Shown: positions 1 to 64,000 of the stretch, one piece after another | Position numbering within the stretch: the stretch's first letter is position 1 | How the letters are laid out: the number at the start of each line of letters is the position of its first letter | IMG/VR virus record: IMGVR_UViG_3300045597_000172 | Reading direction: 5' to 3' (one strand) | Source of the DNA: a virus | Lineage: Duplodnaviria > Heunggongvirae > Uroviricota > Caudoviricetes | DNA: 64,000 bases | Notes under the pieces: model-generated | Seen by the model: only the letters and a program-made list of their open reading frames with translations | The model's database searches: none | What the model was told of the DNA's origin: nothing | Position numbers and translations under genes: made by a program

Positions 1-1
1 T

Positions 2-799
2 AATAATCGACTTGAAAAAGACGAAAATGGTGTTGCAGAAGCACGTGGAAGTTCACTTACTTCATGGCAAGGGCCATCGACTCAGAATTCAATTGCACAT
101 CCAGCCGTTGTTGATTATGTACTTGCACAGTATCTTGCACATAAACCGGACGCAGTCAACCAAGAATTTGACACTGCGTTTACTAAAAAAATCTTTGCAA
201 AATTTGTATTCGAACACTCAAAATACAATCAGACCATTGCTGACACCCTGAGATTTTTCCAATTTCCAATTGTTGCCAATCCAAAGACTGCAAGATTCTT
301 ATTTGAATCAAAAATTGGTATTGACGACACAATCGAAAATGTCAAATTACTAAATGCTACAAATAGAATTTTCCTAGCGAAAAAATCTGCAAGTGATATC
401 ACTATCAAGTCAACTGGATTACAAACAGTCAACACCTCAAGTGCCAAGAAACGTGAACCAAATGCAGAAGTCCTTCGTGACATTATCAAAGTTGATCCCG
501 TAGCTGAATATGTAATTAAGGAAAACGCAAGTCAACAATTCTACAAAGATTTATTTGATCAACCATTCCGTCCAAAAACAACAATCAAAAGTGAAAAGCC
601 ACGTGATTTAACAATCATTAAAATTACTGATTTACCATTAGATCAACCAGTAATTATTCATAATGAAGATTTACATGACGTAACTCAAACTGAATACGAA
701 GACTTACTACAAAAATTAGATATGCATGCATATCTTGATCTCGTACAAAATAAGTTTGAGACTCAATGGCAGAATCACAATGTTGAAAAATTAGCATAG
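2..799 (+). CDS. hypothetical protein, C-terminal fragment (N-terminus lies upstream of the window)
   Basis: Frame 2 is open from the window edge to TAG at 797-799. The overlapping 12..251 ORF is in a different frame. Codon usage matches neighbouring genes. Confidence 0.45.
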   Translation, partial: NNRLEKDENGVAEARGSSLTSWQGPSTQNSIAHPAVVDYVLAQYLAHKPDAVNQEFDTAFTKKIFAKFVFEHSKYNQTIADTLRFFQFPIVANPKTARFLFESKIGIDDTIENVKLLNATNRIFLAKKSASDITIKSTGLQTVNTSSAKKREPNAEVLRDIIKVDPVAEYVIKENASQQFYKDLFDQPFRPKTTIKSEKPRDLTIIKITDLPLDQPVIIHNEDLHDVTQTEYEDLLQKLDMHAYLDLVQNKFETQWQNHNVEKLA

Positions 800-823
800 C
801 TGAATTTAGAAAGGATTTTAAAA

Positions 824-2038
824 ATGAAAACTTACAAAATTGCAAACGATCTAGGATACTCATCAATGAAATTCAACATTGACGGACAAAAAGAACACAT
901 TCCAAGCATCATCGCTATTCAACGACCACAAAACATTACGAAACCGGTCGTGTTTGACACTCCAGAAGAAGAATCTGAATATTACCGCAATTTATCACAG
1001 CATATGGATGTAACAGTAACTTCCCCATCCGTGAGTCTTCAAGGTCGATTCTTAGTCGGAAAACGGGCAATTGAAGCTGGAATCCCTACTCGTGCTTTTG
1101 ACGTTAATGACTTTTCTGGAAAATCTAAGTCTGATCTTTCCTTAATTCTTACGTTGTCACGAATTGCAAATCAAGTCGTAACTGACGCATATAAGAACAA
1201 ACAGCCATTAAACGAAGTAATTAAAGCGACCGTTCTTATGTCAACTGCATTACCTATCACAGAAGGTAAAACAAAAGGTGCAATCGACGCTTATCGAAAA
1301 CGATATCTTAAAGGAAAGCATTTAGTAAACATTTTGAACTTCGAACAACCTATTACCGTTGAATTAACATTTAAAGACGTTTACGTTGGATTTGAAGGCG
1401 AAATGGCTCAATTCAAAATTGCAAACGCCGATCCTACTTTGAAACAACAAATTCTAAACGATTTTGAAAATTCTTACCCAAGTTTCAAAGGACAAATGTC
1501 AGGCGATGATCTCATCAATCTAAAGAACATTCTCGGAATTGATATTGGCGAAGGTACAACCGATTTTGTTGTCGTTACTAACGGAAAAGCTAACCCTACA
1601 GTATCAACATCCCTAGAAACCGGCTACGGTAATGTTTTGCAAGATGCAGTTTCATTATTGCAACATGACGGAATGAACATTTCCAACCGTGGAGAACTCA
1701 ATGATTTTCTTGCAAAAGACGTTTCGATTTTGACGAAAGGACGTCAAGATCATGCTCGTCAAGTTGTATTTGACCAACTTGAACAACTAGTAGATCAAAT
1801 CATTGATGCTACCTCTGAAACCATGCGTCACGCTAATTCCGACATTGAACTCGTATATGTATACGGAGGTGGTTCAATTCCGTTACTGAAAAATTCAGAC
1901 ATGCGTACGCGTTTAGTAAACAAATTAAAAGGTTTTGCTGGAGGTTACGATATTCCTGTCATCTGGATTGATCCAAGTCGTGCACAGACACTTAATGAAG
2001 ACGGATTGAAACTCGTTGTAGACAACATTTTCGAATAG
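824..2038 (+). CDS. actin-like ATPase of the ParM/StbA/Alp family (plasmid-type segregation filament protein)
   Basis: N-terminal phosphate-1 motif IANDLGYSSMKF and phosphate-2 motif GIDIGEGTTDFVVV of the actin/Hsp70 fold. Size of 404 aa. RBS aaaggatttt 8 nt upstream. Confidence 0.7.
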   Translation: MKTYKIANDLGYSSMKFNIDGQKEHIPSIIAIQRPQNITKPVVFDTPEEESEYYRNLSQHMDVTVTSPSVSLQGRFLVGKRAIEAGIPTRAFDVNDFSGKSKSDLSLILTLSRIANQVVTDAYKNKQPLNEVIKATVLMSTALPITEGKTKGAIDAYRKRYLKGKHLVNILNFEQPITVELTFKDVYVGFEGEMAQFKIANADPTLKQQILNDFENSYPSFKGQMSGDDLINLKNILGIDIGEGTTDFVVVTNGKANPTVSTSLETGYGNVLQDAVSLLQHDGMNISNRGELNDFLAKDVSILTKGRQDHARQVVFDQLEQLVDQIIDATSETMRHANSDIELVYVYGGGSIPLLKNSDMRTRLVNKLKGFAGGYDIPVIWIDPSRAQTLNEDGLKLVVDNIFE

Positions 2039-2051
2039 GAGTGAATAACCA

Positions 2052-2429
2052 ATGTCAAAATACACATACAAATACACGCCTAATGGAAAAAATGCTGAAA
2101 AAATTACTGCATGGCTAAAAAATCAACCAAATAAAGCTGAGTCCTTAAACTTATTGATTTTACAAGCTGAACGAAAATATGGAAATCGTGATATCGTTGA
2201 TATGACCACACAGGCGTTTCTTAACGATGAAATTGGAAAAGTACCAACTTCGGAAACTAAGTCATTGGCCGCACAAGTTATCGAAAGTGCAACACCCAAA
2301 AATCAACAATCCGAAACTGATACGAAAAAATCAACGTATCATGAAGATGCACAACCAGTAACAACTTCACAAGTAAAAAAAGAACCTGAAAACAAAAAAC
2401 CAAATCTAGGCTTTTTAAGTAATAAATAG
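2052..2429 (+). CDS. hypothetical protein; possible ParR-like adaptor by position immediately downstream of the actin-like gene
   Basis: 125 aa, basic N-terminal half, tightly coupled to the upstream gene. Followed by tandem terminators. No motif recognised. Confidence 0.3.
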   Translation: MSKYTYKYTPNGKNAEKITAWLKNQPNKAESLNLLILQAERKYGNRDIVDMTTQAFLNDEIGKVPTSETKSLAAQVIESATPKNQQSETDTKKSTYHEDAQPVTTSQVKKEPENKKPNLGFLSNK

Positions 2430-2436
2430 ATAAAGT

Positions 2437-2470
2437 AAAACCCAACTATTCATAACGTTGGGTTTTATTT
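2437..2470 (+). terminator. rho-independent terminator (aaaacccaac...gttgggtttt)
   Basis: Stem cccaac/gttggg followed by a T-run. Confidence 0.5.
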
Positions 2471-2478
2471 TAAGTTGA

Positions 2479-2499
2479 GGCGCCAACGGCGCCTTTTTT
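2479..2499 (+). terminator. rho-independent terminator, GGCGCC-stem family
   Basis: ggcgcc-aac-ggcgcc followed by tttttt. Confidence 0.6.
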
Positions 2500-2572
2500 G
2501 TAAAATGTTGTCATGTCCCGTACAATATCACGCAAACCAAAAAAATTAATAATTAAAAAAAGGAGAATTTTT

Positions 2573-3880
2573 ATGTCATCTGAAAAAACAATTACATTCA
2601 AGACATTAGAACCATTACTTAAACTTCATATTCAATGCGATCAAGTACCATTCCTTGCTGGTGACCCCGGAATTGGTAAATCAGCAGTTCTAAAGAAACT
2701 TGCAAATAAGTTAGATACTCAAGTATTCGTATTATCAGTCAACCAGTTAGGCACCCGTGAAGACTTAACAGGTGCAAGATCTATTATGGACGAAAATACC
2801 AAAACTTATCGTCAAGTATTCTTTCCACATGCTATTATCCAAGATTGCATTGACTATGCAAATACGCACCCTAAAGAAACACCGTTACTGTTTCTCGATG
2901 AAGTTAATAGAACTAGCACAGATGTTACATCTGCCATCATGGCAATCATTACTGAACGTCGAGTAGGTACTACCGTCTTACCAAGTAACATTAGAATTGT
3001 TGCTGCCGGAAATGATGAAGGTAATATTAACGTCATGGATAACGCATCTAATTCTCGTATGCAAATTTATCACATTGCCCCAGATATTGAATCATTTATG
3101 AATGCACAACCAAATCTTAACTACTATATCAAAATCACATTAAACAAAAATCCAAGATTGCTTGTACAAATTCCAAGCACTACCGATGATCTTGTTGGCG
3201 ATAATGATCCAGATGGAGACGATGATGAAGACGATACAAATTTGGACGATTTGTTTGATGATAACGGAATGAAACAAATCACCGTTCCACGAACATTGAA
3301 CTATTTGAGCGATTTTCTAAACGCTGCTGGTTTCGATGGAAGAAGCATTCCAGCAAACGTTGATGACTTGTATAACCAAATGGAACCAACTGAATCACCA
3401 TTGTTTGCTGCAATTACTGCAACAATTGGCGAAACAGAAACCGCAACAACTTTGTTTGATACAATCGTTACATCAATGAACAACTTAGCTGTTGCACCAA
3501 ATGCAAGTGTTCCATCACTCAACGTTCCAAAGCCAAAGAAAGAAATTGTTGACGCTATGACAAACGATATCGAATCAGACGACGATGTCAATGAAATGTT
3601 TAACGACAACAATTTAACCAGCGATAACTTCGTGGATACATTCTTTACCTTAGTACAACTTGAAAATTACAAAAAGTTAAATTATCGTGATTCAATCAAC
3701 CAATATTACCGTAACTTGACACAGCTAAATCTTGATAATACTGCTCAAATTAAGTTCTCACAAACATTTGCAGAATTATTACGCTACAATTTGGTTCCAA
3801 CACCAATTATCAATAGCATTAAAACAGAATCAGACAGCTTATCAAGTCGATTAGGTGTCTTAATTGACACGTTAAGCTAA
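2573..3880 (+). CDS. MoxR-like AAA+ ATPase with a long acidic/low-complexity C-terminal extension
   Basis: Walker A LAGDPGIGKS, Walker B/sensor LLFLDEVNRTS (the DE[IV]NR signature of MoxR/AAA_5), VAAGN sensor-1 region. ATG at 2573 preferred over track start 2513 because of the aaaaaggagaattttt RBS. Asp-rich tract DNDPDGDDDEDDTNLDDLFDDNG. Confidence 0.6.
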   Translation: MSSEKTITFKTLEPLLKLHIQCDQVPFLAGDPGIGKSAVLKKLANKLDTQVFVLSVNQLGTREDLTGARSIMDENTKTYRQVFFPHAIIQDCIDYANTHPKETPLLFLDEVNRTSTDVTSAIMAIITERRVGTTVLPSNIRIVAAGNDEGNINVMDNASNSRMQIYHIAPDIESFMNAQPNLNYYIKITLNKNPRLLVQIPSTTDDLVGDNDPDGDDDEDDTNLDDLFDDNGMKQITVPRTLNYLSDFLNAAGFDGRSIPANVDDLYNQMEPTESPLFAAITATIGETETATTLFDTIVTSMNNLAVAPNASVPSLNVPKPKKEIVDAMTNDIESDDDVNEMFNDNNLTSDNFVDTFFTLVQLENYKKLNYRDSINQYYRNLTQLNLDNTAQIKFSQTFAELLRYNLVPTPIINSIKTESDSLSSRLGVLIDTLS

Positions 3881-3951
3881 AAGCAAAAGCTGGTGCAAAT
3901 AAGGGTTCGATTCCCTTTTTTGCTATTAAATATTGAAAGGAATAATTGTCT

Positions 3952-4461
3952 ATGTTAATCTCAGAAAATTTGCTTATAACTCTTGAAAAAATTGCAAACA
4001 CAAGTTTGAAATACTCACTTGTAGCATCAGAAACAGAATATACTCGTGAAATCGAAAATTTATTACGTGTAAGACCAATTATTTATTATCGAAGAATCGG
4101 ACGAGTTGCTAGTCAATTTGGATGGGAAGAACCAAAAATTTGGAAAACTTTTGCCCAATCCAAAAAACTATCACTCACTAAAATCAAAACTTTTAAATTA
4201 CTATACGGAATTCATAAAAGTAAAAAATACGGAGTTGGATTTATAATTCCGTATGAAGAATCAATTAATTTACAAGAAATAAACGAAGAATTAACAAAAC
4301 TCTTCAAATCACACATAAAAAAACAAGTTAGAGAACAACCATTCAGATTATATGATGATCAAGAATCAAAAGCATTAGTAATAATCGAACCATATCAAAC
4401 TTCAAAAAAGGAGAATACAAATCATGCCAAAAGTAATCATGCAAAACCAAGCACCATTTGA
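3952..4461 (+). CDS. hypothetical protein between the MoxR-like and vWA genes
   Basis: ORF with gaaagga RBS. Track start 3946 is TTG; ATG at 3952 has better spacing. No motif recognised. Confidence 0.4.
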   Translation: MLISENLLITLEKIANTSLKYSLVASETEYTREIENLLRVRPIIYYRRIGRVASQFGWEEPKIWKTFAQSKKLSLTKIKTFKLLYGIHKSKKYGVGFIIPYEESINLQEINEELTKLFKSHIKKQVREQPFRLYDDQESKALVIIEPYQTSKKENTNHAKSNHAKPSTI

Positions 4462-6130
4462 CTTTAGCGATTATGTTCCAAAATTAACACGTTTTGATAA
4501 CCCACTAGAAGATGAACTTCAAGATGCTTTATTCAAAAATTTACTTGCTAAAATGAAAACCCCTGTCAACAATACCGCACCTATCAAAATCATGGTCGAC
4601 GGTAAAGAATATAAAGATGACGAAATCATCAATGATTTAACAAAAAGTGTTGCAGAAGAAGATGTAAATATTCCACGTGATGAAATCTTATCATTACTAT
4701 TTCATCAATCGTCACGTTACCGTGGTAAACATCCAGAGAATTGGAAACAAATCATTGGCAATTCCATTTTATTAAAAAATAAAGCGCCATTGCCTACTGC
4801 AAGTATGCTTTACACATACAACACAGACATTCAGAACCAAGCAAAAGATTTCCTTATGAACGATACACCTCAAACAAGAACTGAACTTTTAATCGGATTA
4901 ATTGGTAATTTAATTGCCAATACAATTAGCGATCGTTGGTGCTTTATCTTAACTAATAATTCTGATTATGACCGTATTAAAGATGAACTTGATAAAGAAA
5001 TCCAAACCTTTACAACTGATCCAGCAATCCAAGGTTTTAATCGAGATGTCCAAGGCATTGCATTTAGTAAAGACGACTGTTTTACTTCGTGGGTTACCGG
5101 AAATAATGTTTTACCGGGATCACTTAATCGTTTTATTTTAGATACACTTGAAGCATTCAAACCAAGTGGTTTTACTGAAACTCTACCACTTAACATTCAA
5201 GGAATCCTGAATCCAATCGGATTTGCATTCATTAATGTTGAAGCATTAGCAAATAGTGACCAATTAAGTTACCAACACGAACTAAAACAGCTTCAATCAG
5301 TGTCAAATAATTTGAGACGTTTTAAAATCAGTAAGCTTTCAAAAATTAAAAACGCAACAAATTATTCAAGTTCTGCACCTCACTATCAGAAACAATATAC
5401 CAAAACCATGAATGGTATTGGATCAAGAAAGCAACGTGGATTTCATAAAACCTTACCATCAACTAAGTGGCAATTATCCGTGATGAGTAAGCTCATTAAG
5501 AAACGAACATCAAAAATTATTTCTGATACAACATACAAAAGTTTTATCACAAGTTTTATGAGAGCAAATCGACGTCATCCAAATGATCCAAACTTACGTG
5601 GACGACTACAAAAAACAAATTACCGTCCAGATATTCACATTTATTTGGACTCATCTGGTTCGATCTCTGAAAGACAATATCGAACTGCCGTAACATTGTT
5701 AATTTGCATTTCAAAGAAACTAAAAACGAACTTGTACTTTACAAGTTTTTCACATGTCGTATCGCAACCTGTTAAATTAAATACCAAAAACGCATCAGTT
5801 AAACAAATCTATCGTCAAATTCAGTTAGTTCCAAAAGTAACTGGCGGTACTGAATATGAAAATGTTTGGAGAATGATTGACGTTCTTGAGAAACAAAATC
5901 GATATCATCAATTATCTCCACAATTAAACTTTATGATTACGGATTTCGAATACAACATCAGTAGTACATGGAATCCTCAATTAAATAAAGCATCTACACA
6001 AAACACCTATTATGTTCCATTAGCTGCCACACAAGATGAATATAATCGAGTTAAAAGCTACGGCATGGATTTTGCTAACCAGTTAATCGATAAAGGTGAC
6101 ATAACAATTAAATCTCGAATGATTATGTAG
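4424..6130 (+). CDS. von Willebrand factor A (vWA) domain protein, partner of the MoxR-like ATPase
   Basis: MIDAS motif IHIYLDSSGSISERQY (DxSxS) in the C-terminal third. aaaaaggaga RBS. Canonical MoxR-vWA gene pairing. Confidence 0.55.
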   Translation: MPKVIMQNQAPFDFSDYVPKLTRFDNPLEDELQDALFKNLLAKMKTPVNNTAPIKIMVDGKEYKDDEIINDLTKSVAEEDVNIPRDEILSLLFHQSSRYRGKHPENWKQIIGNSILLKNKAPLPTASMLYTYNTDIQNQAKDFLMNDTPQTRTELLIGLIGNLIANTISDRWCFILTNNSDYDRIKDELDKEIQTFTTDPAIQGFNRDVQGIAFSKDDCFTSWVTGNNVLPGSLNRFILDTLEAFKPSGFTETLPLNIQGILNPIGFAFINVEALANSDQLSYQHELKQLQSVSNNLRRFKISKLSKIKNATNYSSSAPHYQKQYTKTMNGIGSRKQRGFHKTLPSTKWQLSVMSKLIKKRTSKIISDTTYKSFITSFMRANRRHPNDPNLRGRLQKTNYRPDIHIYLDSSGSISERQYRTAVTLLICISKKLKTNLYFTSFSHVVSQPVKLNTKNASVKQIYRQIQLVPKVTGGTEYENVWRMIDVLEKQNRYHQLSPQLNFMITDFEYNISSTWNPQLNKASTQNTYYVPLAATQDEYNRVKSYGMDFANQLIDKGDITIKSRMIM

Positions 6131-6144
6131 AAAGGAGTCAAATT

Positions 6145-8007
6145 ATGACTTATCACAATGTTCCAACCGGAACTACTAACAACAATAGTAATAGTAACAA
6201 CAACAATAACAACTCTGTACCACCCGTATTACCTATCAGTGCAAAAAAGGCGCTCAAAGATGACGTCCCCGATTTACTAATTGATTACGAAAAATTAGCA
6301 AAGAAACATAAAATCCAAAAAGTAATGTTTAGAGACAACATTATCAATCGATTATTGACAATCCTAACTACTAAAAATCATCCAAACGCATTACTTGTAG
6401 GTGAAGCCGGAACTGGTAAAACAGCTATTGTTAAAGACTTAGCTGTTCGATTATACGAAGCTGATCCAATCGTCACCGCTATGTTAGGGGATAAAACAAA
6501 AATTTACGAATTGCCATTAACAAACCTAGTAGCTGGCTCTGGCATCATGGGCACTATGGAAGCAAAACTAGATAATGTTGTGAAATTCATTAGCAATCCA
6601 AAAAACAACGCTATTCTATATCTTGACGAAATTCACCAATTAACAACTACTCAAAGTTTAAAAGAAGTCGCAGAAATTCTCAAACCTGCATTAGCAAGCG
6701 GAGAACTTCACGTGATCGGGTCTACTACTACTCAAGAACTAAAATTCTGGCGTAGCAATCCGGCATTAACAAGACGCTTTTCGAATTTAATTGTAGATGA
6801 GTTATCAAACGAACAAACGGAACAAATTCTTGCAAAACTGATTCCGGTTTTACAAAAATCTAACATCATGGTTCAAGTTGATCCTACAATTTTAAGTAGA
6901 GTCGTCAAAACGGGTAACCAATATGCTAAAACTCTGGATACACATCGTCCAGATTCAGCAATTACCGTATTGGATCAAGCAATGGCAATGTCAAGATTAC
7001 AATCAATTACGTTAAAACAATCTGGCGTAACAATTCCTGCCAAAGTAACCGAACAATTAATTGATCATGCCGGAAAACAGCTTGTCAATAATAACAACGA
7101 TGATTCATTAACATCGCAAACATTGTCAGATTTACAAACACAATTTGACGAAAATATTATCGGACAAGACAAAGCCAAATCAAAAATTCTTAAATCAATT
7201 CGATCAATGATTCTTGAATTAACGCCACAAAAACGTCCATATAGCTTTCTATTTGCCGGCTTAACCGGAACAGGTAAAACCGAAATCGCAAAACAATTAG
7301 CAAAGGTTTTATTCGGTGCAAAAGATCGATTCATATATCTCAATATGACTGAATACGCAACTGATGCATCATTAACTACGTTAATTGGATCATCACGTGG
7401 CTACGTTGGTTATGATTCCGCACAACCTTTACCACTTGATACCTTAAAATCAAATCCATTTCAAATTGTTTTACTAGATGAATTTGAAAAAGCTAGTACC
7501 GATGTCAAAAGATTGTTCATGCAAGCCTTGGACGAAGGTGAAATAAGTTACGCAGACGGATCACATGTCGATTTCTCACACGCAATCGTTATTGGAACAA
7601 CGAATTCTGGAACAGATAAATTATCAGAATCTCACGTTGGTTTCGGTAATAAAGAATCAATCACCGAATCTGACTTAACAAACGCATTATTAACAAGTTT
7701 TCCACCGGAATTGTTAAATCGATTCGAATATATCGTTGCCTTCGATAAAATCACAAAAGAACAATATGCTGAAATTGTAACAATCAAGTACAACCAATTA
7801 AGACAAGAAATTAAAACATCACATCCCGAACTGGATATCATTCCAACCGTTGCCGAACCCGATATGCCCTTTATTCAAAGTATCACTGATAAAAGCTACG
7901 ATGCGCTAAAGAACGCACGTCCAGCAGAAAGATCAGTTAGACATTTTGTAGAAGATCAACTTTTAAACGCCAATCAAGGAACTATCGACTTAACGGCAAT
8001 TGTTTAG
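6145..8007 (+). CDS. Clp/Hsp100-family double-AAA+ unfoldase (ClpA/ClpC-like, compact, no M-domain) with a putative ClpP-docking loop
   Basis: D1 Walker A LLVGEAGTGKTAIV, Walker B ILYLDEIHQL, IGSTTTQE...ALTRRF. D2 Walker A FLFAGLTGTGKTEIAKQL, Walker B IVLLDEFEKA, IGTTNSG. HVGFG tripeptide loop at the position of the ClpA IGL / ClpX IGF loop. Poly-Asn tract near the N-terminus. Confidence 0.75.
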   Translation: MTYHNVPTGTTNNNSNSNNNNNNSVPPVLPISAKKALKDDVPDLLIDYEKLAKKHKIQKVMFRDNIINRLLTILTTKNHPNALLVGEAGTGKTAIVKDLAVRLYEADPIVTAMLGDKTKIYELPLTNLVAGSGIMGTMEAKLDNVVKFISNPKNNAILYLDEIHQLTTTQSLKEVAEILKPALASGELHVIGSTTTQELKFWRSNPALTRRFSNLIVDELSNEQTEQILAKLIPVLQKSNIMVQVDPTILSRVVKTGNQYAKTLDTHRPDSAITVLDQAMAMSRLQSITLKQSGVTIPAKVTEQLIDHAGKQLVNNNNDDSLTSQTLSDLQTQFDENIIGQDKAKSKILKSIRSMILELTPQKRPYSFLFAGLTGTGKTEIAKQLAKVLFGAKDRFIYLNMTEYATDASLTTLIGSSRGYVGYDSAQPLPLDTLKSNPFQIVLLDEFEKASTDVKRLFMQALDEGEISYADGSHVDFSHAIVIGTTNSGTDKLSESHVGFGNKESITESDLTNALLTSFPPELLNRFEYIVAFDKITKEQYAEIVTIKYNQLRQEIKTSHPELDIIPTVAEPDMPFIQSITDKSYDALKNARPAERSVRHFVEDQLLNANQGTIDLTAIV

Positions 8008-8039
8008 TATTCGGGCCAATTTAGAAAGGAGCACCACCA

Positions 8040-11000
8040 ATGCCTGTTGACTTAACAAAAATTAACACTACTAAGCAACAAAAACCAAAATTTAACACAT
8101 CGTATTTTCATCATTCCCTTACGGGAATGGGTGGAAAAGTCGGATTGTTCAATAATACCAATACTGTTATTGCAGACAATTTCAAAAAGCATCTATTCCA
8201 ATCCCAACAAGCACTTCCAATTGTTGATCCAAAATTCAACAAATCTGATAAAGCCTTAATGTATGCTAGTGACCTAACTCCGACTGTGCCGGGAGGATAT
8301 CAAGACGATAAGCACCACACTTTTGATTTGTCGCCCCTCTCTATTTTGGCTCAAACTGAACAAAAATGCCGTACCGTTAGATTTACAAAACTGCCAGCAT
8401 TTCTTGCAGAATTGAAAATGCATGAACTTGCAAAAAACAAAGATGATGAAACGCTTAGCGTTGGACTAATCGCAAATCGTGTTGAATATTATCATTACCG
8501 CAACATGAAAGATACTGCCCTAACTGCCGAATCATTTATTTTACATTCAAGTCTTGTATTAAAAGTTACAAAACCAAATGCTAAACGAACAACTGTTCAC
8601 ATGCTCAGAAATGATAATTCTGAGTTAGTAACTTTACAGAAAAGCAGCAAAAGTAATCAAATCATTGTACTAAACGACATTGATCTGTACGTTGGTAAAG
8701 AAAATGGACAAGCATTACATCCAACACTATTCATGGCATTATCGCAAATTAAAAAGAATTACAATTTACAAGATGCTAAAGCAAAAAACACAAGTTATCC
8801 AAATGATCTATACGCTACGGCATCCGCAATCATGGATTATTTAGAGACCATTAACATGGCAGATTCAATCCGTGAGCAAGCACGAATTAATCATGAAAGT
8901 CTTCTTGATGATTTAGCAACATTGGTTAAGTTCATGAACAACACACCAGAACAATTTAACAACCATAGAAAAATCATCATTAACGCATATCATCTAATTA
9001 AACTGGAAGAGTTAAACTATAAGGAAAATGACTATCAAAGATTTTACAATGAAATCAAGTATCAAACGTTAAAGCATCATTGCAAAAATCCACTATATCG
9101 TTACAAACCATATAATTTTAACAAACTGATTTCCGTAAATACTAGACTTTCATTAACCCACCAAATTAGTAACCTGAAAAATAACTCTGCTGTTTATAAA
9201 TTCTCACCATCTGTTACAAAATTACAAACAACCGAGAAATATTCACCTGAACAATCTGCCATAATTCATACCACTGAACCATATAGTGTCGGAATTGCTG
9301 GAGCAGGATCAGGGAAATCACATACGTTACTAGGCCGATTAGAATTTCTACAACAAAACGGAATTGATTTCAAAAAGGTTTTAGTAACATCCTTTACCAA
9401 TACGGCTGCTCAAAATATTATTAACCGATTCAAAAGTGGAATTAACTCGTTAACTAACGCAAATTTGTTTCATAAAATCTATCAAGCAAATTTCCAACAT
9501 GAATTAACAAACGATCTAACCATCGCAAATTTGTTAAAGATGATTTCAGATTCAGCACCAATTATGAAATCAAATAGTACAATTAACGATACTCGTTTAA
9601 AGTTAGCAAAATTAATTGAAAGCAGTGTTTCAACTGGATTCCAGAAAGTTGATCCTCGAAAAATAACTGAATCATTAATTGCCTTAATCAACGAAAACTT
9701 AGATGACGTTATCACTATTTTAGATGCCGTTGGACAAACAAGTTTATTACTAGAACCAATCGTAATTAACGCATTAATGCAAAATCAAGCAACCATTAAA
9801 TATCCTAAAGAATTAAACAATCTTGACTTCATTATTACAGATGAATCACAAGATACATCCGCCTTTGAATATGTATTGTTATTGCAACTTGCACAAATCA
9901 ATGACGCACAGTTGATGATTATCGGTGATGCAAACCAAACATTGTATGAATTTCGTAATGCAAACCCTGATTTCCTGAATGCTCTTGAACGTTCAGATGT
10001 TTTCAAAACGTACACAATGTCAACAAATTATCGTTCAAAACAAAGTGTATTAACATTAGCAAATCAGTTTTTAGATGTTCTAAAAACAAATTCGACTGCA
10101 AAATTACAATTACATGCAAATAAATACAGTAATTTAGATTTAGCACAATTCAAAGACGACATTGAACTGGAAAACTTGATTTTACAACCTGAATCAAAAA
10201 AGGCAGAAGATTTCAAGTCTGAATTAATTAGAACTTTAGTTGATCGTCAAGACTTTCGTGATTGGGTTATTGACCAATACCATAACAAAAATCAAATTGC
10301 TATCATGGCATATCGTAATAATGACACCCAATCTATTGGCGAAGCCGTTCAAAGAGTCATTGAAAACACCCTTGGACAAACTGTAACTGTCGGATATACA
10401 AGACAGCCAACGCCACGTCCAAATACATGGCTTTCTCAAATGTTAAGTGGAACATACGATGCTGATTTCAAAAAGTTTGCAAAGAGTGGACATTTAACAA
10501 CTAAGCATGTAATCAATAGTTTAACTGCTAGACTTCAAGTCATTGCAAATAAACGTCATTACAACGCTGGCGTAATTAACCAATGGGCTTTAGACCAAGT
10601 AAATGAACTAACAAAACGACAAATTTTCAAAATCAACCTTAATGATCTCAACGCCAAACGTATTTCGTTAGGCGCATTTAATGGCTTCATCTCAATGTGG
10701 TTAATTAAAGCTGAAACTAAGAAAAACAACGTAAGTCGACTAATTAACAATCAACAAAACACCGACTGGCAAAATTGTGACATTGTCGTTTCAACAATTC
10801 ATTCAGCAAAAGGACTTGAGTTTGATTCTGTAATTTGTTACTTTGACGAAACCATGCGTTCAGCAACTACCCAAGAAAATCTTCGATTATTCGGCGTTGC
10901 CTTAACACGTGCAAAAAGTAAAGAACTGATTTTAAACCGTCCAAAATTAGAACGAGTAACCAATGCGATCCCTGTTCCAACAAGCTTTGCATATGAAAAA

Positions 11001-11087
11001 TCAGATATGTTTAAAACACCAATGCGAACTGCATACATGCGTGTAAAACAAGATTTAACACCCGCACCAAAAAAAGTAAATCCATAA
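8040..11087 (+). CDS. UvrD/PcrA-like SF1 helicase with an approximately 400-aa N-terminal extension of unknown function
   Basis: Motif I GIAGAGSGKSHTLLGRL, motif II FIITDESQDTS, motif VI VVSTIHSAKGLEFDSVI, LTRAK near the C-terminus. N-terminal 400 aa have no recognised motif. Confidence 0.7.
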   Translation: MPVDLTKINTTKQQKPKFNTSYFHHSLTGMGGKVGLFNNTNTVIADNFKKHLFQSQQALPIVDPKFNKSDKALMYASDLTPTVPGGYQDDKHHTFDLSPLSILAQTEQKCRTVRFTKLPAFLAELKMHELAKNKDDETLSVGLIANRVEYYHYRNMKDTALTAESFILHSSLVLKVTKPNAKRTTVHMLRNDNSELVTLQKSSKSNQIIVLNDIDLYVGKENGQALHPTLFMALSQIKKNYNLQDAKAKNTSYPNDLYATASAIMDYLETINMADSIREQARINHESLLDDLATLVKFMNNTPEQFNNHRKIIINAYHLIKLEELNYKENDYQRFYNEIKYQTLKHHCKNPLYRYKPYNFNKLISVNTRLSLTHQISNLKNNSAVYKFSPSVTKLQTTEKYSPEQSAIIHTTEPYSVGIAGAGSGKSHTLLGRLEFLQQNGIDFKKVLVTSFTNTAAQNIINRFKSGINSLTNANLFHKIYQANFQHELTNDLTIANLLKMISDSAPIMKSNSTINDTRLKLAKLIESSVSTGFQKVDPRKITESLIALINENLDDVITILDAVGQTSLLLEPIVINALMQNQATIKYPKELNNLDFIITDESQDTSAFEYVLLLQLAQINDAQLMIIGDANQTLYEFRNANPDFLNALERSDVFKTYTMSTNYRSKQSVLTLANQFLDVLKTNSTAKLQLHANKYSNLDLAQFKDDIELENLILQPESKKAEDFKSELIRTLVDRQDFRDWVIDQYHNKNQIAIMAYRNNDTQSIGEAVQRVIENTLGQTVTVGYTRQPTPRPNTWLSQMLSGTYDADFKKFAKSGHLTTKHVINSLTARLQVIANKRHYNAGVINQWALDQVNELTKRQIFKINLNDLNAKRISLGAFNGFISMWLIKAETKKNNVSRLINNQQNTDWQNCDIVVSTIHSAKGLEFDSVICYFDETMRSATTQENLRLFGVALTRAKSKELILNRPKLERVTNAIPVPTSFAYEKSDMFKTPMRTAYMRVKQDLTPAPKKVNP

Positions 11088-11234
11088 AACACAAGCCGTA
11101 AAGGGTACCTTGGCCCTCATGTTGGTTCAAATCCAATTACGGCTATTGCTATTCCAAAAAATATTCGTTATACTGTATCTGTCCAATATTTATATAATTA
11201 TATAAATAATACAGAACACAGGAGGTCAAAAAGA

Positions 11235-11393
11235 ATGTCAGAACGAGAAACATATTCCGTAAGACTATTGCCAAAAATTATGCAACAAGCACAAATAAAA
11301 GCAATTCAAGACGGATATAACAATCGCTCAATCCTAATCGAAAAGGCAATCATCGAATATTTGGAGGCGCACAAAAATGAAACCAAATCGTAA
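11235..11393 (+). CDS. ribbon-helix-helix (CopG/Arc/ParD-like) DNA-binding protein, 52 aa
   Basis: Not in the ORF track because it is under 60 aa. Strong RBS acaggaggtcaaaaaga-ATG. Sequence SVRLLPKIMQQAQIKAIQDGYNNRSILIEKAIIEYLEAH follows the RHH pattern (beta-strand then two helices). Overlaps the start of the nuclease gene. Confidence 0.5.
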   Translation: MSERETYSVRLLPKIMQQAQIKAIQDGYNNRSILIEKAIIEYLEAHKNETKS

Positions 11394-12234
11394 ACAAAAA
11401 TCCCTAGCACTATTACTAATTGGGATCTTAATCGTTATTGTACTATTCATTGCATCAATCGTCATCGGATCAATTGTTAGCAAAATTAGTAACAACAATA
11501 CAACAAAAACCGAAACTGTACAAAAAGCATCATCGTCAAGCAATACCCCAATCCAAAATATGCCAACACAAACACAATATCAAACAGCATATTACAATGT
11601 ACAAAGCATCATTGGGGATGCTACATACAACGGAAACGGCGCTTATATTGTTAACAATAATAAATCAACATTGATTGCAAAAAATTCAACAAAGCCATTT
11701 GCTGCCAACACACTTGACGCAAAAGGTCGTCCAAACACGGCTAACGCATTCTTGACCAAGCAAACAAGACAATATAAAAACCGTGAAGAAACCAATAACG
11801 GTCGTACAAAATGGGTTCCAAACGGATGGCATCAAGTTGTAAATCTTCCCGGAAAATACACATACGCATATAACCGAGGACATTTACTAGCATACGCACT
11901 TGTCGGTGGAATTAAAAAATACGATGCATCTGAATCTAACAAAAAAAATATCATTACACAAACTATGTGGGCAAACCAAGCATCCACAAGTAATAATACC
12001 GGACAGGCATACTATGAAACCATTGTCAGAAAAGCACTTGATAAAAACAAAAAAATAAGATATCAAGTTCGCCCACTCTATGGAGAAAAATCAAGTACAA
12101 ATGTCGTACCCTATGGTGTTCAAATTCAAGCAGTTTCAACAGACGGCACAATTAACTTCAACGTATTCATTCCAAATGCTCAAGGAAACATCAATGTAAA
12201 TTACAGTAACGGAACGGTTACACAATCAAATTAA
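11377..12234 (+). CDS. membrane-anchored DNA/RNA non-specific endonuclease, EndA/DNA-entry-nuclease-like
   Basis: N-terminal TM helix LALLLIGILIVIVLFIASIVIGSIV. Catalytic-region motif NRGHLLAYALVGG...SNKKNIITQTMWANQ resembles the (D/N)RGH...N...WxNQ signature of the EndA/Endonuclease_NS family. Confidence 0.55.
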   Translation: MKPNRKQKSLALLLIGILIVIVLFIASIVIGSIVSKISNNNTTKTETVQKASSSSNTPIQNMPTQTQYQTAYYNVQSIIGDATYNGNGAYIVNNNKSTLIAKNSTKPFAANTLDAKGRPNTANAFLTKQTRQYKNREETNNGRTKWVPNGWHQVVNLPGKYTYAYNRGHLLAYALVGGIKKYDASESNKKNIITQTMWANQASTSNNTGQAYYETIVRKALDKNKKIRYQVRPLYGEKSSTNVVPYGVQIQAVSTDGTINFNVFIPNAQGNINVNYSNGTVTQSN

Positions 12235-12260
12235 CAACGTAAGAAAGGAACATCAAAAGC

Positions 12261-12953
12261 ATGAAATTACTAGCAGAAGAAAATCTTGCTAACAACATTG
12301 TTACAGCTATCGAACACAGCTTTACCCTGCAAAAAAATATACACGTAACCTTTATTTCAGGAAATCAATTAAAAGAAATTCCAATTGGACAAAAAATACT
12401 TGATAACAGTCTAAACGATCTACAAGAAAATTATCACTTGAAAATCGGAAAGAACTATAACCAAATCGTGCCAACTAGACTATATCTAACGATCTTTGAA
12501 CCTCTGGCAAATAATCAAAACAGCATAAAACTAGTCGTACCATTCAGCGCTAACATTGCAAGCATTCTAATCGGAGCATTAATCAAAAATCCAAAAGATA
12601 AAACATGGACCGAAACTGAAATCACCACTAATCTGGACGAAATAAAAAGAAAATCATTTGACGATCTCGTTATTTACCAGTTGTTTAAATTCTACACACC
12701 TGATAAAGAGAAAGTACCTACTGTTCCAAAAGAAATCCTGAAAAAAATTTCATACAAAGGTTTCGAAAACGACAGTTTTAACATGGAAATTCTATTTGAA
12801 CTTCCAATTAATGATATTTACCAACCATTACAACTAAAAATCATCGAACACGAAAAAAACACAGATTACAATGAAATCTCATTGGCACCCGTGAAATTTA
12901 TCAGTTACGATGAAAAATCAAAAAAAGTACAACTAATTACTTCCTTATACTAA
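12261..12953 (+). CDS. hypothetical protein
   Basis: ORF with gaaaggaacatcaaaagc-ATG RBS. No motif recognised. Confidence 0.4.
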   Translation: MKLLAEENLANNIVTAIEHSFTLQKNIHVTFISGNQLKEIPIGQKILDNSLNDLQENYHLKIGKNYNQIVPTRLYLTIFEPLANNQNSIKLVVPFSANIASILIGALIKNPKDKTWTETEITTNLDEIKRKSFDDLVIYQLFKFYTPDKEKVPTVPKEILKKISYKGFENDSFNMEILFELPINDIYQPLQLKIIEHEKNTDYNEISLAPVKFISYDEKSKKVQLITSLY

Positions 12954-12989
12954 CCGAATAAAAATTAAGAAAGGAGGTCTTCTTATCAC

Positions 12990-15377
12990 ATGTTTAATTA
13001 TCAATCATTGATCAATCCTACTACCTCTGGAATATATCTAAAAGTACCAGCAAGATCACGAAAACAAGAATTTGCATTATATAAAATCACAGACGAGCCG
13101 CAAACAAATCTTGATGAACTAGAAAAAAACTTCGATTTTCGTTATCTAACACTTCAAAAGAACTCATTAACACTGGTATTAATTCCATTCGAAAACGAAA
13201 TCCGATCTGACCAATTTGAAAATCTGGAATTTGAATTTTTTAACGATAACTTCTCAAAATATACGTATGGACATTCATACCGCGACCGAAGCACTAATAT
13301 TGTACCTTTTGAACTACATCATCCTAAAAGTGATTACGTAAACGCTATGAAATTCGTACAAGATCAACAAATATATTTTGACACTGACAAAATTAAAGAA
13401 GCTTTAGCTGAATACGTTAAGACTGAAGAATTTAAAGATATTAGTATCGATGCCTTGAAAACAAGAACATTTTTGCATTCATTAGCAAACGATGTCTATA
13501 ACAGTATTTACACACAAACCGATTTGGACTTGATTTTAAGTATCTTACGACCTCATATTAAGAAAATCGGAAAAGAATATAAAACTGCATATAGTGAAAT
13601 TGATCAAAGTTCAGAACTTAGAGCAAGAACCAAGCCATTTGGACAATACCTAAAGTTATATCGAACCAACCACGGACAAGCCAAAAATATTGCACAGCAA
13701 ATGTTATCGATGATGGCAAGTGATTTTGAACCTAACCCGAAATTGGATCTCTCAATTGCTGCCGATTTAATATCTCAAATCTATCCACCTGCATTAATTG
13801 AAGGTGGTGGCCATGACCGTGATAATGTAGTAATCTTTGATCCACTTGAAGGAATCTGGATTCATAATGAAGACTTATTTTATTCGTTACTAACTGCAAT
13901 ACGTCCATATTCAAAACAAAACGAATTAACGACTATGGTTGCAACATTTGCAGCACAAGCACGTAATAAAGACTCATTTATAAAACCCTATAACCAAAGT
14001 AGATACTTGCCGTTTAAAAACGTAGTTTTAGATGTAAAAACAAAATTGACATATCCTCTCGATCACGATTTAGTCAAAAAACTACACTTTATTGAAAGAA
14101 CTCAAATAAATCTAAACTATGATCCCGAAGTTATTGCTGCCCCAGAATTTCCGGGAAAATTGAATAACCGAAATAAAAACGGAAACTTCACATGGGATCC
14201 ATGGACATTCTTTATGGCTTACGCTGATAACGATCCTAAGAAATTAAACTTCTTCATGTTTTGTCTTTCACTCGGACTATTCTCAGGACACAATTTCGGT
14301 GTTCATGTCAATATCAAAGGTGAATCTCGTTGGGGTAAAACAATCATTAGTGAAGTATTCAAAGGACTATTCCCCGGAAAAGTCTTTACCAAAGCATTTT
14401 CAACATTAAATGAACAATTTGGATTTACCAGTTATGATCCTTCGACAAGTGTTATCTGGATCGATGAATGTAACAGCGATGCCGCACCATTAAATAACGA
14501 ATACGGTATTCAAGTATATGATTCCTTAGCAAATAACCAAGCCCATTTACAAGTTAAAAGTAAAGGAGATCTTCAACTAAATAATCCGCCACAAATGTTC
14601 ATTGATGGTACATCATTTGTAAAAGCTAAAGATATGGATACTGGTCCTGCCGGTAGAACCTTAGTTTATAAATTACCAATGGAAGATGACTCAAAAAACA
14701 GCATCACTGAATTAATCCATCAAGCCTACGCAAAAGACATTATTGAATTATTACAAGATGAAGCTGTTTTACAATTTCTAGTAAACATGATGATTGAAGC
14801 TTACCGTACCTGTCTAGGTTTGACCCCTGATAACTACGATCGATTGTGGTCGTTAAAACTCAATTTAGGTGGACATTCAAGCGATACAACATTACTTCCC
14901 GAATTTGCACGTGATTGGCGTCAAGAAATGGCCAAAACGCAAGGTGGCGACATTCAAGAATGGTTTGAATATGATTTCATGCCATACTTCTCAACTGATC
15001 CAAAAGAGCCAACAAAGATGCACAACGCATTAGCATACTTATTCTATGCCAATGATTACAAAACAAAATACAGTCGCCAAGACCCACACAACCAATTCAT
15101 GTTGGCTGAACGAAACTTTTCTAATCAATTCAAAAATCTACTTAAAGAAAACGGTTGGGAACGTTCCGAAGTACGTGAAGCAAACGGAAGAAAAACTAGA
15201 CAGTCAAACAAATATCTATCAAAACTTAATTTCGCAGAACAAGCCTATAAAGATGACGGACATCAAATTCCAATTGAATTTACAAAAGAAAACATTGATT
15301 CCGATCGTCCATTGAGTTCATATCCACTTGGTATGAAAGTAACTGGTTGGTATAAAATAATCAAAGTAAAGCAATGA
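12990..15377 (+). CDS. P-loop NTPase, putative replicative primase-associated helicase (SF3/D5-P4-like)
   Basis: Walker A IKGESRWGKTIISEVF, Walker B-like VIWIDECNSD. 795 aa. Lies upstream of an AEP-type primase candidate. aaggaggtcttcttatcac-ATG RBS. Confidence 0.45.
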   Translation: MFNYQSLINPTTSGIYLKVPARSRKQEFALYKITDEPQTNLDELEKNFDFRYLTLQKNSLTLVLIPFENEIRSDQFENLEFEFFNDNFSKYTYGHSYRDRSTNIVPFELHHPKSDYVNAMKFVQDQQIYFDTDKIKEALAEYVKTEEFKDISIDALKTRTFLHSLANDVYNSIYTQTDLDLILSILRPHIKKIGKEYKTAYSEIDQSSELRARTKPFGQYLKLYRTNHGQAKNIAQQMLSMMASDFEPNPKLDLSIAADLISQIYPPALIEGGGHDRDNVVIFDPLEGIWIHNEDLFYSLLTAIRPYSKQNELTTMVATFAAQARNKDSFIKPYNQSRYLPFKNVVLDVKTKLTYPLDHDLVKKLHFIERTQINLNYDPEVIAAPEFPGKLNNRNKNGNFTWDPWTFFMAYADNDPKKLNFFMFCLSLGLFSGHNFGVHVNIKGESRWGKTIISEVFKGLFPGKVFTKAFSTLNEQFGFTSYDPSTSVIWIDECNSDAAPLNNEYGIQVYDSLANNQAHLQVKSKGDLQLNNPPQMFIDGTSFVKAKDMDTGPAGRTLVYKLPMEDDSKNSITELIHQAYAKDIIELLQDEAVLQFLVNMMIEAYRTCLGLTPDNYDRLWSLKLNLGGHSSDTTLLPEFARDWRQEMAKTQGGDIQEWFEYDFMPYFSTDPKEPTKMHNALAYLFYANDYKTKYSRQDPHNQFMLAERNFSNQFKNLLKENGWERSEVREANGRKTRQSNKYLSKLNFAEQAYKDDGHQIPIEFTKENIDSDRPLSSYPLGMKVTGWYKIIKVKQ

Positions 15378-15418
15378 CGGTGAAAAGCCGGTGTTAGGTG
15401 CAATTCCTAACATTGCTA
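15370..15418 (+). ncRNA. mini tRNA-like element (7-bp acceptor-like stem, short hairpin, T-arm with loop UGCAAUU); function unknown
   Basis: agcaatg...cattgct 7-bp closing stem. T-arm ttagg-tgcaatt-cctaa. Overlaps the stop codon of the upstream CDS. The 11-mer ggtgcaattcc recurs at 25630. Confidence 0.3.
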
Positions 15419-15463
15419 TAGTTCTATTAATACAAATAAACATGAAAGGATTGTTAATTATCA

Positions 15464-15829
15464 ATGAAATTACATCAAAAAAGTGTAAATATTAAACTTG
15501 ATGAAAATTTATCAAACGAAGTCTTCAACTATTTACAAACTAGCCCCCTATCCGAAGCTAAAAGCTTAACAAACCTTTTGACAATTGGACTAGATGTTGT
15601 AAACGGAAAATATCATGACCGTGAACTTCACGGACTAGAAACTAGAAACGATGAAGTAATCAGAATGCTAACTGCAATTGAAACTCACCAAAAAGTATTA
15701 CAACAAGGTCTGGCAGATATTAATGATGCAGTTACCGATCAAATCAGCGATACTGATTTACTAACTGATCCAATTACAAAAACAGCAATGAAAAAAGAAG
15801 AGCTTAGAAAGGATTCTCAAAATGCATAA
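15464..15829 (+). CDS. hypothetical protein, possibly RHH-like DNA-binding N-terminus
   Basis: N-terminus KSVNIKLDENLSNEVFNYLQ...SEAKSLTNLLTIGLD has strand-helix-helix character. Weak call. Confidence 0.35.
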   Translation: MKLHQKSVNIKLDENLSNEVFNYLQTSPLSEAKSLTNLLTIGLDVVNGKYHDRELHGLETRNDEVIRMLTAIETHQKVLQQGLADINDAVTDQISDTDLLTDPITKTAMKKEELRKDSQNA

Positions 15830-15962
15830 GAACAAGAAGAAATCACAAATCAAAAAGAAATTACGTCGTATTAAAGCAAAGAATATTGCAAATCAAATAA
15901 AAATTCAAAGCCTAAAGAAGACGTCTAAATCATAATAATTATTGTAAAAAAGGAGGTATAAT

Positions 15963-17009
15963 ATGACATCTTTTTATCAATTAATGAAAAATTTGGATCT
16001 TGCAAATGAACCGATTTGGACAATTTCTACGCTTAAAAAGCAGCCCTTAAATCCAAAACCTGCTTTAGCTGCTCACTTTAATCCCAAAACATTCCAAGAA
16101 TGGTTTGAATTATGTTCTGATCCAGAAAATCAATTAGTTACACTAACAGAACTATATAACGAACCAATGGCACCGCTTGACTTATGTACATTACGTGTGA
16201 ATATTGATAGTCAAAAAATCATGCTCGTGGATATTGAGGCAACTTACGATAAAAAAGTAAATCACTACCTAAAAAAAATGCCAGTCATATACGGAGAACA
16301 ATCAAAACATGGTGGTCAACACTACATCATACCAATTCCGGACAATGTTAAAAACGACATTAAATATCATGCGCTATTTATCAAATCGCAAGTTAAATTT
16401 GGCGAAACCAAAGAAAAACACTCTGGTGTTGAAGTATTCTTTCACAACCATTATTTAACATTTACTCAAAACCAAATTCCAATCAAAAATAAGAATACGG
16501 AACAAGATTTAAGGTATTTCCTAGATTATCTAGTTAACAATGTAAACACTAAAAGTATTAATGCCAACACGTATGTTACAAACCAATCCGACATTCCAAC
16601 CGATGCTCTCATAATTGCAAAACACGCAATTACTAAAAGTGGAGATCGCGATATTAAAAAATTCATTGCAAACAATGATTTACCAAACGATTCACAACGT
16701 GAATACCGAAATCTATATGTAATTGCTCGCAATATTATTAAAACCGAACAGTCGCATTACATGGCAAGTCCATTTGCACCAAACGAACTAATTAATCCAA
16801 AATCTGCACATGATCCAAAAATGTTAACATGGGCATTATTACATCTAGCATATAAATACCTAGAACCACGTACTAATCCAAACGTTAGTCCAAATGACCC
16901 AAATGATAAAAGTAATAAATGGAACCAAATGTCAAGTACAAATCAAACATACATTCAATATTCATGTAATAAGGCAATCAGTTACTGTTTAAAAAACAAA
17001 TCCTCATAA
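15963..17009 (+). CDS. archaeo-eukaryotic primase (AEP) PrimPol-like protein
   Basis: Motif I IMLVDIEATYD (DxE). Motif II about 25 aa later, SKHGGQHYIIPIP, matching the sGxGhH pattern. aaaaaggaggtataat-ATG RBS. Confidence 0.45.
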   Translation: MTSFYQLMKNLDLANEPIWTISTLKKQPLNPKPALAAHFNPKTFQEWFELCSDPENQLVTLTELYNEPMAPLDLCTLRVNIDSQKIMLVDIEATYDKKVNHYLKKMPVIYGEQSKHGGQHYIIPIPDNVKNDIKYHALFIKSQVKFGETKEKHSGVEVFFHNHYLTFTQNQIPIKNKNTEQDLRYFLDYLVNNVNTKSINANTYVTNQSDIPTDALIIAKHAITKSGDRDIKKFIANNDLPNDSQREYRNLYVIARNIIKTEQSHYMASPFAPNELINPKSAHDPKMLTWALLHLAYKYLEPRTNPNVSPNDPNDKSNKWNQMSSTNQTYIQYSCNKAISYCLKNKSS

Positions 17010-17023
17010 AACCTTTCAGTTCT

Positions 17024-17045
17024 ACTTACATGAGGCACTAAAAGT
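17024..17045 (+). terminator. rho-independent terminator
   Basis: aggcac-taaaa-gtgcct followed by ttttt. Confidence 0.6.
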
Positions 17046-17137
17046 GCCTTTTTTCTTTATTGTTGATTAATGGTTTAAAAACCCATTAACTTACAATATT
17101 TTATTGTATATTAAAAAACCGAAAGGAGAATCCCATT

Positions 17138-17281
17138 ATGAAGAAGGTAATTCACGCAATTAAAGGAATCAGCCTACTATTAATAATTGGGCTAAGCGTG
17201 TCTACCTTCATCATGATTAGAGTTATAATAGGCTTATGGATTGTTATCCAACTATTATGGCAAGGGTTCACACTTGGCTAA
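17138..17281 (+). CDS. small membrane protein (47 aa)
   Basis: Not in the ORF track. RBS gaaaggagaatcccatt-ATG. Hydrophobic sequence ISLLLIIGLSVSTFIMIRVIIGLWIVIQLLW. Confidence 0.4.
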   Translation: MKKVIHAIKGISLLLIIGLSVSTFIMIRVIIGLWIVIQLLWQGFTLG

Positions 17282-17391
17282 TAAACGACCGGTAAGTCGA
17301 TAAAAACTGCCAACTAAAAAACAGTCGACCAGTCAAGTCGTTAAATACCGACACAAAACTATAATACAAAAACTAAAGGAGGAGTCTAATT

Positions 17392-18078
17392 ATGGCTCTA
17401 CAAAAACGTCCATCTCTTTATGATTTCGTAAACCCCGGTGATCGGGTAGTATTAAAAGGTATCTTAGCATATTCATCTCTTCGTGAAAAGCGCAAGCCAA
17501 AGATTCAAAGCAAGTTTAATAACGATCCTCGTTATACTATCACAATCATTGATCCTGAAATTGTTAATGGTGCAGATACTGAACTTGGAAAGAACATTGT
17601 GCGTAAAGATGTCTCACATGGTTTCTATGATAGCAAAGCTGGCAAGTATGCTGGACACACTGCTTGGACTTTCGACTCGACTTCACTGTTTGCCCCAGCA
17701 ATTTACACCAAAGAAACTGGTAGCGACCATGTTCCAGCAAATGACTTCTTAGAAAAGGAATTGGGTGCTGGACAAGAAGTTGAAGTATTGTTCTCAATCT
17801 ATCACAACAACAAACGTGATATTAACAGTGGTCAACTTGACGGTGTCGTAATTGCTTCACCAGAAAACATTCAGTATTACGGTAGTGGTACCGATTATAC
17901 AGATATGCTGGGTAAGCCAAAGGGTACTTTACAAAAGTACGTTGACGAACGAAAAGCTGAACAAGGTGAAACTAATGTGGAAGATACTACTGAACCACAA
18001 AACGAACCTGCTGAAGAAAAGAAAGACGATGCAAAAGTCCAAAAGAAGGCCGAACAATTATTCGGTGATGACGACTAG
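17392..18078 (+). CDS. abundant small protein with an acidic C-terminal tail; possible ssDNA-binding (SSB-like) protein
   Basis: Very strong RBS ctaaaggaggagtctaatt-ATG. Host-like, higher-GC codon usage. C-terminal EEKKDDAKVQKKAEQLFGDDD tail reminiscent of SSB and T7 gp2.5 tails. Followed by a strong terminator. Function is inferred only. Confidence 0.35.
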   Translation: MALQKRPSLYDFVNPGDRVVLKGILAYSSLREKRKPKIQSKFNNDPRYTITIIDPEIVNGADTELGKNIVRKDVSHGFYDSKAGKYAGHTAWTFDSTSLFAPAIYTKETGSDHVPANDFLEKELGAGQEVEVLFSIYHNNKRDINSGQLDGVVIASPENIQYYGSGTDYTDMLGKPKGTLQKYVDERKAEQGETNVEDTTEPQNEPAEEKKDDAKVQKKAEQLFGDDD

Positions 18079-18093
18079 TCATTAGTTGTCACA

Positions 18094-18160
18094 AAGCATG
18101 ATTCAAAATAGTTTGCTGTTTCTATTGGTGAATCAGACGGTTCAAGTCCGTCCATGCTTA
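18094..18160 (+). ncRNA. degenerate tRNA-like element (acceptor-like stem plus canonical T-arm, no clear D or anticodon arms)
   Basis: aagcatg...catgctt 7-bp stem. T-arm gacgg-ttcaagt-ccgtc. Located between the CDS stop and the terminator. Confidence 0.3.
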
Positions 18161-18165
18161 TACAA

Positions 18166-18189
18166 CGCACCAGTTGGTGCGTTTTTTTT
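18166..18189 (+). terminator. rho-independent terminator
   Basis: cgcacc-agtt-ggtgcg followed by tttttttt. Confidence 0.7.
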
Positions 18190-18240
18190 ATTATGTAAAT
18201 TAAAAATTAAAAAAAAATACTAAAGAAAGGAACACCACTT

Positions 18241-27736: not shown

Positions 27737-28012
27737 ATCTCAGTACGAGGCGCAAAGATTGACGCTAAAAACAAAGAAATTTGTTATATCTGATAACCGA
27801 TTGTGAATTGGTTCAACACCAATACAGAAGTTGGAGCTTAGAATCGGTTAACTTATAAAGTTTGAATCCTTATCGTACTATTTCATGCGTGCATTAACTT
27901 GCCAACCATAATTGGTTGCCGTCGCATAGAACTGCACCGACGTCAGTACAGCGTCGTAAAATAAATTAAGCAACACTCCTACAAGGAAATATTGTGCAGG
28001 TATTTCCATAAT

Positions 28013-28084
28013 TGTCCAATAGTTCAGTGGTAGAATATCTGACTGTTAATCAGAGGGTCGTAGGTTCGAATCCTACTTGGACAG
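28013..28084 (+). tRNA. tRNA-Asn (anticodon GTT)
   Basis: Acceptor tgtccaa/ttggaca. D-arm gttc-agtggta-gaat. Anticodon arm tctga-ctGTTaa-tcaga. T-arm gtagg-ttcgaat-cctac. Confidence 0.75.
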
Positions 28085-28303
28085 TAGATGCTACTAAACA
28101 AAGGCATTGCGCTAATTGCGAAAACCAAATAACATTGTTTACTAACGGTGTAACTAAGCTGGGCTAAATGCATCAAAACGATGCATAAATTATGAGATAT
28201 AAATTAAACGCTGGATTGCAACCAGTTGCTCATAATACCAATATTAAAAATGGTACCATTCTTAATATTAGTAGTTAGGTTCGATTCCTAAACGCTGTTA
28301 TTT

Positions 28304-28369
28304 CGTGATTGTAGCTCAAGACAAGAGTCATCGTTGTGACGAGATATTGGTGCAAATCCAATCAATCAC
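28304..28369 (+). ncRNA. degenerate tRNA-like element (66 nt) with T-loop UGCAAAU
   Basis: Acceptor gtgattg/caatcac (7/7). D-arm-like gctc-aagacaa-gagt. T-arm attgg-tgcaaat-ccaat. Anticodon arm truncated. Confidence 0.3.
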
Positions 28370-28405
28370 ATCATAAAATTCAAAATTGGAAAGGAAGATG
28401 TAAAA

Positions 28406-28669
28406 ATGGAATACCGAGTACCCGTTGCATATGGCTCATACGGAATTGTAAAAGTTAATGCTAAAAACAAGCAAGAACTAATCGAAAAATTATCATCTCA
28501 AGAGTTTATTGCTGAAATGCCATTACCTGACAATCCTGAATATCTCGATGACTCATTCGAAATCGATGTAGATGGTTTAGAATTTGAAGAACAACACGAC
28601 AAAAACGGAAACGCTGTCACCCTAGCATTATCTCATAACGAAATTAAAAAAATAAGAAATCCAGAATAA
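28406..28669 (+). CDS. hypothetical protein
   Basis: RBS ggaaaggaagatgtaaaa-ATG. 87 aa. Confidence 0.4.
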   Translation: MEYRVPVAYGSYGIVKVNAKNKQELIEKLSSQEFIAEMPLPDNPEYLDDSFEIDVDGLEFEEQHDKNGNAVTLALSHNEIKKIRNPE

Positions 28670-29138
28670 AACATTGTCCGCAACGACAATCAGCATTCAT
28701 TAAACTACGTGGTGGAGATGGCGTAGAGTAAAACTCACGTCCAAGAAAAAATACAACATGCTTACATAATGTTGTTGTAAAACAGATATTAAACAAAAAA
28801 TAAATTCAAAGGATGTGATGATCGTGCATAGAAGCCGTTTGCTTCACCGTCCGCGCGACGTTATGATTGAAAATATCAATTCATAAAAAAACAATGCTGC
28901 ATATACTATAAAACATAATTGGTGCGTGGGAAGTTGAAATACTTCTATATCGTTAGTTGCTAAAACCGGCTAATGACGAATTAGAATAGGCAAGTTCCGT
29001 TAAATGTACGCCAACCTAGATCTATGTACGTAAAAGCATAATTGATCGCATAGGAAAGACAGCCAATTTAACTTAAAAAGTCAGCACTAGACAAAAAGCC
29101 GTATCGAAGAACGCGTAATGACGTAATCATTACAAAAG

Positions 29139-29166
29139 TTGACAACCAAAGCCAACATGCTAACAT
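29139..29166 (+). promoter_or_regulatory. candidate sigma-A-type promoter upstream of tRNA-Asn (TTGACA-N16-TAACAT)
   Basis: -35 box ttgaca at 29139-29144, 16-nt spacer, -10 box taacat at 29161-29166. tRNA starts at 29184. Confidence 0.3.
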
Positions 29167-29183
29167 AACGTGTGTTAGTTCAT

Positions 29184-29255
29184 TGCTCAGTAGTTCAGTG
29201 GTAGAATAATTGACTGTTAATCAAGAGGTCGTAGGTTCGAATCCTACCTGAGCAG
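29184..29255 (+). tRNA. tRNA-Asn (anticodon GTT), third copy
   Basis: Acceptor tgctcag/ctgagca. D-arm gttc-agtggta-gaat. Anticodon arm attga-ctGTTaa-tcaag (A-G at the stem base). T-arm gtagg-ttcgaat-cctac. Confidence 0.7.
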
Positions 29256-29533
29256 TTTAAAAAACTATGGAAAGCAAACCATTTAAACTCGGTTATTGAT
29301 TACTGTAGGTCAACAATTTTGTACTATATGCATCAAAGACCCACCGTGCAAAATCCAGCACAAACGAGTCTGAGACATCATTTATTCCATTGATATGTTA
29401 GTCCAACTGACAATTCCGGAAACGGACTAAAATCCGTTGTAGATTAGAATCGTTATTGGATGAGATTACGAAACCGGTCCAATGAATAATGTATCAAGAT
29501 GGTAACAAGGAATAAATACATCAAACAGACGGT

Positions 29534-29605
29534 ACATCTGTAAGCTTACTGGTGAACTATTGGTCTCCAAAACCAAAATTGTTGGTTCGAATCCAACCAG
29601 ATGTA
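29534..29605 (+). tRNA. tRNA-Trp (anticodon CCA)
   Basis: Acceptor acatctg/cagatgt. Anticodon arm ttggt-ctCCAaa-accaa. T-arm gttgg-ttcgaat-ccaac. D-arm imperfect but same architecture as the second Trp gene at 44559. Confidence 0.6.
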
Positions 29606-29766
29606 TAAATCAAATGGTTATATCAATCGTTTGATTCTAGTACCAAAGTCAGCAATAGACTATAACAGCCGTAAAAATAGACGCATACTAACGTAATTAC
29701 TGTATAAAAATCAAACGAAGCATAGTAATTTGATGTGTTATTAAGGTGTAGGATAACATTTATTTC

Positions 29767-30092
29767 GGGCTTGTTTTGGATTCGACAGGGCATTAACGCT
29801 TTAATCTCGTCAACCAGTTAAATATAACTGCAAAAGAAAACACTTTAGTTGCTGCCTAGTTTAACCACTAAATAGCAACACCTCAACCCACTGGCAAAGC
29901 CGTGATAACCAGTGGTTTCAAACACGGATAAGTTAATTATGTTCCATTAACATAATTAATCGAAAACTAAAATGGTTAATGAATGTTTGTCATTAGCAAA
30001 ACTCATTATAAAAAAAATAATTAATGACTATGACGTAAGAATGATTACGGTAAGTGATGTCTTGGACGCGGGTTCGATCCCCGCCAAGTCCA
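29767..30092 (+). ncRNA. ssrA: tmRNA (SsrA), about 326 nt, predicted tag (A)AKENTLVAA
   Basis: 5' end GGGCUUGUUUUGGAUUCGACAGGG (tmRNA hallmark GGAUUCGACAGGG). 3' tRNA-like domain gcggg-ttcgatc-cccgc plus acceptor caagtcc pairing with 5' gggcttg, including a G3-U70 wobble (Ala identity element). Conserved UUAAAUAUAACU precedes resume codon GCA at 29830. Frame GCA AAA GAA AAC ACT TTA GTT GCT GCC TAG ends at 29859. Confidence 0.7.
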
Positions 30093-30284
30093 TAAATCAA
30101 AAAAAAATCGTCAAAAATATCTTGACCAAACTTATATGTTAACATATAAGAGTAGTAGGACCGCATACGCGGGATCCTGAGTACAACTTAGTCTAAAGAT
30201 ACCAAGTTGGAATCAAGCAGAGTCAGCTGCTAAGTCAGACAATTTGAACTACTAATTTTACGATATTTATTAATATCGTATTTC

Positions 30285-30363
30285 GGACTCGAAATCAACA
30301 ACCCTAGGAACGTTGATTCCATGAATAGCTGTTAGCCAGATGGTTTGAATCCATCCGAGTCCA
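30285..30363 (+). ncRNA. degenerate tRNA-like element (79 nt)
   Basis: Acceptor ggactcg/cgagtcc (7/7). T-arm gatgg-tttgaat-ccatc. Middle has a tcaac/gttga hairpin with a 12-nt loop but no anticodon arm. Confidence 0.3.
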
Positions 30364-30394
30364 TTGCACCAAATAAAATAAGAAAGCTGGAAAT

Positions 30395-30955
30395 ATGATG
30401 ACCGATAACATTAAAAAGATTCCACAAATTCCATTGTTACACGATATTCCCTTCAATCAAGAAGACAAAGATCTAATCGTTCAACTATCATTACAAGGTG
30501 TAATTGCATCACTCCACAATGACCCAAAATACGGTTTGTTTTTATCAATCAAGAAACCTATTCGCGGCATGTTGTCAGTACAAATTCTCATCGAAAAAGC
30601 AACTCATGGAAATCTCAAAAAAAGTATTCTTGATAGTTGCAAAAATGCACCTGAACAATTATCAAAAATGCGAGATGTGAAATATTTGGATAGTTTAATT
30701 AATAACATCGAAAACTTCCATTTCATTCGCAAATATGACGAACCTTATTTTAAAGAAAACATTCAGCCATTACTAAACAATCACGCTGAGACAGAAAAAA
30801 TAGATAATAAAATTAATCAATACGAATCTGACACTGGCAAAAAAATTGATCTTACCAAACCTGATTTTCAAAAACGTTTAAACGAAATCCGAAAGATACA
30901 ACGACGAAAAATTCATTTTCAATGTAATCTTATTCGCATTGCTAACAGTATCTAA
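30395..30955 (+). CDS. hypothetical protein
   Basis: RBS aagaaagctggaaat-ATG. 186 aa. Confidence 0.45.
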   Translation: MMTDNIKKIPQIPLLHDIPFNQEDKDLIVQLSLQGVIASLHNDPKYGLFLSIKKPIRGMLSVQILIEKATHGNLKKSILDSCKNAPEQLSKMRDVKYLDSLINNIENFHFIRKYDEPYFKENIQPLLNNHAETEKIDNKINQYESDTGKKIDLTKPDFQKRLNEIRKIQRRKIHFQCNLIRIANSI

Positions 30956-30986
30956 AATTAATCACGGTAATCTATTACCGTGTTAC

Positions 30987-31059
30987 GCAGTTTTAGCTCA
31001 GTAGGTAGAGCATCTGTCTTGTAAACAGAAGGTCACAAGTTCGAGCCTTGTAAACTGCA
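30987..31059 (+). tRNA. tRNA-Thr (anticodon TGT)
   Basis: Acceptor gcagttt/aaactgc. D-arm gctc-agtaggta-gagc. Anticodon arm tctgt-ctTGTaa-acaga. T-arm acaag-ttcgagc-cttgt. Confidence 0.75.
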
Positions 31060-31140
31060 TTGCGGTTAATCCGCAATCTAATTGTTTTCTTCAATAGTAA
31101 ATTATTCCTTTTCCGATATGGTAAATCCATATCGTTTTAT

Positions 31141-31227
31141 GGACAGTTGGCCGAGTCTGGTTTATGACGCTGGCTTTGAACACCAGTTGTGAGCAATCAC
31201 ACACAGGTTCGAATCCTGTACTGTCCG
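31141..31227 (+). tRNA. tRNA-Ser (anticodon TGA), class II
   Basis: Acceptor ggacagt/actgtcc. Anticodon arm ctggc-ttTGAac-accag. Long variable arm with tgtga/tcaca stem. T-arm acagg-ttcgaat-cctgt. Confidence 0.6.
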
Positions 31228-31242
31228 TCCAAATATCTTAAA

Positions 31243-31290
31243 TAGACCTACTCTAATTGAGTGGGCCTATTTTTTACGAAAGCGAAGCGA
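31243..31290 (+). terminator. rho-independent terminator closing the tRNA island
   Basis: atagacctactc-taatt-gagtgggcctat followed by ttttt. Confidence 0.55.
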
Positions 31291-31357
31291 TATCAATGTA
31301 AAAAAAAGTCAAGATCTACTTCAGAAAAAAAATAAAAAAATCGAGGAGTTATTACAC

Positions 31358-32812
31358 ATGTCAACATCTTTAATTATCACTGGAGTAATTGCATTTTTAA
31401 TTGTCATTTTAGCCGTAATAATTATTACAGCATACAAGAAAGTCGCACCTAACGAAGTTCTAATAGTCACTGGTGGTTTTTTAGCTGGACCCTATGTTCA
31501 AACAAATCCACAAACACACACCAAAGTTAAAGTTGTGACCGGCGGTGGTACCTTTGTCATCCCCATCGTGCAACAATCACACATCTATTCACTTGACACG
31601 TTTAACATCGATGTCAACGTAAATGAAATTATGACTAAAGATGCAATTCCAGTTGACGCCGCAGCAAACGCCGTATTACGACCTGCTTCTGAACCACAAT
31701 TACTAGCAGTTGCTGCACAAAAAATCTTTGGCTTAACTGAAGAAGAACGCCGTACTCAAATGGAACAAGTTGTCTTAGGCGGTGTTCGTGAAGTCCTTGC
31801 CGGACTAACACCAATGGAAGCTAATAATCGTTCAAACTTTGCTCACGAAATTGTTACTTCAATTAAACCAACATTCGACAATCTGGGACTGGAAATTACC
31901 GCACTTCAAATCACTAAACTAAGTGATACACATGGCTATTTCGAATCCGTATCTAAACCAAAGATTGTTGATGCCGTATCAGTCGCACGTCAACGTACTG
32001 CTGAAGCTGACAAACAAGCAACATTAGTCGAAGCCGCTAACAATCTTGAAGCTCAACAAGGTAAACTTGATGCTGAGAAAAAGATTGCATTAAGTGAAAA
32101 AGACGTCAAAATTGCTAAAGCACAATACCAAAAAGAAATTAACATCAATGATGAAATGGCCGCTCAAGCTGGTGTCATTACCAAAACAGAACAAGATGCC
32201 ATCATCAAAGAAAAACAAATTGCTGTAAACGAAAACGAATTGAAAGCAACTAAAATTGCACAACAAAAAGCAGAATCAGAAGCAAAAACAATTCAAGCAA
32301 ATAATGATGCTGCCATTATCAAAATTAACGCAAATGCTAACGCAGCAGCAATCAAAACTCAAGCTGAAGCCGAATCAGATAAAATTAATAAAATTGGGGT
32401 TGCCAACGCAGCTGCCAGTGCCGCTAAAATTCGTGAAACTGGTAAAGCTCAAGCCGAAGCACAAGAAAAAATTGCAAATGCGTTATCTAAACATGGCGAA
32501 AATGCAATTATCATGGAAATCATTAAGCAATTACCAATCATCAGTCAAGCTTATGCCGAATCAATCTCCAATATTGATAACTTAACTGTCTTTGATGGTG
32601 CAAAAGGCGTTACAAATCAGCTAGATGCCCAAATGATTCAATCAAGTGAACTTATCAAGAAAGCTACCGGTTTTGATCTTTTTGATTATCTTGGCAAACG
32701 AGGAAACGGTAAATCAGACGTTAACCTAAACCTTAACGATAACAGTAAAGAAGCTCTGACCGAAATAACAAAATCAAACAAATCCGAAACAAATACTAGT
32801 TCAAATAAATAA
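31358..32812 (+). CDS. flotillin-like SPFH/band-7 domain membrane protein (FloT/YuaG-like)
   Basis: N-terminal TM helix IITGVIAFLIVILAVIIITAY. SPFH-like core. About 250-aa Ala/Glu/Lys/Gln-rich coiled-coil with EA-type repeats (AEAESDKINKIGVANAAASAAKIRETGKAQAEAQEKIA) typical of flotillins. Confidence 0.6.
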   Translation: MSTSLIITGVIAFLIVILAVIIITAYKKVAPNEVLIVTGGFLAGPYVQTNPQTHTKVKVVTGGGTFVIPIVQQSHIYSLDTFNIDVNVNEIMTKDAIPVDAAANAVLRPASEPQLLAVAAQKIFGLTEEERRTQMEQVVLGGVREVLAGLTPMEANNRSNFAHEIVTSIKPTFDNLGLEITALQITKLSDTHGYFESVSKPKIVDAVSVARQRTAEADKQATLVEAANNLEAQQGKLDAEKKIALSEKDVKIAKAQYQKEININDEMAAQAGVITKTEQDAIIKEKQIAVNENELKATKIAQQKAESEAKTIQANNDAAIIKINANANAAAIKTQAEAESDKINKIGVANAAASAAKIRETGKAQAEAQEKIANALSKHGENAIIMEIIKQLPIISQAYAESISNIDNLTVFDGAKGVTNQLDAQMIQSSELIKKATGFDLFDYLGKRGNGKSDVNLNLNDNSKEALTEITKSNKSETNTSSNK

Positions 32813-32821
32813 TCAAACAAA

Positions 32822-32852
32822 AAACCTGAACTTATGTTCGGGTTTTATTTTA
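32822..32852 (+). terminator. rho-independent terminator
   Basis: aacctgaac-ttat-gttcgggtt followed by ttatttt. Confidence 0.55.
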
Positions 32853-33062
32853 CTATAACGAATACAAAAAAATATTTAAAAAATTATTAAAAATCGAGTA
32901 TACCAATATATAATTTTATTATATAATAAAAAGTGTGACAATGCTATTATCCAAGATTCCCACGAAAAAAGGAGTGATGCAAAATGAAAAACTTAAATTA
33001 TTACATTAAAAAAACAAAACGAACTAAAAATCGTTTTAACAAAGACAAAGGACGGATCATTA

Positions 33063-36000
33063 ATGAATAAAAAAATAATAGCGAAAAAAGTTTCAATTAC
33101 TATTCTAATTACAATCCTTGGATTAACAAACATGTCAGATGTTTTTTTATTAAAAAATAACATTATACACGCAGATCCTACCAATTGGACACAAACTGCA
33201 AACAACGTTAACGCAACAAACAAAAATCTTATAGACAATGCTGTAACAAATTCAAAAAAGACAGAAAATACAAATTTAATTCAGGATCAAACGCAAACAA
33301 TCGATGCAACATCCTCGAATTTAAATGACATTGAAAATCAAGTCAAAAATAGCAACAACAACATGATATCGGAAATAAACAGCGATACCGAAAAACAAAA
33401 AGCTATTAACGAAAAAAATGAACAAATTGAAAAAGACAACAATTCAAAAAAACAATCATATGAAGCAGCATTAACAAATTATAATAACGAATTAGCTGCA
33501 TATAAAAAAAATCTACAAGATCAAGGATTAAATGATGGTATTGATCCTTCCACATTCAATCAACAACTCCAATTTACTCAAGATGACAGAAACAATACAG
33601 AACCAAAAGTGAGTGTTCAATTGTTATCAGGTGCAGTTAATTACAAAAAATTAATAAGTAATGGATACGGAACTAGTAATTTTCCATGGTCAAATTCACA
33701 TGAAGCTGAACAGATATATGCAAAGAATTCAAACGCTAAATCTATTAACGGTGATTTTGCAAAAATCACATGGGATGGTGTATATGGATATTCATATAAT
33801 GGTATACAAATTAAAAAAATTGTAGAAACATTCAGTGACTGGAAATTAGCTGCTACTAAACATGTAAGTGGCCCTCGTGGAATAACCGTGTATCAAAATC
33901 CAAATGAAAATTTTTGGTATTTAAACGGATCCGACACGACAACAAACTATCAATTTTACGATGAAAACGGGAATTTAATAAATTTCGAACCAAATAACGC
34001 ATACGTCGCGGTAGGTAGTTTGGACAGAGCATATTACGCATACGATTTTGGAAGTCACACATACAACACCAATATCGTAGCCAACCAAATCGAAGAAGTT
34101 CAATTATTGTCAGCCGGAACCGGAATACAATTAACAAACAGTACTATTAGCAATCACGATGGCAACAATATGTTTTCTGATAAAGATAATGTACAAATCC
34201 AATATCAAAATGGTGGATTAACAGAATATGGTGCATTTAACGTTACAGGTGGAAATATTAAACTACATTACCACACAAATATGACAAACGAAGCACCAAA
34301 CGCATCAACATTAACTTCATTTGCAACTATATTTCCATTAAGCTCTGCGCCAAAGAAACCAACAAGTCCAACATACACACCAACAGATCCGACAGTGACA
34401 GATATTCATTATCATTACACAAACATAAATTTAAAATTAACAGTCACAACAAATTATCTTCAAAACAATGATTCAAAAAAACAAGAAGATGGCTCAAAAT
34501 TAGCTGACTCTACAACACAATCCGGAGATAGTAACTCAAACTATTCAACTAGTAAAAAAGATTTCACTGGTTGGCATCTAACTTCTACGCCAACAAATGC
34601 ATCCGGAACATTAACAAATTATGACGTGACAGTTAACTATATTTACGACCGTGATCCCGAAACTGTAAAAGTAAAATACGTAGATGAAGAAACCGGAAAT
34701 GATATTAGCAATCCAACAACATTAAATGGATATTACGGATTATCATATACATCATCTCCGAAATCAATTACTGGTTGGACCTTATCTAAAACACCAAATA
34801 ATACATCTGGAACATATTCAAAGAGTAATGCCGATATCATCTATCAATACAAGAGAAATACCGAAACAGTAACCGCAAATTATCTTGCCAATAATGATAT
34901 TAATAAAAATGAATTTGGACAAAAATTAGCGGATTCAGTAACACAAAAAGGTGGTTTCGGAACAAACTACACAACATCTGCAAAAGATATTTTAGGATGG
35001 CATTTACTTGGAATTCCAACCAATCAAAATGGAACCTACCAAGAAAGTAACCCCGACGTCAACTACATTTACGATCGTGATCCTGAAACGGTAACCGTAA
35101 AATATGTAGACACTAAAGGAAACACGTTAGCAAAAAGCAATACCTTAATTGGATACTACGGATTGGATTATCAAACATATCCTGCAAGTATTGATAACTA
35201 CCACCTAACTGCAATTCCTACAAATGCAACCGGTAAATATTCAAATGGTCCAATTACCGTAACTTACATTTATGACGTTGATCCCGACATCAAAGAAGGA
35301 CTTTCTAACGATGCAATAAACAGTAAAAATTACGATACTGCAATTTCTAACACATCACAAAACGTACAATACAATAATGTTTACCACTATGTTGATAAAA
35401 TCACAGTCGGTGGATCCATGAACCTTACCGATCTAAAAATCCAAACAAATCTACCAAGTGATGTTAATCCAATCGTTAACGGTGGCGACATCAATAATCA
35501 AAACATTAAAGTTTATGTTCGTGAAGATGATGGTTCATTAACAAATGTTACAAGTCAAGGAACACTTGCGTATCAAGTAAACAACAAAGATGTAACTAGC
35601 GATAATAACAAAAATGTCGCAATTGATACTGATAAAACAAGAACTCTGACATGGACACCAAAAACACCATCTGCATTCACTGGAAAACAAATCATTACTG
35701 ATATTCCAGTAAATCTTCAACCAGATGCTGCAAAACTAAAAAGTTATAAATCTGACAACGGTATTAATATCAAACACACCACTCAATTAATTGAATCAAA
35801 TGATTTACCAAGTTCTGGTGAAATAAAAACTGATACCACATCACAAAAAACGTATACCAGCAACAATACAACAATTCAATTACCAAACATCTATACGTTA
35901 AAATTTTACAAATCAGAATTTCAAACCAACGATACAATTAATGGAAAAGTTTGGTTGAAACTATATCCAAACCTTGTCGGACAAGAAGATACAGGTAATA

Positions 36001-37334
36001 AAAAACTAGCAACACTAACAGTTAACGGTACAACTCAAGATGTACAAAGCAGTTTATCAACTAGCAACAAAGAAATTTTAACAAACGTAAATAGTTCAAA
36101 AACTGCTAATAATTCAGATCCAACATTTGATATTAACCTAAAAAGTAATCAAACAAACAGCAGTCAAAATCCAGTTGTTTTAACAAAGAGTCTTATTAAA
36201 GATCAAAGTAACAACAACTCCATTTCAAAAACAACTTACGTTTCAAACGATGATCTTTACACTAGCAAAAACACTGCTGCTCAATACAAAAAAGAAAACA
36301 CCTCAAGTACTGTTGGATCCGCACCTGAAGAAGTTGAAACTTATTACGACCAAGATTTAACAAATCCACAAACAGAAACGACTAACGAAACCTCTCCTAC
36401 TTACGTCAAACTCATGGAATACATGAACGCAAACTATAGTAAGACGGTTAGTGCAAAAGCTGGTTATGGTATTAAAAATGATTTGATTTTAAACTACTAT
36501 GGCCGTCATTTAACAAATCAGTCAACTTCTGATACTGATTTTGAAAAAAATAATCTTGCAACGATCTTTAGTACGGATACGGATTTAACCACTGCCAACG
36601 GAAAAACTTCAAGTCAAATTAACGATAATCAACATGAATTACTTGATTATAATGCCGAAGTCAATTCCGTTAACGACTTAATCAACAATGTCAACAATCT
36701 AACTACGAATGCACAAAAGACAAATTATCTTCAATCGAAACTCGGTACAAACGCCGGAAATTCATTTGTCTATAATCTAGCCGGAAAAGAAAACACACTT
36801 GATCAAGCCGTATCAGACATCAACAAGTCAACTGCCTATGTTAACCTTGATGATAAGACAAAATCATTCATCAATACCGTTGACACCGACACAAATTCAA
36901 AACCGATTGCGCCAAAACTATATAGTATGAATTACCGTTTCAACAAACGACTATTATCATACGAAAATAGTAACAGTAACGGTGTTGAATATTATGACCG
37001 AAACAGTTCACATGTAGCTCAAAACGATGACCAACTAATGAATAAAACCGATCCAATCAGTAGCACAACTGATGGCGGATACAAATTTTATACCAACCAA
37101 TGGTTAAAAATTGGAACATATCCGACACACTACACAAGTAACGAATTTGGAACTAACAATTTCAAATTAAAAGCTGATCGCGATCTAAACATTTATGGCC
37201 GACGTTATCTAACACGTTCTGATACTAAAAATGATGGAGATAAATATGATGACCTATCAATTCAACCTGTCATTTCGAAAAATAGTAACGGAACCGGAAC
37301 TACTATGCCTGACGGTGAATGGAGTAATAAATAA
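33063..37334 (+). CDS. large secreted adhesin-like protein with four MucBP-like repeats (1423 aa); possible phage receptor-binding/adhesion protein or host-surface adhesin
   Basis: Signal peptide MNKKIIAKKVSITILITILGLTNMSDVFLL. Four alternating repeats of about 70 aa between roughly nt 34380 and 35290: TV(K/T)VKYVD..GN.L.......GYYGL.Y and ...NY.T......GWHL...PTN..GT......V.YIYDRDPE. Asn/Thr/Ser-rich. No LPXTG at the C-terminus. Confidence 0.65.
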   Translation: MNKKIIAKKVSITILITILGLTNMSDVFLLKNNIIHADPTNWTQTANNVNATNKNLIDNAVTNSKKTENTNLIQDQTQTIDATSSNLNDIENQVKNSNNNMISEINSDTEKQKAINEKNEQIEKDNNSKKQSYEAALTNYNNELAAYKKNLQDQGLNDGIDPSTFNQQLQFTQDDRNNTEPKVSVQLLSGAVNYKKLISNGYGTSNFPWSNSHEAEQIYAKNSNAKSINGDFAKITWDGVYGYSYNGIQIKKIVETFSDWKLAATKHVSGPRGITVYQNPNENFWYLNGSDTTTNYQFYDENGNLINFEPNNAYVAVGSLDRAYYAYDFGSHTYNTNIVANQIEEVQLLSAGTGIQLTNSTISNHDGNNMFSDKDNVQIQYQNGGLTEYGAFNVTGGNIKLHYHTNMTNEAPNASTLTSFATIFPLSSAPKKPTSPTYTPTDPTVTDIHYHYTNINLKLTVTTNYLQNNDSKKQEDGSKLADSTTQSGDSNSNYSTSKKDFTGWHLTSTPTNASGTLTNYDVTVNYIYDRDPETVKVKYVDEETGNDISNPTTLNGYYGLSYTSSPKSITGWTLSKTPNNTSGTYSKSNADIIYQYKRNTETVTANYLANNDINKNEFGQKLADSVTQKGGFGTNYTTSAKDILGWHLLGIPTNQNGTYQESNPDVNYIYDRDPETVTVKYVDTKGNTLAKSNTLIGYYGLDYQTYPASIDNYHLTAIPTNATGKYSNGPITVTYIYDVDPDIKEGLSNDAINSKNYDTAISNTSQNVQYNNVYHYVDKITVGGSMNLTDLKIQTNLPSDVNPIVNGGDINNQNIKVYVREDDGSLTNVTSQGTLAYQVNNKDVTSDNNKNVAIDTDKTRTLTWTPKTPSAFTGKQIITDIPVNLQPDAAKLKSYKSDNGINIKHTTQLIESNDLPSSGEIKTDTTSQKTYTSNNTTIQLPNIYTLKFYKSEFQTNDTINGKVWLKLYPNLVGQEDTGNKKLATLTVNGTTQDVQSSLSTSNKEILTNVNSSKTANNSDPTFDINLKSNQTNSSQNPVVLTKSLIKDQSNNNSISKTTYVSNDDLYTSKNTAAQYKKENTSSTVGSAPEEVETYYDQDLTNPQTETTNETSPTYVKLMEYMNANYSKTVSAKAGYGIKNDLILNYYGRHLTNQSTSDTDFEKNNLATIFSTDTDLTTANGKTSSQINDNQHELLDYNAEVNSVNDLINNVNNLTTNAQKTNYLQSKLGTNAGNSFVYNLAGKENTLDQAVSDINKSTAYVNLDDKTKSFINTVDTDTNSKPIAPKLYSMNYRFNKRLLSYENSNSNGVEYYDRNSSHVAQNDDQLMNKTDPISSTTDGGYKFYTNQWLKIGTYPTHYTSNEFGTNNFKLKADRDLNIYGRRYLTRSDTKNDGDKYDDLSIQPVISKNSNGTGTTMPDGEWSNK

Positions 37335-37340
37335 CACAAA

Positions 37341-37370
37341 AAACCCGCATTTAACGATGCGGGTTTTTTT
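37341..37370 (+). terminator. rho-independent terminator
   Basis: cccgcat-ttaacg-atgcggg followed by ttttttt. Confidence 0.7.
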
Positions 37371-37515
37371 ATAACTATATAAAAAAAATATGCACAATTT
37401 AATCAAATACCATTGCATTTGTGAAATTTATAAGATAAAATAAAGTTCGTAAGTAATGTGTGCACACACCATATCGTTACATACATCATTCCAAAATAAA
37501 GGAAGTGTTTCAAAT

Positions 37516-37698
37516 ATGCCAGAAGCAATGGGTAATATCTCTTGGTCGACATACGCATTAGTAATTGCTGCCGTTATCTTAGGAGTTGTGCTAATTTCGT
37601 TCCCAGAAATTACAAAATCAATCATGTCATTCTTACAGACAATGATCACTACCGCGGGCGGTAAAATTACCGACACGTTAGCAAAATCAGCATCATAA
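37516..37698 (+). CDS. small hydrophobic protein (60 aa); candidate Flp-type major pilin
   Basis: RBS aaaggaagtgtttcaaat-ATG. MPEAMG-NISWSTYALVIAAVILGVVLI resembles the Flp G/xxxxEYxLIAALIAV pattern with TY in place of EY. Has its own downstream hairpin and T-tract. Precedes a Tad-like operon. Confidence 0.4.
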   Translation: MPEAMGNISWSTYALVIAAVILGVVLISFPEITKSIMSFLQTMITTAGGKITDTLAKSAS

Positions 37699-37797
37699 TA
37701 GCAATAATACAAGTCGATAACGCCGGGAAGATTGAAAAATCGACCCGGTTTTCTTTTTAAAATAAGTAGTAACTCTACAATGTAAGGATGTGAATAC

Positions 37798-38244
37798 ATG
37801 CTATCCGGAAAACTTTATACACTAGGTTTAGTTATGTTTTCAGTCTTTTGCAGTCTTCTAATTGCAATCTATTCAATCATGGAATTCACACAACAAAGAC
37901 TCCAAGGTTCACTTCAAACCGTTACCGAAGAAGCTATCTATGACGCACGGTACGATAACGCACGAAGCACTAATAAAGTTTTTGTACTAGATAAAACAGT
38001 CTTTGAACAAGACCTGATCCATAGCAATATCAAAAGTATTTCCAACGATTCAAGTTTAAAATTAGAATACATGCACGATGATAGTACCGCGGCAAAATCA
38101 CTAAACTTAACAGATTCCCGCATCCCTATCAAAGCAGTTAGAGTAACCGTAGTTGATGGAACAAACGATCACTTAAACAAAACAATTACTTACATCATCA
38201 ACTCAAATTCAAAAACTAAAGACGATGACTTATCAAATAACTAA
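37798..38244 (+). CDS. N-terminally membrane-anchored protein (148 aa); candidate TadE/F-like pseudopilin
   Basis: N-terminal TM helix LYTLGLVMFSVFCSLLIAIYSIM followed by a soluble domain. First gene of the operon containing the secretion ATPase. Confidence 0.35.
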   Translation: MLSGKLYTLGLVMFSVFCSLLIAIYSIMEFTQQRLQGSLQTVTEEAIYDARYDNARSTNKVFVLDKTVFEQDLIHSNIKSISNDSSLKLEYMHDDSTAAKSLNLTDSRIPIKAVRVTVVDGTNDHLNKTITYIINSNSKTKDDDLSNN

Positions 38245-38260
38245 TAAAAAAGGTGAACTT

Positions 38261-39691
38261 ATGGAAAATACAGAAAAAACAAACACTCCAATTACCAAAA
38301 CAGAAAATACCGCAACAAAATTTCACCCCTTTCACGACGACGGTGAAACTGATAAAATCTACAAAATCATCAGTGAACTTTTTGCAGACGAACTAACTGA
38401 AGCACTCTTACCAAAAGGCGATACAAAAAAGATTGTTGAAATTCTACAAACTCGAAAAGAATTTGAAGACTGCACAACTCACGACAATCCGCAACGGGCA
38501 CGTGAGATTGCAACTGATATTGCTGGTTTAGGTGTAATTGAAACTATCATTAAAAAATACAATCATGAAAATATCCAAGATATTGGTTACAACAGTAATC
38601 ACATTTTGACCATTGATACAGCCGAACATAAATTCGTATATACCGAAAAAAACTTTGATCCGCATATCAATACGCAATACATGTTAGGTTTGATTAATCG
38701 GTTAGCGCAGCATGAAGCCCCTTCCGGAAAACAATTCGTAGCTGACTCTCCGATTTATAATGGATCTGCTCATATTGGTGACGGTGACGACCGTATTTAT
38801 CTCCGTATTTCAGCAACACATACAAGTCTCGCACCAACTGGACCAACATTAAGTATACGTGTCTCAAAATCGCACCTAGCATTGACTAAAGAGAACTTCA
38901 ATAACATTGCACCCATGATGATCTACAATCTGTTACACGTCTTTATCGCGGCACACACGAGTATTGTGATTTCTGCCGAAACTGGAGCCGGAAAAACAGA
39001 ACTTCAAAAACTGTTACTTGGATTTGTACCATTTGATGAACGAATTGTTTTAATTGAAGATACAAACGAAATGCATTTGACCACCCTTTATCCAAAAAAA
39101 GATATTTTTTCATGGGTAAGTGATCCGTTACTAACTATAAATCATAAACCTGTTAACACCACTACATTAATCGAACAATCACTTCGTACAAACCCAAAAT
39201 GGTTAATCGTTGCAGAATCTCGTGGTGATGAAGCATACGAATTAATCAGTGGTGCTAGATCAGGTCACCCAATCATCACAACGCTACATGCTACATCAAA
39301 CGCAGCAGTACCCGGACGATTAATTGGGATGTCAGCAATGGGCTACAAATTCAACGAAGAAATGTTAGACCGTGATATTTTAAACTATATCAATATCGGA
39401 ATTCATTTAAACTTAAAATCCAATTATCATGGTCGAAAATTACGGTACATTGACCAAATCGTTGAATACGTACCACGCTCCGAAAAATACCCAGATGGAA
39501 TCAATATACTATTTCAACAACACATCGACAAAAATGGTTACCGCACATACTGGATAAACGAAGCCACTGACAAACTAAAAGATCATATTTACCGTGAACT
39601 TGATGAAAAGCTGAAATATCCAACAATTCAAAAAGACTCACCAAAAAAAGAAAAACTCTTTGAATTCAAGTCTGAAACGGGTGAACAATAA
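38261..39691 (+). CDS. VirB11/CpaF/TadA-family secretion (type IV pilus/T4SS-type) ATPase
   Basis: Walker A ISAETGAGKTELQKL. Asp box RIVLIEDTNEMH. Walker B/Glu box WLIVAESRGDEAYEL. His box SGHPIITTLHATS. ATG at 38261 preferred over track start 38225 because of the aaaaaggtgaactt RBS. Confidence 0.7.
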   Translation: MENTEKTNTPITKTENTATKFHPFHDDGETDKIYKIISELFADELTEALLPKGDTKKIVEILQTRKEFEDCTTHDNPQRAREIATDIAGLGVIETIIKKYNHENIQDIGYNSNHILTIDTAEHKFVYTEKNFDPHINTQYMLGLINRLAQHEAPSGKQFVADSPIYNGSAHIGDGDDRIYLRISATHTSLAPTGPTLSIRVSKSHLALTKENFNNIAPMMIYNLLHVFIAAHTSIVISAETGAGKTELQKLLLGFVPFDERIVLIEDTNEMHLTTLYPKKDIFSWVSDPLLTINHKPVNTTTLIEQSLRTNPKWLIVAESRGDEAYELISGARSGHPIITTLHATSNAAVPGRLIGMSAMGYKFNEEMLDRDILNYINIGIHLNLKSNYHGRKLRYIDQIVEYVPRSEKYPDGINILFQQHIDKNGYRTYWINEATDKLKDHIYRELDEKLKYPTIQKDSPKKEKLFEFKSETGEQ

Positions 39692-40515
39692 TGGCAAAAA
39701 ACAAAAAGATTAAAACTCGAAAAAAAAGATACACCATCAAAGACCTTGATGCGATGGAAGAACTTTACGGTTCACATTTTACAAAAACCACACTTGCACG
39801 AAATTTTCTAACGTACAGTATTGCATCAATTGCTTTCTCCTACGTCCTATATGCAAGTATTCCAATCGTCATCATTTACGTAATACTAAGTTGCCTGTAC
39901 GTTTACTACAACATTATTCCAAACAATGTACGGATGAATTATGAAATGAAAGCTCATGCCGAACGAAATCGTAGTATTAATATCGTAACCCAAAGTTTAT
40001 CGTCTGGACATACATCAATTAAAAACGCCATCAGCATGGCAATTAAAAACTCTAACGGTGAATTTCGCAAAGATCTTAAATTACTATATGCCAAGATCTT
40101 GAGTGATACCACATTCGAAGCAACTCATGACGCATTTACAAAACTAAAAACTAAATATCCTGACGATATCTACTTTGGACTATTCCTAGAACAACTTGAA
40201 GTTGGACTTAACAAATCTCATCCAGATCTAAGAACCCTCATGATCGTGAGAAAATCACACAATTACGAATACAATCGAATTAAAGTCTTTCGTTCCGCAA
40301 AAAGACAAGCGATGCGTGACATGATTAAAATGTTAAGCTTAACATTCGTCGTTTGCTGTACCGTTGCATTTATGTTTGGATATCAAAAGTTTTTAACTAT
40401 GTACGCTCATAACTTAGTCGGAATGGCAATTTCAACATTATTCATGTTCGTACTATTCATGATTATCAAAAAATTCATGAAAATGTATCAAGACACTGCC
40501 ATTAATTCGATCTAA
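39691..40515 (+). CDS. TadB/TadC-like (GspF-family) inner-membrane platform protein
   Basis: 274 aa. TM helices near the N-terminus (IASIAFSYVLYASIPIVIIYVILSCLYVYY) and C-terminus (LSLTFVVCCTVAFMFGY, VGMAISTLFMFVLFMII) with a cytoplasmic domain between. Translationally coupled (ATAATGG) to the ATPase. Confidence 0.5.
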   Translation: MAKNKKIKTRKKRYTIKDLDAMEELYGSHFTKTTLARNFLTYSIASIAFSYVLYASIPIVIIYVILSCLYVYYNIIPNNVRMNYEMKAHAERNRSINIVTQSLSSGHTSIKNAISMAIKNSNGEFRKDLKLLYAKILSDTTFEATHDAFTKLKTKYPDDIYFGLFLEQLEVGLNKSHPDLRTLMIVRKSHNYEYNRIKVFRSAKRQAMRDMIKMLSLTFVVCCTVAFMFGYQKFLTMYAHNLVGMAISTLFMFVLFMIIKKFMKMYQDTAINSI

Positions 40516-40532
40516 GAAAGGAGCACACTTAA

Positions 40533-41387
40533 ATGTTTAACAAACAAAAATCAAAAAACACTACTGAAAAAAAGAGAACAACCAACGTTACCGCGGAAGA
40601 CTTTGATGTTCAAACCATGCGATTAAATCTTGTTCGTGAAGAATTAACATTTCCAGCCAGTTTAATTGGTGATGGCGAACTAAGACTCATGCTCAAAATG
40701 GATACTAAAACACGAGTAATCAAAGGTATCATGGGTAACAGATTCCGTGTCGCAATCGCGGCCGTACTATTTGGACTAATTTTTGGAATGATTTCCAAGA
40801 AGTATTTTATTTTAATGTTGTTCCTAGGAATTTTGATAGCTGCCGTTTCGTGGAATGATAGTATTAAAAAAACAAAAAAATACTACCAAATCTATTCGAT
40901 AAATCGTCAAGTTGCATTTACTGAATTTACTAAAATTGCCGGCGCACTTCTTCCTGAATTAGATAACGGAAAAAACCTCCTATCAATCTTTGAAGAAGTC
41001 AGCAAACATATGGACAATGAAAACGATCGTAAAGCATTGAAACAGTTAATGACACACATGCAGAGTAATAACGAAAGCAGTCAGCCATTTCTTGATTTCG
41101 CCCATCAATTTTCCACCAGTGACCGTGCAGAACTAACCATGCTATACATGCACCAAATGTACCTTGGAAACACGGATACAAGCGGAATCCAATCACTGAT
41201 CAACGATTCAAACGAAGATTACCAAGCACAAACTGAAAAAATAATTACGACCAAAATAAAAAGATTTTACAGCACCGCTACAAAGATCGCAATGAGTGTT
41301 TCAATCGTCGTTTTCGGATATTTCGGCATTTACATTGTCAACATGTTCCAGCACATCTTTAAAATCATGTCCAACGTTAAATTCTAA
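40533..41387 (+). CDS. second TadB/TadC-like membrane platform protein
   Basis: 284 aa with the same TM/cytoplasmic/TM architecture (VAIAAVLFGLIFGMI, ILMLFLGILIAAVSW, IAMSVSIVVFGYFGIYIV). RBS gaaaggagcacactta-ATG. Confidence 0.5.
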   Translation: MFNKQKSKNTTEKKRTTNVTAEDFDVQTMRLNLVREELTFPASLIGDGELRLMLKMDTKTRVIKGIMGNRFRVAIAAVLFGLIFGMISKKYFILMLFLGILIAAVSWNDSIKKTKKYYQIYSINRQVAFTEFTKIAGALLPELDNGKNLLSIFEEVSKHMDNENDRKALKQLMTHMQSNNESSQPFLDFAHQFSTSDRAELTMLYMHQMYLGNTDTSGIQSLINDSNEDYQAQTEKIITTKIKRFYSTATKIAMSVSIVVFGYFGIYIVNMFQHIFKIMSNVKF

Positions 41388-41407
41388 AATAACCGAGGTG
41401 AATAATT

Positions 41408-41776
41408 ATGGACGACGTCAGTATTGGACAACTCATGCATTACCTAACGCTTGGATTATGGATTAGCCTCATTCTATTCATTCTTTGTTATCCAATGTAT
41501 TCAGTTGCACAATTAGTATCATTTCAACAATCATCAGCAACAATTCTATCACGATACGGTGGCGTAACCGCCGATGCCAAAAAAACAGTTAATACCATTG
41601 GGGAAACATATTACAGTAATAAATTCAGTATCGTAGATACCCCAAGCGACAAAACAAGCAATTACGGAGGAAACATTCCATACACAATTCATGTAAGAAT
41701 CCCCGTAATCAGTAACTTAGTCGAAACAAATATCCAAGCCAACACTGAATCAGACGTACGTAACGAAAACAATTAA
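41408..41776 (+). CDS. N-terminally anchored small protein (122 aa); pseudopilin-like, paralog of 41962..42336
   Basis: N-terminal TM helix LTLGLWISLILFILCYPMY. Shares a C-terminal motif Y-[TI]-I-x-V-[RH]-IP-[VL]-I with the 41962 product. Confidence 0.4.
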   Translation: MDDVSIGQLMHYLTLGLWISLILFILCYPMYSVAQLVSFQQSSATILSRYGGVTADAKKTVNTIGETYYSNKFSIVDTPSDKTSNYGGNIPYTIHVRIPVISNLVETNIQANTESDVRNENN

Positions 41777-41796
41777 AAAAAGAAAGATGTGATCAT

Positions 41797-41946
41797 ATGA
41801 AACGCGGTTTTTCAGAATTAGTATTCACAGTTCCCGGAGCGGCATTTATCGCAATGATAATCATTATAATCGCGGCATTTATTTCTCCCAATATGCTTCA
41901 AACAATGTGGTTACTTCTCGTGAATAACAATGGAATCACATTCTAA
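41797..41946 (+). CDS. 49-aa prepilin-like mini-protein (class III signal-like KRGF/SE motif)
   Basis: Not in the ORF track. MKRGFSELVFTVPGAAFIAMIIIIIAAFISPNML. The K-R-G-F-S-E pattern resembles the (K/R)G-F-T-L-[IV]-E prepilin peptidase site, followed by a hydrophobic helix. Confidence 0.4.
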   Translation: MKRGFSELVFTVPGAAFIAMIIIIIAAFISPNMLQTMWLLLVNNNGITF

Positions 41947-41961
41947 GGCGGTGATTAAATA

Positions 41962-42336
41962 ATGGCCCATTTTCCATTTGAAGAACTAATTCGTTGGTTA
42001 TTCATGAGTCTATGTATTGCGTTTTTTATAAATATTTGTGCAATCAGTTTTAACGTAATGCAAATCAATAACTACGAAAAAAATATCGACAATTACATTG
42101 AGAACAACGGAAAACTAGACAGTGCATATATTAACAACAATATTTCACCCAAATTCAACAATTATTTTACCGTAAAGCCCAAATCTACAAACGATGAACA
42201 ACCTCACGACTTTGGTAAAAGTGTTGATTACATCATAACTGTTCATATCCCGCTCATTGCATTTGCAAGCAAAAATGAATCACTTGGAATCAACACCACA
42301 TATTCTGGTTTCAGTACTTCAAAAATTTCAAACTAA
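41962..42336 (+). CDS. N-terminally anchored small protein (124 aa); pseudopilin-like paralog
   Basis: N-terminal TM helix LIRWLFMSLCIAFFINICAISF. C-terminal YIITVHIPLIAF motif shared with 41408. Confidence 0.4.
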   Translation: MAHFPFEELIRWLFMSLCIAFFINICAISFNVMQINNYEKNIDNYIENNGKLDSAYINNNISPKFNNYFTVKPKSTNDEQPHDFGKSVDYIITVHIPLIAFASKNESLGINTTYSGFSTSKISN

Positions 42337-42337
42337 A

Positions 42338-42359
42338 AGACACCTCGGTGTCTTTTTTA
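42338..42359 (+). terminator. rho-independent terminator
   Basis: agacac-ctcg-gtgtct followed by tttttt. Confidence 0.65.
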
Positions 42360-42400
42360 TTAACCCTTAAAATATAACGACCCGTTTATATTCCAAATAA

Positions 42401-42422
42401 AAGCGCCAAAGGCGCTTTTTTT
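42401..42422 (+). terminator. rho-independent terminator, GGCGCC-stem family variant
   Basis: aagcgcc-aaa-ggcgctt followed by ttttttt. Confidence 0.6.
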
Positions 42423-42460
42423 ATAAAACGTTCGTACAAAAAATCAAAGGAAGCGATAAT

Positions 42461-42652
42461 TTGAAAAACGTGTACATCCTAACAAATCATGAAACTGTAA
42501 AAAATTACGTTAAATCATTCAATCCACAAAATGGTTATATGAAATTCACAACAGAAAAACAACTCGCTGCAAAGGTGCAACCCCAAAATGCCCTTAAAAT
42601 CAAGGCAATGTTAGATCATAACAAATTGCATGCCACAATCGCACCTGCATAA
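42461..42652 (+). CDS. hypothetical protein (TTG start)
   Basis: aaggaag RBS. 63 aa. Confidence 0.3.
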   Translation: MKNVYILTNHETVKNYVKSFNPQNGYMKFTTEKQLAAKVQPQNALKIKAMLDHNKLHATIAPA

Positions 42653-42667
42653 AAAGGACTTGACTAT

Positions 42668-43027
42668 ATGAAATCAAAAATAAATCTTATAATTTCAGAA
42701 ACACCTGTTAACGATAAACGTTTCCCAAATTCAAGCATTATTGACACCAATTTCGTAGACAATCTTCACGACAACATTAGAATCTACCGTGTAAATAATA
42801 CCTTTACAGACGATGGTTATTTCAATGATGAATTATCCACCACTACACTTTCTAAATCTGAGCAATCGAAAATCATTGATCTTGCAACATCCCTATTTGG
42901 ATGTGAATTCAATGGAACCGAAATAACATGTACCACAACTGATTATGACAATGGACTCGCAAGAATCATTCAATGCTGTACTACTATCACTGCATTAACA
43001 ACATACACACTCGCAAAGGAGAATTAA
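42668..43027 (+). CDS. hypothetical protein
   Basis: ORF of 119 aa with several Cys. Confidence 0.35.
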   Translation: MKSKINLIISETPVNDKRFPNSSIIDTNFVDNLHDNIRIYRVNNTFTDDGYFNDELSTTTLSKSEQSKIIDLATSLFGCEFNGTEITCTTTDYDNGLARIIQCCTTITALTTYTLAKEN

Positions 43028-43030
43028 AAA

Positions 43031-43426
43031 ATGTCAATTTCATCTAACTTAAATCGTGATTCAAAAACTCGTGATCAAATAATCTTTGGCCAAGACGTAA
43101 CTAATACTTCATACGATATAAAGAACTTCGAAAATCTCTCGTTGAGTAAACTAAAAGAATTATTCAATAAAAACTTTATTGCAGACGGAGATTACCAAAA
43201 CGATTCTCCCACCGCAAAAGAATTTTTAGATTTTCTCAAAGAAAACCCCAACTTTACCGCAAATGGATATGTCGTATCAATAAAACGTGCCGATTATCGT
43301 ACAACCATAACCGGTGTAAACCACGACAAAACACCACTATCCAACGAAGAACTAATCAATTTTAGTAATATGTTTCATGACGCTGACGAATTCGATATCC
43401 AGAAAGGATATGCTTGGTATGATTAA
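43031..43426 (+). CDS. hypothetical protein
   Basis: ORF of 131 aa, translationally coupled to the next gene. Confidence 0.35.
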   Translation: MSISSNLNRDSKTRDQIIFGQDVTNTSYDIKNFENLSLSKLKELFNKNFIADGDYQNDSPTAKEFLDFLKENPNFTANGYVVSIKRADYRTTITGVNHDKTPLSNEELINFSNMFHDADEFDIQKGYAWYD

Positions 43427-43640
43427 CAATTCAGATGAACAAAAACTGTTAATAGAAAAAAGAGACAAACTTATTAAAGAACGAGATCAGTTAATTAACA
43501 ACATAAAAGATCAAGAAAGGAAAATGCAAAATGTCAACCATCAAATAAGAACTGCAAAGATAAAAATAGCAGTTGGATGCTTATTACTATTAGCATTAAT
43601 AATGGTAAACATATTTGCATTAGTAGAATTAAATAAATAA
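43419..43640 (+). CDS. coiled-coil protein with C-terminal TM anchor (73 aa)
   Basis: ATGA overlap with the upstream stop. agaaagga RBS. KIKIAVGCLLLLALIMVNIFALV C-terminal TM helix. Track start 43377 is rejected. Confidence 0.35.
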   Translation: MINNSDEQKLLIEKRDKLIKERDQLINNIKDQERKMQNVNHQIRTAKIKIAVGCLLLLALIMVNIFALVELNK

Positions 43641-43641
43641 T

Positions 43642-43887
43642 ATGACTAATAAAAACCAACCTCATAATTCAACTTGCCCATACTGTACTTTCGACATGCA
43701 TAAGACAGTCTTTGGATTGCATCTCGCAAAATCAATCGGTAACGGATTGGGATTAGCAGCATCATACGACGGATCTGATTGTAACATCTTATTAGTACAT
43801 ACCGAAGATGAAAACCAGACAGTCAGTTGCAGTGGTAATAACGTAAAACTTAAAGCTTGCCCAGTCTGTCAACGAAAATTCAAATAA
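43642..43887 (+). CDS. zinc-ribbon protein, paralog of 57663..57959
   Basis: CPYCTFD...CPVCQRKF. Shares CPYC.FD......G..LA...GN..GLA with the 57663 product. Confidence 0.4.
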   Translation: MTNKNQPHNSTCPYCTFDMHKTVFGLHLAKSIGNGLGLAASYDGSDCNILLVHTEDENQTVSCSGNNVKLKACPVCQRKFK

Positions 43888-43906
43888 CAAACGAAAGGAC
43901 TATACA

Positions 43907-44260
43907 ATGTATAAACCAATCAGTCAAACTAAAAAGTTAATCACCATTGTAAATTCGGCGGATACAAGAGTAACCAAAAAAATATTTTCCAAATCTCAAT
44001 TTTTAAAATCACTTCAATCAAATAAATCCATTCAAACATTATATGATATGGATGACATTACAGACTTAACTAATGAAGCAATACAAGCATCAGATACCAT
44101 TGGTGATGGCAAAATTAAAAACCACAACGATCTTATCCAACATGCAGAAAAATGTTTCAATAAAAACGAATCACTAACAATCTTATATTTAGAGGAAGGC
44201 GCCGCAATCATCATCATTGTTGACACCTTAAATCTAAACGATTACGAAGATTGCGAATAA
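43907..44260 (+). CDS. hypothetical protein
   Basis: ORF of 117 aa with gaaaggactatacA-ATG RBS. Confidence 0.35.
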   Translation: MYKPISQTKKLITIVNSADTRVTKKIFSKSQFLKSLQSNKSIQTLYDMDDITDLTNEAIQASDTIGDGKIKNHNDLIQHAEKCFNKNESLTILYLEEGAAIIIIVDTLNLNDYEDCE

Positions 44261-44271
44261 GAAAAAACGTC

Positions 44272-44321
44272 TACCGAGTATTCTCTTGGATATTATTTCG
44301 GTTCGAATCCGAACTCGGTAA
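44272..44321 (+). ncRNA. mini tRNA-like element (50 nt: acceptor-like stem plus canonical T-arm)
   Basis: taccgag...ctcggta 7-bp stem. T-arm ttcgg-ttcgaat-ccgaa. Only 18 nt in between. Confidence 0.3.
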
Positions 44322-44385
44322 TAAAATCAGAAATTGATACTTGCAACATTTACCTCAATCTGATATTATATAACCAAGCAGTTTT

Positions 44386-44459
44386 CAGGATATAGCTAAG
44401 TTTGGTACAGCGCCGCATTTGGGATGCGGAGGTCACAGGTTCAAATCCTGTTATCCTGA
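44386..44459 (+). tRNA. tRNA-Pro (anticodon TGG)
   Basis: Acceptor caggata/tatcctg. Anticodon arm ccgca-ttTGGga-tgcgg. T-arm acagg-ttcaaat-cctgt. Confidence 0.7.
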
Positions 44460-44465
44460 TTTTCT

Positions 44466-44538
44466 GGGACATTAGCGCAATTGGGAGAGCATCTGCTTTG
44501 CAAGCAGAAGGTTGACGGTTCAAATCCATCATGTTCCA
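44466..44538 (+). tRNA. tRNA-Ala (anticodon TGC) with G3-U70
   Basis: Acceptor gggacat/atgttcc with the G3-U70 wobble. D-arm gcgc-aattggga-gagc. Anticodon arm tctgc-ttTGCaa-gcaga. T-arm gacgg-ttcaaat-ccatc. Confidence 0.75.
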
Positions 44539-44558
44539 TAGTTACAAATTTTTAAAAT

Positions 44559-44630
44559 GTGCTGTTACGCTCAATGGTAAACTACCGGTCTCCAAAACCG
44601 GTCATCTTGGTTCGAATCCAAGACAGCATG
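44559..44630 (+). tRNA. tRNA-Trp (anticodon CCA), second copy
   Basis: Acceptor gtgctgt/acagcat. Anticodon arm ccggt-ctCCAaa-accgg. T-arm cttgg-ttcgaat-ccaag. Same architecture as 29534..29605. Confidence 0.6.
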
Positions 44631-44682
44631 TCAAAAAACCACAAATAGAAACCAAGGTGGTATACACGTCAATCAATTTTTC

Positions 44683-44709
44683 CGCCTTGTGATAAGCATG
44701 GCGGTTTTT
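44683..44709 (+). terminator. rho-independent terminator after the second tRNA cluster
   Basis: ccgcc-ttgtgataagcat-ggcgg followed by ttttt. Confidence 0.5.
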
Positions 44710-44734
44710 AAATTAAATAAAGGCGGTATCCATC

Positions 44735-45334
44735 ATGAATCTAAACAGTATTCTATGTATCATTGCATATCACAATGACGGACTACAAATTTTATTAGAA
44801 GAAAAAAATCAAAATTACGATCTGTTAAACAATCATGTTGATCAAAACTTGATTAATGATACAAAGAAATTCATTGACGAAAAATTCAACCTAAATCTAA
44901 GCACCAATCAAATTTCATTGTTACCGCCCCTACCGCAAATAAATAACAAAACTTTAAGTATACCTACAATCATTCAATTAACCTTAAATCAAGCCGTAAC
45001 ATGTGAAGACACATTCAAAAAAGAAAAAACCTTGGATTGGCATCCCTTCAAAACATTACCCGCCAAGCTAAACAACCGTGAGATAATTCAACAAACAAAC
45101 AGGTATCTTAACGAACAATACAAACTACATGAACTAACAGGGATCCATTATTTATTACCTCACCAATTTACAACACGTTCGCTTAGTGCATTGTTAAGTA
45201 ACTTGACAAATGACTTTATTAAGTATAATAATATCCGTAGAAAATTCGAAAATGAATTAGTCATTGTTAAGAAAGATCATTCAAAAAAAGGTCGACCCAT
45301 TACAATCTTTGAATACCGTAACACAAAAAAATAA
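44735..45334 (+). CDS. hypothetical protein
   Basis: RBS aaaggcggtatccatc-ATG. 199 aa. Confidence 0.4.
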   Translation: MNLNSILCIIAYHNDGLQILLEEKNQNYDLLNNHVDQNLINDTKKFIDEKFNLNLSTNQISLLPPLPQINNKTLSIPTIIQLTLNQAVTCEDTFKKEKTLDWHPFKTLPAKLNNREIIQQTNRYLNEQYKLHELTGIHYLLPHQFTTRSLSALLSNLTNDFIKYNNIRRKFENELVIVKKDHSKKGRPITIFEYRNTKK

Positions 45335-45405
45335 AAAACCATTTTTTGCTAATCTGAAAAATCAAAGATTAGCATTTTAATTTATAAAAGAAAGCAGGAA
45401 ATTTA

Positions 45406-45666
45406 ATGAATAACATTAAAAAGCAATACTACAAAATTACAAAATATGGACGATTATATAGTCGAATTGAAAAAAATCACTACGTTATAACATTTCACAA
45501 CATTGATCACCGTACTGAACCAGAACTACAAAAAAGCATTTATCCCAGCATAAATCTATTACAATCGGAATGTTTAACTAATAGAAAACTAATTAATGCT
45601 GCTAAAGCAAACCTAACATTCGAATCTGCAATTAATCAAACAAATGACATGGCCGTTATTAATTAA
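45406..45666 (+). CDS. hypothetical protein
   Basis: RBS aaagcaggaaattta-ATG. 86 aa. Confidence 0.4.
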   Translation: MNNIKKQYYKITKYGRLYSRIEKNHYVITFHNIDHRTEPELQKSIYPSINLLQSECLTNRKLINAAKANLTFESAINQTNDMAVIN

Positions 45667-46057
45667 TCGGCTATGCCTTTTTTATTTCCAAAAAAAATAC
45701 AAAGAAGATGATCTTATCAAATACGCACACTACTCAGAATTAACTGGCTTTCTACTTTACATTGCATTCGGAACAGGAATAATTATATGGACGTTCTTCT
45801 GTAATTCATTAACAACAGATAAACATCAAAAAAGACGCAACTTTATATATGGAGCACTTTCATGCTTATTTCTCGCCGGAGATATGGTTATTTGGTTAAA
45901 CTCGTGGGTATATCCGCCATTTGCAATGCCCTACGACAAAAACGGTGAGCAAACCACAATTTTTACGAATCTGTATGGCATCACCAATCTATTACAAACA
46001 ATATTATCTTTTAAAATAATTGCAAACAAACTAAAAAACAAACGAAAGGAAAAATAA
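45644..46057 (+). CDS. multi-TM membrane protein (start uncertain; track ATG overlaps upstream gene by 23 nt)
   Basis: Hydrophobic segments FLLYIAFGTGIIIWTFF and ALSCLFLAGDMVIWL. Confidence 0.35.
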   Translation: MTWPLLINRLCLFYFQKKYKEDDLIKYAHYSELTGFLLYIAFGTGIIIWTFFCNSLTTDKHQKRRNFIYGALSCLFLAGDMVIWLNSWVYPPFAMPYDKNGEQTTIFTNLYGITNLLQTILSFKIIANKLKNKRKEK

Positions 46058-46058
46058 T

Positions 46059-46232
46059 TATGTTCAAAAATCGAAAATCAAAACGTGAACCGATCTTCAA
46101 AAAGATTAAATACCAAACCGTAGAAACTGATCTTACAACTAAAACGTTGACACTAGTTGATCATCAAAAAAGTAGAAATTATTACAAAGATTTACATGAA
46201 ATCAAAATAAAAAAGCCGTTTAGGAAACCCTA
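46059..46232 (+). CDS. small basic protein (57 aa)
   Basis: Not in the ORF track. RBS aaaggaaaaataatt-ATG. Stop lies inside the bidirectional terminator. Confidence 0.3.
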
Positions 46233-46245
46233 AGCGGTTTTTATT
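46215..46245. terminator. bidirectional rho-independent terminator between convergent genes
   Basis: gccgtttagg-aaac-cctaagcggt flanked by aaaaaa on the 5' side and tttttat on the 3' side. Confidence 0.55.
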
Positions 46246-46703
46246 TAAACTAGGTAATCACTCACCGATTTAAACTTGGTTGGCGTTACCGTCATCACGT
46301 AATAAGGCCGATGCCATAATCTGGATAATCTCGGAACAGAGCCATTAGATGCAGTTGCTTTTAAAGACAAATCTGGATACTGGTTATTTAATTGATTAAT
46401 CAAATATTGAGCCGTAAACGTTACAAAACGATTAATATCTAATTTTGTCGGCGCAATAACTCTAAATGATAATCCATACGAAAATACCTTTGCATCTACA
46501 ATCCTAACTTGTGCATTAATCGCTCGTTCATCTAGCAACTGCATCAATGACTTTCTAACAGTCTCTGATTTAAAAAATGGCGTATTACCAACAGTCTTAT
46601 ATGCAATTATGTACTCTAAACCGGTCGAAGTTAAATCACGTGATAACGTTAAAACACCCTCATCTGAACTTGATTTCATAGTATCAATCCTCGCATTTAT
46701 CAT
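46245..46703 (-). CDS. hypothetical protein, the only clear minus-strand gene in the window
   Basis: 152-aa ORF. An internal Met9 start (46679) has a better RBS (gaggattgatact-ATG). No motif recognised. Convergent with upstream genes and divergent from the SNF2-like gene. Confidence 0.45.
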   Translation of the reverse strand: MINARIDTMKSSSDEGVLTLSRDLTSTGLEYIIAYKTVGNTPFFKSETVRKSLMQLLDERAINAQVRIVDAKVFSYGLSFRVIAPTKLDINRFVTFTAQYLINQLNNQYPDLSLKATASNGSVPRLSRLWHRPYYVMTVTPTKFKSVSDYLV

Positions 46704-46771
46704 AGATTTGTTAACATTTTTATTCTATAATAAGACTATAACATGCAATATCAAAAAAAACAAAAAAGTGG

Positions 46772-48091
46772 GTGAATATCATTTCTAAACGCATTAAATA
46801 TACAAAGCAAAAGAAAACAGAAATTGGCGCAAAAAAAATCTTCATTACATTACAAAAACATCCAATCGCAGTCGTGAACGTTGGAACTGGTGGCGGAAAA
46901 ACGTTTATGTCAATTCGAGCAATCGCAGCATACAAACATAACGCTCACATTCTAGTAATAACAACCCGCAAGCAAGTAGATTCACACGATTGGCCAGACT
47001 CGATTGATTCATATAATCAAGAAGTATCAGAAGCAAACTTAACATATACTGTTTGTACGTACGGCGCATTAAATTCAAAAAAACAACAATTGGAAATAGT
47101 TAAAGAACTTCTTGATCACCAAGATCAACCACTTTACGTGATTGCTGATGAAGCGCATCGCATTAAGAATCCAAGTTCAAAAAACTTTAAACACATTCAA
47201 AAACTAGCACAATTGCATAATCATGTTGGCACAATCTGCCTAACTGCGACACCTATCAGTGAATCATTGCTTGACGCACGATCATATTTAATTCTAGCCG
47301 GATTTTACCGTAATAAAACCCAATTCAACAAAGAACATGTGACTCGTTACGATGAATATTTCCAACCAATTACAAAAGATCGATCTGGACAAATACACAA
47401 CGAGTGGTTAAAAGATTATGAACTAATAATCAACCGATTAAAAGACATTCAAGTATATGTTCCGACAGACGATCTATTACCAAAAACAATCTATAAAGAA
47501 ATCAACTTTGAATACGATAAAGATACCCAAAAAGCATATCGTCAAATCAAAAAAGACTACTTAAACGGTGTTTATGAATCCGTCGCCGAAGCAAATGCAG
47601 CCCAACGACAATTTGTTGCTGAACATAACGAACAACGATGTGCATCATTATCCAAAATTATTGACGATCCATTAAGACCGTCCGGTCCAATCTTAATTTT
47701 TTATCAGTACAACGCAGAACTGGACAGTTTACTTGACTATCTACCAAACGCACATCCTGATTACAAAATTTTTGAAATAAATGGCCGTAATAAATATGAT
47801 TCGACCACGGTTCCACCAGAGAAATCATTATTTCTTTGTCAATACGTCGCGTCCGGTGAAGCGTTAAATGCGCAATGGTCACATGTTTCAGTCTTTTACG
47901 CACCGACATATTCTTGGGAAAAATTCAAGCAATCACGCGGTAGAAACGTTCGTGCTTACCAAAAAGGAACCACCTATCACATCCGGTTTGTTGTGCTAAA
48001 AACAATTAACGAACATTACTGGTATGATTTAATAGACAACAAAAAAGCATTCACCACAAATCTAATGACCGAATATTTAATGAAAGATTGA
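46772..48091 (+). CDS. SNF2/RAD54-family-like SF2 ATPase/helicase (compact, 439 aa)
   Basis: Motif I VVNVGTGGGKTFMSI. Motif II VIADEAHRIKN (the DEAH-R-[IL]-KN SNF2 signature). Motif III ICLTATPISESLLDA. Confidence 0.6.
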   Translation: MNIISKRIKYTKQKKTEIGAKKIFITLQKHPIAVVNVGTGGGKTFMSIRAIAAYKHNAHILVITTRKQVDSHDWPDSIDSYNQEVSEANLTYTVCTYGALNSKKQQLEIVKELLDHQDQPLYVIADEAHRIKNPSSKNFKHIQKLAQLHNHVGTICLTATPISESLLDARSYLILAGFYRNKTQFNKEHVTRYDEYFQPITKDRSGQIHNEWLKDYELIINRLKDIQVYVPTDDLLPKTIYKEINFEYDKDTQKAYRQIKKDYLNGVYESVAEANAAQRQFVAEHNEQRCASLSKIIDDPLRPSGPILIFYQYNAELDSLLDYLPNAHPDYKIFEINGRNKYDSTTVPPEKSLFLCQYVASGEALNAQWSHVSVFYAPTYSWEKFKQSRGRNVRAYQKGTTYHIRFVVLKTINEHYWYDLIDNKKAFTTNLMTEYLMKD

Positions 48092-48109
48092 CTAAAGGAG
48101 CCTTGAACA

Positions 48110-48316
48110 ATGATAAAAAAACTTAGTAAAATTAAAAATATAGAGTATTACATCCTATACACAATATTAGCAATTACCGCAATTTATGATGGACTAATGA
48201 TCTACGGACTAATCAATTATTTTTGGATAACTTCCACATGGATTGGAATCCAACTCATCATCATGACAAATCTATCGATTCATTGGCTGAAAACCGCAGC
48301 AACATCAAAACATTAA
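48110..48316 (+). CDS. small two-TM membrane protein
   Basis: 68 aa. YYILYTILAITAIYDGLMIYGL and WIGIQLIIMTNLSIHWL. Followed by a GGCGCC-family terminator. Confidence 0.35.
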   Translation: MIKKLSKIKNIEYYILYTILAITAIYDGLMIYGLINYFWITSTWIGIQLIIMTNLSIHWLKTAATSKH

Positions 48317-48325
48317 CAACCGTAA

Positions 48326-48347
48326 AGCGCCAATTGGCGCTTTTTTT
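48326..48347 (+). terminator. rho-independent terminator, GGCGCC-stem family variant
   Basis: aagcgcc-aatt-ggcgctt followed by ttttttt. Confidence 0.65.
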
Positions 48348-48432
48348 ATTAAATGATAATGTGTCTACAACACATTACCAATAAAGTCGTTTAGGATGTC
48401 TAAAACTGATATTATAAAAACAAACTAAAAAA

Positions 48433-48756
48433 ATGAGGTATACAACCATGTCAAATACGACTTTACTAAACGAACTCATCAAAACATTCGAAAACAATCT
48501 CGCTAAGATAGAAAACGCTTCGACAAAAGAAATCAAACCCCAACATGAAAAACAATACATGGCCTTAGAAATTTACATCAAAAACGATGCTGTTGGATAC
48601 TTAGAAGTCATCAACCGTGAAATTCCAAAATTTCGATATGCTACATATGATGATCCATTTATTACGGAAACGAACATTTATACATACTACAAAATAATTG
48701 AAACACTGAAAAATTTATTTAACAGCTATGAACAAATACAACATGAATTAAAATAA
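48433..48756 (+). CDS. hypothetical protein
   Basis: RBS aaaaatgaggtatacaacc-ATG. 107 aa. Confidence 0.4.
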   Translation: MRYTTMSNTTLLNELIKTFENNLAKIENASTKEIKPQHEKQYMALEIYIKNDAVGYLEVINREIPKFRYATYDDPFITETNIYTYYKIIETLKNLFNSYEQIQHELK

Positions 48757-48775
48757 AACCAGAAAGGAACCTAAA

Positions 48776-49189
48776 ATGCTTAACTTACGATCAAACACAA
48801 AAAAAAGACAAAAAGCTCTCGCTTTCTGTCATGAAAATAAATTTAAAATTTGTCTATTTCAAACAACCAACATGTCACCATCAATACACTACGATTATCT
48901 AGGAAGATGCGTCACAATAAATGATCGTAACTATCTAGTAAAAGATCACGATGGCTATTACTGGTCACCAACAAAAAGTCAGTATGAAAACGACTATTAC
49001 TTCGATCAAGCAGTTTGGTTTGATTCAATCCCCGATGTCATAACCTTTGTAACCAATCTAATTTCAAAAAACGAAATTAAAAATACAAATGTCGGAATTT
49101 ACAACTACTATACTGAACATTATGTTGGAAAATTTGAGACTTTCATCAAAGACTTAGAAACCTTAATCAAGAAAGGAATTTTATCATGA
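48776..49189 (+). CDS. hypothetical protein
   Basis: RBS gaaaggaacctaaa-ATG. 137 aa. Confidence 0.4.
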   Translation: MLNLRSNTKKRQKALAFCHENKFKICLFQTTNMSPSIHYDYLGRCVTINDRNYLVKDHDGYYWSPTKSQYENDYYFDQAVWFDSIPDVITFVTNLISKNEIKNTNVGIYNYYTEHYVGKFETFIKDLETLIKKGILS

Positions 49190-49827
49190 AATATTACGCA
49201 ATTAGATCTCCATTTAAGAAAATAGTAACAAGCTGGTTTGAATGCGAAAAATTAGTCAAAGGCGTTAGCGGTACGGAATTCAAATCGTTTCACACAATGG
49301 AAGAAGCTCAGGACTTTATTCACGGCGCTACAAGTAGTAAAACTTCAAAAGAAGATCAACAGAACGTCTTAGACCTACCCTACATCGGCACACGCGTCTT
49401 TGTAGACGGTTCATTTAACGCCCCGGCACATTTATACGGAGGAAGCGCAATCTTCATAGACGACAAACCAGAGCCATCTGTTATACAGACAATTCAATTC
49501 AACGGGAGCAATCCAGATTTCCTAAGATCAAGAAACATTTCCGGTGAAATCGGCGCAACTATTCGTGCTATTAACTATGCAATCAAAAAAAATATCAAAG
49601 AACTAACCATTATTCATGATTACGAAGGCATCGCCAAATGGGCTAATGGATTATGGAGAACCGATAAAACACCAATTGCAAGAGCATACAATGAATCTAT
49701 TGTAAATGCCACTCAAAACCACAACCTTAAATTAAAATTCATCTGGGTTAAGGGTCATACTGGCGTTAAATACAATGAACAATGCGATAAACTCGCAAAG
49801 GAAGCATGTGGTATTGGACTTAAATAA
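49186..49827 (+). CDS. ribonuclease HI with N-terminal hybrid-binding domain (HBD)
   Basis: N-terminal YYAIRSPFKKIVTSWFECEKLVKGVSGTEFKSFHTMEEAQDF (HBD/Cauli_VI-like). Catalytic FVDGS...E...D...VKGHTGVKYNEQCDKLAKEA. Overlaps the upstream stop (ATGA). Confidence 0.7.
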   Translation: MKYYAIRSPFKKIVTSWFECEKLVKGVSGTEFKSFHTMEEAQDFIHGATSSKTSKEDQQNVLDLPYIGTRVFVDGSFNAPAHLYGGSAIFIDDKPEPSVIQTIQFNGSNPDFLRSRNISGEIGATIRAINYAIKKNIKELTIIHDYEGIAKWANGLWRTDKTPIARAYNESIVNATQNHNLKLKFIWVKGHTGVKYNEQCDKLAKEACGIGLK

Positions 49828-49836
49828 GCAATAGAA

Positions 49837-50067
49837 ATGGAAAGATTAACGATGAATACACTAGACATTGAAATTAAAATAACCGATAAAAACATTGCCG
49901 CAACAAAATACAAAATTAGCAAAATTGCAAATCGCGTTTCATATGACTGGTTATTAAATGACGTAATGTTTGCATCAGTAACTCCTGCTCAATTTTCAAG
50001 AATAAAAAAATTAAATGTCGATACCAAAATTGATAACAAAACAATCCAAACAACTACAAAATATTAG
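49837..50067 (+). CDS. hypothetical protein
   Basis: RBS aatggaaagattaacg-ATG (track start 49837). 76 aa. Confidence 0.35.
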   Translation: MERLTMNTLDIEIKITDKNIAATKYKISKIANRVSYDWLLNDVMFASVTPAQFSRIKKLNVDTKIDNKTIQTTTKY

Positions 50068-50084
50068 AAAGGAACACTAAGAAT

Positions 50085-50531
50085 ATGCGTGAGCTGATCA
50101 AAATTCAAAAAAGTTATAAACCAGACAAGCAAACACTTTTCCAATTATATCGCCGATCAAGCATTACAAAAAAAGAACTTTCGTATATCGAATTCGGAAA
50201 AGCGATTGATAAAACTACCTTAATTGTTGCAAAGAACGAAAAAAATAAAATTGTTGGATTCAGCGCATATTACCACAATTGGGGATTTATTTACTTACTA
50301 TATGTTGATCCAAACTATCAGAATCACGGAATCGGAAATAGTCTAATTAAAAAAATCATTCAACTAAGAAGACATAATCGTTACGGACATACTATCAGAT
50401 TACTTTGTGCTATCGAAAATAAATCCGCTCAAAAATTTTATCAACACTTTGGATTTAAAAACAAAGAAACTGTCAAAGGAAACATGTCAGATTGTGTCTT
50501 ATTTATGTACAACCCAAACGAGGAGCTATAA
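50085..50531 (+). CDS. GNAT-family N-acetyltransferase
   Basis: VGFSAYYHNWGFIYLLYVDPNYQNHGIGNSLIKKI (motif A Q/RxxGxG/A). 148 aa. Confidence 0.6.
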   Translation: MRELIKIQKSYKPDKQTLFQLYRRSSITKKELSYIEFGKAIDKTTLIVAKNEKNKIVGFSAYYHNWGFIYLLYVDPNYQNHGIGNSLIKKIIQLRRHNRYGHTIRLLCAIENKSAQKFYQHFGFKNKETVKGNMSDCVLFMYNPNEEL

Positions 50532-50533
50532 CG

Positions 50534-50926
50534 ATGAAATCAATTAAGAAAGACACCCAAACTGCACTTTATGAATTGCTTACCCAAACCATCAACAATG
50601 CAAAACAAAAAGAAGTTGATACAAAAAAAGATATTTTAGTCGGAATTCAAAAATATCACAAAAGCTATATAATTATCGTAATTGAAAACAAACGGAAAAA
50701 TAAACGCGTAATGTCTAGTTACGTAATCAATGCGAATCAAGTAACATTAATGCCAACTAACATTCAAGATTTAGACATATTTTACACAGACGACGAAGTC
50801 AAACATGGTAAAAATCTAAAAAATGGAAAACCTATTACCAAGATGAACATCGATTTTGAACTTCACCCCAACTGGATAAAAAAACAAATCAACAAATTAA
50901 GATCAAAATTCACAAAACTAACATAA
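50534..50926 (+). CDS. hypothetical protein
   Basis: ATG at 50534 with RBS aacgaggagctataacg, preferred over track start 50492. Confidence 0.4.
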   Translation: MKSIKKDTQTALYELLTQTINNAKQKEVDTKKDILVGIQKYHKSYIIIVIENKRKNKRVMSSYVINANQVTLMPTNIQDLDIFYTDDEVKHGKNLKNGKPITKMNIDFELHPNWIKKQINKLRSKFTKLT

Positions 50927-50951
50927 ACCCACTACGAAAGAAGGACTTGCT

Positions 50952-51854
50952 ATGCCAGATTGGGCATATACCAAAATAACTGCACCCACCAATGAAAAAT
51001 TCAAGAAAATACTTACTGCACTCAGTCCAACAAATCAGCCTGAATACAAAGATCCAAAACTTAACAACCTAATTCCAATGCCGCCTGAACTACATCTAAA
51101 TTACAGTCACAACAGTAACGATTTAATCGAAATCTATTGTTTATCACTCCTACTTGCCGCAATTAAAGCACGCCTTACTAACAATCAATCAGAGTTTAAT
51201 AAAATCAAAAACAGATTGGATAAATTTACAGCATATACAAGATCAAAAAACACGCACGGTCTATTGCCGCATCGACTTGGCGATCTAAGCAATGAAATCA
51301 ACCAATCCGATCTCAAAACTAGAACTCGTGAAATTGAACAGTTATTAAACGACAATTTTTCAAATGCAATCAAAAACATTTATCACGATCCTAAATCTAA
51401 TCGAACACCAGCTGAAGACTTAATTTTAAATACCTTATCATCACTGGAATCAAGCCAAAAAAGAATTAAGATTGAGGAATTCATTAAAGCTTACAAGTTA
51501 GATTCATCGCTGACCTATTATTTCGAACCAAGTATTAATTACCATGACAAAAAACTCCTAAAACTTTTATATCAAATCGGAGAACGCTACTTCAACAATG
51601 TCTACGAACATGAAGCACTTTCGTGGTATGATTGGCGTCTTCTAAATTGGGGAACTAAGTGGGATCTTGTCAATGTGAAAATAGACAACAAAAACTTCAA
51701 CATTGAATTTCAAACTGCATGGAGTATTCCAGAAAATGGACTAATCGCATTAGCAAAACGTTGCGGAGAAATAACAATTTACATTTCCTACGAAACAGAC
51801 GATCCTGAAGATGAACCAGAAAAACATACCGTAACCGAAACCGAACTCATATAG
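50952..51854 (+). CDS. hypothetical protein
   Basis: RBS gaaagaaggacttgct-ATG. 300 aa. Confidence 0.4.
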   Translation: MPDWAYTKITAPTNEKFKKILTALSPTNQPEYKDPKLNNLIPMPPELHLNYSHNSNDLIEIYCLSLLLAAIKARLTNNQSEFNKIKNRLDKFTAYTRSKNTHGLLPHRLGDLSNEINQSDLKTRTREIEQLLNDNFSNAIKNIYHDPKSNRTPAEDLILNTLSSLESSQKRIKIEEFIKAYKLDSSLTYYFEPSINYHDKKLLKLLYQIGERYFNNVYEHEALSWYDWRLLNWGTKWDLVNVKIDNKNFNIEFQTAWSIPENGLIALAKRCGEITIYISYETDDPEDEPEKHTVTETELI

Positions 51855-51935
51855 AAAGGATGATCGAGATGTTCAACATCAGAAAAAAATTACAGCACTG
51901 GTAAGTACCATAAAAAATACTAAGGAAGTGCTACC

Positions 51936-52553
51936 ATGTCACAAAACATCATTAATCAATTTGCAATCATTAACGATAATTGCATTACATGCTACGATTA
52001 TCAAAATTTAGTTACTAAACTTGCCCTAGACATCAACCTGAAAGAAAAAATGTATGATGAATACTTGAACGATGTTTCGCAACTGCATTACCAAATTTTT
52101 CGAGTAAGTAATCCAATCGTAAAACAAAATAAATATGTAACCTATCAAGAAAGCACAAAGACAATTGATTTTGAAAAACTCAATCATGACATTTCTACAA
52201 AATTAAAAAACAAAGATTTCAGCAGTAATAATTGGACCGTATCTGAATTAAAAATACCTAGTCAGATTAAACACACACAATATCAAATTGAAAGACGTAA
52301 ATCACATAGTAATCAACACTTAAAAATTGGACGTGTTAATCATGCAGGACTTTATTCTTACTGTAAATACTGGATTCGATGCAACGACGTCATGAACGAA
52401 CCCATTCTCGAAAAAATTGATAAAAAAGTAATCAAACACCAACGACGGTATACAAAACAAAAACTAGAATGGTTTGATGAATGGGAAACATATACGGGTA
52501 AGAAATCAACCGGTTGGAAAAATACCAAACGTAAACATCAATACAAAAACTAA
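51936..52553 (+). CDS. hypothetical protein
   Basis: RBS actaaggaagtgctacc-ATG. 205 aa, Cys/His-containing. Confidence 0.4.
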   Translation: MSQNIINQFAIINDNCITCYDYQNLVTKLALDINLKEKMYDEYLNDVSQLHYQIFRVSNPIVKQNKYVTYQESTKTIDFEKLNHDISTKLKNKDFSSNNWTVSELKIPSQIKHTQYQIERRKSHSNQHLKIGRVNHAGLYSYCKYWIRCNDVMNEPILEKIDKKVIKHQRRYTKQKLEWFDEWETYTGKKSTGWKNTKRKHQYKN

Positions 52554-52570
52554 AGGAAAGGACATTTATT

Positions 52571-52843
52571 ATGTCAAACTGGAAAACTATCCTCGAAACT
52601 ACAACAATCAAAACAACGTCAAAAGAATTTCTCAACGGAAATCAATTAACAAAAACTCCATGGAAACGTGCATTAGAAATCATGCGAAATTATGACAACA
52701 TTGCATGGATTGACACATTTAAAACAAAAAACGAATGCTTTAACTACATTCAAAACGATGATTACTTATCAAAAGTATCATTAAAAAACATGCAACTATA
52801 TCAGATTACTGATCTTGAAGAAGTTTTACTAATTGTCTACTAA
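52571..52843 (+). CDS. hypothetical protein
   Basis: RBS aaaggaaaggacatttatt-ATG. 90 aa. Confidence 0.4.
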   Translation: MSNWKTILETTTIKTTSKEFLNGNQLTKTPWKRALEIMRNYDNIAWIDTFKTKNECFNYIQNDDYLSKVSLKNMQLYQITDLEEVLLIVY

Positions 52844-52860
52844 AGGAGATCTATTAACAA

Positions 52861-53316
52861 ATGGCACAAACACCAGAAAAGAAAATCGAAAACAAAATTC
52901 GAGATGATTTTGAAACTGCCGGTGGATATATTAAAAAGTTTTTTGCAAGTCCGCATACCAATAAAGGAATTCCGGATTTAATTGGTGTTCTAAACGGCGT
53001 TTATGTTGCATTAGAAGTAAAAAGACCCGTTGGAGGTAAACCAACACCTGTCCAACTAAAGAATTTACAAAAAATCGCTAATGCTGGTGGTATCGCATGT
53101 GTAACCAATGATCCCGGAATTGTTTCAGCATTAATAAAGAAAACAACAAATTACAATCCCGAAAATCAAAAAATCACACCCAGCAACAAAAATATAATTA
53201 TAAACTACAAAAAAATACCACAAACCGGCATTACTGAAACTGTTGCAGCTCATTTGTGGAATCAAACAACCGGCCCCCACAGTTTACAAATTTTAAAGAA
53301 GGAGCCATCGCAATGA
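52861..53316 (+). CDS. VRR-NUC domain (PD-(D/E)xK) nuclease
   Basis: GIPDLIGVLNGVYVALEVKRPVGGKPTPVQLKNLQKI matches the VRR-NUC GxPDhh...h.hEhK....LsxxQ pattern. Confidence 0.55.
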   Translation: MAQTPEKKIENKIRDDFETAGGYIKKFFASPHTNKGIPDLIGVLNGVYVALEVKRPVGGKPTPVQLKNLQKIANAGGIACVTNDPGIVSALIKKTTNYNPENQKITPSNKNIIINYKKIPQTGITETVAAHLWNQTTGPHSLQILKKEPSQ

Positions 53317-54458
53317 CTAACGAAAAAATAAAGCCTTACGATTATCGTTCAGCTATCAGAAACGTGATTGACCAATTACCAGATTCAAAACAAGGATTGA
53401 AGATCGGAATCGTCAGCATTCAAGGAATTCTTGATATGGCAAAAATTGCAATTGCAGAACCTGCACCAACAGAAATTAAAAAAATAGAAATTCCACATGA
53501 ATCAAATGTTAACACCAAAACCGAGCCAAAAAAGAAAAACGAAAAACCTGAATTTCTTCAAGTCGAACGATTAATCTCAGGATTCGATTTATACGATCCT
53601 AAAAACCCAGAAAATCAATTAAACTATCATTACGATGAAATCACTGCTCGACGGCTAAGCGTTGAAAATCACGACATCGTCAAAGTTGATTACCAAAACA
53701 CTATGCAACGAAATATTCCGTACATTGTTGAAATTGTCAAAAGTGTCAATGACCCTACGTATTTTACATTACTAAAATATTGCAAAATCGAAAAAGACAA
53801 TCATGGACAACTAATCGTTAAAGAAACCTATAATCATCAATCATTAAAAAGTATGAATCGAGTATTTGACTATTACCTAATTCCTAAGACTATGATTGCA
53901 AAACTCTTTATCAAAGAGGATCAATTGATTGATATTGGATGGTACAATGACGAGCCAGAACGAATAATCGTGAGTCTAGTACATTATGAAGATGAACTAA
54001 CTTTACCCAAAAAAGAAAAACCAAAACAAATATCAAATCAAAATAGTCAAGTAAGCAAAAAAGAAACCGAACCTGAAACCGTATCAACTTTAAAATTTAA
54101 TCTTCAAGGAAAACATGTCGGAATTGTGGTTGGTGACGAACTTAGAAGTGCACCAATCAAAAAATTAATCCAAGAACATCACGGAAGATTAACAATGATT
54201 GATGCCTTTAAACACTCAGACAGCGCAGGTTTTTACGACAAACAACTACGAAAGAAATTTGACATTATTGTAATGGTTCAAAATCAAAATAAACACAACA
54301 CGTCAAAAGCACTTAATAAAGCAACAAAAAAATATCACTTAAACATGGCAATTTCAGACGGATTAGGAATTCAACAAATTGAACGTGCAATCTATCGTGC
54401 ACTTAATAAATATCCTGCATACGAATCAAGTGCAAACATTGACTATCCGATGTTATAA
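53313..54458 (+). CDS. hypothetical protein
   Basis: ATG at 53313 with aagaaggagccatcgca RBS, preferred over track start 53256. Confidence 0.4.
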   Translation: MTNEKIKPYDYRSAIRNVIDQLPDSKQGLKIGIVSIQGILDMAKIAIAEPAPTEIKKIEIPHESNVNTKTEPKKKNEKPEFLQVERLISGFDLYDPKNPENQLNYHYDEITARRLSVENHDIVKVDYQNTMQRNIPYIVEIVKSVNDPTYFTLLKYCKIEKDNHGQLIVKETYNHQSLKSMNRVFDYYLIPKTMIAKLFIKEDQLIDIGWYNDEPERIIVSLVHYEDELTLPKKEKPKQISNQNSQVSKKETEPETVSTLKFNLQGKHVGIVVGDELRSAPIKKLIQEHHGRLTMIDAFKHSDSAGFYDKQLRKKFDIIVMVQNQNKHNTSKALNKATKKYHLNMAISDGLGIQQIERAIYRALNKYPAYESSANIDYPML

Positions 54459-54487
54459 AAAGTGATTTTAAGAAAGGAGATCATCAC

Positions 54488-54943
54488 ATGGGACTCTATC
54501 TATATGCCGCAATCAACAAAGAATCATTAGGTGGAATAGACATTAGTTATGGCAGATTCTTTTGGTTACGAAATGAAATTGCAAAATTAACAGGTTTTGA
54601 ATACCAATACAAAGAAATGACAACTTTACCAAATACGTACTTTGATAAAACAAAACCTGAAAACCGATTAAACAATTCAAAATTCATTCCCAAATACGAT
54701 TCACCATTACTCTTAAAACATCCAGATTCAACATTATTAACAAAAATTGAACTCAAACATCTAATTCAATTTTTAACAATGTCTGATGTTGAAGGCAAAT
54801 TAACAAGAACACAAATAAAATCATTGTGGAATGTTTTAAAAAATAAAGAATCAAAAAACATCAACGTTAAAATGGCGTTCAATGATTTCAAAAATGTATT
54901 ACACATTGCATACGAAAAAAAAGGATATATCAGATGGGAATAA
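54488..54943 (+). CDS. hypothetical protein
   Basis: RBS aagaaaggagatcatcac-ATG. 151 aa. Confidence 0.4.
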   Translation: MGLYLYAAINKESLGGIDISYGRFFWLRNEIAKLTGFEYQYKEMTTLPNTYFDKTKPENRLNNSKFIPKYDSPLLLKHPDSTLLTKIELKHLIQFLTMSDVEGKLTRTQIKSLWNVLKNKESKNINVKMAFNDFKNVLHIAYEKKGYIRWE

Positions 54944-54969
54944 ACCAAATCAACTAGGAGGATATCTCA

Positions 54970-55647
54970 ATGAGTTTTTTATCATTACCAAAAAACAACT
55001 GGCGAAAATCATTACCGTTATATCTAAATCAAGACGATATGATTGAACTAAACAAAAAAGTCAAAGCTGCCTACGAATCTGAAACGGTTCTACCAGAAAA
55101 ATCAAGTATCTTCAAAGCCTTAGAATTAACCGACTACGAAAACGTAAAAGTTGTAATTTTAGGACAAGATCCCTACCCTAACCCAAATAATGCAATGGGA
55201 TTAGCGTTTTCCGTAAAACCAAACGTGAATGTACCAATGAGTTTACAAAACATTTATACCGAACGTTATCATGACCTTGGAATCCCAACATCAAATTCAG
55301 GCGATTTAACAAGTTGGGCAAAACAGGGTGTTCTATTATTAAACACCTCCCTAACCGTAGCTATGAACAATTCAGATAGCCACCGTGACATTGGATGGAC
55401 AGAATTTACAGATGGTGTTATTAAGGCACTTGTAAATCGAAACAAGCCGGTTGTCTTTATTCTTTGGGGAAGTCATGCGCAAAGTAAGACTGATTTAATT
55501 CCAAAAAAGAACAACATTTTAGTACTTAAAAGCAGCCATCCAAGCCCATTTAGTGCAAGAATCTCATTCTTTGGATCATATCCATTTAGTAAGACAAACC
55601 ATTTTCTAAGTGAACACGGATCAAAACCAATCAATTGGGAAAACTAA
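54970..55647 (+). CDS. ung: uracil-DNA glycosylase, family 1
   Basis: KVVILGQDPYPNPNNAMGLAFSV (GQDPY water-activating loop), LLLNTSLTV, HPSPFSA (HPSPLS His motif). RBS actaggaggatatctca-ATG. Confidence 0.75.
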   Translation: MSFLSLPKNNWRKSLPLYLNQDDMIELNKKVKAAYESETVLPEKSSIFKALELTDYENVKVVILGQDPYPNPNNAMGLAFSVKPNVNVPMSLQNIYTERYHDLGIPTSNSGDLTSWAKQGVLLLNTSLTVAMNNSDSHRDIGWTEFTDGVIKALVNRNKPVVFILWGSHAQSKTDLIPKKNNILVLKSSHPSPFSARISFFGSYPFSKTNHFLSEHGSKPINWEN

Positions 55648-55666
55648 AAAACGAAAGGTCAACGTC

Positions 55667-56416
55667 ATGGATAACAAATCAAAACTAATCGTTATTAAAA
55701 ATCGTGCATTAAACAATGACATTAAATTTTACAGCGAAACAAAATCAGTCAAAGATTTTCAAGATGATACCACCATGTTTCTTCAGACTGTCAGCAAACA
55801 AGTAGCAGAACCAGTCTTAAATCAACTAGAAACGCAATTGAAAATTTTAATTGACAGAACAAAACCTTTATATCAACCAACAAAAATTGTATACGAAAAT
55901 AGAATTAACGTTGATCCAGCTGCAACCCGACAAGAAAAAACAAGATTGACTAGAATTGCAACCAAAAATGGAAACATCTTACAAAACATAATCTATGAAG
56001 AACTTCATAAGAACAAAATAGAACCGCAAAACGAATATGAAAATCTTGTTATCGATGCACTTGAAAAATATTATGGCGAAATTTCAGACACTGATGTATT
56101 AGCCAATTACGTTCCATTAAATAACATTCCAAGAATTCTTAACATTGTCGACCAATTCAACGCTGGTTATAAAGACACCGAAATAAGAAATATGACTTTA
56201 TCAGCACTCAAACAAAACAACCTTGAAACCAAGAACTTAAAATTAACATGGTCACGTTGGTCAGATGACAATATCTGTATGTTTGAAAAACGTCATCTTT
56301 TACAAATGAAGATCGGAATAGCATTTTCAATGTCATACAAGTTATTGACGTACGTCGAATTTATGACATGTAACGGATGGAAAACTACCAAAAACTTTAC
56401 CAACGTTGAAATTTAA
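55667..56416 (+). CDS. hypothetical protein
   Basis: ATG at 55667 with aacgaaaggtcaacgtc RBS, preferred over track start 55610. Confidence 0.4.
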   Translation: MDNKSKLIVIKNRALNNDIKFYSETKSVKDFQDDTTMFLQTVSKQVAEPVLNQLETQLKILIDRTKPLYQPTKIVYENRINVDPAATRQEKTRLTRIATKNGNILQNIIYEELHKNKIEPQNEYENLVIDALEKYYGEISDTDVLANYVPLNNIPRILNIVDQFNAGYKDTEIRNMTLSALKQNNLETKNLKLTWSRWSDDNICMFEKRHLLQMKIGIAFSMSYKLLTYVEFMTCNGWKTTKNFTNVEI

Positions 56417-56428
56417 AAACGAAAGAAG

Positions 56429-57646
56429 ATGAATATTGTGTATACAGTAGAAGGACGATACGCCACTGCAAAAGTTTTCAATAACTTAACCGATGCAAAT
56501 GCCATCGGACAACTAATTGGTATTTGTAATGAATTAATTACACAAAACACAAAAGTCGCACTAATGCCAGATGGACACTTCGGCGCAGGTGTTCCAATCG
56601 GAACTACTATCAAATTGCCAAAAGAAAAATCTAAATGGCGCATCTCACCTACGATTATTTCCGGTGATATCGGATGTGGTATGCTCGCCATTAAAATTAA
56701 GCAACACGATCTTGATTTCAAGAAATTAGACGACTTTATAACAAAAAACATTCCAAACGGTGCCGAAAAGAATACAAAAAAGCAAAATGTTAAATTTTCA
56801 ATTGAGACCATTGCAAAAATGACATTCAATTCATCTAAATTTGACAAAGAAGATGTCCTTTACAGTTTAGGCAGTCTTGGCGGTGGAAACCACTTCATTG
56901 AAATCGACAAAGACAAGAAAAATAACTTTTGGCTCGTTATTCATTGCGGATCAAGACATGTTGGTATTGCAGTCTTAAAAGCACACATGGCAATTGCTAA
57001 ACAACACTATTCAGATCAATATTTAGAAACTCTAAGTGAATTTTATCGTGCTGCTGGCCGTGAGAAAGAATTAGAAAAAACACTAAAGGCATTTAAACAA
57101 ACTGACATTTTAACCAATATTGACTATGCATTTTTACAAGGAACATATTTAGAAGATTATTTACATGATGTCAAAATTGCACAAGCCTTTGCTTCAAAAA
57201 ACCGTGAGATTATTGCTAATCAAATCTTAAAAGCCATGAACTGGACAATCGACGAAAAAGTTGAAACGATTCATAACTATTTTGACTACAATGATAATAC
57301 ACTTCGCAAAGGTGCAACTTCTGCACATCACGGACAAAAATTAATCATCCCATTAAATATGCGAGATGGTGCACTAATCTGTTATGGTCGCGGTAACGAA
57401 GATTGGAATTATTCCGCACCACATGGCGCGGGACGTAAATTAACAAGATCAGAAGCCAAAGAAAAAATAAACTTAGCCAATTTCAAAGATGAAATGTCTG
57501 GAATCTATACGACATCCGTTGAAACATCAACTATTGATGAAGCTCCCGAAGCTTATAAACCTACGGAACAAATTACCGAAACCGTTGGTGATACCGTACG
57601 TATACTTGACCGAGTAAAGCCTGTTTATAACTTCAAAGCTCATTAG
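56429..57646 (+). CDS. rtcB: RtcB-family RNA 3'-phosphate/2',3'-cyclic phosphate ligase
   Basis: MPDGHFGAGVPIGTT, GSLGGGNHFIEID, IHNYFDY...LRKGATSA, NYSAPHGAGRKL. All are canonical RtcB metal/GTP-binding motifs. Confidence 0.8.
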   Translation: MNIVYTVEGRYATAKVFNNLTDANAIGQLIGICNELITQNTKVALMPDGHFGAGVPIGTTIKLPKEKSKWRISPTIISGDIGCGMLAIKIKQHDLDFKKLDDFITKNIPNGAEKNTKKQNVKFSIETIAKMTFNSSKFDKEDVLYSLGSLGGGNHFIEIDKDKKNNFWLVIHCGSRHVGIAVLKAHMAIAKQHYSDQYLETLSEFYRAAGREKELEKTLKAFKQTDILTNIDYAFLQGTYLEDYLHDVKIAQAFASKNREIIANQILKAMNWTIDEKVETIHNYFDYNDNTLRKGATSAHHGQKLIIPLNMRDGALICYGRGNEDWNYSAPHGAGRKLTRSEAKEKINLANFKDEMSGIYTTSVETSTIDEAPEAYKPTEQITETVGDTVRILDRVKPVYNFKAH

Positions 57647-57662
57647 AAAGGAGATCTTTACA

Positions 57663-57959
57663 ATGAATTGGATTAAACCGCCATCAAAAAAATACCCCGG
57701 ATATTCAGAGTGCCCATATTGTTCATTTGATTATTACCACCCTGTCAACGGTTTCTACCTTGCCGAAAAACCTATTGGCAACAATATAGGATTAGCCCAA
57801 TATGAGCAATCAACAAAACTTAAAAATGGAAAGGTACACACTGATATCACAATTGTACATCTTGATTCTAAAACTCAAAAAATCACTGCAAGTGGCAGAA
57901 CTACCAATATAAACAATTGCCCCATGTGTGGAAACCTACTAAATTCAACTATTTTTTAA
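57663..57959 (+). CDS. zinc-ribbon protein, paralog of 43642..43887
   Basis: CPYCSFDYYHPVNGFYLAEKPIGNNIGLA...CPMCGN. Confidence 0.4.
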   Translation: MNWIKPPSKKYPGYSECPYCSFDYYHPVNGFYLAEKPIGNNIGLAQYEQSTKLKNGKVHTDITIVHLDSKTQKITASGRTTNINNCPMCGNLLNSTIF

Positions 57960-57982
57960 AACAATAAAAGGAGATTTTTAAA

Positions 57983-58246
57983 ATGTTAGATCCTAAAATT
58001 AAGAACTTAAACAAAAAAACACGAGATGTTTTGGAAATGATGTATGCTGTAAAACTTGTTTACAAAACAAAAAATCCAATTGATGCATTCAAGAAAATAA
58101 AAGAATCATTATCTGATAGTACATTTACTGATCCTGATTCAGCAAGAAATTTCAACATTGTTATGAATCATCCAACCGAAAAACAGTTAGCAATCGAAAT
58201 ATTCCAAAAATATTCACCTGAACAATTTGATAAAGTAACTGCCTAA
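57983..58246 (+). CDS. hypothetical protein
   Basis: RBS aaaaggagatttttaaa-ATG. 87 aa. Confidence 0.4.
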   Translation: MLDPKIKNLNKKTRDVLEMMYAVKLVYKTKNPIDAFKKIKESLSDSTFTDPDSARNFNIVMNHPTEKQLAIEIFQKYSPEQFDKVTA

Positions 58247-58264
58247 AAATAAGGAGTCTTAACT

Positions 58265-58696
58265 ATGTCTACTATCAATACTTCCCTAATTAAGCCGGAC
58301 GCTGACAATCCTAGATACGGACTTTATCTAAATCCGAGAGAAACATTCGGCTGGAACGAACAACTAATTCAACTTATAGAACAAACACCAGAACAACCAC
58401 TGGATTCTCTTTTAGAAGAATATCAATGTCTTAACACGAAAGAAATGCAAGAAAATCCAACCGTGAAAAAGCTAAGTGAATTACTAAACCTAGAAATTCC
58501 TATTTACGGTATTGGAAAGAATTCAAAGCAAGCTTTAAATAATGCTACGAAAAAACTAAACAATCAGTTCAAAAAACTAATGTTTGGGCAATATTCAAAT
58601 GCAGTAGCATTCAAGTGGACATATCTTGATCCACAATATTTAAAAATTATCAAAACAACCATTTCTGAAAATCAAATTATCATTCTAACAAAATAA
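58265..58696 (+). CDS. hypothetical protein
   Basis: RBS aataaggagtcttaact-ATG. 143 aa. Confidence 0.4.
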   Translation: MSTINTSLIKPDADNPRYGLYLNPRETFGWNEQLIQLIEQTPEQPLDSLLEEYQCLNTKEMQENPTVKKLSELLNLEIPIYGIGKNSKQALNNATKKLNNQFKKLMFGQYSNAVAFKWTYLDPQYLKIIKTTISENQIIILTK

Positions 58697-58724
58697 TCTT
58701 AAAATAAGAAAGCTGGAAAAAATT

Positions 58725-59207
58725 ATGTCAACAAATGCATCTATTTCAATTCAAGAAAACAAAAAAATCACAACAATCTATAATCATTGGGATGGTTACA
58801 TCGAAGCTCTTGGAGAAACTCTAATTCAAAACTATACGGATCCTGAAAAAGTAAAAAAACTCATCGAACTCGGTGACGCATCAAGTATTGGAAAAACCGT
58901 AGAGCCATCTAAATTAACTCAAAAATTTGGATTTGACGGCAGCCTAAGTGATGAATTCAAAGCCTTATCTAGCAAACAAAAACATGAACTACGAAAAGAT
59001 GATCAATCAGATAACTATTCATTATTCTACGGTCGTGATCGTGGCGAAAAAGATATCGAAGCTAGAGAATACAACTCAATTGCAGACATGTATCGGCACG
59101 AAGGACAAGAATACAACTATCTGTTTAAAGATGGAAAATGGTACGTTTCATACAGCGAAAAACCAAATTTCAAATCATTAAAAGATGAAATAGAAACTGA
59201 GGAATAA
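58725..59207 (+). CDS. hypothetical protein
   Basis: RBS aagaaagctggaaaaaatt-ATG. 160 aa. Confidence 0.4.
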   Translation: MSTNASISIQENKKITTIYNHWDGYIEALGETLIQNYTDPEKVKKLIELGDASSIGKTVEPSKLTQKFGFDGSLSDEFKALSSKQKHELRKDDQSDNYSLFYGRDRGEKDIEAREYNSIADMYRHEGQEYNYLFKDGKWYVSYSEKPNFKSLKDEIETEE

Positions 59208-59234
59208 ACAATTCAAAAGAAAGGAAGCTAATTC

Positions 59235-60509
59235 ATGACGATCAATCAACCATTAGCAGACAAATTACGGCCAAAAAAATTAAATGATGTCGTTGGACAA
59301 CATGAATTAATCGATGAAGGAAAACCCTTGCGAACTCTAATTGAACAACGCAAAGCTCTTTCTTTCATTTTCTATGGGCCGCCCGGTGTTGGCAAAACAA
59401 CAATTGCCAATGTGATTGCTAACGAATGGAAATTACCTCTTGAAAAATTTAACGCATCAATCGACAACAAAGCAAAATTACAAGCAGCCGTAAAACATCA
59501 TCCAGACGAAACTTTTGCTTTAATTCTTGACGAAATTCACCGCTTAACAACGCCATTACAAGATTATTTACTACCATTCCTAGAATCAGGACAAATCTTA
59601 TTACTAGGCGCAACAACCGAGAACCCTATTATCACCATCAGTCCCGCTATTAGGTCGCGGTGTGCATTATTCGAACTCAAGCCGGTAAATATCCATGACC
59701 TCGCGCAATCGCTCAAACGCGCATATATGAGCTTTAACGAGCAGCAAACACCCGAAGAAAACATATTTGAAACAATCGCTAAATTTGCAAACGGGGATGT
59801 TCGGACAGGCATAAATCTACTTGAAACTCTGCATACGATGTATGGCCAAAAAATTACAATCGACAATATTCAAGAATATGCAAAGCAACAACATTTTGTA
59901 TTCGATAAAAAAGGAAACTTCCATTACGACACGATTTCAGCACTCCAAAAATCCATTAGAGGATCAGATACCGATGCAGCATTGTTTTACGCTGCCCTAC
60001 TAATGCAAGCCGGAGATCTCGAAACCCTCTTACGCCGTATGAAAGTCATTGGATATGAAGATATTGGTCTAGCCGATCCAGAAGCTGTCCAACAAGCAGT
60101 TACTGCGTTAAAAATCAGCGAGGAAGTCGGATTGCCTGAAGCTCGAATTCCAATCGCTAACGCCATCATCATTCTATGTAACGCCAAGCATTCGAACTCA
60201 GCACATGATGCAATCAATCTTGCATTAGAAGATGCCAAAGACAATCAAGCACATCCAATTCCATATCACTTACGCGATACTCACTATTCCGGATCACAAA
60301 AATTAGGTCACGTTGGATACAAATATCCGCATGATTATAAAAATGACTGGATTGCTCAACAATATCTTCCAGACGATCTGCTCAACAAACGTTATTATTT
60401 TCCAAAGAAAAATAAAAACGAAAACCGAATCAAAGAATTTTATCTTGGATTAAAAGAACTACAATTAGAAATACTAAAAGATAAAGGAGCGTTACCACAT
60501 GACAAATGA
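59235..60509 (+). CDS. rarA: RarA/MgsA-like AAA+ ATPase (replication-associated recombination protein A family)
   Basis: DVVGQHELIDEGKPLRTLIEQRKALSFIFYGPPGVGKTTIANVIA, LILDEIHRL, LLLGATTENP, GDVRTGINLLE. Confidence 0.7.
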   Translation: MTINQPLADKLRPKKLNDVVGQHELIDEGKPLRTLIEQRKALSFIFYGPPGVGKTTIANVIANEWKLPLEKFNASIDNKAKLQAAVKHHPDETFALILDEIHRLTTPLQDYLLPFLESGQILLLGATTENPIITISPAIRSRCALFELKPVNIHDLAQSLKRAYMSFNEQQTPEENIFETIAKFANGDVRTGINLLETLHTMYGQKITIDNIQEYAKQQHFVFDKKGNFHYDTISALQKSIRGSDTDAALFYAALLMQAGDLETLLRRMKVIGYEDIGLADPEAVQQAVTALKISEEVGLPEARIPIANAIIILCNAKHSNSAHDAINLALEDAKDNQAHPIPYHLRDTHYSGSQKLGHVGYKYPHDYKNDWIAQQYLPDDLLNKRYYFPKKNKNENRIKEFYLGLKELQLEILKDKGALPHDK

Positions 60510-60717
60510 TCCACACGATAGATTAAAAGAAATTACCATCAACGACGTCATAATGAATCACAGTAAAATTAACGTACCGCAACTACCAGCCGTACAATTA
60601 TTTCTACTAAAAAATCCCAATCACAAAATCCAAACCTACTATGGATGCAACACCTTTTCAGCAAAAAACATAGAAACCCATTGCGGAAAATTAACAGTCG
60701 TATTTAAACAATGTTAG
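60499..60717 (+). CDS. hypothetical protein
   Basis: 72 aa, overlapping the RarA stop. Confidence 0.3.
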   Translation: MTNDPHDRLKEITINDVIMNHSKINVPQLPAVQLFLLKNPNHKIQTYYGCNTFSAKNIETHCGKLTVVFKQC

Positions 60718-60732
60718 AAAGGACTTTATAAT

Positions 60733-61380
60733 ATGTTTACAATAAATGTAATCATGGGAAAAACACTATCCGGAAAATCAACAACATTAAAATCGTTGAA
60801 AAAAATAAATGTGCCATCGCTAATCACCACAACTACAAGACCAAAAAGAACCAACGAAAAAAACCATGTAGATTACATTTTTATCAATGACACTGAATAC
60901 CAATCAGAACTAAAATTGAACAATGTAATCGCGCCACGAAAATACAACGTGGTTAATAACCAAACGTGGTACTATTTTCTAAACAAATCAACATTGACAA
61001 GAGCTATTGCCGAATCTGAAACTAACAATGTTGCACTAATAATTGATCCCGTTGGCTATTTTGAACTAAAAGACTACCTTGAAAATCAAATCAACGACGA
61101 AAAACTAAAGCAAATCAAAATTAAAGGCTGGTATTTAGACGTTTCGCTGAAAGAAAGAATGTCACGCTATCTATCATCACCACGACAAAATGAAAATCCA
61201 CAAGAAGTTTTAAGACGACTTTACGATGACGAATTCCATGCCTTTAAACCACTGGACGACGAAAAAGTCAGAACTGAAAACAATATCACAATCGTAAAAA
61301 ATTCCATGGACTTAATTGAAAAACTCGCAATTAATGCAATTAAAGATCGAATCGAGGAGGAAAACCAAAATGCAAAGTGA
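60733..61380 (+). CDS. guanylate kinase-like P-loop nucleotide kinase
   Basis: VIMGKTLSGKSTTLKSL P-loop. TTTRPKRTNEKNHVDYIFI matches the Gmk (S/T)TTRxxRxxExxGxDYxF motif. Confidence 0.55.
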   Translation: MFTINVIMGKTLSGKSTTLKSLKKINVPSLITTTTRPKRTNEKNHVDYIFINDTEYQSELKLNNVIAPRKYNVVNNQTWYYFLNKSTLTRAIAESETNNVALIIDPVGYFELKDYLENQINDEKLKQIKIKGWYLDVSLKERMSRYLSSPRQNENPQEVLRRLYDDEFHAFKPLDDEKVRTENNITIVKNSMDLIEKLAINAIKDRIEEENQNAK

Positions 61381-61870
61381 TTACCTAAGAAAACTACAAC
61401 GTGAAAATTTTGGAGAAGCGTATCGGCTACATTTAGAAAACCGAGATTCTAACAAAAATACAAAAATCCGAATTATACGACTAAAATTTCCAATTCAGTT
61501 TTATAACAACCACACCCAATTGATTGATGACTGGATCGATAATTGTAATCGTAACTTAAAACCTCGCGAATATGGAATCAATTATTTACAACCAACCGAA
61601 AATCCAAACATCTTCGATGGCCTTGCGTTTCTTCCAAACAAAGAACACCAAGAAAATTTACTACTCACTAACGATAGTGAAATTCTTGGAGAAGATCAAA
61701 TTGCAATTGCTTTATACAATGAAAATGCAACCCTAGAAATCGAAATCACCAAAACAACCGCCCCAACGATTGCTAATTATTACCAATATCCACACATGAG
61801 TGAAACTGAAATTAAAGTCTTAAAAATCAAACACGATTCACCAAAGTACTATACCCAGCTAGTCTTGTAA
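61370..61870 (+). CDS. hypothetical protein
   Basis: ATG at 61370 with cgaggaggaaaaccaaa RBS, preferred over track start 61316. Confidence 0.35.
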   Translation: MQSDYLRKLQRENFGEAYRLHLENRDSNKNTKIRIIRLKFPIQFYNNHTQLIDDWIDNCNRNLKPREYGINYLQPTENPNIFDGLAFLPNKEHQENLLLTNDSEILGEDQIAIALYNENATLEIEITKTTAPTIANYYQYPHMSETEIKVLKIKHDSPKYYTQLVL

Positions 61871-61923
61871 TTACATGATATATGTTATAATTGGACTAAA
61901 ATTAAGTACTGAAAGGATGACTT

Positions 61924-62499
61924 ATGATTAAGAAAAATATTAAAGAACACAAAAAACTATACGTAGGAGGTTTGACAATCATCCTAATTTTGAGTTTGTT
62001 AGCAATCATGCATTTAATACACAGACAAAATAATTATGTGAGTTTACCTCAATCAAACACCCCTGCAAAAATTTTAAGTACCAGTCAAGACTACGCAAAC
62101 AGTAATAAACTTAGCTACGAAATATACTATCGTCCAGACTGTATTGATTGCCAAAAAATGATGAAAGCCGGATTAGTCAAAGCATTGCATCAAACTAAAG
62201 GAAACGTTGTCGCAATCAATACGCTAAAGTTCAAAAATGCTAACAAAAAACAATCATCTGCATGGTTTTCTGAAAATTATGTTACAAATACACCAACTTT
62301 GATTGTAAAATCACATGGATATCCAATTTATCTTTATGCCGGTGATAATATTAAGACATTCAAAACTTTGCTAAATGGAAAAAATCCAAAAACAAACAAA
62401 ACTTTATCCCACAGCAAACATCCAACAAAACAATATTATCAAAACGACTTTACTAAATCGGATACCACATTTGTTCCGTATAAAGTCAACCAAAACTAA
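61924..62499 (+). CDS. membrane-anchored thioredoxin-fold thiol-disulfide oxidoreductase-like protein
   Basis: N-terminal TM helix LYVGGLTIILILSLLAIMHLI. CxxC YYRPDCIDCQKMM. cis-Pro region NTPTLIV. Confidence 0.45.
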   Translation: MIKKNIKEHKKLYVGGLTIILILSLLAIMHLIHRQNNYVSLPQSNTPAKILSTSQDYANSNKLSYEIYYRPDCIDCQKMMKAGLVKALHQTKGNVVAINTLKFKNANKKQSSAWFSENYVTNTPTLIVKSHGYPIYLYAGDNIKTFKTLLNGKNPKTNKTLSHSKHPTKQYYQNDFTKSDTTFVPYKVNQN

Positions 62500-62590
62500 T
62501 AAATCAAGCCATGACGAGAACCAGCTCGGTAATGTACGCAATCTACATCATGGCTTTTAGTTTTAAAAAATAAAAGAAGGAGACCTACTC

Positions 62591-63484
62591 ATGGAATTTC
62601 CAACACAAAAAAAGCTCTACATTTATAACAAGAAGCATCAACGACAGCATCCAGACCACGTGAGTTTTTACTTTTTCGGATCAGGATCAACTGGAAACTC
62701 AGTCTATCTGAAAAAATCAAGACTACTGATTGATCTTGGATTCCCCTACAAAAAGTATCAAAATGTATCACCTATCTTTTTCTACAATGTACGCTATGTT
62801 CTACTGACTCACGAGCACACTGATCATTTAAACGTTGCGACATTATTCAAGTTGTTAGATATGTACCCACATTTGAGATTTCTAATCTCAAAAAGAATGT
62901 TCAAACGTATAACCAACCCACTATACACTACTAACTTCAACACAGATCGTAAAAAAAGAGATATCCAAAAAGAATTACTTAAACAAAAATATTATCAACG
63001 ATTTACAATCATTGATAGTGATACCAAAGAACTCACATTGTATCGACATGATCTGAAGTTAGCACCCGTAGAAATCTATCCACATATCGTTACACATGGC
63101 GATATCACAAATGTAGCCTACGAAATTAAAACTACCGAACTACATGTACTATATTCAAGTGACCTTGATCACGTCTTTGCACCTGAAAGTACCGGACGCA
63201 TCGATAGCGGATTGAATCTTCCACTTGAATATGATCGTTCCGGCAATGTTAAGATTTTCGAACATCCATTTGACTTAATTTTCCTTGAAGCAAACTACGA
63301 TAAAGAAATTCTTGACCGTGTATTAGAAGAAGAACCAGAAAATGCTCACGCTCGTGGAAACTTACGCCACATTTCAGAACAAGAAACATGGCACTACCTT
63401 GATTACGCTCTTGCTAACACCGGTACATTTGTTCCACTTCATGCATCACAAGCATACGGTACGTTAGTACAAGACCTAAACTAA
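62591..63484 (+). CDS. metallo-beta-lactamase-fold hydrolase
   Basis: VLLTHEHTDHLN (HxHxDH), downstream H and D residues. 297 aa. Confidence 0.6.
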   Translation: MEFPTQKKLYIYNKKHQRQHPDHVSFYFFGSGSTGNSVYLKKSRLLIDLGFPYKKYQNVSPIFFYNVRYVLLTHEHTDHLNVATLFKLLDMYPHLRFLISKRMFKRITNPLYTTNFNTDRKKRDIQKELLKQKYYQRFTIIDSDTKELTLYRHDLKLAPVEIYPHIVTHGDITNVAYEIKTTELHVLYSSDLDHVFAPESTGRIDSGLNLPLEYDRSGNVKIFEHPFDLIFLEANYDKEILDRVLEEEPENAHARGNLRHISEQETWHYLDYALANTGTFVPLHASQAYGTLVQDLN

Positions 63485-63506
63485 TATTTAGAAAGAAGAT
63501 ATTCCA

Positions 63507-63851
63507 ATGAAAAAGAAAGTTGTCATCTATACAAAACCAAATTGTCCGCAATGTCATATCACACAAATTCGATTCCATGATCATCACGTTCCTTGCCAAA
63601 CAACTTACTACGGCAACAAAGACGAATCAAATGAAGTCGATATTCTAAGTAAAAATCCCAAAAAACGAGATTGGTCATTACAAAAAATTAATGACCTAAA
63701 ACAAAAATATCATGTGCAAGCCTTACCTTTCGTAAAAGTAATCAATGCAAAAACTGGAGAAATCCTTGATTCGTGGACACATTTTCGACCTAATAAAATC
63801 GACGAAGTTATCAACGAAAATAATGAAAATCATAATTACATTGCTGAATAG
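63507..63851 (+). CDS. glutaredoxin/NrdH-like redoxin
   Basis: KVVIYTKPNCPQCHITQ (CPxC at the N-terminus after a beta-strand). 114 aa. Confidence 0.5.
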   Translation: MKKKVVIYTKPNCPQCHITQIRFHDHHVPCQTTYYGNKDESNEVDILSKNPKKRDWSLQKINDLKQKYHVQALPFVKVINAKTGEILDSWTHFRPNKIDEVINENNENHNYIAE

Positions 63852-63863
63852 AAAGGACATCTC

Positions 63864-64000
63864 ATGCCAAATATCTATAATTTATCATTAATCATATTTG
63901 TCATTTGGATAATCGCAAACATCCTCGAAAGTTGGACCGATAAATGGTTTACAAAAAGCGAAACTTCTAACAGAAACAGCATTAATGCTGTTAAAGAATA
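63864..64000 (+). CDS. hypothetical membrane protein, N-terminal fragment (continues beyond the window)
   Basis: RBS gaaaggacatctc-ATG. Hydrophobic LSLIIFVIWIIANIL. Confidence 0.3.
   Translation, partial: MPNIYNLSLIIFVIWIIANILESWTDKWFTKSETSNRNSINAVKE

Follow-up and report, generated by a model that had tools for sequence, protein, structure and literature searches.

Among the genes of the 64,000-nt window (the whole stretch of DNA analysed here), the one at 31358..32812 on the + strand, called as an ORF of 484 aa (ATG start, stop codon included), encodes a genuine flotillin-family SPFH protein, an ordinary member of that family, which is under strong purifying selection and selectively maintained. 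Judged from its relatives, the gene was captured from a Ligilactobacillus-type pool of lactobacilli, and it is very probably functional in the element that now carries it. As to its role, we consider it probable, on balance, that this captured flotillin serves the element as a membrane organiser of its own.

A flotillin-family protein and its transcription unit

The earlier note on this DNA had read the ORF as a flotillin-like SPFH protein with an N-terminal TM helix and a long Ala/Glu/Lys-rich coiled coil, and each part of that description has held up. Of the two Pfam scans that it proposed, the one with Band_7 (PF01145) was positive, its 72.6 bits lying above the cut-off of 23.6 (E=5.6e-20; aa 28-219, profile positions 2-176 of 176), while the other, with Flot (PF15975), gave 14.4 bits and did not reach its cut-off of 27 (E=0.04; aa 351-421); as most relatives in the same clade do have precomputed PF15975 matches, this miss reflects a weak signal and not the absence of the region. 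Human flotillin-2 and flotillin-1 were matched at the sequence level with E=1e-25 and 7e-24, respectively, over aa 29-442. The SPFH fold on which the reading hinged was recovered as well: when the AF2 model of the monomer (overall pLDDT 76.6) was searched with Foldseek, the four best matches were flotillin-2/-1 cage chains (9bq2, 9l3g; E~1e-19), other SPFH proteins (HflK/C, stomatin, prohibitin and erlin) came after them, all of these with a probability of 1.0, and the Band-7 domain 1win was matched at an rmsd of 2.4 Å. Flotillin chains thus rank above every other SPFH family both by sequence and by fold; a PHROGs search with the protein returned no matching family. In all likelihood, the protein is a flotillin-type oligomeric membrane scaffold, oligomerisation being the part that we infer.

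The more specific likeness to FloT/YuaG-type flotillins, also put forward in the note, stood only in part. The protein is homologous to and collinear with FloT, with the NCBIfam FloT equivalog model NF058507 aligned over positions 1-470 of 477; its score, however, stayed at 215.8 bits, far below the cut-off of 700, so that it counts as a FloT/YqiK homologue and not an orthologue. Nor does an NfeD partner gene adjoin it: the ORF of 186 aa upstream matched no Pfam family and is separated from the flotillin by tRNAs, and NfeD did not occur among the neighbours' precomputed Pfam matches at loci L001, L002, L017, L019, L021 and L026. An adjoining NfeD gene is typical of the FloT/YqiK operon, in which such partners, yuaF and yqiJ, precede floT and yqiK, respectively, even though it is not strictly defining.

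Hydropathy and the AF2 model agree on an N-terminal membrane anchor at aa 4-26 (31367..31435, +; AF2 helix at 2-25), the sole hydrophobic stretch of the protein (~aa 4-26), where Kyte-Doolittle windows of 19 residues reach 3.4, compared with at most 1.6 elsewhere. The YKK that follows the anchor suggests, by the positive-inside rule, a topology in which the remainder of the protein would be cytoplasmic. The SPFH/Band_7 domain (aa 28-219; 31439..32014, +), delimited by PF01145 and AF2, is modelled at a pLDDT of ~90, with strands at 26-109 and 178-190 and helices at 113-176, and shares 88% identity with P0002, a relative at 82% identity overall whose locus is referred to here as L017. It is followed by an Ala/Lys/Glu-rich segment (aa 220-380; 32015..32497, +) composed of 23.6% Ala, 13.7% Lys and 10.6% Glu, which aligns with the coiled coil of flotillin-2 and falls within the long helices modelled by AF2 at 194-271 and 280-379. 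In solved SPFH cages, the long-helix region forms the oligomerisation wall, and the modelled helices are compatible with oligomer assembly. The conserved C-terminal region (aa 381-445; 32498..32692, +) is 91% identical to that of P0002, and the residues invariant across the clade (P393, T410, G414, T437 and D440) are all kept. Last comes an Asn/Lys/Ser-rich tail (aa 446-484; 32693..32809, +), recognised by composition and AF2, that is poorly conserved (49% identity to P0002) and modelled with low confidence (pLDDT <50 at aa 451-460 and 475-484). No flotillin paralogue was found in the window.

Upstream of the gene, a tRNA island (22540-31231) ends with tRNA-Thr(tgt) and tRNA-Ser(tga) of a tRNA/tmRNA array (30987..31231, +), and a tRNA-Ser likewise precedes the flotillin at L017. 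The hairpin and T-run found by a terminator scan after tRNA-Ser (31247..31274, +), which are conserved at L017, are predicted to end the upstream tRNA transcript. Next to them lies a non-coding motif, TACGAAAGCGAAGCGATA (31275..31292, +), conserved with L017 despite a coding dS >1 and possibly a promoter or operator; a promoter or regulon shared through this motif was considered and dropped, since it is unique in the window, with no further copies. A Shine-Dalgarno sequence, GAGGAG (31343..31348, +), stands 9 nt before the ATG, with AAGGAG at the matching place in L017, and 9 nt past the stop codon the terminator scan found an intrinsic terminator with an 11-bp stem and a T-rich tail (32821..32856, +), whose counterpart in L017 occupies the same position with stem bases that differ yet still pair. 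The adhesin gene beyond is preceded by a promoter-like TTAAAA-16-TATAAT (32887..32914, +) that agrees with the consensus at 10 of 12 positions, a consensus match only, in a region conserved in L017. With its strong Shine-Dalgarno sequence, the hairpin upstream and the intrinsic terminator downstream, the flotillin reads as a monocistronic, stand-alone unit, and this arrangement is kept at L017.

Relatives, rarity and the carrier element

The window protein belongs to a clade of ~450-aa Ligilactobacillus flotillins, including those of L. equi, L. pabuli and seven L. salivarius megaplasmids, with which it shares 45-54% identity over ~90% of its length; its identity to Bacillales and Kurthia flotillins is ~25-30%. 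In the tree, it is nested with P0002 within this clade, on a long branch of their own. Members of the clade are found in chromosomes, L. salivarius megaplasmids, other mobile elements and one siphovirus prophage (with TerS, TerL and portal). The stand-alone chromosomal copies lie among housekeeping genes, the prophage copy sits in a moron region adjoining LemA and HicB, and the megaplasmid copies precede an envelope module whose products include LysM and FtsK/SpoIIIE proteins. Between the window flotillin and P0002, dN/dS is 0.08 at a dS of 1.3, and identical copies of the protein, flanked by the same genes, were recovered from three independent samples (JGI 3300044212, SRR16379729 and SRR35178714). 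It could be argued that flotillins are so rare in viral collections that a spurious join is conceivable, and that the gene is a functionless assembly chimera or a decaying passenger derived from the host; this reading is effectively refuted by the recurrence in three samples and the dN/dS of 0.08, the intact ORF, the strong Shine-Dalgarno sequence and the complete set of clade-invariant residues speak against it too, and we give it next to no credence.

Flotillin genes hardly ever turn up in collections of viral sequences, and they are rare in phages. A motif scan with an alignment of the Ligilactobacillus-type clade found >512 relatives in metagenome contigs and two in 2.9 million IMG/VR contigs, both of them plasmid-like, and among the complete phage genomes of GenBank, one has a gene annotated as a flotillin. 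The literature yielded no work on what a flotillin encoded by a phage does, and authors who came across SPFH genes in phages describe their role as unclear.

What kind of element, then, carries the gene? The host contig measures 236,971 bp (the element at least 237 kb), and ~110 kb of it were read, i.e. the window with ~16 kb upstream and ~29 kb downstream. The earlier note took the carrier to be a phage, which, judged from gene content, is likely: the element has 18 tRNAs and a tmRNA, keeps nearly all genes on one strand across ~110 kb, encodes NrdD/NrdG, an ATP-dependent DNA ligase, Dam, N4/N6 methylases, T4 gp30.3, RtcB, RNase H, UDG and helicases, and gives strong matches to phage-only PHROGs of unknown function (e.g. 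phrog_12834 at 1.6e-62). What fits less well is that profile and PHROG scans of the ~110 kb found none of the genes for capsid, terminase, portal or tail. This result, a ParM/Alp-like partition protein, the pLS20-type adhesin/VirB11 module described below and the plasmid genes among the nearest flotillins would suit a giant plasmid or phage-plasmid, either a megaplasmid of lactobacilli or a ‘terra incognita’ like pXO16, which has a size of 350 kb, carries an aggregation locus and finds few matches in the databases (PMC9673590). All the phage-like features just listed argue against such a carrier, however, and the DNA read did not show a relaxase, VirD4 or VirB4, so that we regard it as unlikely; were it correct, the gene would be a plasmid flotillin like those of the L. 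salivarius megaplasmids. When the proteins of the element were compared with GenBank phages by tblastn, the matches were distant or uninformative only; in IMG/VR, NrdD relatives reach 48% identity at most and the ATPase has no close relative; PDB sequence searches with three large unassigned ORFs produced no matches, and the similarity of the window DNA to known phages and plasmids is confined to tRNAs.

Possible role of the flotillin

The gene stands where the earlier note had placed it, between the tRNA island upstream and genes for an adhesin and an ATPase downstream. The adhesin, of 1423 aa (33063..37334, +), is predicted to be secreted, with four MucBP domains and a signal-peptide-like N-terminus; its counterpart in L017 has GbpC, MucBP and PXO2_28_C domains. 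The membrane/ATPase module (37798..42336, +) encodes a 148-aa TM protein, a CpaF/VirB11 ATPase (T2SSE; 38225..39691, +), membrane proteins of 274 and 284 aa and then TM proteins of 122, 49 and 124 aa, and the order flotillin, adhesin, 148 aa, ATPase, 275, 284, 122, 49, 124 recurs in the 82% relative. A flotillin with a CpaF/VirB11 ATPase within 10 kb was met in two elements among 91 fetched loci, namely the window element and that of the 82% relative. The module had been called Tad-like; the CpaF/VirB11 ATPase is indeed there, but an adhesin/VirB11 module of the pLS20 type is the more exact description. For the 274-aa membrane protein, a single-sequence AF2 model was poor (pLDDT 61), and its best Foldseek matches, to platform domains of the GspF/PilC type, were non-significant (E of at least 0.55) and amount to a hint at most. 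An HflK/C-style link to FtsH was also considered and dropped, as the 620-aa protein with an ‘ATP-dependent protease’ PHROG match is an Hsp100 of the ClpE/ClpC/ClpA type.

Why should a virus or a mobile element bring its own membrane scaffold? Perhaps, the answer lies in the proteins that it has to place in or send across the membrane of its host. The clade moves among chromosomes, megaplasmids and prophages, and it is from there that the element took its flotillin. The N-terminal helix would anchor the protein in the host cytoplasmic membrane, with the SPFH domain at the inner leaflet, and the long helices together with the conserved C-terminus would drive the formation of a ring- or dome-shaped homo-oligomer, similar to the cages of flotillin, HflK/C, stomatin and prohibitin, that fences a membrane patch. 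An element that brings its own membrane organiser could gain in the efficiency of insertion and assembly, or in the stability, of its membrane and secreted proteins, the first candidate clients being the 1423-aa adhesin and the pLS20-like CpaF/VirB11 apparatus just downstream. The flotillin is self-contained cargo, kept by purifying selection on a tRNA-rich, tmRNA-bearing and most likely viral element, and would serve that apparatus without being one of its dedicated parts; prophage and chromosomal members of the clade with no such machine nearby imply that the flotillin protein works without a CpaF/VirB11 module. That the adjacent envelope module is its main client is a tentative proposal, less likely than not, in which the identity of the client is what we infer.

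The earlier note went further and suggested that the flotillin could nucleate rafts for the neighbouring Tad-like machine, in which case it should be dedicated to this machine, co-localise with the ATPase and be needed for assembly. The adjacency behind this idea holds, in this lineage only: the module adjoins the flotillin, and the order is kept in the 82% relative at dS >1. The L. salivarius megaplasmid flotillins also precede an envelope module, and there are published precedents of flotillin-dependent secretion systems, with FloA of S. aureus linked to the type VII secretion system (cited as ref. 118 in PMC13245101) and the T4SS and T6SS of Agrobacterium found in detergent-resistant membranes with SPFH proteins (extract of PMC8656257). 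However, the flotillin appears to be transcribed separately, with its own strong terminator and a promoter-like site before the adhesin gene; pLS20-family plasmids run a homologous module without a plasmid-borne flotillin; and chromosomal and siphovirus-prophage relatives exist without any such machine. With a VirB11-type ATPase as neighbour in only one lineage, at 2 of the 91 loci, a dedicated scaffold role stays speculation, and we find it rather doubtful. Its boldest version, in which the flotillin of a huge lactobacillus phage organises the membrane into a platform that carries an adhesin/CpaF-VirB11 apparatus of plasmid origin (pLS20 type), seems improbable; if true, the virus would equip its host with a machine for cell contact, or one resembling a pilus, and bring the raft scaffold for it along, and the machine would serve aggregation, spread between cells or a transfer like that of plasmids.

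Alternatively, the flotillin may have no specific client at all and may tune membrane fluidity or integrity, or buffer envelope stress, during infection or carriage. Bacterial SPFH proteins have been linked to membrane stress and PspA recruitment (extract of PMC8581546), the gene is monocistronic and autonomous, and the clade occurs in such unrelated contexts as a chromosome, a plasmid and the prophage moron region by LemA and HicB; all this would fit well, but the tight placement by an envelope module in two diverged elements would then become a coincidence, and we see here a real possibility on which we would nevertheless not bet. A flotillin that alters the membrane so as to block DNA injection or transfer by rival phages or plasmids could likewise account for the recurrence of the clade in the accessory regions of mobile elements, and the gene lies upstream of the adhesin, which is the position of the surface-exclusion gene ses (gene 29) in pLS20. 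The protein is not homologous to Ses, though, a PADLOC-DB v2 search matched neither the flotillin nor three relatives nor the neighbours, stand-alone chromosomal copies lie amid housekeeping genes, and a precedent was not found in the literature, which leaves an exclusion or defence role quite unlikely. With a selectively maintained gene, a defined donor clade and a candidate client next door, the reason why a virus or mobile element carries its own membrane scaffold can be tested in lactobacilli or in flotillin mutants of B. subtilis.

Comparison with known systems

Flotillins of the Ligilactobacillus clade, such as WP_284650780.1 from the linear megaplasmid of L. salivarius ZSA5 (NZ_CP123973.1), have the same TM anchor, SPFH domain, coiled coil and C-terminal region as the window protein, and, like it, lack an NfeD partner and often reside on mobile elements. 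The window protein and P0002 differ from them by a longer Asn/Lys/Ser tail, and whereas ZSA5-type flotillins adjoin ParA/DnaB and LysM/FtsK genes, the window flotillin adjoins an adhesin/CpaF-VirB11 module on a tRNA-rich element. With FloT (YuaG) of B. subtilis and YqiK of E. coli, the protein shares its domain order and N-terminal membrane attachment. Similarity to the human flotillin-1/2 cage (9bq2, 9l3g) covers the SPFH domain, coiled coil and C-terminus at 23-26% identity, with a fold match of E=1.6e-19; the human proteins, which form a 44-mer hetero-oligomer (extract of PMC13000311), attach to the membrane by acylation or a hairpin, and the window protein by a TM helix. The flotillin of phage csAssE-Sib from the human gut (WOZ57345.1, 566 aa; OR575929.1, 151 kb) lies in the DNA-metabolism region of a complete Caudoviricetes genome, with a small TM protein before it and no adhesin/ATPase module nearby, and its 26% identity extends over only 55% of the window query.

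The neighbour genes, for their part, resemble the beginning of the pLS20 conjugation operon, a section that is poorly understood. Genes 34-41 of pLS20 (the Tie adhesin, p36, the VirB11-like p37 and p38-p41) are collinear with the window module and alike in sizes and TM patterns, the window genes at 37798-42336 corresponding in order to genes 36-41. The window ATPase is 37.8% identical to p37, and the 274-aa protein shares 25% identity (E=4e-25) with a pLS20-family protein that occupies the p38 position and adjoins the ATPase. By contrast, pLS20 has no flotillin, its adhesin carries a thioester domain in place of the MucBP domains of the window adhesin, and the genes for VirD4, VirB4, VirB6 and relaxase, which stand further along the pLS20 operon, are missing from the window. 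The pLS20 operon is the closest known relative of the neighbour module, not of the flotillin, and this resemblance ties a giant phage-like element to the conjugation machinery of Gram-positive bacteria.

The flotillin homologue and its family

The ORF at 31358-32812 (+ strand) has an ATG start, with a GAGGAG Shine-Dalgarno sequence ending 9 nt upstream, and encodes 484 amino acids, among which residues 4-26 form the sole strongly hydrophobic stretch by hydropathy. Pfam Band_7 covers residues 28-219 and is spanned over its full profile (72.6 bits; cut-off 23.6), and Ala, Lys and Glu make up 23.6%, 13.7% and 10.6% of residues 220-380. In the AlphaFold2 model, built on an alignment of 56 homologues (mean pLDDT 76.6; about 90 in the SPFH core), a helix at 2-25 precedes the beta/alpha SPFH core; the helices at 194-271 and 280-379, both very long, come next, ahead of C-terminal helices and a tail modelled as disordered. 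In a Foldseek comparison with the PDB, its best matches were four human flotillin-1/2 cage chains (9bq2, 9l3g; E ~1e-19), followed by HflK/C, stomatin, prohibitin, erlin and major vault protein. Because flotillin cages rank first, the objection that the SPFH fold might be missing falls away, and the earlier note's observation of a flotillin-like SPFH protein with an N-terminal transmembrane helix and an Ala/Glu/Lys-rich helical region is confirmed.

How close is the relationship to FloT/YuaG, to which the protein had been likened? In a phmmer search of PDB sequences, residues 29-442 aligned to flotillin-2 (E=1.1e-25), and flotillin-1 was matched as well. The NCBIfam FloT model aligned over positions 1-470 of 477, but its 215.8 bits fall far below the equivalog cut-off of 700, and the Pfam Flot domain, unlike Band_7, stayed under its cut-off (14.4 versus 27 bits). 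The protein is a full-length flotillin homologue and not an orthologue of Bacillus subtilis FloT. No family matching it was found in PHROGs or PADLOC, nor was an NfeD-type partner gene found by Pfam among the neighbouring ORFs; the 186-aa ORF on its 5' side, two tRNAs away, has no Pfam match. As a protein it is unremarkable within a known family; the unusual part is its location.

Flanking signals and selection

Upstream of the flotillin gene, a hairpin and T-run (31247-31274) come after tRNA-Ser; a strong intrinsic terminator (32821-32846) begins 9 nt 3' of the flotillin stop codon, and a TTAAAA-16-TATAAT promoter-like site (32887-32914) lies 5' of the adhesin gene. This layout recurs in L017, the locus of the single relative at 82% identity (P0002) retrieved by a large protein search: tmRNA and tRNA-Ser come first, then the hairpin, the flotillin, its terminator, a conserved promoter-like region and the adhesin, and the terminator stem there differs in its bases with pairing kept. 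Between the two loci, dN/dS is 0.08 for flotillin, with synonymous sites saturated (dS 1.3), while the ATPase and membrane proteins give 0.02-0.04 and the adhesin 0.21. The flotillin gene is functional, and its arrangement has outlasted substantial divergence.

Two further elements were seen here. The non-coding motif TACGAAAGCGAAGCGATA (31275-31292), directly after the tRNA-Ser hairpin, occurs once in the window and is kept in L017 even though synonymous sites in coding DNA are saturated. A 28-codon upstream ORF, MKNLNYYIKKTKRTKNRFNKDKGRIINE (32984-33070), preceded by a strong Shine-Dalgarno sequence and identical in three assemblies, overlaps the adhesin start codon out of frame; the L017 adhesin begins directly at the Shine-Dalgarno sequence that serves this ORF in the window. 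It may be a translational leader.

The carrier and the origin of its flotillin

The element was read from ~16 kb upstream to ~29 kb downstream of the window, in total under half of a 236,971-bp contig, and these stretches yielded no gene for capsid, terminase, portal or tail. This, together with a ParM-like protein and plasmid-type modules, speaks for a giant plasmid, or a phage-plasmid, like the 'terra incognita' pXO16 (PMC9673590); the actin-like ParM/Alp protein itself (824-2038; 404 aa, MreB-like_C, PHROG 'partition protein') hints at plasmid-like segregation. Such a carrier is nonetheless unlikely given the 18 tRNAs and tmRNA, the placement of nearly all window genes on one strand and the phage-type PHROG matches (helicases, clamp-loader-like ATPases, RtcB, RNase H and guanylate kinase, besides several phage-only families with no assigned function). 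Fifteen tRNAs form an island (22540-31231) with the tmRNA at its end (29767-30092; tag AKENTLVAA, versus AKRNTLVAA for the L017 tmRNA at 3657-3998), and three more lie at 44385-44632. Beyond the window are NUDIX, T4 gp30.3, N4/N6 and Dam methylases, endonucleases, NrdD/NrdG and an ATP-dependent DNA ligase; phrog_12834 is also matched strongly there. A huge phage is the probable carrier, albeit one with no virion gene in the stretches read.

Some other genes deserve mention. About 9-29 kb past the 3' end of the window (L030/L033; Logan SRR16379729_5468), the N4/N6 and Dam methyltransferases, NrdD/NrdG and ATP-dependent DNA ligase are accompanied by a WDGH-domain protein, a second Endonuclease_NS and a cREC_REC-domain protein, all of them encoded on the same strand. 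A 620-aa double-AAA+ protein (6145-8007) is, by its PDB match (E=8e-82), a ClpE/ClpC/ClpA-type Hsp100 unfoldase and not FtsH; an element-encoded Hsp100 unfoldase is unusual cargo. The 1125-aa ORF at 19086-22463 (local GC 0.42 versus ~0.34) is matched by nothing in Pfam or the PDB and, in PHROGs, only marginally by a tape-measure family.

The large protein search also retrieved an identical flotillin on contigs up to 236,971 bp and a clade of ~450-aa flotillins at 41-54% identity, including those of Ligilactobacillus equi and L. pabuli; outside this clade it gave no match above ~30%. L. equi was the only close match among species-representative genomes, and in PLSDB members at ~50% identity occur on seven L. 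salivarius megaplasmids. In a neighbour-joining tree the window flotillin and P0002 form a long-branched pair nested within this Ligilactobacillus-type clade. Its chromosomal members occupy ordinary loci, flanked by adhE and dihydroxyacetone-kinase genes or lying close to genes for PBP and Mur ligase; on L. salivarius linear megaplasmids the order is ParA, phage-type replication protein, DnaB, flotillin, LysM protein, FtsK/SpoIIIE, and another copy sits on a plasmid-like contig with ParM/Alp7A and sortase. A genuine siphovirus-type (pro)phage carries a 447-aa member (47% identity; L026, Logan ERR11560468_1480, 10001-11344) in its accessory region, 3' of LemA and an NMN transporter and 5' of HicB, HNH, TerS, TerL and portal genes. 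Given these chromosomal, megaplasmid, plasmid-like and prophage contexts, the clade is horizontally mobile across Lactobacillaceae and the mobile elements they carry. One PLSDB copy (NZ_CP123973.1) has IscB and TnpB genes near the flotillin.

Phage-borne flotillins are rare, and the one in the window is clearly under selection. Against 50,697 phage records, tblastn with the flotillin gave seven matches, all below 31% identity and mostly in fragmentary records, the clear phage case being csAssE-Sib, a 151-kb gut phage with a gene annotated 'flotillin family protein'; SPFH genes are also noted, without a function, in papers on Xanthomonas phage X1 and Gibbsiella phage GIB1. A clade-motif scan yielded more than 512 relatives in metagenome contigs and two matches only, both of L. 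salivarius-plasmid type, in 2.9 million IMG/VR contigs. These two 'viral' contigs (IMGVR_UViG_2529292852_000001, IMGVR_UViG_2791355382_000001) share the gene order of megaplasmids such as NZ_CP123973.1 (ParA, DnaB, flotillin, LysM, FtsK/SpoIIIE) and probably represent plasmids or phage-plasmids catalogued as viruses.

The adjoining module and pLS20

The module 3' of the flotillin (33063-42336) encodes, in order, a secreted 1423-aa adhesin with four MucBP domains, a 148-aa transmembrane protein, a 488-aa T2SSE-family ATPase resembling CpaF and VirB11 equally, membrane proteins of 274 and 284 aa, and small transmembrane proteins of 122, 49 and 124 aa. Is the flotillin tied to it? The idea that it is a dedicated raft scaffold for the adjoining machine draws on an adjacency kept in two diverged elements and, suggestively only, on the other envelope module (LysM, FtsK/SpoIIIE) preceded by the L. 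salivarius megaplasmid flotillin. We consider it improbable, as the flotillin forms a transcription unit of its own, no flotillin is present on pLS20 plasmids, and such an ATPase lies within 10 kb in only the window element and its 82% relative among 91 flotillin-bearing loci retrieved. We prefer the broader reading, in which the element supplies a membrane organiser of its own and the adjoining secreted and membrane proteins would be its most obvious clients; the interpretation in the earlier note is, as a whole, partly supported. The interest lies mainly in the rarity of phage-borne flotillins, the selection seen here and the conjugation-type adhesin/ATPase module next door, on a giant tRNA-rich element.

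The proposed 'Tad-like' nature of this module gives way to a better match. No VirD4, VirB4 or relaxase was found in the window. The best plasmid matches of the ATPase are pLS20-family conjugative plasmids of B. subtilis (37.8% identity), in which the Tie adhesin (gene 34) is followed by p36 (one N-terminal TM), VirB11-like p37, p38, p39, p40 and p41 (PMC8557374). The window module is collinear with genes 34 and 36-41 of this conjugation operon, with one-for-one sizes and TM patterns, and its 274-aa protein is homologous to the protein at the p38 position (25% identity, E=4e-25). With order, sizes, TM patterns and homology of both the ATPase and the 274-aa protein in agreement, a more fitting description of the 'Tad-like machine' is the front section of a pLS20-type operon, covering attachment and VirB11; 33063-42336 is thus a portion of a conjugation operon of Gram-positive type, carried by a phage-like element.

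Follow-up and report, generated by a model that had tools for sequence, protein, structure and literature searches.

The stretch of DNA analysed here (64,000 nucleotides, hereafter the window) contains a large gene for an adhesin-like protein, which is followed by a set of smaller genes that include the one for a CpaF/TadA-like secretion ATPase (Table 1). The existence of full-length homologues in other metagenomes (85%, 62%, 48% and 47% identical) indicates that the adhesin gene is real. Its product has no cysteine, is rich in asparagine (13.4%) and threonine (12.2%), and starts with basic residues ahead of a hydrophobic segment (residues 10-30), which we take as a signal peptide; this is a reading of the sequence made without a dedicated predictor, and the cleavage after IHA is a guess. 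At the C-terminus there is no LPXTG or transmembrane (TM) sorting signal, the sole resemblance being an internal LPSSG at residue 915. In these respects (an exported, adhesin-like, Asn/Thr-rich protein with no sortase motif), the initial annotation of the gene is borne out. Judging from the terminator-like hairpins on its two sides, the gene may be expressed independently of the ATPase module. The promoter-like site found upstream carries little weight, because shuffled sequence contains such sites at least as often.

The element to which the window belongs is known from metagenomes only. It is at least 237 kb long, carries 18 tRNAs and a tmRNA, has a one-strand gene order and encodes T4 gp30.3-like and NinI-like proteins; it is a huge, tRNA-rich mobile element, which may be a phage or a megaplasmid. 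The approximately 84 kb formed by the window and its flanks showed no gene for a capsid, portal, terminase or tail protein. A gene for a surface-exclusion protein (TIGR04320, 91.1 bits against a cutoff of 70), with a counterpart in locus L003 (74% identical), lies 10.6 kb upstream of the adhesin gene, functionally related to it and not adjacent.

Table 1. Features of the adhesin locus, with positions in the window.
Feature	Position	Strand	Details
PrgA/Sec10-type surface-exclusion protein	19086..22463	+	1125 aa, LPXTG-anchored; NCBIfam TIGR04320
Terminator-like hairpin	32821..32846	+	3' of the upstream SPFH gene
Promoter-like site, TTAAAA-16-TATAAT	32887..32914	+	5' of the adhesin gene; consensus scan, 10/12 matches
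Adhesin gene	33063..37334	+	ATG start; 1423 aa; stop included
Signal peptide (putative)	33063..33173	+	aa 1-37, MNKKIIAKK and hydrophobic core; read from sequence
Helical segment, antigen I/II N-terminus/A-region-like	33195..33542	+	aa ~45-160; Adhesin_P1_N in homologues
Lectin-like head, antigen I/II V-region/GbpC type	33555..34292	+	aa ~165-410
Stalk, four MucBP domains	34428..35288	+	aa 456-742; Pfam, repeat comparison
Middle region, family-specific	35289..36377	+	aa 743-1105; high conservation in family alignment A1
Tail module, TIEpLS20/pXO2-28 type (PXO2_28_C)	36378..37331	+	aa ~1106-1423
Strong hairpin and T-run	37338..37369	+	right behind the adhesin stop; terminator reading on both strands
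Small membrane protein	37456..37698	+	likely Met start 37516 or 37528; BLASTP/phmmer
148-aa protein, N-terminal TM	37798..38244	+	pLS20 gene 36 homologue; BLASTP E=1.2e-6 (L011), 9e-5 (L012)
CpaF/TadA-like secretion ATPase	38225..39691	+	pLS20 gene 37 ('VirB11') homologue; Pfam T2SSE
274-aa polytopic membrane protein	39691..40515	+	pLS20 gene 38 homologue; E=3e-33 to 8e-25, four plasmids
284-aa polytopic membrane protein	40533..41387	+	pLS20 gene 39 homologue; E=1e-22 to 1e-16
122-aa protein, N-terminal TM	41408..41776	+	pLS20 gene 40 homologue, copy 1; E=1e-9 to 1e-4
49-aa hydrophobic protein	41797..41946	+	module membership inferred from position only
124-aa protein, N-terminal TM	41962..42336	+	pLS20 gene 40 homologue, copy 2; E=7e-7 to 7e-3

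Domain architecture of the adhesin

Based on its sequence, the adhesin would be a Sec-exported, modular cell-surface protein, formed by a lectin head, a MucBP stalk and a TIEpLS20-type tail. The MucBP domains, which the initial annotation had recognised, are confirmed by a Pfam scan (PF06458, 158.6 bits against a cutoff of 23 bits, E=6.5e-47, in four stretches), and the repeats also match the solved MucBP-type domains 2KT7 and 7YL4. The four repeats (R1-R4, residues ~456-530, 531-601, 602-673 and 674-742) do alternate in an A-B-A-B order, as had been proposed, since the R1/R3 and R2/R4 identities (56% and 42%) exceed those of the cross pairs (32-39%). Binding of mucin or host glycans is, for these domains, a predicted capacity of their class. 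As little as 20% of the sequence lies in the repeats, and the informative parts are those on either side of them, two points that the initial annotation had missed.

The N-terminal portion most resembles the antigen I/II (AgI/II) family. Residues 57-408 are 30% identical to the AgI/II-family protein P0004 (BLASTP, E=5e-32), and a profile of the head family matches several PDB entries, namely 3IOX (E=6.9e-14), 6E36, the GbpC structure 5UQZ, 6TZL and the V-region 1JMM (E=2.4e-10). The Pfam assignments of the target rest on homologues and on this family profile: Adhesin_P1_N scores above its cutoff (27.1 bits) in P0002 (34.5), P0005 (30.2) and P0006 (30.6) and below it in the adhesin itself (15.2), while GbpC (PF08363) is precomputed on P0002 and was not matched by the target in the Pfam scan. 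The same type of search returned no AgI_II_C2, Antigen_C or Gram_pos_anchor domain in the adhesin, and Strep_SA_rep at sub-threshold level only. The N-terminus is a lectin head of the antigen I/II/GbpC type, the fold class of PrgB, whose polymer adhesin domain binds the lipoteichoic acid of recipient cells (review PMC12857230). Thioester domains (TED, TED_2), which are present in the plasmid proteins discussed below, have no Pfam match in the target, and we therefore call it a TIE-tail adhesin, as distinct from a thioester ('TIE') protein proper.

Between the stalk and the tail, the middle region has no Pfam or PDB match, and AlphaFold models it as a beta-sandwich, at moderate confidence, for residues ~773-885 only. 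The tail is where the relationship with plasmid adhesins was found. The homology to TIEpLS20 spans the last ~90-300 residues of the adhesin and includes two conserved blocks, K-AGYG (residues ~1131-1146) and DGG-KFYT-W...G-N...IY...D-I-P (residues ~1333-1412). The tail matches all four plasmid adhesins compared (BLASTP, E=3e-8 to 2e-3), a pLS20-family TIE is matched by it at E=2e-8 (BLASTP), and the alignment of the tail with the TIEpLS20-class tail gives an hhalign probability of 97.5% (E=7.8e-12, over 77 columns). The PXO2_28_C assignment of the target rests on these BLASTP and hhalign results and on PF27438 as precomputed in the homologues P0002 (62% identical overall), P0007, P0008 and P0009; PF27438 is absent from the precomputed annotation of the identical protein P0001.

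This tail was found in 371 plasmid records (238 typed as conjugative), where the heads carry thioester-domain or SpaA isopeptide-forming pilin-related annotations, and all its identifiable relatives are plasmid-borne surface adhesins. Within the family, the tail and the middle region are conserved far above the head, and P0007 and P0009 carry different heads on the same tail, a pattern expected of a docking end that is conserved and a binding end that varies. The combination seen here would then be a TIE-class tail under a swapped head, of the AgI/II/GbpC type. Both structure predictions of the tail have low pLDDT values (37.5 and 35.3), and so provide no structural argument for docking.

The ATPase module and its counterparts on conjugative plasmids

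Downstream of the adhesin, the genes of the module match pLS20 genes 36-40 one-to-one in pairwise BLASTP/phmmer comparisons. The order adhesin, small ORFs, ATPase, two membrane proteins of ~240-285 residues and a ~120-residue protein is found in 8/8 loci examined (including L003, L005, L006, L011, L012, L027 and L028), which include pLS20-family, pXO2-like, Enterococcus and Paraclostridium plasmids. The link with the neighbouring pilus-like block, suggested in the initial annotation from position, is strengthened by this shared order of tail and module.

The ATPase is 33-42% identical to its plasmid orthologues. Its family profile matches CpaF (E=2e-38, 135 bits) better than VirB11 (E=1.4e-26, 96 bits), and its best NCBIfam match, below the equivalog cutoff, is TIGR03819 (TadA family conjugal transfer-associated ATPase), so that the ATPase of the module lies nearer to CpaF, the motor of Tad pili, than to VirB11. 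The two membrane proteins have a size, order and TM layout compatible with TadB/TadC. No T2SSF match was found for them in Pfam, nor any sequence match in the PDB, and their hhalign probability against Rhizobium and Thioclava TadB/C is below 5%, about that of the reversed-sequence null, with shallow profiles (5 and 2-4 sequences). The small membrane protein immediately after the adhesin is a homologue of the 47-51-residue proteins of the plasmid modules (against the 50-residue protein of L011, BLASTP E=1.5e-7 and phmmer E=3.2e-8); its size and layout resemble those of a Flp pilin, without the G/XXXXEY motif, which is found neither in the plasmid sequences (MLDQNTDR-WW-IGAV...) nor in that of the window (...MGNISWSTYALVIAAV...). 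Prepilin peptidase (peptidase_A24) had no match among the scanned ORFs. Of the Tad-like block initially described, the CpaF-like ATPase therefore stands, but its other hallmarks (TadB/C similarity, prepilin motif and peptidase) were not found. The idea that the adhesin sits at the tip of a filament remains conjectural, because only the ATPase is demonstrably Tad/CpaF-like and the filament itself is inferred.

Searches for the rest of a type IV secretion system (T4SS) were negative. VirD4, VirB2-like and the proteins encoded 3' of the module in the plasmids gave no tblastn match in the window, in its 10-kb flanks on either side or in the related loci, under conditions in which the ATPase query, used as control, was matched; likewise, no VirB4-type domain was found in window ORFs of at least 400 residues. 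Since no T4SS gene is detectable in these ~84 kb and in the related loci, conjugation is here no more than a candidate role for the adhesin. For pLS20, the only plasmid where this is shown genetically, mating in liquid is efficient only if the donor has TIEpLS20, which is sortase-independent, with no LPXTG and with attachment proposed to occur via its C-terminal region (PMC8092201).

Possible roles of the adhesin

We consider it reasonably probable that the adhesin is a cell-to-cell attachment protein of the TIEpLS20/pXO2-28-30 class, held at the surface by its tail through the adjacent CpaF-like module. In this mechanism, the outermost part would be the AgI/II/GbpC-type lectin head, of the same domain class as PrgB, set on the short helical segment and carried by a stalk formed by the four MucBP domains and ~360 residues of family-specific, beta-rich sequence. 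The tail would replace the LPXTG anchor and keep the adhesin on the producer cell by docking to a platform or to some structure that spans the wall; this structure or platform would be built by the CpaF-like ATPase, the two polytopic membrane proteins and the small N-terminal-TM proteins (homologues of pLS20 genes 36-41). As a result, the carrier cell would become attached to other Gram-positive cells, as happens with the adhesins of Gram-positive conjugative plasmids. Besides the tail and the synteny, the PrgA/Sec10-type exclusion protein on the same element counts in favour of this reading; the hairpin-bracketed adhesin gene and the lack of T4SS, TadB/C similarity and prepilin motif or peptidase count against it.

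Some of these same observations would suit an adhesin for host colonisation carried as cargo, with a head and MucBP domains that bind host mucus, glycans or salivary-type glycoproteins, and with no functional relation to the ATPase module. The bacterial carrier would benefit by sticking to the surface of an animal or a plant. In Lactobacillales, MucBP and AgI/II domains are classic modules for adhesion to the host, the gene seems to be its own transcription unit and no T4SS was found nearby. We regard this as unlikely, given that the conserved tail is common to plasmid conjugation adhesins and that the module adjoins the adhesin in all eight loci, in distant taxa and under different heads. The two roles are, in any case, compatible, because PrgB acts in conjugation as well as in adhesion to the host (PMC8092201, discussion). 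Alternatively, the tail might bind the wall by itself, non-covalently; the ATPase, as a VirB11-like component, would then belong to DNA-transfer machinery with genes elsewhere on the element, and would have no function in display. The pLS20 literature does take gene 37 as VirB11, and Gram-positive systems as devoid of conjugative pili (PMC8557374), and the missing TadB/C signal and canonical prepilin motif point the same way. The higher score of the ATPase to CpaF and the lack of any match of the tail to known wall-binding modules (Pfam, PDB) make this rather improbable; moreover, a T4SS-only role is hard to explain for a module which persists without a contiguous T4SS.

The main suggestion of the initial annotation was a virion protein, for receptor binding or for tethering to mucus (BAM-like). 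The huge-phage-like traits of the element and the Ig-like and lectin-like domains that decorate some virions speak for it, but a Sec-type signal peptide would export the protein from the cytoplasm, where virions are assembled. Additionally, there are no matches in PHROGs and no relatives in IMG/VR, and 50,697 phage records gave no tblastn match to the C-terminal half. With the plasmid adhesins as only identifiable tail relatives and with no structural gene seen in the ~84 kb, this leads us to regard the proposal as very improbable.

Comparison with known systems

The module resembles Tad/Flp pili (CpaF/TadA, TadB, TadC, Flp, TadE/F) in having a CpaF-like ATPase followed by two polytopic proteins similar in size and topology to TadB/C, with several small N-terminal-TM proteins around them; it differs in being known from its genes alone, with no T2SSF similarity, Flp motif or prepilin peptidase found. 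With streptococcal antigen I/II (SpaP, SspB) and GbpC, the adhesin shares direct sequence similarity and the succession of an N-terminal segment and a lectin-like V-domain, whereas its A-region is a single short segment and it has no proline-rich P-region for A-region pairing, no C1-C3 isopeptide domains and no LPXTG. The likeness to PrgB, the aggregation substance of pCF10 (Enterococcus), lies in the GbpC/antigen I/II polymer adhesin class of the head, and extends to a PrgA/Sec10-type surface-exclusion protein on the same element. PrgB, unlike the adhesin described here, is sortase-anchored through LPXTG and has neither MucBP stalk nor PXO2_28_C tail, and the head appears closer to streptococcal AgI/II and GbpC, since PrgB structures are missing from the PDB matches of the family profile.

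The closest known relatives are TIEpLS20 (pLS20 gene 34), the pXO2-28-29-30/pAW63-type 'fusion protein' and the Listeria and Enterococcus plasmid adhesins. The differences from this class are the AgI/II/GbpC-type head in place of a thioester domain, the MucBP stalk in place of a CnaB/SpaA-like one, the extra ~360-residue middle region, a ~100-residue helical insert within the tail, the lack of T4SS genes after the module and the replicon, a tRNA-rich element of at least 237 kb in place of a plasmid of 50-100 kb. In common, they have a signal peptide, an adhesive head borne on a stalk, a conserved and homologous module at the C-terminus and no LPXTG. The size is similar in the case of the pXO2-like B. 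cereus protein (1426 residues), and the gene is placed directly 5' of the small ORFs, which are followed by the ATPase (CpaF/VirB11 family), the pair of membrane proteins and the ~120-residue protein.

Architecture of the adhesin and its conserved tail

The adhesin gene is a real open reading frame with a product of 1423 residues, and a scan with the Pfam MucBP model (PF06458) matched this product in four stretches (E=6.5e-47, 158.6 bits). As proposed in the initial annotation, these are four alternating repeats: since R1 and R3 (56% identity) and R2 and R4 (42%) resemble each other more than the cross pairs do (32-39%), the A-B-A-B alternation is correct. The remaining features read from the sequence at that stage were also recovered, namely an Asn/Thr-rich composition (13.4% Asn and 12.2% Thr, with no Cys), an N-terminus in which a basic stretch precedes a hydrophobic segment (residues 10-30), as is typical of Sec signal peptides, and the lack of a sortase motif, no LPXTG/transmembrane sorting signal being present at the C-terminus. 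Full-length homologues occur in other metagenomes (85, 62, 48 and 47% identity), which indicates that the gene is conserved. The MucBP repeats make up only ~20% of the protein.

Residues 57-408 align with P0004, an antigen I/II-family protein containing the Adhesin_P1_N, AgI_II_C2 and Antigen_C domains (30% identity, E=5e-32). A profile of the five-member family alignment (A1) matched, among PDB entries, the AgI/II A3VP1 structure (3IOX, E=6.9e-14) and the SpaP V-region (1JMM, E=2.4e-10), as well as 6E36, GbpC 5UQZ and 6TZL. Adhesin_P1_N lies above the Pfam cutoff in the homologues P0002, P0005 and P0006 and below it in the target (15.2 bits), and GbpC is precomputed on P0002, the 62%-identical homologue. 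Based on these matches, the head is predicted to be a lectin-like V-region/GbpC-type domain atop a short helical segment. A 2025 review places in this class the "polymer adhesin domain" of PrgB (the pCF10 conjugation adhesin), a domain whose ligand on recipient cells is lipoteichoic acid (PMC12857230).

The C-terminal part is rarer. When the C-terminal 683 residues were compared exhaustively by HMMER with 1.8 billion representative proteins, only eight proteins were returned, including four full-length relatives and three small proteins alike over the last ~100 residues; P0009 has its last ~300 residues in common with the target under an unrelated head. Two word-indexed searches with the tail profile gave 10-11 close relatives of one seed only. 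A tblastn search with the neighbouring ATPase reached the pLS20-family plasmids, in which a thioester-domain adhesin occupies the equivalent position, and BLASTP placed the last 106 residues of the target on the extreme C-terminus of this adhesin (30% identity, E=2e-8). The two tails have in common the motifs DGG-KFYT-W-G-Y...Y-S...G-N and a terminal PDG-WS, and adhesins from Paraclostridium, Enterococcus faecalis and Bacillus cereus (pXO2-like) align likewise. A profile-profile comparison of the tails gave 97.5% probability (E=7.8e-12, 77 columns), with a second conserved block, Y-E-M...K-GYG...Y, lying upstream in both families. The tail is assigned to PF27438 ("PXO2_28_C") through the annotation precomputed on its relatives (all database relatives from the tail profile, and the homologues P0002, P0007, P0008 and P0009), this family being newer than the Pfam copy scanned. 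By tblastn, the TIE-type tail was found in 371 plasmid records (among them 283 from Bacillus, 45 from Listeria and 31 from Enterococcus), 238 of which have a conjugative typing; annotations of the complete proteins vary between "thioester domain-containing", "fusion protein (includes pXO2-28-29-30)" and "SpaA isopeptide-forming pilin-related".

In the target family, the tail and a ~360-residue middle region are far better conserved than the head, and the heads of P0007 and P0009 differ from that of the target, so the tail appears to be a conserved module under interchangeable heads and stalks. PDB sequence searches gave no hits for the tail profile and no significant match for the middle region. 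AlphaFold2 modelling of the C-terminal 683 residues (seven-sequence alignment) reached a mean pLDDT of 37.5, with moderate confidence only at residues ~773-885, and that of the last 324 residues (14 sequences) a pLDDT of 35.3.

The downstream module and the missing transfer genes

The genes 3' of the target match pLS20 genes 36-40 one-to-one (BLASTP/phmmer, four plasmids), their sizes and transmembrane layouts agree with the published pLS20 gene table (PMC8557374), and the order adhesin, small ORFs, ATPase and two membrane proteins was found in all eight loci examined. Gene 40 is single-copy in the plasmids examined, with pLS20 and Paraclostridium duplicating the 47-residue protein instead.

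In the pLS20 literature the ATPase is named VirB11, and Gram-positive elements are said to make no conjugative pili (PMC8557374). In the PDB, the ATPase family profile matched CpaF (E=2e-38, 135 bits) better than VirB11 (E=1.4e-26, 96 bits); among NCBIfam models it agrees best with "TadA family conjugal transfer-associated ATPase" (under the equivalog cutoff of that model), and the JGI label is "pilus assembly protein CpaF". By these comparisons, the "VirB11" ATPase appears to be closer to CpaF, the motor of Tad pili, a likeness that calls into question the textbook view of Gram-positive conjugation without pilus-related machinery. The two membrane proteins showed no similarity to TadB/TadC by Pfam, PDB profile search or hhalign with shallow profiles of 5 and 2-4 sequences (probability <5%, no better than a reversed-sequence null), the G/XXXXEY prepilin motif is absent from the small proteins of the module, and no prepilin peptidase was seen. 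The "Tad-like" description of this block in the initial annotation thus has its basis in the ATPase, together with the order of the genes and the topology of their membrane proteins. We found no paper treating the module genes of the conjugative plasmids L005, L006, L011 and L012 as type-IV-filament-like.

The 47-51-residue plasmid proteins (MLDQNTDR-WW-IGAV-VGA-LIG...) are Flp-pilin-like in size. Their counterpart here is overlapped by a minus-strand ORF, and the gene callers disagree at this site (minus strand in L001, plus strand in L002); the plus-strand reading is favoured by the homology to the plasmid proteins. "Listeria phage LM 4-14-1", which has a 40% identical ATPase, was discarded as evidence of phage origin, being an UNVERIFIED_ORG contig and probably plasmid carry-over.

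In the plasmids, VirD4 lies within a few kb after the module, followed by a pLS20_p028-family transmembrane protein, with a VirB2-like protein before it in some. Tblastn searches with VirD4, the VirB2-like protein and their neighbours found none of them in the window, its ±10-kb flanks (L007, L009), the related element L003 or the further loci L027/L028, in all of which the control search with the ATPase gave a match; no VirB4-type domain was present among the window ORFs of at least 400 residues. Conjugative plasmids of the enterococcal type have SEC10/PrgA surface exclusion as a hallmark, and the window encodes such a protein, with a 74%-identical counterpart at the same relative position in L003.

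The SPFH/Band-7 gene immediately 5' of the adhesin is absent at the corresponding position of L003 and is therefore probably outside the module. A CPBP/Rce1-like intramembrane protease gene lies ~16 kb past the window end, and another immediately precedes the adhesin gene of the E. faecalis plasmid L011, which may be a coincidence.

Features of the adhesin locus, the rest of the window and the loci compared with it (window coordinates unless another locus or residues are named)
Feature	Position	Strand	Description
ParM to Clp genes	824-8007	+	ParM/actin-like protein (phrog_691 "partition protein"), then MoxR-type AAA ATPase, VWA protein, ClpA/B-like double-AAA
UvrD to nuclease genes	8040-12234	+	1015-aa UvrD/PcrA-like helicase with ~400-aa N-terminal extension, then Endonuclease_NS DNA/RNA endonuclease
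SEC10/PrgA surface-exclusion protein	19086-22463	+	1125 aa, LPXTG-anchored; NCBIfam TIGR04320, 91.1 vs 70 bits
tRNA arrays (two)	22540-31231 and 44385-44632	+	18 tRNA genes and tmRNA, either side of adhesin locus
tRNA call	22540-22611		odd 2-base anticodon
tmRNA	29767-30092	+	tag AKENTLVAA, then stop
SPFH/Band-7 membrane protein	31358-32812	+	484 aa
Terminator-like hairpins	32821-32846 and 37338-37369		flanking the adhesin gene
Adhesin (target)	33063-37334	+	1423 aa
MucBP repeats R1-R4	aa 456-530, 531-601, 602-673, 674-742	+	within the adhesin
Minus-strand ORF	37428-37799	-	123 aa; overlaps the small pilin-like ORF
Small pilin-like ORF	37456-37698	+	~50-80 aa; homologue of conserved 47-51-aa plasmid proteins
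Gene 36 homologue			148 aa
Gene 37 homologue (ATPase)			488 aa; 33-42% identity
Gene 38 homologue			274 aa; E down to 3e-33
Gene 39 homologue			284 aa; E down to 1e-22
Gene 40 homologues (two)	41408-41776 and 41962-42336	+	122 and 124 aa; 49-aa hydrophobic ORF between
SNF2 to MgsA genes	46772-60509	+	SNF2 helicase, RNase H1 with N-terminal hybrid-binding domain, UDG, RtcB RNA ligase, MgsA/RarA
CPBP/Rce1-like protease gene	L007 13252-14094
CPBP/Rce1-like gene	L011 1674-2120
Distant T2SSE-family ATPase	L013 9566-11176		22% identity

The element carrying the locus

The element is at least 237 kb long, is known from metagenomes only (cluster look-ups gave metagenome sources) and has nearly all its genes on one strand. 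The related element L003 has eight tRNAs at the places corresponding to the arrays. Additional proteins of the element include ParM-like, MoxR/VWA, Clp-like, UvrD-like, SNF2, RNase H, UDG, RtcB and MgsA proteins, with T4 gp30.3-like, NinI-like phosphatase, NUDIX and DHH genes in the flanks; the gene profile resembles that of huge phages. The presence of RtcB near the tRNA arrays is a hint of tRNA repair, which some large phages also perform. A tmRNA and the same number of tRNAs (18) are present in phage G, together with unexplained TraC/TraD-like genes (PMC12484599).

Among ~60 ORFs of the window and flanks (about 84 kb), PHROGs, Pfam and NCBIfam identified no capsid, portal, terminase or tail gene, and equally no relaxase, VirB4, VirD4 or Rep gene. 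Searches of phages with the 795-residue and UvrD-like proteins (tblastn) were uninformative about the type of element, and megablast of positions 30000-45000 gave no match to phages and, against plasmids, only an uninformative 58-bp tRNA-Thr match (Apilactobacillus kunkeei plasmids). Scans of IMG/VR and GTDB with the target, and of IMG/VR with the ATPase alone, gave no match. With the ATPase profile, the matches listed from GTDB were all distant, and IMG/VR gave one relative on the 420-kb viral contig L013 (IMGVR_UViG_3300044557_000292), whose surroundings are not obviously like the module.

Proposed display and attachment, and relation to conjugation adhesins

The best-supported reading is that of an exported cell-surface adhesin of the TIE/pXO2-28 class, with head and stalk swapped. 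Without TIEpLS20, the thioester adhesin encoded by pLS20 gene 34, donors do not conjugate efficiently in liquid; behind its signal peptide the protein has a thioester head of class II and a stalk of CnaB-type domains (PMC8092201). It is devoid of LPXTG and works without sortases; the 2021 study found no lipobox or known wall-binding module either and left open how the protein is retained on the cell, the authors suggesting its ~250-residue C-terminal region (PMC8092201). The TIE-type tail travels together with the CpaF-like module in plasmids of Bacillus, Listeria, Enterococcus and Paraclostridium and in this element, whichever head is present, and the pair is kept here without a nearby T4SS. 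This co-occurrence and persistence suggest that the tail may dock to a product of the module, a wall-spanning pseudopilus or platform; it would thereby stand in for a sortase anchor, with the AgI/II/GbpC-type lectin head held out on the MucBP stalk. Against docking stand the terminator-like hairpins on both sides of the adhesin gene and the failure of both tail models. For conjugation adhesins that lack LPXTG, this conserved pair offers a testable candidate mechanism of display.

The protein probably attaches its carrier cell to other Gram-positive cells, as TIEpLS20 and PrgB suggest by analogy; adhesion to host surfaces is a reasonable alternative or additional role. The initial annotation had mainly suggested a virion protein for receptor binding or mucus tethering (BAM-like). 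This is not supported, given the signal peptide, the finding that every identifiable relative of the tail is a surface adhesin of plasmids, and the lack of target relatives in PHROGs, phage records and IMG/VR. The observation made there is therefore confirmed and its interpretation partly supported.

This huge element with its many tRNA genes carries the attachment-and-exclusion kit of conjugative plasmids, with no T4SS found nearby. A more far-reaching scenario, which we regard as rather improbable, starts from a huge phage or phage-plasmid hybrid (at least 237 kb) that took over just the half of a Gram-positive conjugation system by which a partner cell is found and held: an exclusion protein of the PrgA type, the adhesin with its TIE tail and PrgB-class head, and a (pseudo)pilus-like display machine driven by CpaF. 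The element would use this half without a T4SS, either sticking infected or carrier cells to uninfected hosts, which would aid its spread, or excluding competitors. If this were true, the tail-plus-CpaF module would be the long-sought holder of LPXTG-less conjugation adhesins such as TIEpLS20, and some Gram-positive conjugation systems would build a type-IV-filament-related structure. Were the element a huge phage, such a kit in a virus would represent a new manipulation of the host surface by a phage.

Returning to the reading as a cell-surface adhesin, the target has the same class of tail as the TIE proteins, whereas its head is not a thioester domain and its stalk is made of MucBP repeats. 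As judged from sequence, it is a TIE-tail adhesin with a PrgB-class head and a MucBP stalk, and not a thioester protein. PrgB and TIEpLS20 are two experimentally studied Gram-positive conjugation adhesins; the target combines the head class of the first with the tail class of the second, which suggests modular exchange of heads and tails among such adhesins.

Follow-up and report, generated by a model that had tools for sequence, protein, structure and literature searches.

A Tad-like gene block and its MucBP adhesin gene as the sequence counterpart of pLS20 conjugation genes 34-41, carried by a possible giant plasmid

Judged by sequence homology and gene order, the block described here, taken together with the adhesin gene upstream of it, corresponds to genes 34-41 in the conjugation operon of the pLS20 family. 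It belongs to a known, uncharacterised kind of module. All of its genes except the 49-aa ORF are homologous to, and syntenic with, genes of pLS20, Listeria pLM5578 and a Paraclostridium plasmid. In pLS20, a plasmid from Bacillus subtilis, the order is the tie adhesin, p36, the 'putative VirB11' p37, and p38 to p41. The view of the initial annotation that such a machine is essentially undescribed has to be abandoned: pLS20 genes 34-41 are already published (PMC8557374, PMC8092201). What the block encodes is probably a type IV filament assembly machine of Gram-positive mobile elements, Tad-like but non-canonical, that would display an adhesin. This reading is derived from the synteny with pLS20, the T2SSF folds of the platform proteins, the CpaF-like ATPase, the p41 homology, the hairpin layout and the adhesin domain. 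The features are listed in Table 1; the window is the entire stretch of 64,000 nucleotides that was analysed.

Table 1. Coordinates of the adhesin gene, the operon and its flanking signals in the window
Feature	Position	Strand	Evidence or remark
Secreted adhesin, 1423 aa	33063-37334	+	Pfam MucBP 6.5e-47
Strong bidirectional terminator, adhesin gene/module boundary	37338-37369	.	Folding -18.2 kcal/mol, z -7.6; also terminator scan
Operon	37516-42336	+	Tightly packed, strong terminators on either side
60-aa ORF	37516-37698	+	ATG preceded by RBS AAAGGAAG
Stem-loop and U-tract, attenuator or terminator, 3' of 60-aa gene	37722-37759	+	Folding
148-aa ORF	37798-38244	+	
ATPase ORF	38225/38261-39691	+	Longest ORF from 38225
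Platform protein 1, 274 aa	39691-40515	+	ATG overlaps ATPase stop (TAATG)
Platform protein 2, 284 aa	40533-41387	+	
122-aa protein	41408-41776	+	
49-aa protein	41797-41946	+	
124-aa protein	41962-42336	+	
Two tandem intrinsic terminators at operon end	42335-42423	+	Folding; U-run behind each

The order adhesin, p36, ATPase, p38, p39, p40 repeats in isolate-genome loci from Bacillus, Enterococcus, Vagococcus, Paraclostridium, Amphibacillus and others, and the module occurs in conjugation operons across Bacillota. At least 10 isolate loci have VirD4 4-5 kb downstream of it. All characterised relatives of the module reside within conjugative-plasmid operons, and its sole relative in IMG/VR is a pLS20-like conjugation operon.

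The co-directional arrangement of a small hydrophobic gene, an ATPase, platform and anchored proteins was described correctly at the outset; every ORF listed is present. Segment prediction also places the hydrophobic stretches where they had been reported: a single N-terminal one each in the 148-, 122- and 124-aa proteins, three apiece in the 274- and 284-aa proteins, and a single central one in the 60-aa protein. For the ATPase the start at 38261, chosen in the initial annotation, is favoured by the RBS AAAGGTGA 5 nt upstream. The ATPase gene is coupled in translation to the genes of two membrane proteins, which are paralogous and have one predicted cytoplasmic domain of PilC/GspF fold each, i.e., a TadB/TadC arrangement. 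These genes are flanked by those of three bitopic extracytoplasmic proteins (p36-/p40-like) and of two tiny single-helix proteins.

A generic terminator scan listed the boundary hairpin alone, on the - strand. The other three hairpins failed the scan criteria, so the terminator calls for them rest on folding: the stem-loop 37722-37749 with UUUUCUUUUU (-15.4 kcal/mol, z -2.7) and the closing terminators 42335-42356 (-11.2 kcal/mol, z -5.6) and 42399-42419 (-11.9 kcal/mol, z -3.9). Folding thereby supports the tandem terminators said to close the block. A small gene with its own downstream hairpin and T-tract, also noted earlier, is a layout conserved in relatives: an equivalent hairpin lies 3' of the small gene in five of the five relatives tested, with a U-tract visible in three.

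The ATPase is a member of the CpaF/VirB11 superfamily, as had been proposed, and not of the FtsK, HerA or Zot type. Its best solved relatives in the PDB are CpaF (1.7e-18) and Brucella VirB11 (6.8e-18); the best alignment is with CpaF and spans both domains. The motifs reported as intact are all readable in the translation, i.e., Walker A (ETGAGKTE), Asp box (RIVLIEDTNEM), Walker B (WLIVAESRGDEA) and His box (SGHPIITTLHA). Pfam T2SSE is matched with an E of 1.8e-18; the NCBIfam matches to TIGR03819 (6e-30) and TIGR02788 (1.8e-26) are both under the family cut-offs. The protein is a homologue of pLS20 p37 and shares 38-42% identity with the ATPases of pLS20 and of the Paraclostridium and Listeria plasmids.

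For both membrane proteins, structure prediction gives the PilC/GspF (T2SSF) fold with high confidence. Platform protein 1 is the homologue of pLS20 p38 and has a single cytoplasmic T2SSF-fold domain between TM helices; platform protein 2 is the homologue of p39. The two families are distant paralogues, as in TadB/TadC. Of the earlier assignment as TadB/TadC-like platforms the predicted fold stands in both proteins, but the window proteins themselves do not reach Pfam T2SSF, which counts against a filament machine.

We regard it as unlikely that the ATPase is a true VirB11 and that the block serves as an accessory of a Gram-positive T4SS conjugation channel which forms no filament; its membrane proteins would then be inner-membrane subunits specific to the T4SS. 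This corresponds to the current annotation of pLS20, where gene 37 is a 'putative VirB11' and genes 36-47 are placed with the T4SS genes (PMC8557374). The module does lie within conjugation operons that have VirD4 and VirB6 further downstream, and the C-terminal domain of the ATPase matches Brucella VirB11 nearly as well as CpaF; the TIGR02788 match points in the same direction. However, T2SSF-fold platforms in characterised systems partner motors of the PilB/GspE/TadA/FlaI type and are not known to partner VirB11. The VirB11 equivalog yields 92.9 bits versus a cut-off of 250, and the module of the window clade occurs without pLS20-type T4SS genes or a relaxase in the window and its 10-kb flanks. 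A VirB11 accessory also leaves unexplained the layout of an abundant subunit, i.e., a small gene with its own terminator and tandem copies.

The 60-aa protein is the homologue of pLS20 p41 (HMM 37.2 bits, E 5.5e-11, the best among 359 ORFs). The HMM was seeded with isolate-plasmid p41 homologues only, and 2000 shuffles peaked at 9.0 bits. A polar N-terminus of 9 residues precedes a hydrophobic helix of ~22 residues, and an FPE motif is present. In relatives the p41-type small subunit occurs in 2-4 tandem copies, and the related N-termini (MLDQNTDR...) are all conserved. The protein is a candidate major subunit. Its initial designation as Flp-pilin-like, and with it a TadE family assignment, did not survive: PF04964 and PF07811 give no match among the window proteins and 31 relatives. 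The absence of Pfam matches to Flp_Fap, TadE and N_methyl in this set counts against the filament machine, as does the absence of a conserved Gly-1 class III signal from the p36, p40 and p41 families.

The 148-aa protein is the N-terminally anchored, DUF5411-like homologue of pLS20 p36, with its TM at residues 4-22. By tblastn it matches the p36 position of relative loci L030 and L035 (about 5e-5) and L017 (7e-12); pLS20 p36 itself matches DUF5411 at 1.4e-5, under the cut-off. The N-anchored 122-aa protein finds p40 homologues by blastp (2e-7 to 5e-5), has the conserved motifs R-x-GG-(L/V)-T and YG, and is a candidate minor subunit. The 124-aa protein, also N-anchored, is a second p40 paralogue (blastp 1e-6 with Paraclostridium p40, 0.004 with pLS20 p40). 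Against the p40-family HMM they reach E 1e-35 and 3e-39, respectively, each being itself in the seed. That the two are paralogues, as suggested earlier, is borne out despite a mutual identity of 19% only, since each alone matches plasmid p40 homologues. The 49-aa hydrophobic protein with two hydrophobic windows has no family match in Pfam or NCBIfam. It had been called prepilin-like: the N-terminus MKRG|FSELV indeed resembles a class III (prepilin) signal, but the KRGF motif is missing from the small genes at the same position in relatives.

The adhesin begins with a Sec-type signal or anchor, carries four MucBP repeats and lacks an LPXTG motif. Over its last ~110 aa (36942-37331) it is homologous to the C-terminal end of TIE, the adhesin of pLS20; matches to TIE-type adhesins encoded on pLS20 and on Listeria and Paraclostridium plasmids range from 4e-8 to 8e-7. 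A jackhmmer family comprises 23 adhesins of 768-1668 aa with the common motif DGGxKFYxPIW...LGxY, and the domain is common to TED/CnaB and MucBP adhesins. An adhesin with this domain and without a sortase signal adjoins the module in pLS20, in two more plasmids and in the window; of the 22 isolate loci, 21 have one close to the module, and the remaining locus is cut by its contig end. Within the window clade the domain adjoins the module in one of three other loci (L017/L018), and it was not found in the accessible parts of L007-L009 or L010-L012/L020. This repeated adjacency suggests that the machine displays or anchors the adhesin, which we newly infer from gene neighbourhood alone. Efficient conjugation in liquid requires TIE, in which LPXTG, lipobox and wall-binding module are all missing and whose mode of surface retention was left open (PMC8092201).

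A filament machine might then operate as follows. The ATPase would dock onto the heteromeric platform and drive the tiny hydrophobic subunit out of the membrane. With the p36/p40-like minor subunits as primers, the subunit would assemble into a short fibre or pseudopilus that spans the wall. The fibre could carry, anchor or push out the Sec-exported adhesin, which lacks a sortase signal, via its conserved C-terminal domain. For the window the outcome would be MucBP-mediated cell-cell or cell-mucus attachment. Against this stands that no filament is reported for any member of the module family and that, according to the pLS20 literature, Gram-positive conjugative elements form no pili (PMC8557374).

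It is very improbable that the block is instead a type II-secretion-like exporter, in which a pseudopilus piston drives the adhesin in its folded state, perhaps along with other substrates, across the thick wall and releases it instead of anchoring it. The core parts do match a T2SS or Com machine, and a Clostridia operon of CpaF, PilC/GspF, DUF5411 and an internalin-like protein was classed as a 'postulated secretion-related system' (PMC9523054). In our comparison, pLS20 p36 resembles DUF5411. Yet the adhesin already has its own Sec-type signal, other candidate substrates linked to the module are absent, and a mating adhesin must remain on the donor because TIE acts in the donor (PMC8092201).

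The window was initially taken for a phage-like genome with a phage-encoded filament machine, and we consider it improbable that a jumbo phage uses the machine for host-surface remodelling or as a new kind of virion or DNA-transfer device. Phage-like traits exist: the window has 18 tRNA genes and a tmRNA, all confirmed genes point in one direction, ORFans are numerous, RtcB, RNase H, UDG, NUDIX and a T4 30.3-like protein are encoded, known plasmids are not broadly similar, and the element reaches at least 237 kb. However, Pfam and PHROGs searches of the window and its 10-kb flanks (~84 kb) found no capsid, portal, terminase, tail or lysis cassette, and 50,697 phage records show no similarity apart from a nuclease. 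The source contig has no entry in IMG/VR. The window further has a ParM-like partition protein, RadC and a PrgA/Sec10 surface-exclusion protein which passes the NCBIfam cut-off. Window-clade relatives of the module adjoin RepA_N and MobL, or an integrase. MucBP domains and plasmid protein matches indicate Lactobacillales broadly. This tRNA-rich replicon resembles a giant plasmid more closely than a phage. By description, candidates are the Inocles, giant plasmid-like extrachromosomal elements of oral Streptococcus of 245-368 kb and about 32% GC (window about 34%), which share the size class, a replichore-like pattern of gene orientation and GC skew, and the presence of both tRNA genes and LPXTG surface proteins; all Inocles possess VirB4 and VirD4 (PMC12340149), which are not seen in the ~84 kb here.

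Like Tad systems, the block combines one ATPase of CpaF type with two separate platform proteins that have a single T2SSF domain each, with candidate subunits that are very small and hydrophobic (tandem in relatives) and with N-anchored accessory proteins. In contrast, it has no Flp G/XXXXEY motif, PF04964/PF07811 match, prepilin peptidase or TadZ and hence does not qualify as a canonical Tad system. Of the tight-adherence/type IVc designation the ATPase and platform types hold. The lack of prepilin peptidase, secretin and CpaE/TadZ, stated at the outset, is confirmed: Pfam gives no match to Peptidase_A24, secretin or TadZ/CpaE-type proteins in genes from about -10 kb to +74 kb, and the missing peptidase counts against a filament machine. 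N-termini in the block are acidic or polar (MLDQNTDR-type) rather than class III signals, and its sequences score below the curated thresholds for Tad and T2SSF.

SpoIIIAA/SpoIIIAB of the Bacillus sporulation feeding-tube channel likewise combine a T2SSE-family ATPase with a small GspF-fold membrane protein, and SpoIIIAB ranks among the top structural matches of both platform proteins. This T2SSE and T2SSF-like pair works without pilins, which again counts against a filament. It differs in being chromosomal and sporulation-specific, with one platform protein instead of two and without pilin-like small genes or an adhesin. The 'postulated secretion-related' operon of Roseburia, Ruminococcus and Eubacterium, a computational prediction only (Miller et al. 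2022, PMC9523054), is similar by description (8-9 genes including CpaF, PilC/GspF-like, DUF5411 and internalin-like proteins); its tie to the window genes is solely the sub-threshold DUF5411 match of p36.

The pLS20 operon differs in several respects. The window adhesin binds via MucBP repeats instead of TED/CnaB, the p40 gene is duplicated, and the ATPase has an N-terminal extension of ~85 aa. Unlike in pLS20 the small-subunit gene precedes p36, as in the Enterococcus, Vagococcus and B. cereus-group versions. VirD4, VirB4 and VirB6 are not near the window module (pLS20-type VirD4, VirB4, VirB6, VirB8 and relaxase were found neither in the window nor in its 10-kb flanks), and the host element is tRNA-rich and large, versus a plasmid of 50-90 kb. 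Nevertheless, gene families and order are the same: the ATPases are 38% identical, p36, p38, p39, p40 and p41 are homologous, and both adhesins share the C-terminal domain and have no sortase signal.

The block is a divergent new member of a known, uncharacterised gene module, i.e., genes 34-41 of the Bacillus subtilis plasmid pLS20. It is neither a phage invention nor a canonical Tad (tight adherence/type IVc pilus) system. Its core consists of a motor and a platform of the type IV filament type. All confirmed genes of the window are on the plus strand, the G+C content is about 34% and the GC skew is negative throughout. On translation the block held up as initially annotated, including its hydrophobic segments and ATPase motifs.

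Coordinates of the features discussed (window positions unless a locus is named)
Feature	Coordinates	Strand	Remarks
ParM/actin-like partition protein	824-2038		
MoxR-type AAA ATPase with VWA partner, then ClpB/ClpA-like double-AAA protein	2513-6130, 6145-8007		
795-aa protein	12990-15377		
1125-aa coiled-coil surface protein	19086-22463		
tRNA/tmRNA array	22540-31231, 44385-44632		18 tRNA genes and tmRNA, small ORFs between
tmRNA	29767-30092		tag AKENTLVAA
Adhesin	33063-37334		directly upstream of operon
Strong terminator	37338-37369		upstream limit of operon
60-aa hydrophobic ORF	37516-37698	+	good RBS
Stem-loop and U-tract	3' of 60-aa ORF		-15.4 kcal/mol (folding)
148-aa N-anchored protein		+	between 60-aa ORF and ATPase gene
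ATPase gene	start 38261	+	start supported by RBS
274-aa protein		+	ATG overlaps stop of ATPase gene
284-aa protein		+	after 274-aa gene
122-aa protein		+	first of three at operon end
49-aa protein	41797-41946	+	second of three
124-aa protein		+	third of three
Two tandem terminators	42335-42423		downstream limit of operon
Rce1/CAAX-type protease, window's element	L013 13252-14094		about 2.8 kb past right end of window
Rce1/CAAX-type protease, Listeria pLM5578	L003 12332-13033		
pLS20 p41 copies	L001 10094-10267, 10296-10439, 10466-10609		
Tandem paralogue run of a window-clade relative	L017 16541-20845, L018 13595-17615, L019 10891-14490		

When plasmid proteins were searched with the window ATPase, the best matches were from pLS20, a Paraclostridium plasmid and Listeria pLM5578 at 38-42% identity (E 1e-73 to 1e-88; 2e-77 for the pLS20 gene 37 product, p37, itself). 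Directly downstream the counterparts of p38 and p39 follow in the same order as in pLS20, and both are collinear from end to end (274-aa protein versus p38, E 3e-30; 284-aa protein versus p39, E 6e-17). The 122-aa and 124-aa proteins both match the p40 family, the former best in Listeria (2e-7; 5e-5 to pLS20 p40), the latter best in Paraclostridium (1e-6; 4e-3 to pLS20 p40). The 148-aa protein matches p36 of Enterococcus and Niallia at about 5e-5. With a p41 HMM trained on isolate plasmids alone and independent of the window, the 60-aa protein ranked at the top of 359 ORFs (37.2 bits, E 5.5e-11); 2000 shuffles scored at most 9.0 bits. The three plasmids share an annotated neighbourhood: a large 'thioester domain' adhesin, 1-3 small ORFs, a CpaF/VirB11 ATPase and, 3' of it, two hypothetical proteins of about 250-270 aa followed by proteins of about 120 and 47 aa. 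VirD4 is located a few kb downstream in pLS20 and in the Paraclostridium plasmid, and none is annotated in the Listeria stretch examined. At the nucleotide level, searches of phages and plasmids with the block and with window positions 1-25000 returned only a 97-nt match to the Listeria plasmid ATPase gene.

By the textbook account, conjugation in Gram-positive bacteria involves no pili and depends on wall-anchored adhesins instead. In pLS20 gene 34 encodes the adhesin TIE, gene 37 is a 'putative VirB11', genes 36 and 38-41 are listed as 'unknown', and Gram-positive conjugative elements are said to form no pili (PMC8557374). We found no paper which links the genes of the pLS20 module to Tad, CpaF, GspF, T2SSF or type IV pili. 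The nearest report is a computational one of a 'postulated secretion-related system' in Clostridia, comprising CpaF, PilC/GspF, DUF5411 and an internalin-like protein (PMC9523054). The matches of pLS20 p36 to DUF5411 and of p40 to DUF4320 are below threshold.

The window ATPase matches Pfam T2SSE at 1.8e-18. Among PDB structures Caulobacter CpaF is closest (1.7e-18, residues 88-395 aligned), followed by Brucella VirB11 (6.8e-18, C-terminal domain only) and then by archaeal GspE, HP0525 and FlaI. The top NCBIfam model is TIGR03819, 'TadA family conjugal transfer-associated ATPase' (6e-30), at 104.6 bits where the cut-off is 373. Because of these T2SSE, PDB and NCBIfam matches the protein is classified, as far as sequence similarity tells, as a secretion ATPase between CpaF and VirB11. 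The VirB11 equivalog model TIGR02788 matches at 1.8e-26, yet its 92.9 bits fall far below the cut-off of 249.95, and T4SS genes are not nearby. In the window, its 10-kb flanks and the loci of the window clade, tblastn yielded no match at E<=0.01 to pLS20-type VirD4, VirB6, VirB4, VirB8 or relaxase. FtsK, HerA or Zot identity is ruled out, as every ATPase family match is of the T2SSE type; the CpaF/VirB11 affiliation in the initial annotation was correct.

Neither the 274-aa nor the 284-aa membrane protein matches Pfam T2SSF. For this reason alignments of their families, with 71 and 69 members, respectively, were built and used for structure prediction, which resulted in models with mean pLDDT of 88.6 and 91.1. 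In a Foldseek comparison with the PDB the top matches of the 274-aa model were SpoIIIAB, EpsF (a GspF) and PilC. A p38-family HMM run against PDB sequences returned nothing meaningful; the T2SSF structures are out of reach by sequence alone. According to the models there are two separate platform proteins, each with one predicted T2SSF-fold domain and transmembrane helices on either side. This is the TadB/TadC arrangement. Thus, the proposal that these are T2SSF-like platform proteins is right at the fold level, in predicted structures, and fails as a direct Pfam match.

The situation is different for the pilins. The proteins of the window and 31 small proteins of its relatives show no match to Flp_Fap (PF04964), TadE/TadF (PF07811) or N_methyl, and the assignments of a Flp pilin and a TadE-like pseudopilin have to be given up. 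The aligned N-termini lack the G/XXXXEY processing motif of Flp, and in none of the families p36, p40 and p41 is a glycine conserved at a cleavage position. The 49-aa protein begins with MKRG|FSELV and carries a Glu at +3. This N-terminus does resemble a class III (prepilin) signal, as had been noticed, but relatives do not share the motif in their small genes at this position. The Pfam results for the stretch from about -10 to +74 kb include no prepilin peptidase (Peptidase_A24; TadV/CpaA) and no ParA-like TadZ/CpaE. The reported absence of both is correct within this range, and the suggested reliance on a host peptidase is a possibility. An Rce1/CAAX-type intramembrane protease is encoded downstream of the module in both the window's element and the Listeria plasmid; possibly it is a processing enzyme of the small subunits.

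Members of the p41 family are 47-80 aa long. Their polar N-terminus is strongly conserved and reads MLDQNTDR in most isolates and MPEAMGNIS in the window; they also possess a hydrophobic helix of about 22 residues and an FPE motif. Their genes are often in tandem with 2-4 copies. In pLS20 three are in tandem, two of them identical, where a RefSeq-derived table has just one. A strong stem-loop follows the small gene in all five relatives tested which have such a gene ahead of the p36-like gene, with a U-tract visible in three, and the window agrees with them. This is the layout of a candidate major subunit made in excess.

The adhesin of the window comprises 1423 aa with four MucBP repeats; it has no LPXTG and no Pfam Gram_pos_anchor match. 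It resembles pLS20 TIE solely over the last 110 or so residues (E 4e-8). In the fetched loci jackhmmer identified this C-terminal domain (DGGxKFYxPIW...LGxY...MY...ePv) in 23 adhesin-like proteins, which are 768-1668 aa long. Of 22 isolate loci, 21 encode the domain upstream of the module, and the remaining one is cut off by its contig end. The three plasmids, the window and a single window-clade relative likewise have it upstream. It was not detected in the accessible sequence of two window-clade groups (L007-L009 and L010-L012/L020). TIE of pLS20 has no lipobox or known wall-binding module; its authors ask what keeps it attached to the cell, and their suspicion falls on the C-terminal region (PMC8092201). 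Gene neighbourhood suggests that the Tad-like machine may hold or present the adhesin via this C-terminal domain.

A p38-profile scan of species-representative genomes yielded 22 loci, in Bacillus, Peribacillus, Niallia, Pontibacillus, Terribacillus, Amphibacillus, Halolactibacillus, Enterococcus, Vagococcus, Paraclostridium, Terrisporobacter and Eubacterium. Gene order is identical in all 22 isolate loci, and in at least 10 VirD4 is positioned 4-5 kb downstream. The window's own clade (ATPases 42-94% identical, about 35 clusters) was encountered in metagenomes only. Neighbours of its modules are RepA_N and MobL, or an integrase and Muc_B2/AgI-II adhesins, or a large lysozyme/CHAP protein. In one such relative at least 10 tandem paralogous genes for proteins of 125-138 aa without a Pfam match lie downstream of the module. 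A 409-aa gene upstream of the window was considered as a RepA_N initiator, such as is found beside a relative's module, and rejected for lack of similarity. The sole IMG/VR contig with a relative of the module (UViG_3300012252_000022) carries a conjugation operon that resembles the one in pLS20 and includes VirD4 and VirB6. Two INPHARED records, OR846771.1 and OR848116.1 ('Listeria phage LM 4-11-1 / 4-14-1'), contain a plasmid-type module under a phage label. All three are probably plasmid sequences filed as viral.

Is the host element of the window a phage? Huge phages and giant extrachromosomal elements typically have arrays of tRNA and tmRNA genes, which are rare on plasmids. Among some 60 proteins of the window and its flanks, about 84 kb of the contig of 237 kb, neither Pfam nor PHROGs identified capsid, portal, terminase or tail genes, and the notion of a phage-encoded pilus in a phage-like genome is not supported. 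A weak PHROG 'tape measure' match (3.4e-4) falls into the 1125-aa surface protein and is probably a coiled-coil artefact. This protein has an LPXTG anchor and a SEC10/PrgA surface-exclusion domain (91 bits versus a cut-off of 70), a function of the conjugative-plasmid type. Other products encoded in the window and its 10-kb flanks are a ParM-like partition protein, a MoxR/VWA pair, a ClpB-like ATPase, UvrD helicase, RadC, flotillin, SNF2, RNase H, UDG, RtcB, MgsA, NUDIX, a T4 30.3-like protein and a nuclease. The 795-aa protein contains a Walker A motif and matches D5_N weakly (E 0.015). It may represent a primase-helicase of the D5 type; among the recorded contigs no other has an exact copy. 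No syntenic relative of the window exists in the phage and plasmid collections; a 2964-aa concatenate of seven window proteins retrieved only single genes from plasmids and phages (nuclease, DUF2325, VWA). The designation 'phage-like' is unproven. In our judgement a giant plasmid-like element is more likely than a phage.

The window's proteins are carried by a 236,971-bp JGI contig from sample 3300044212, which IMG/VR does not contain. They do not occur together on any one of the shorter indexed contigs; JGI Ga0455833_0234 covers the window from about 14.2 kb onward, and ParM is encoded on separate contigs in Logan. The element is therefore represented by several strains or assemblies.

A more far-reaching scenario, which we consider rather improbable, would be that a giant tRNA/tmRNA element captured the adhesin and Tad-like module of a conjugative plasmid and uses them without a linked T4SS. 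The module would then build a new class of Gram-positive surface fibres from subunits of about 50 aa with a non-class-III signal. The fibre would display a sortase-independent adhesin via the C-terminal docking domain and drive host aggregation, colonisation or spread of the element itself. Under such a capture an Inocle-like megaplasmid, a jumbo phage and a phage-plasmid are all conceivable identities of the element.

The 'unknown' pLS20 genes 36 and 38-41 can now be read together with gene 37 as the core of a type IV filament machine. Motor and TadB/TadC-like platform pair constitute that core, and herein lies the value of the structural assignment of p38 and p39. The adhesin C-terminal domain goes with the machine in nearly all loci examined, whatever binding domains the adhesin has. 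How TIE, an essential mating adhesin without a sortase signal, stays on the cell thus becomes a directly testable question. Further, the window shows that the module need not have a T4SS next to it: here it sits on an unclassified, tRNA-rich element of very large size, together with a mucus-binding adhesin. A phage-encoded pilus is not what these data demonstrate.

Within the window and 10-kb flanks the module stands without pLS20-type T4SS genes, whereas that of pLS20 is surrounded by a T4SS conjugation operon. In general properties only, the window's element agrees with the recently described Inocles, which are giant and plasmid-like and come from oral streptococci (PMC12340149). The defining Tad pilin set fails in the window: the tests for Flp, TadE, a conserved class III signal, the peptidase and TadZ were negative. 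The module is Tad-like in its motor, to which VirB11 is almost as close as CpaF, and in the predicted fold of its platform.

Follow-up and report, generated by a model that had tools for sequence, protein, structure and literature searches.

A genuine 49-residue gene within an apparently Tad-like ATPase module shared with Gram-positive plasmids

Introduction

A short ORF lies between two related genes for N-anchored proteins in a 64-kb stretch of DNA catalogued in IMG/VR as viral (the whole of this stretch is referred to here as the window). From the letters alone, an earlier note had proposed that the ORF specifies a prepilin with a class-III signal, to be cleaved by a PilD/ComC/TadV-type peptidase. 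The locus raises the question of whether this ORF is a gene at all and, if so, whether its product is a prepilin, and to what kind of machine it and its neighbours belong.

Results

A 49-codon gene under purifying selection

The ORF was present as previously described, with a matching translation, and is preceded by a Shine–Dalgarno-like sequence (positions are those of the window; related loci are given by our own L numbers).

41780..41794, + strand: Shine–Dalgarno-like sequence AAGAAAGATGTGATC, preceding the ATG of the 49-aa ORF
41797..41946, + strand: 49-aa ORF (49 codons, ATG start), translation MKRGFSELVFTVPGAAFIAMIIIIIAAFISPNMLQTMWLLLVNNNGITF

The product begins with MKRG, continues into a hydrophobic helix of ~23 residues (residues 8–30) and ends in a tail of 19 residues. 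It is predicted to be an N-in single-pass (bitopic) membrane protein, with the basic N-terminus in the cytoplasm, one helix across the membrane and the tail outside. Gly4–Phe5, a Glu at position 7 (+3 if cleavage occurred after Gly4) and the hydrophobic stretch that follows were all found where the earlier note had placed them. When ORFs were filtered for a [KR]G no later than residue 12, a hydrophobic run of 24 residues and a Glu between +1 and +6, one of the 485 six-frame ORFs of the window passed, as did four of the 7,757 small ORFs from all fetched loci, three of these four being orthologues of the 49-aa ORF.

Several lines of evidence bear on whether the ORF is expressed as a gene. The duplex of its Shine–Dalgarno-like sequence with the 16S 3' tail has a calculated energy of −13.4 kcal/mol, compared with a median of −9.6 kcal/mol for genes of the window, and this strength is equalled at just 0.05 % of random positions, placing the ribosome-binding site among the strongest in the window. 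The codon log-likelihood (4.2) is low for a gene, yet exceeds that of 98 % of spurious ORFs. The ORF is separated by 20 nt from the stop codon of the 122-aa gene upstream and by 15 nt from the start of the 124-aa gene downstream; a promoter/terminator scan found no terminator-like site between the ORF and either neighbour. Orthologues were identified in L001 (45/49 residues identical, 92 %) and in L099–L101 (38/49, 78 %), the frame measuring 49 codons in all three versions and being kept across 22 % DNA divergence. Between the window and L099 there were 17.5 synonymous and 15.5 non-synonymous differences (pS 0.54, pN 0.14, ratio 0.25), a non-synonymous deficit with a binomial P of ~2e-4, and across the orthologue comparisons pN/pS was 0.25–0.30. 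The L099 orthologue has a Shine–Dalgarno-like sequence of its own, AAAGGACGTGA. As its orthologues are under selection, and given the ribosome-binding site, the codon usage and the operon context, the 49-aa ORF is a genuine gene. Nor had it escaped standard annotation, as had been supposed: it is called, with no function assigned, by JGI on its own contig (3300044212, Ga0455833_0234), and by Logan and ENA in assemblies of relatives.

The three orthologous proteins differ at 14 positions (2, 9, 11, 12, 19, 21–23, 26, 29, 34, 39, 42 and 47), with R-G-F-S-E-L, P-G-A-A-F-I, S-P-N-M, Q-T-M-W and N-N-N-G being invariant. Changes cluster in the helix, whilst both ends are conserved, the C-terminal tail reading NNNG[IL]TF; pilins usually show the reverse. 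Judged from this alignment, the R-G-F-S-E-L N-terminus is a constrained, lineage-specific feature.

Sequence methods tied the 49-aa protein to no family, be it Flp, TadE or any other. Searches of Pfam (E ≤ 10), PHROGs and NCBIfam gave no match, including none to Flp, TadE or N_methyl, and a word-indexed homologue search returned a single homologue of 92 % identity. Exhaustive phmmer against 1.84 billion protein representatives retrieved the 92 % orthologue and one spurious helix match, and jackhmmer over the small-ORF set joined the protein to no other family. With respect to Flp (PF04964), there was neither a profile match nor a G/XXXXEY signal, the residues after Gly being FSELVF as opposed to ATAIEY in bona fide Flp; with respect to TadE (PF07811), there was neither a profile match nor a C-terminal domain. 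A loose E...P likeness to TadE was seen, the Pro standing at E+6 here and at E+7 in the reference.

The operon and its neighbouring adhesin gene

The 49-aa gene is the seventh of eight genes in a compact plus-strand operon (60, 148, 488, 274, 284, 122, 49 and 124 aa), and a large adhesin gene stands directly upstream.

33063..37334, + strand: 1423-aa MucBP-repeat surface adhesin (four Pfam MucBP matches), directly upstream of the operon
37338..37369, no strand assigned: GC-rich hairpin with a 13-bp stem and A/T runs on its flanks, between the adhesin gene and the operon
37516..37698, + strand: 60-aa Flp-like mini-protein of the pLS20-gene-41 family (family HMM, E 3.9e-11)
37798..38244, + strand: 148-aa N-anchored protein of the pLS20-gene-36/pXO2_26 family (alignment with homologues carrying precomputed Pfam PF27053)
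38225..39691, + strand: 488-aa secretion ATPase, CpaF/TadA-like (Pfam T2SSE)
39691..40515, + strand: 274-aa membrane protein of the pLS20-gene-38 family, TadB/TadC-like platform (hhalign)
40533..41387, + strand: 284-aa membrane protein of the pLS20-gene-39 family, TadB/TadC-like platform (hhalign)
41408..41776, + strand: 122-aa N-anchored protein of the pLS20-gene-40 family, paralogue 1 (alignment and HMM match)
41962..42336, + strand: 124-aa N-anchored protein of the pLS20-gene-40 family, paralogue 2 (alignment and HMM match)

The adhesin occupies the position of the pLS20 adhesin, gene 34, and its orthologue in L099 additionally contains PF27438 (PXO2_28_C). The hairpin that follows it is likely a terminator separating the adhesin gene from the operon; it was the one exception in the promoter/terminator scan, in which sites were otherwise no commoner than expected by chance.

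The 49-aa ORF does lie between two paralogues, as had been noted, since its neighbours of 122 and 124 aa are both members of the pLS20-gene-40 family, an alignment of which (with Bacillus, Enterococcus and Listeria plasmid homologues) contains a conserved ER-GG-T motif. Their description as pseudopilin-like holds for topology, in that an AF2 model of the 122-aa protein, of low confidence (pLDDT 60, shallow alignment), has a long N-terminal helix followed by three strands. Foldseek of this model against the PDB returned nothing below E 0.5, and PDB profile searches with the 274-, 284-, 122- and 148-aa families gave no significant match.

Relationship of the module to Tad systems

The best NCBIfam match of the 488-aa ATPase was the TadA-family model TIGR03819, with VirB11 close behind, and its best PDB matches were CpaF (110.9 bits) and VirB11 (87 bits). 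When aligned by hhalign with a small TadB/TadC alignment, the 274-aa and 284-aa proteins gave probabilities of 83 % (E 9e-6) and 73 % (E 3e-5), respectively, values that indicate a moderate and putative relationship for these platform proteins. The two are paralogous to one another (274-aa versus the 284-aa family: hhalign 77 %, E 2e-5), and one member of the platform family (284-aa/pLS20-gene-39) gave a weak, sub-threshold match to Pfam T2SSF.

The six frames of the 64-kb window yielded no A24 prepilin peptidase (G-x-G-D-x-K motif), and none was found in ~100 related loci searched for the motif and, by phmmer, with two A24 proteins from Firmicutes; the same A24 search recovered both control Firmicute Tad loci (L014 and L015). 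TadZ, CpaB/RcpC and the TadV peptidase are absent from the module of the window and from its relatives; both control loci carry TadZ, CpaB and an A24 peptidase. The module resembles Tad/Flp systems in having CpaF as the nearest solved relative of its ATPase, two paralogous TadB/C-related platform proteins, Flp-sized small proteins, and larger N-anchored proteins where minor pilins would be. It differs from them in lacking the TadV/A24 peptidase, TadZ and CpaB, and in its small proteins, which are without the G/XXXXEY of Sinorhizobium Flp and TadE and have leaders of only 4–9 residues, mostly without Gly. It appears to be an unrecognised, peptidase-less Tad variant that has been labelled 'VirB11' in the literature.

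The same gene order in Gram-positive plasmids

In the published gene table of the conjugative Bacillus subtilis plasmid pLS20, gene 34 encodes an adhesin, gene 36 an N-anchored protein (126 aa), gene 37 a 'putative VirB11', genes 38 and 39 proteins of 268 and 243 aa, gene 40 a further N-anchored protein (120 aa) and gene 41 a single-helix protein of 47 aa (range 45–54) with its function listed as 'Unknown' (PMC8557374); CDS 19–23 of pAW63 correspond to the same gene series (PMC1196294). Gene order in the window is identical to that of pLS20 genes 36–41 and of the 'VirB11' region of pAW63/pXO2/pBT9727, including Listeria pLM5578 and Enterococcus plasmids: an adhesin, a ~125-aa N-anchored protein, the ATPase, two membrane proteins of ~250–280 aa, a ~120-aa N-anchored protein and a single-helix protein of ~47 aa. 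Every larger protein of the module is detectably homologous to its counterpart. The differences are that the ATPases share only 35–41 % identity, that the window has two gene-40 paralogues around the small ORF, and that no relationship could be detected between the 49-aa protein and pLS20 gene 41, or the small-ORF family described below.

In total, the module was found at more than 60 metagenomic and genomic loci. Metagenomic ATPase relatives are 40–60 % identical to that of the window, the contigs of the closest (59–60 %) ending before the position of the small ORF. The same order was seen beside ATPase relatives in conjugation operons: in a Bacillus element that also has TcpC, TcpE, VirB4-like and thioester-adhesin genes, in an Enterococcus faecium contig with TrbC and VirD4, in a pLS20-family plasmid and in Listeria pLM5578; an adhesin gene is upstream of the module in the Bacillus, Enterococcus and Listeria plasmids too. 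Of the named relatives, plasmid pBin4p1 of Bombilactobacillus mellifer (L104) is the closest, its ATPase being 41 % identical to that of the window.

In ~40 related modules, an ORF of 45–54 aa with a single helix starts 5–20 nt after the gene-40 homologue. Most of these small proteins begin M-x-E-N-N-x-x-R, continue into the helix and finish with an amphipathic tail of ~20 residues whose last residue is aromatic or Met; among 23 such proteins, 22 lack Gly at all four positions preceding the helix. The arrangement of a small ORF between two gene-40 genes recurs in L104 (54-aa ORF), L005/6, L020/22 and L023/24. The L104 ORF is a significant member of the x-E-N-N-x-x-R family (E 3.9e-5). On the grounds of synteny, the 49-aa gene of the window is therefore the counterpart of this family. 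Synteny is the whole of this link, as the sequences are not detectably related: the 49-aa protein scored 2.8 bits against a profile of the small ORFs after gene 40 (E 2.7 among 494 ORFs) and a non-significant 2.5 bits against the gene-41-family HMM. In sister clades that share the arrangement, the small ORFs are idiosyncratic too (L020, MKETIVKIIIVL...; L005/6, MDKPIVQILTIL...), and the small gene after gene 40 evidently evolves fast. The 49-aa ORF is a highly diverged version of a small gene that is already listed for a known plasmid module, though uncharacterised.

The element as a whole is at least 237 kb in size, has 19 tRNAs and a tmRNA, and looks like a megaplasmid. The phage setting implied by the earlier note, with its infected cells and virions, found no support. 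Profile searches of 30 window proteins, including PHROGs on ten further ORFs, revealed no structural or hallmark phage proteins; megablast of the region against phages gave no match, and scans of IMG/VR with the ATPase and with an ATPase alignment found no relatives. The only close 'phage' matches were two 21-kb 'Listeria phage' records, with match statistics equal to those for plasmid pLM5578. Genes for VirB4, VirD4 and TcpC/E were not seen in the 64-kb window, and the module may for this reason be uncoupled from conjugation here.

A second small protein resembling mature Flp pilins

A profile built from gene-41-like proteins of related loci selected the 60-aa ORF at the start of the operon, MPEAMGNISWSTYALVIAAVILGVVLISFPEITKSIMSFLQTMITTAGGKITDTLAKSAS. 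Its codon log-likelihood is 0.25 per codon, versus 0.02 for an overlapping 123-aa minus-strand ORF called by JGI, which is probably spurious, and the 60-aa gene appears in the ENA gene calls of the orthologous locus (L099/L100). Members of the gene-41 family often occur in tandem, L050 having five copies and a pLS20-like plasmid three, of which one is unannotated. The helix–Pro–amphipathic tail of these mini-proteins resembles mature Firmicute Flp pilins, and the 60-aa protein is the better candidate for a major subunit than the 49-aa protein. We also observed that conserved genes of the module specifying fewer than 60 aa are called inconsistently, some being supplanted by spurious antisense ORFs.

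Discussion

The module most likely assembles a short Tad-like type IV filament or pseudopilus. Such a filament would consist of the gene-41-type mini-protein, with the N-anchored products of genes 36 and 40 priming its assembly, and would present the large surface adhesin encoded alongside. The most likely part for the 49-aa protein would be that of a small pilin-like or initiation/assembly subunit docking with the two flanking gene-40 paralogues. A pilin-like role is reasonable because this predicted membrane protein is encoded in an operon that resembles those for Tad and type IV filaments. Taken as a whole, the proposal that the 49-aa protein is such a subunit of a peptidase-less, Tad-like filament machine, and the counterpart of the gene that follows gene 40 elsewhere, is the one that we favour, with a confidence only somewhat better than even. 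Against it stand the reliance on synteny, with no sequence link to the positional family, to the gene-41 family or through jackhmmer; a helix more variable than the ends, contrary to what is usual for pilins; the moderate TadB/C probabilities, together with the missing TadZ, CpaB and A24 peptidase; and the lack of any filament on record for these plasmids. Our literature search found the module nowhere described as a pilus and gene 41 nowhere treated beyond 'Unknown', and work on pLS20 states that Gram-positive T4SSs do not seem to develop pili (PMC8092201).

Part of this evidence would equally suit a protein that never enters a filament, but remains membrane-bound as a stabiliser or regulator of the gene-40 proteins or of the TadB/TadC-like platform. 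Conservation of both termini over the helix is what docking contacts would lead one to expect, the conserved and presumably cytoplasmic x-E-N-N-x-x-R motif of the positional family could bind the ATPase or platform, and the separate, often tandem gene-41 family is better suited to the role of major subunit. Against this, the gene-41 (Flp-like) HMM also picks up some members of the positional family, suggesting an origin shared with the putative pilins; moreover, we know of no Tad, Com or T4P system so far characterised in which an accessory subunit is this small. As conserved ends are no less compatible with a docking subunit than with a polymerising pilin, we regard this as the strongest of the alternatives, although clearly less probable than a filament-associated role. 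Two further readings carry far less weight. Gram-positive conjugation systems include plasmid-encoded peptide signals, and a small, signal-peptide-like protein with the conserved tail NNNG[IL]TF might in principle be the precursor of a secreted hydrophobic signalling peptide (as with enterococcal pheromone-inhibitor precursors) or a type-I-toxin-like membrane peptide. This is highly improbable for a gene inside a structural operon, 15–20 nt from its neighbours and with no promoter or terminator of its own; in addition, the hydrophobic core, at ~23 residues, exceeds the length expected of a typical Sec signal peptide, no A-x-A site is present, and the tails of the positional counterparts are quite unlike this one. 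Least probable of all is that the frame is open by chance in a spacer between genes, a reading for which the short length, the lack of a database family and a codon score at the low end for genes might speak; it is effectively refuted by purifying selection, the strong ribosome-binding site, retention of frame and length at the divergence given above, and the presence of a similar ORF at the equivalent site of dozens of modules.

The specific claim of a class-III (type IV/Flp-like) prepilin, cut after Gly4 by a host ComC, PilD or TadV enzyme to release a 45-residue FSELVF... protein that polymerises as a pilin, fares less well than a membrane accessory role, and we consider it unlikely. What stood of it is a basic four-residue leader ending in Gly and followed, in the manner of Firmicute Com pilins, by Phe at +1 and Ser at +2, a predicted N-in orientation like that of pilins, a nearby Glu ahead of a long hydrophobic helix, the unchanged R-G-F-S-E-L of the three orthologues, the rarity of the motif combination and the Tad-like, pilus-like gene context; K-x-G-G or K-G likewise precedes the helix in a few of the more remote mini-protein family members. 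What did not stand is the canonical signal itself. Glu remains at +3 in all three orthologues, position +5 being Val, Ala or Ser, and there is no counterpart of the Flp (G/ATAIEY) or TadE (G/ATAVEF) reference signals. The leader, M-[K/N]-R-G in 3/3 orthologues, is unusually short at four residues, to our knowledge shorter than that of any characterised bacterial prepilin, whereas Firmicute Tad pilins (...ENG/MLIALAV and ...EDG/MELLQM) have leaders of 21 and ~39 residues. Further against it, the motif is limited to one narrow clade, with Gly missing from 22 of the 23 positional equivalents; neither the window nor the ~100 related loci contain an A24 peptidase; no Pfam Flp, TadE or N_methyl match exists; and the CpaB and TadZ of bona fide Firmicute Tad loci are not part of the module.

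A further likeness is to the prepilins of the Com pseudopilus. Firmicute Com pilins of the ComGC type have a K-G/F-T-L-x-E signal, and the 49-aa protein shares with them Gly at −1, Phe at +1, Ser/Thr at +2 and the subsequent hydrophobic helix; host ComC would be the only plausible peptidase for it. It differs from them in a Glu two residues closer to the putative cleavage site, in its four-residue leader, in having no globular domain and in being unlinked to comG genes. Processing by host ComC/PilD is possible, the motif itself being the sole indication, and the case for a class-III signal is weak. More speculative still, and improbable, is the proposal that Gram-positive plasmids, including the pLS20/pXO2 family, encode a stripped-down, peptidase-independent and adhesin-tipped Tad-type filament of 45–60-residue mini-pilins, and that the 49-aa mini-pilin of a Lactobacillaceae megaplasmid lineage has re-evolved a Com-like R-G/F-S-E signal for processing by host ComC.

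Reviews describe Gram-positive conjugation systems as lacking both VirB11 and pili (PMC12857230, PMC8092201), yet the ATPase module is common to pLS20, pAW63/pXO2, Listeria, Enterococcus and Lactobacillaceae plasmids. It looks like a minimal Tad set, with a CpaF-like motor, a TadB/C-like pair, Flp-sized proteins that include the product of the 49-aa ORF, and an adjoining adhesin. A candidate pilus machine in supposedly pilus-less Gram-positive plasmids is a broader lead than the class-III signal, and the module offers a testable hypothesis for how such plasmids or their hosts may make contact with other cells, whilst also pinpointing the small genes concerned.

Annotation of the small genes

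The JGI annotation of the window calls a 123-aa ORF on the minus strand in place of the 60-aa mini-protein gene that it overlies; codon usage is good for the latter and non-coding-like for the former. A small ORF directly 3′ of gene 40 (the ∼120-aa N-anchored family) likewise carries no annotation in the public records of two plasmids, Listeria pLM5578 and Bacillus subtilis pJNFE0126A.

Small ORFs and overlying antisense ORF
Window 37516..37698 (+): 60-aa Flp-like mini-protein gene of the pLS20 gene 41 family; HMM E-value 3.9e-11, SD AAAGGAAGTG
Window 37428..37799 (−): 123-aa ORF
L013 7995..8138 (pLM5578, NZ_CP019166.1): 47-aa ORF after gene 40
L012 8093..8266 (pLS20-like pJNFE0126A, NZ_CP071277.1): ORF after gene 40, a third gene 41 copy

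In distant branches of the mini-proteins (L056, L057, L111, L113, L053 and L086–L096) the sequences begin M-G-E-K-[ST]-G-G-L-T-N-M or M-S-E-[IL]-K-G-[QS]-L-L-G, placing Lys-x-Gly(-Gly) immediately N-terminal to the helix. Judged by these residues, such branches look more like bearers of a class-III signal, the prepilin-type leader with Gly at the cleavage site, than does the main family.

ATPase records

The annotated ATPase CDS of pLS20-family plasmid L012 (4944..6956 in NZ_CP071277.1) specifies 670 aa, equal in length to pLS20 genes 37 and 38 combined (402+268 aa); either the two are fused here, or the annotation reads through from one gene into the next. In the phage collection, the ATPase query matched OR848116.1 and OR846771.1 (‘Listeria phage LM 4-14-1 / 4-11-1’; 21 kb each) with the same query coverage, identity and bit score as Listeria plasmid pLM5578; these two records may be plasmid fragments deposited under phage names.

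Other genes of the element and the adhesin

Nineteen tRNA genes, together with a tmRNA whose tag is AKENTLVAA, were found at window 22540..31231 and 44385..44632; for the tRNA at 22540..22611 the anticodon call is two-base and unassignable. The element carrying this set is otherwise plasmid-like in appearance, with all genes on one strand. Further coding regions (window 824..2038, 2513..8007 and 56429..57646) specify the following products:
Actin-like (MreB-like_C) protein
MoxR-type AAA and VWA pair
ClpB-like double AAA protein
RtcB RNA ligase

Upstream of the Tad-pilus-like module lies one further large gene:
Window 33063..37334: large adhesin with four MucBP repeats

Its orthologue at L099 1..1471 additionally has GbpC and antigen-I/II N-terminal domains and a C-terminal PXO2_28_C domain. 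As the latter is common to this protein and the thioester adhesins of Bacillus and Enterococcus modules, it suggests that the adhesin C-terminal domain couples varied adhesins to the machine of the module.
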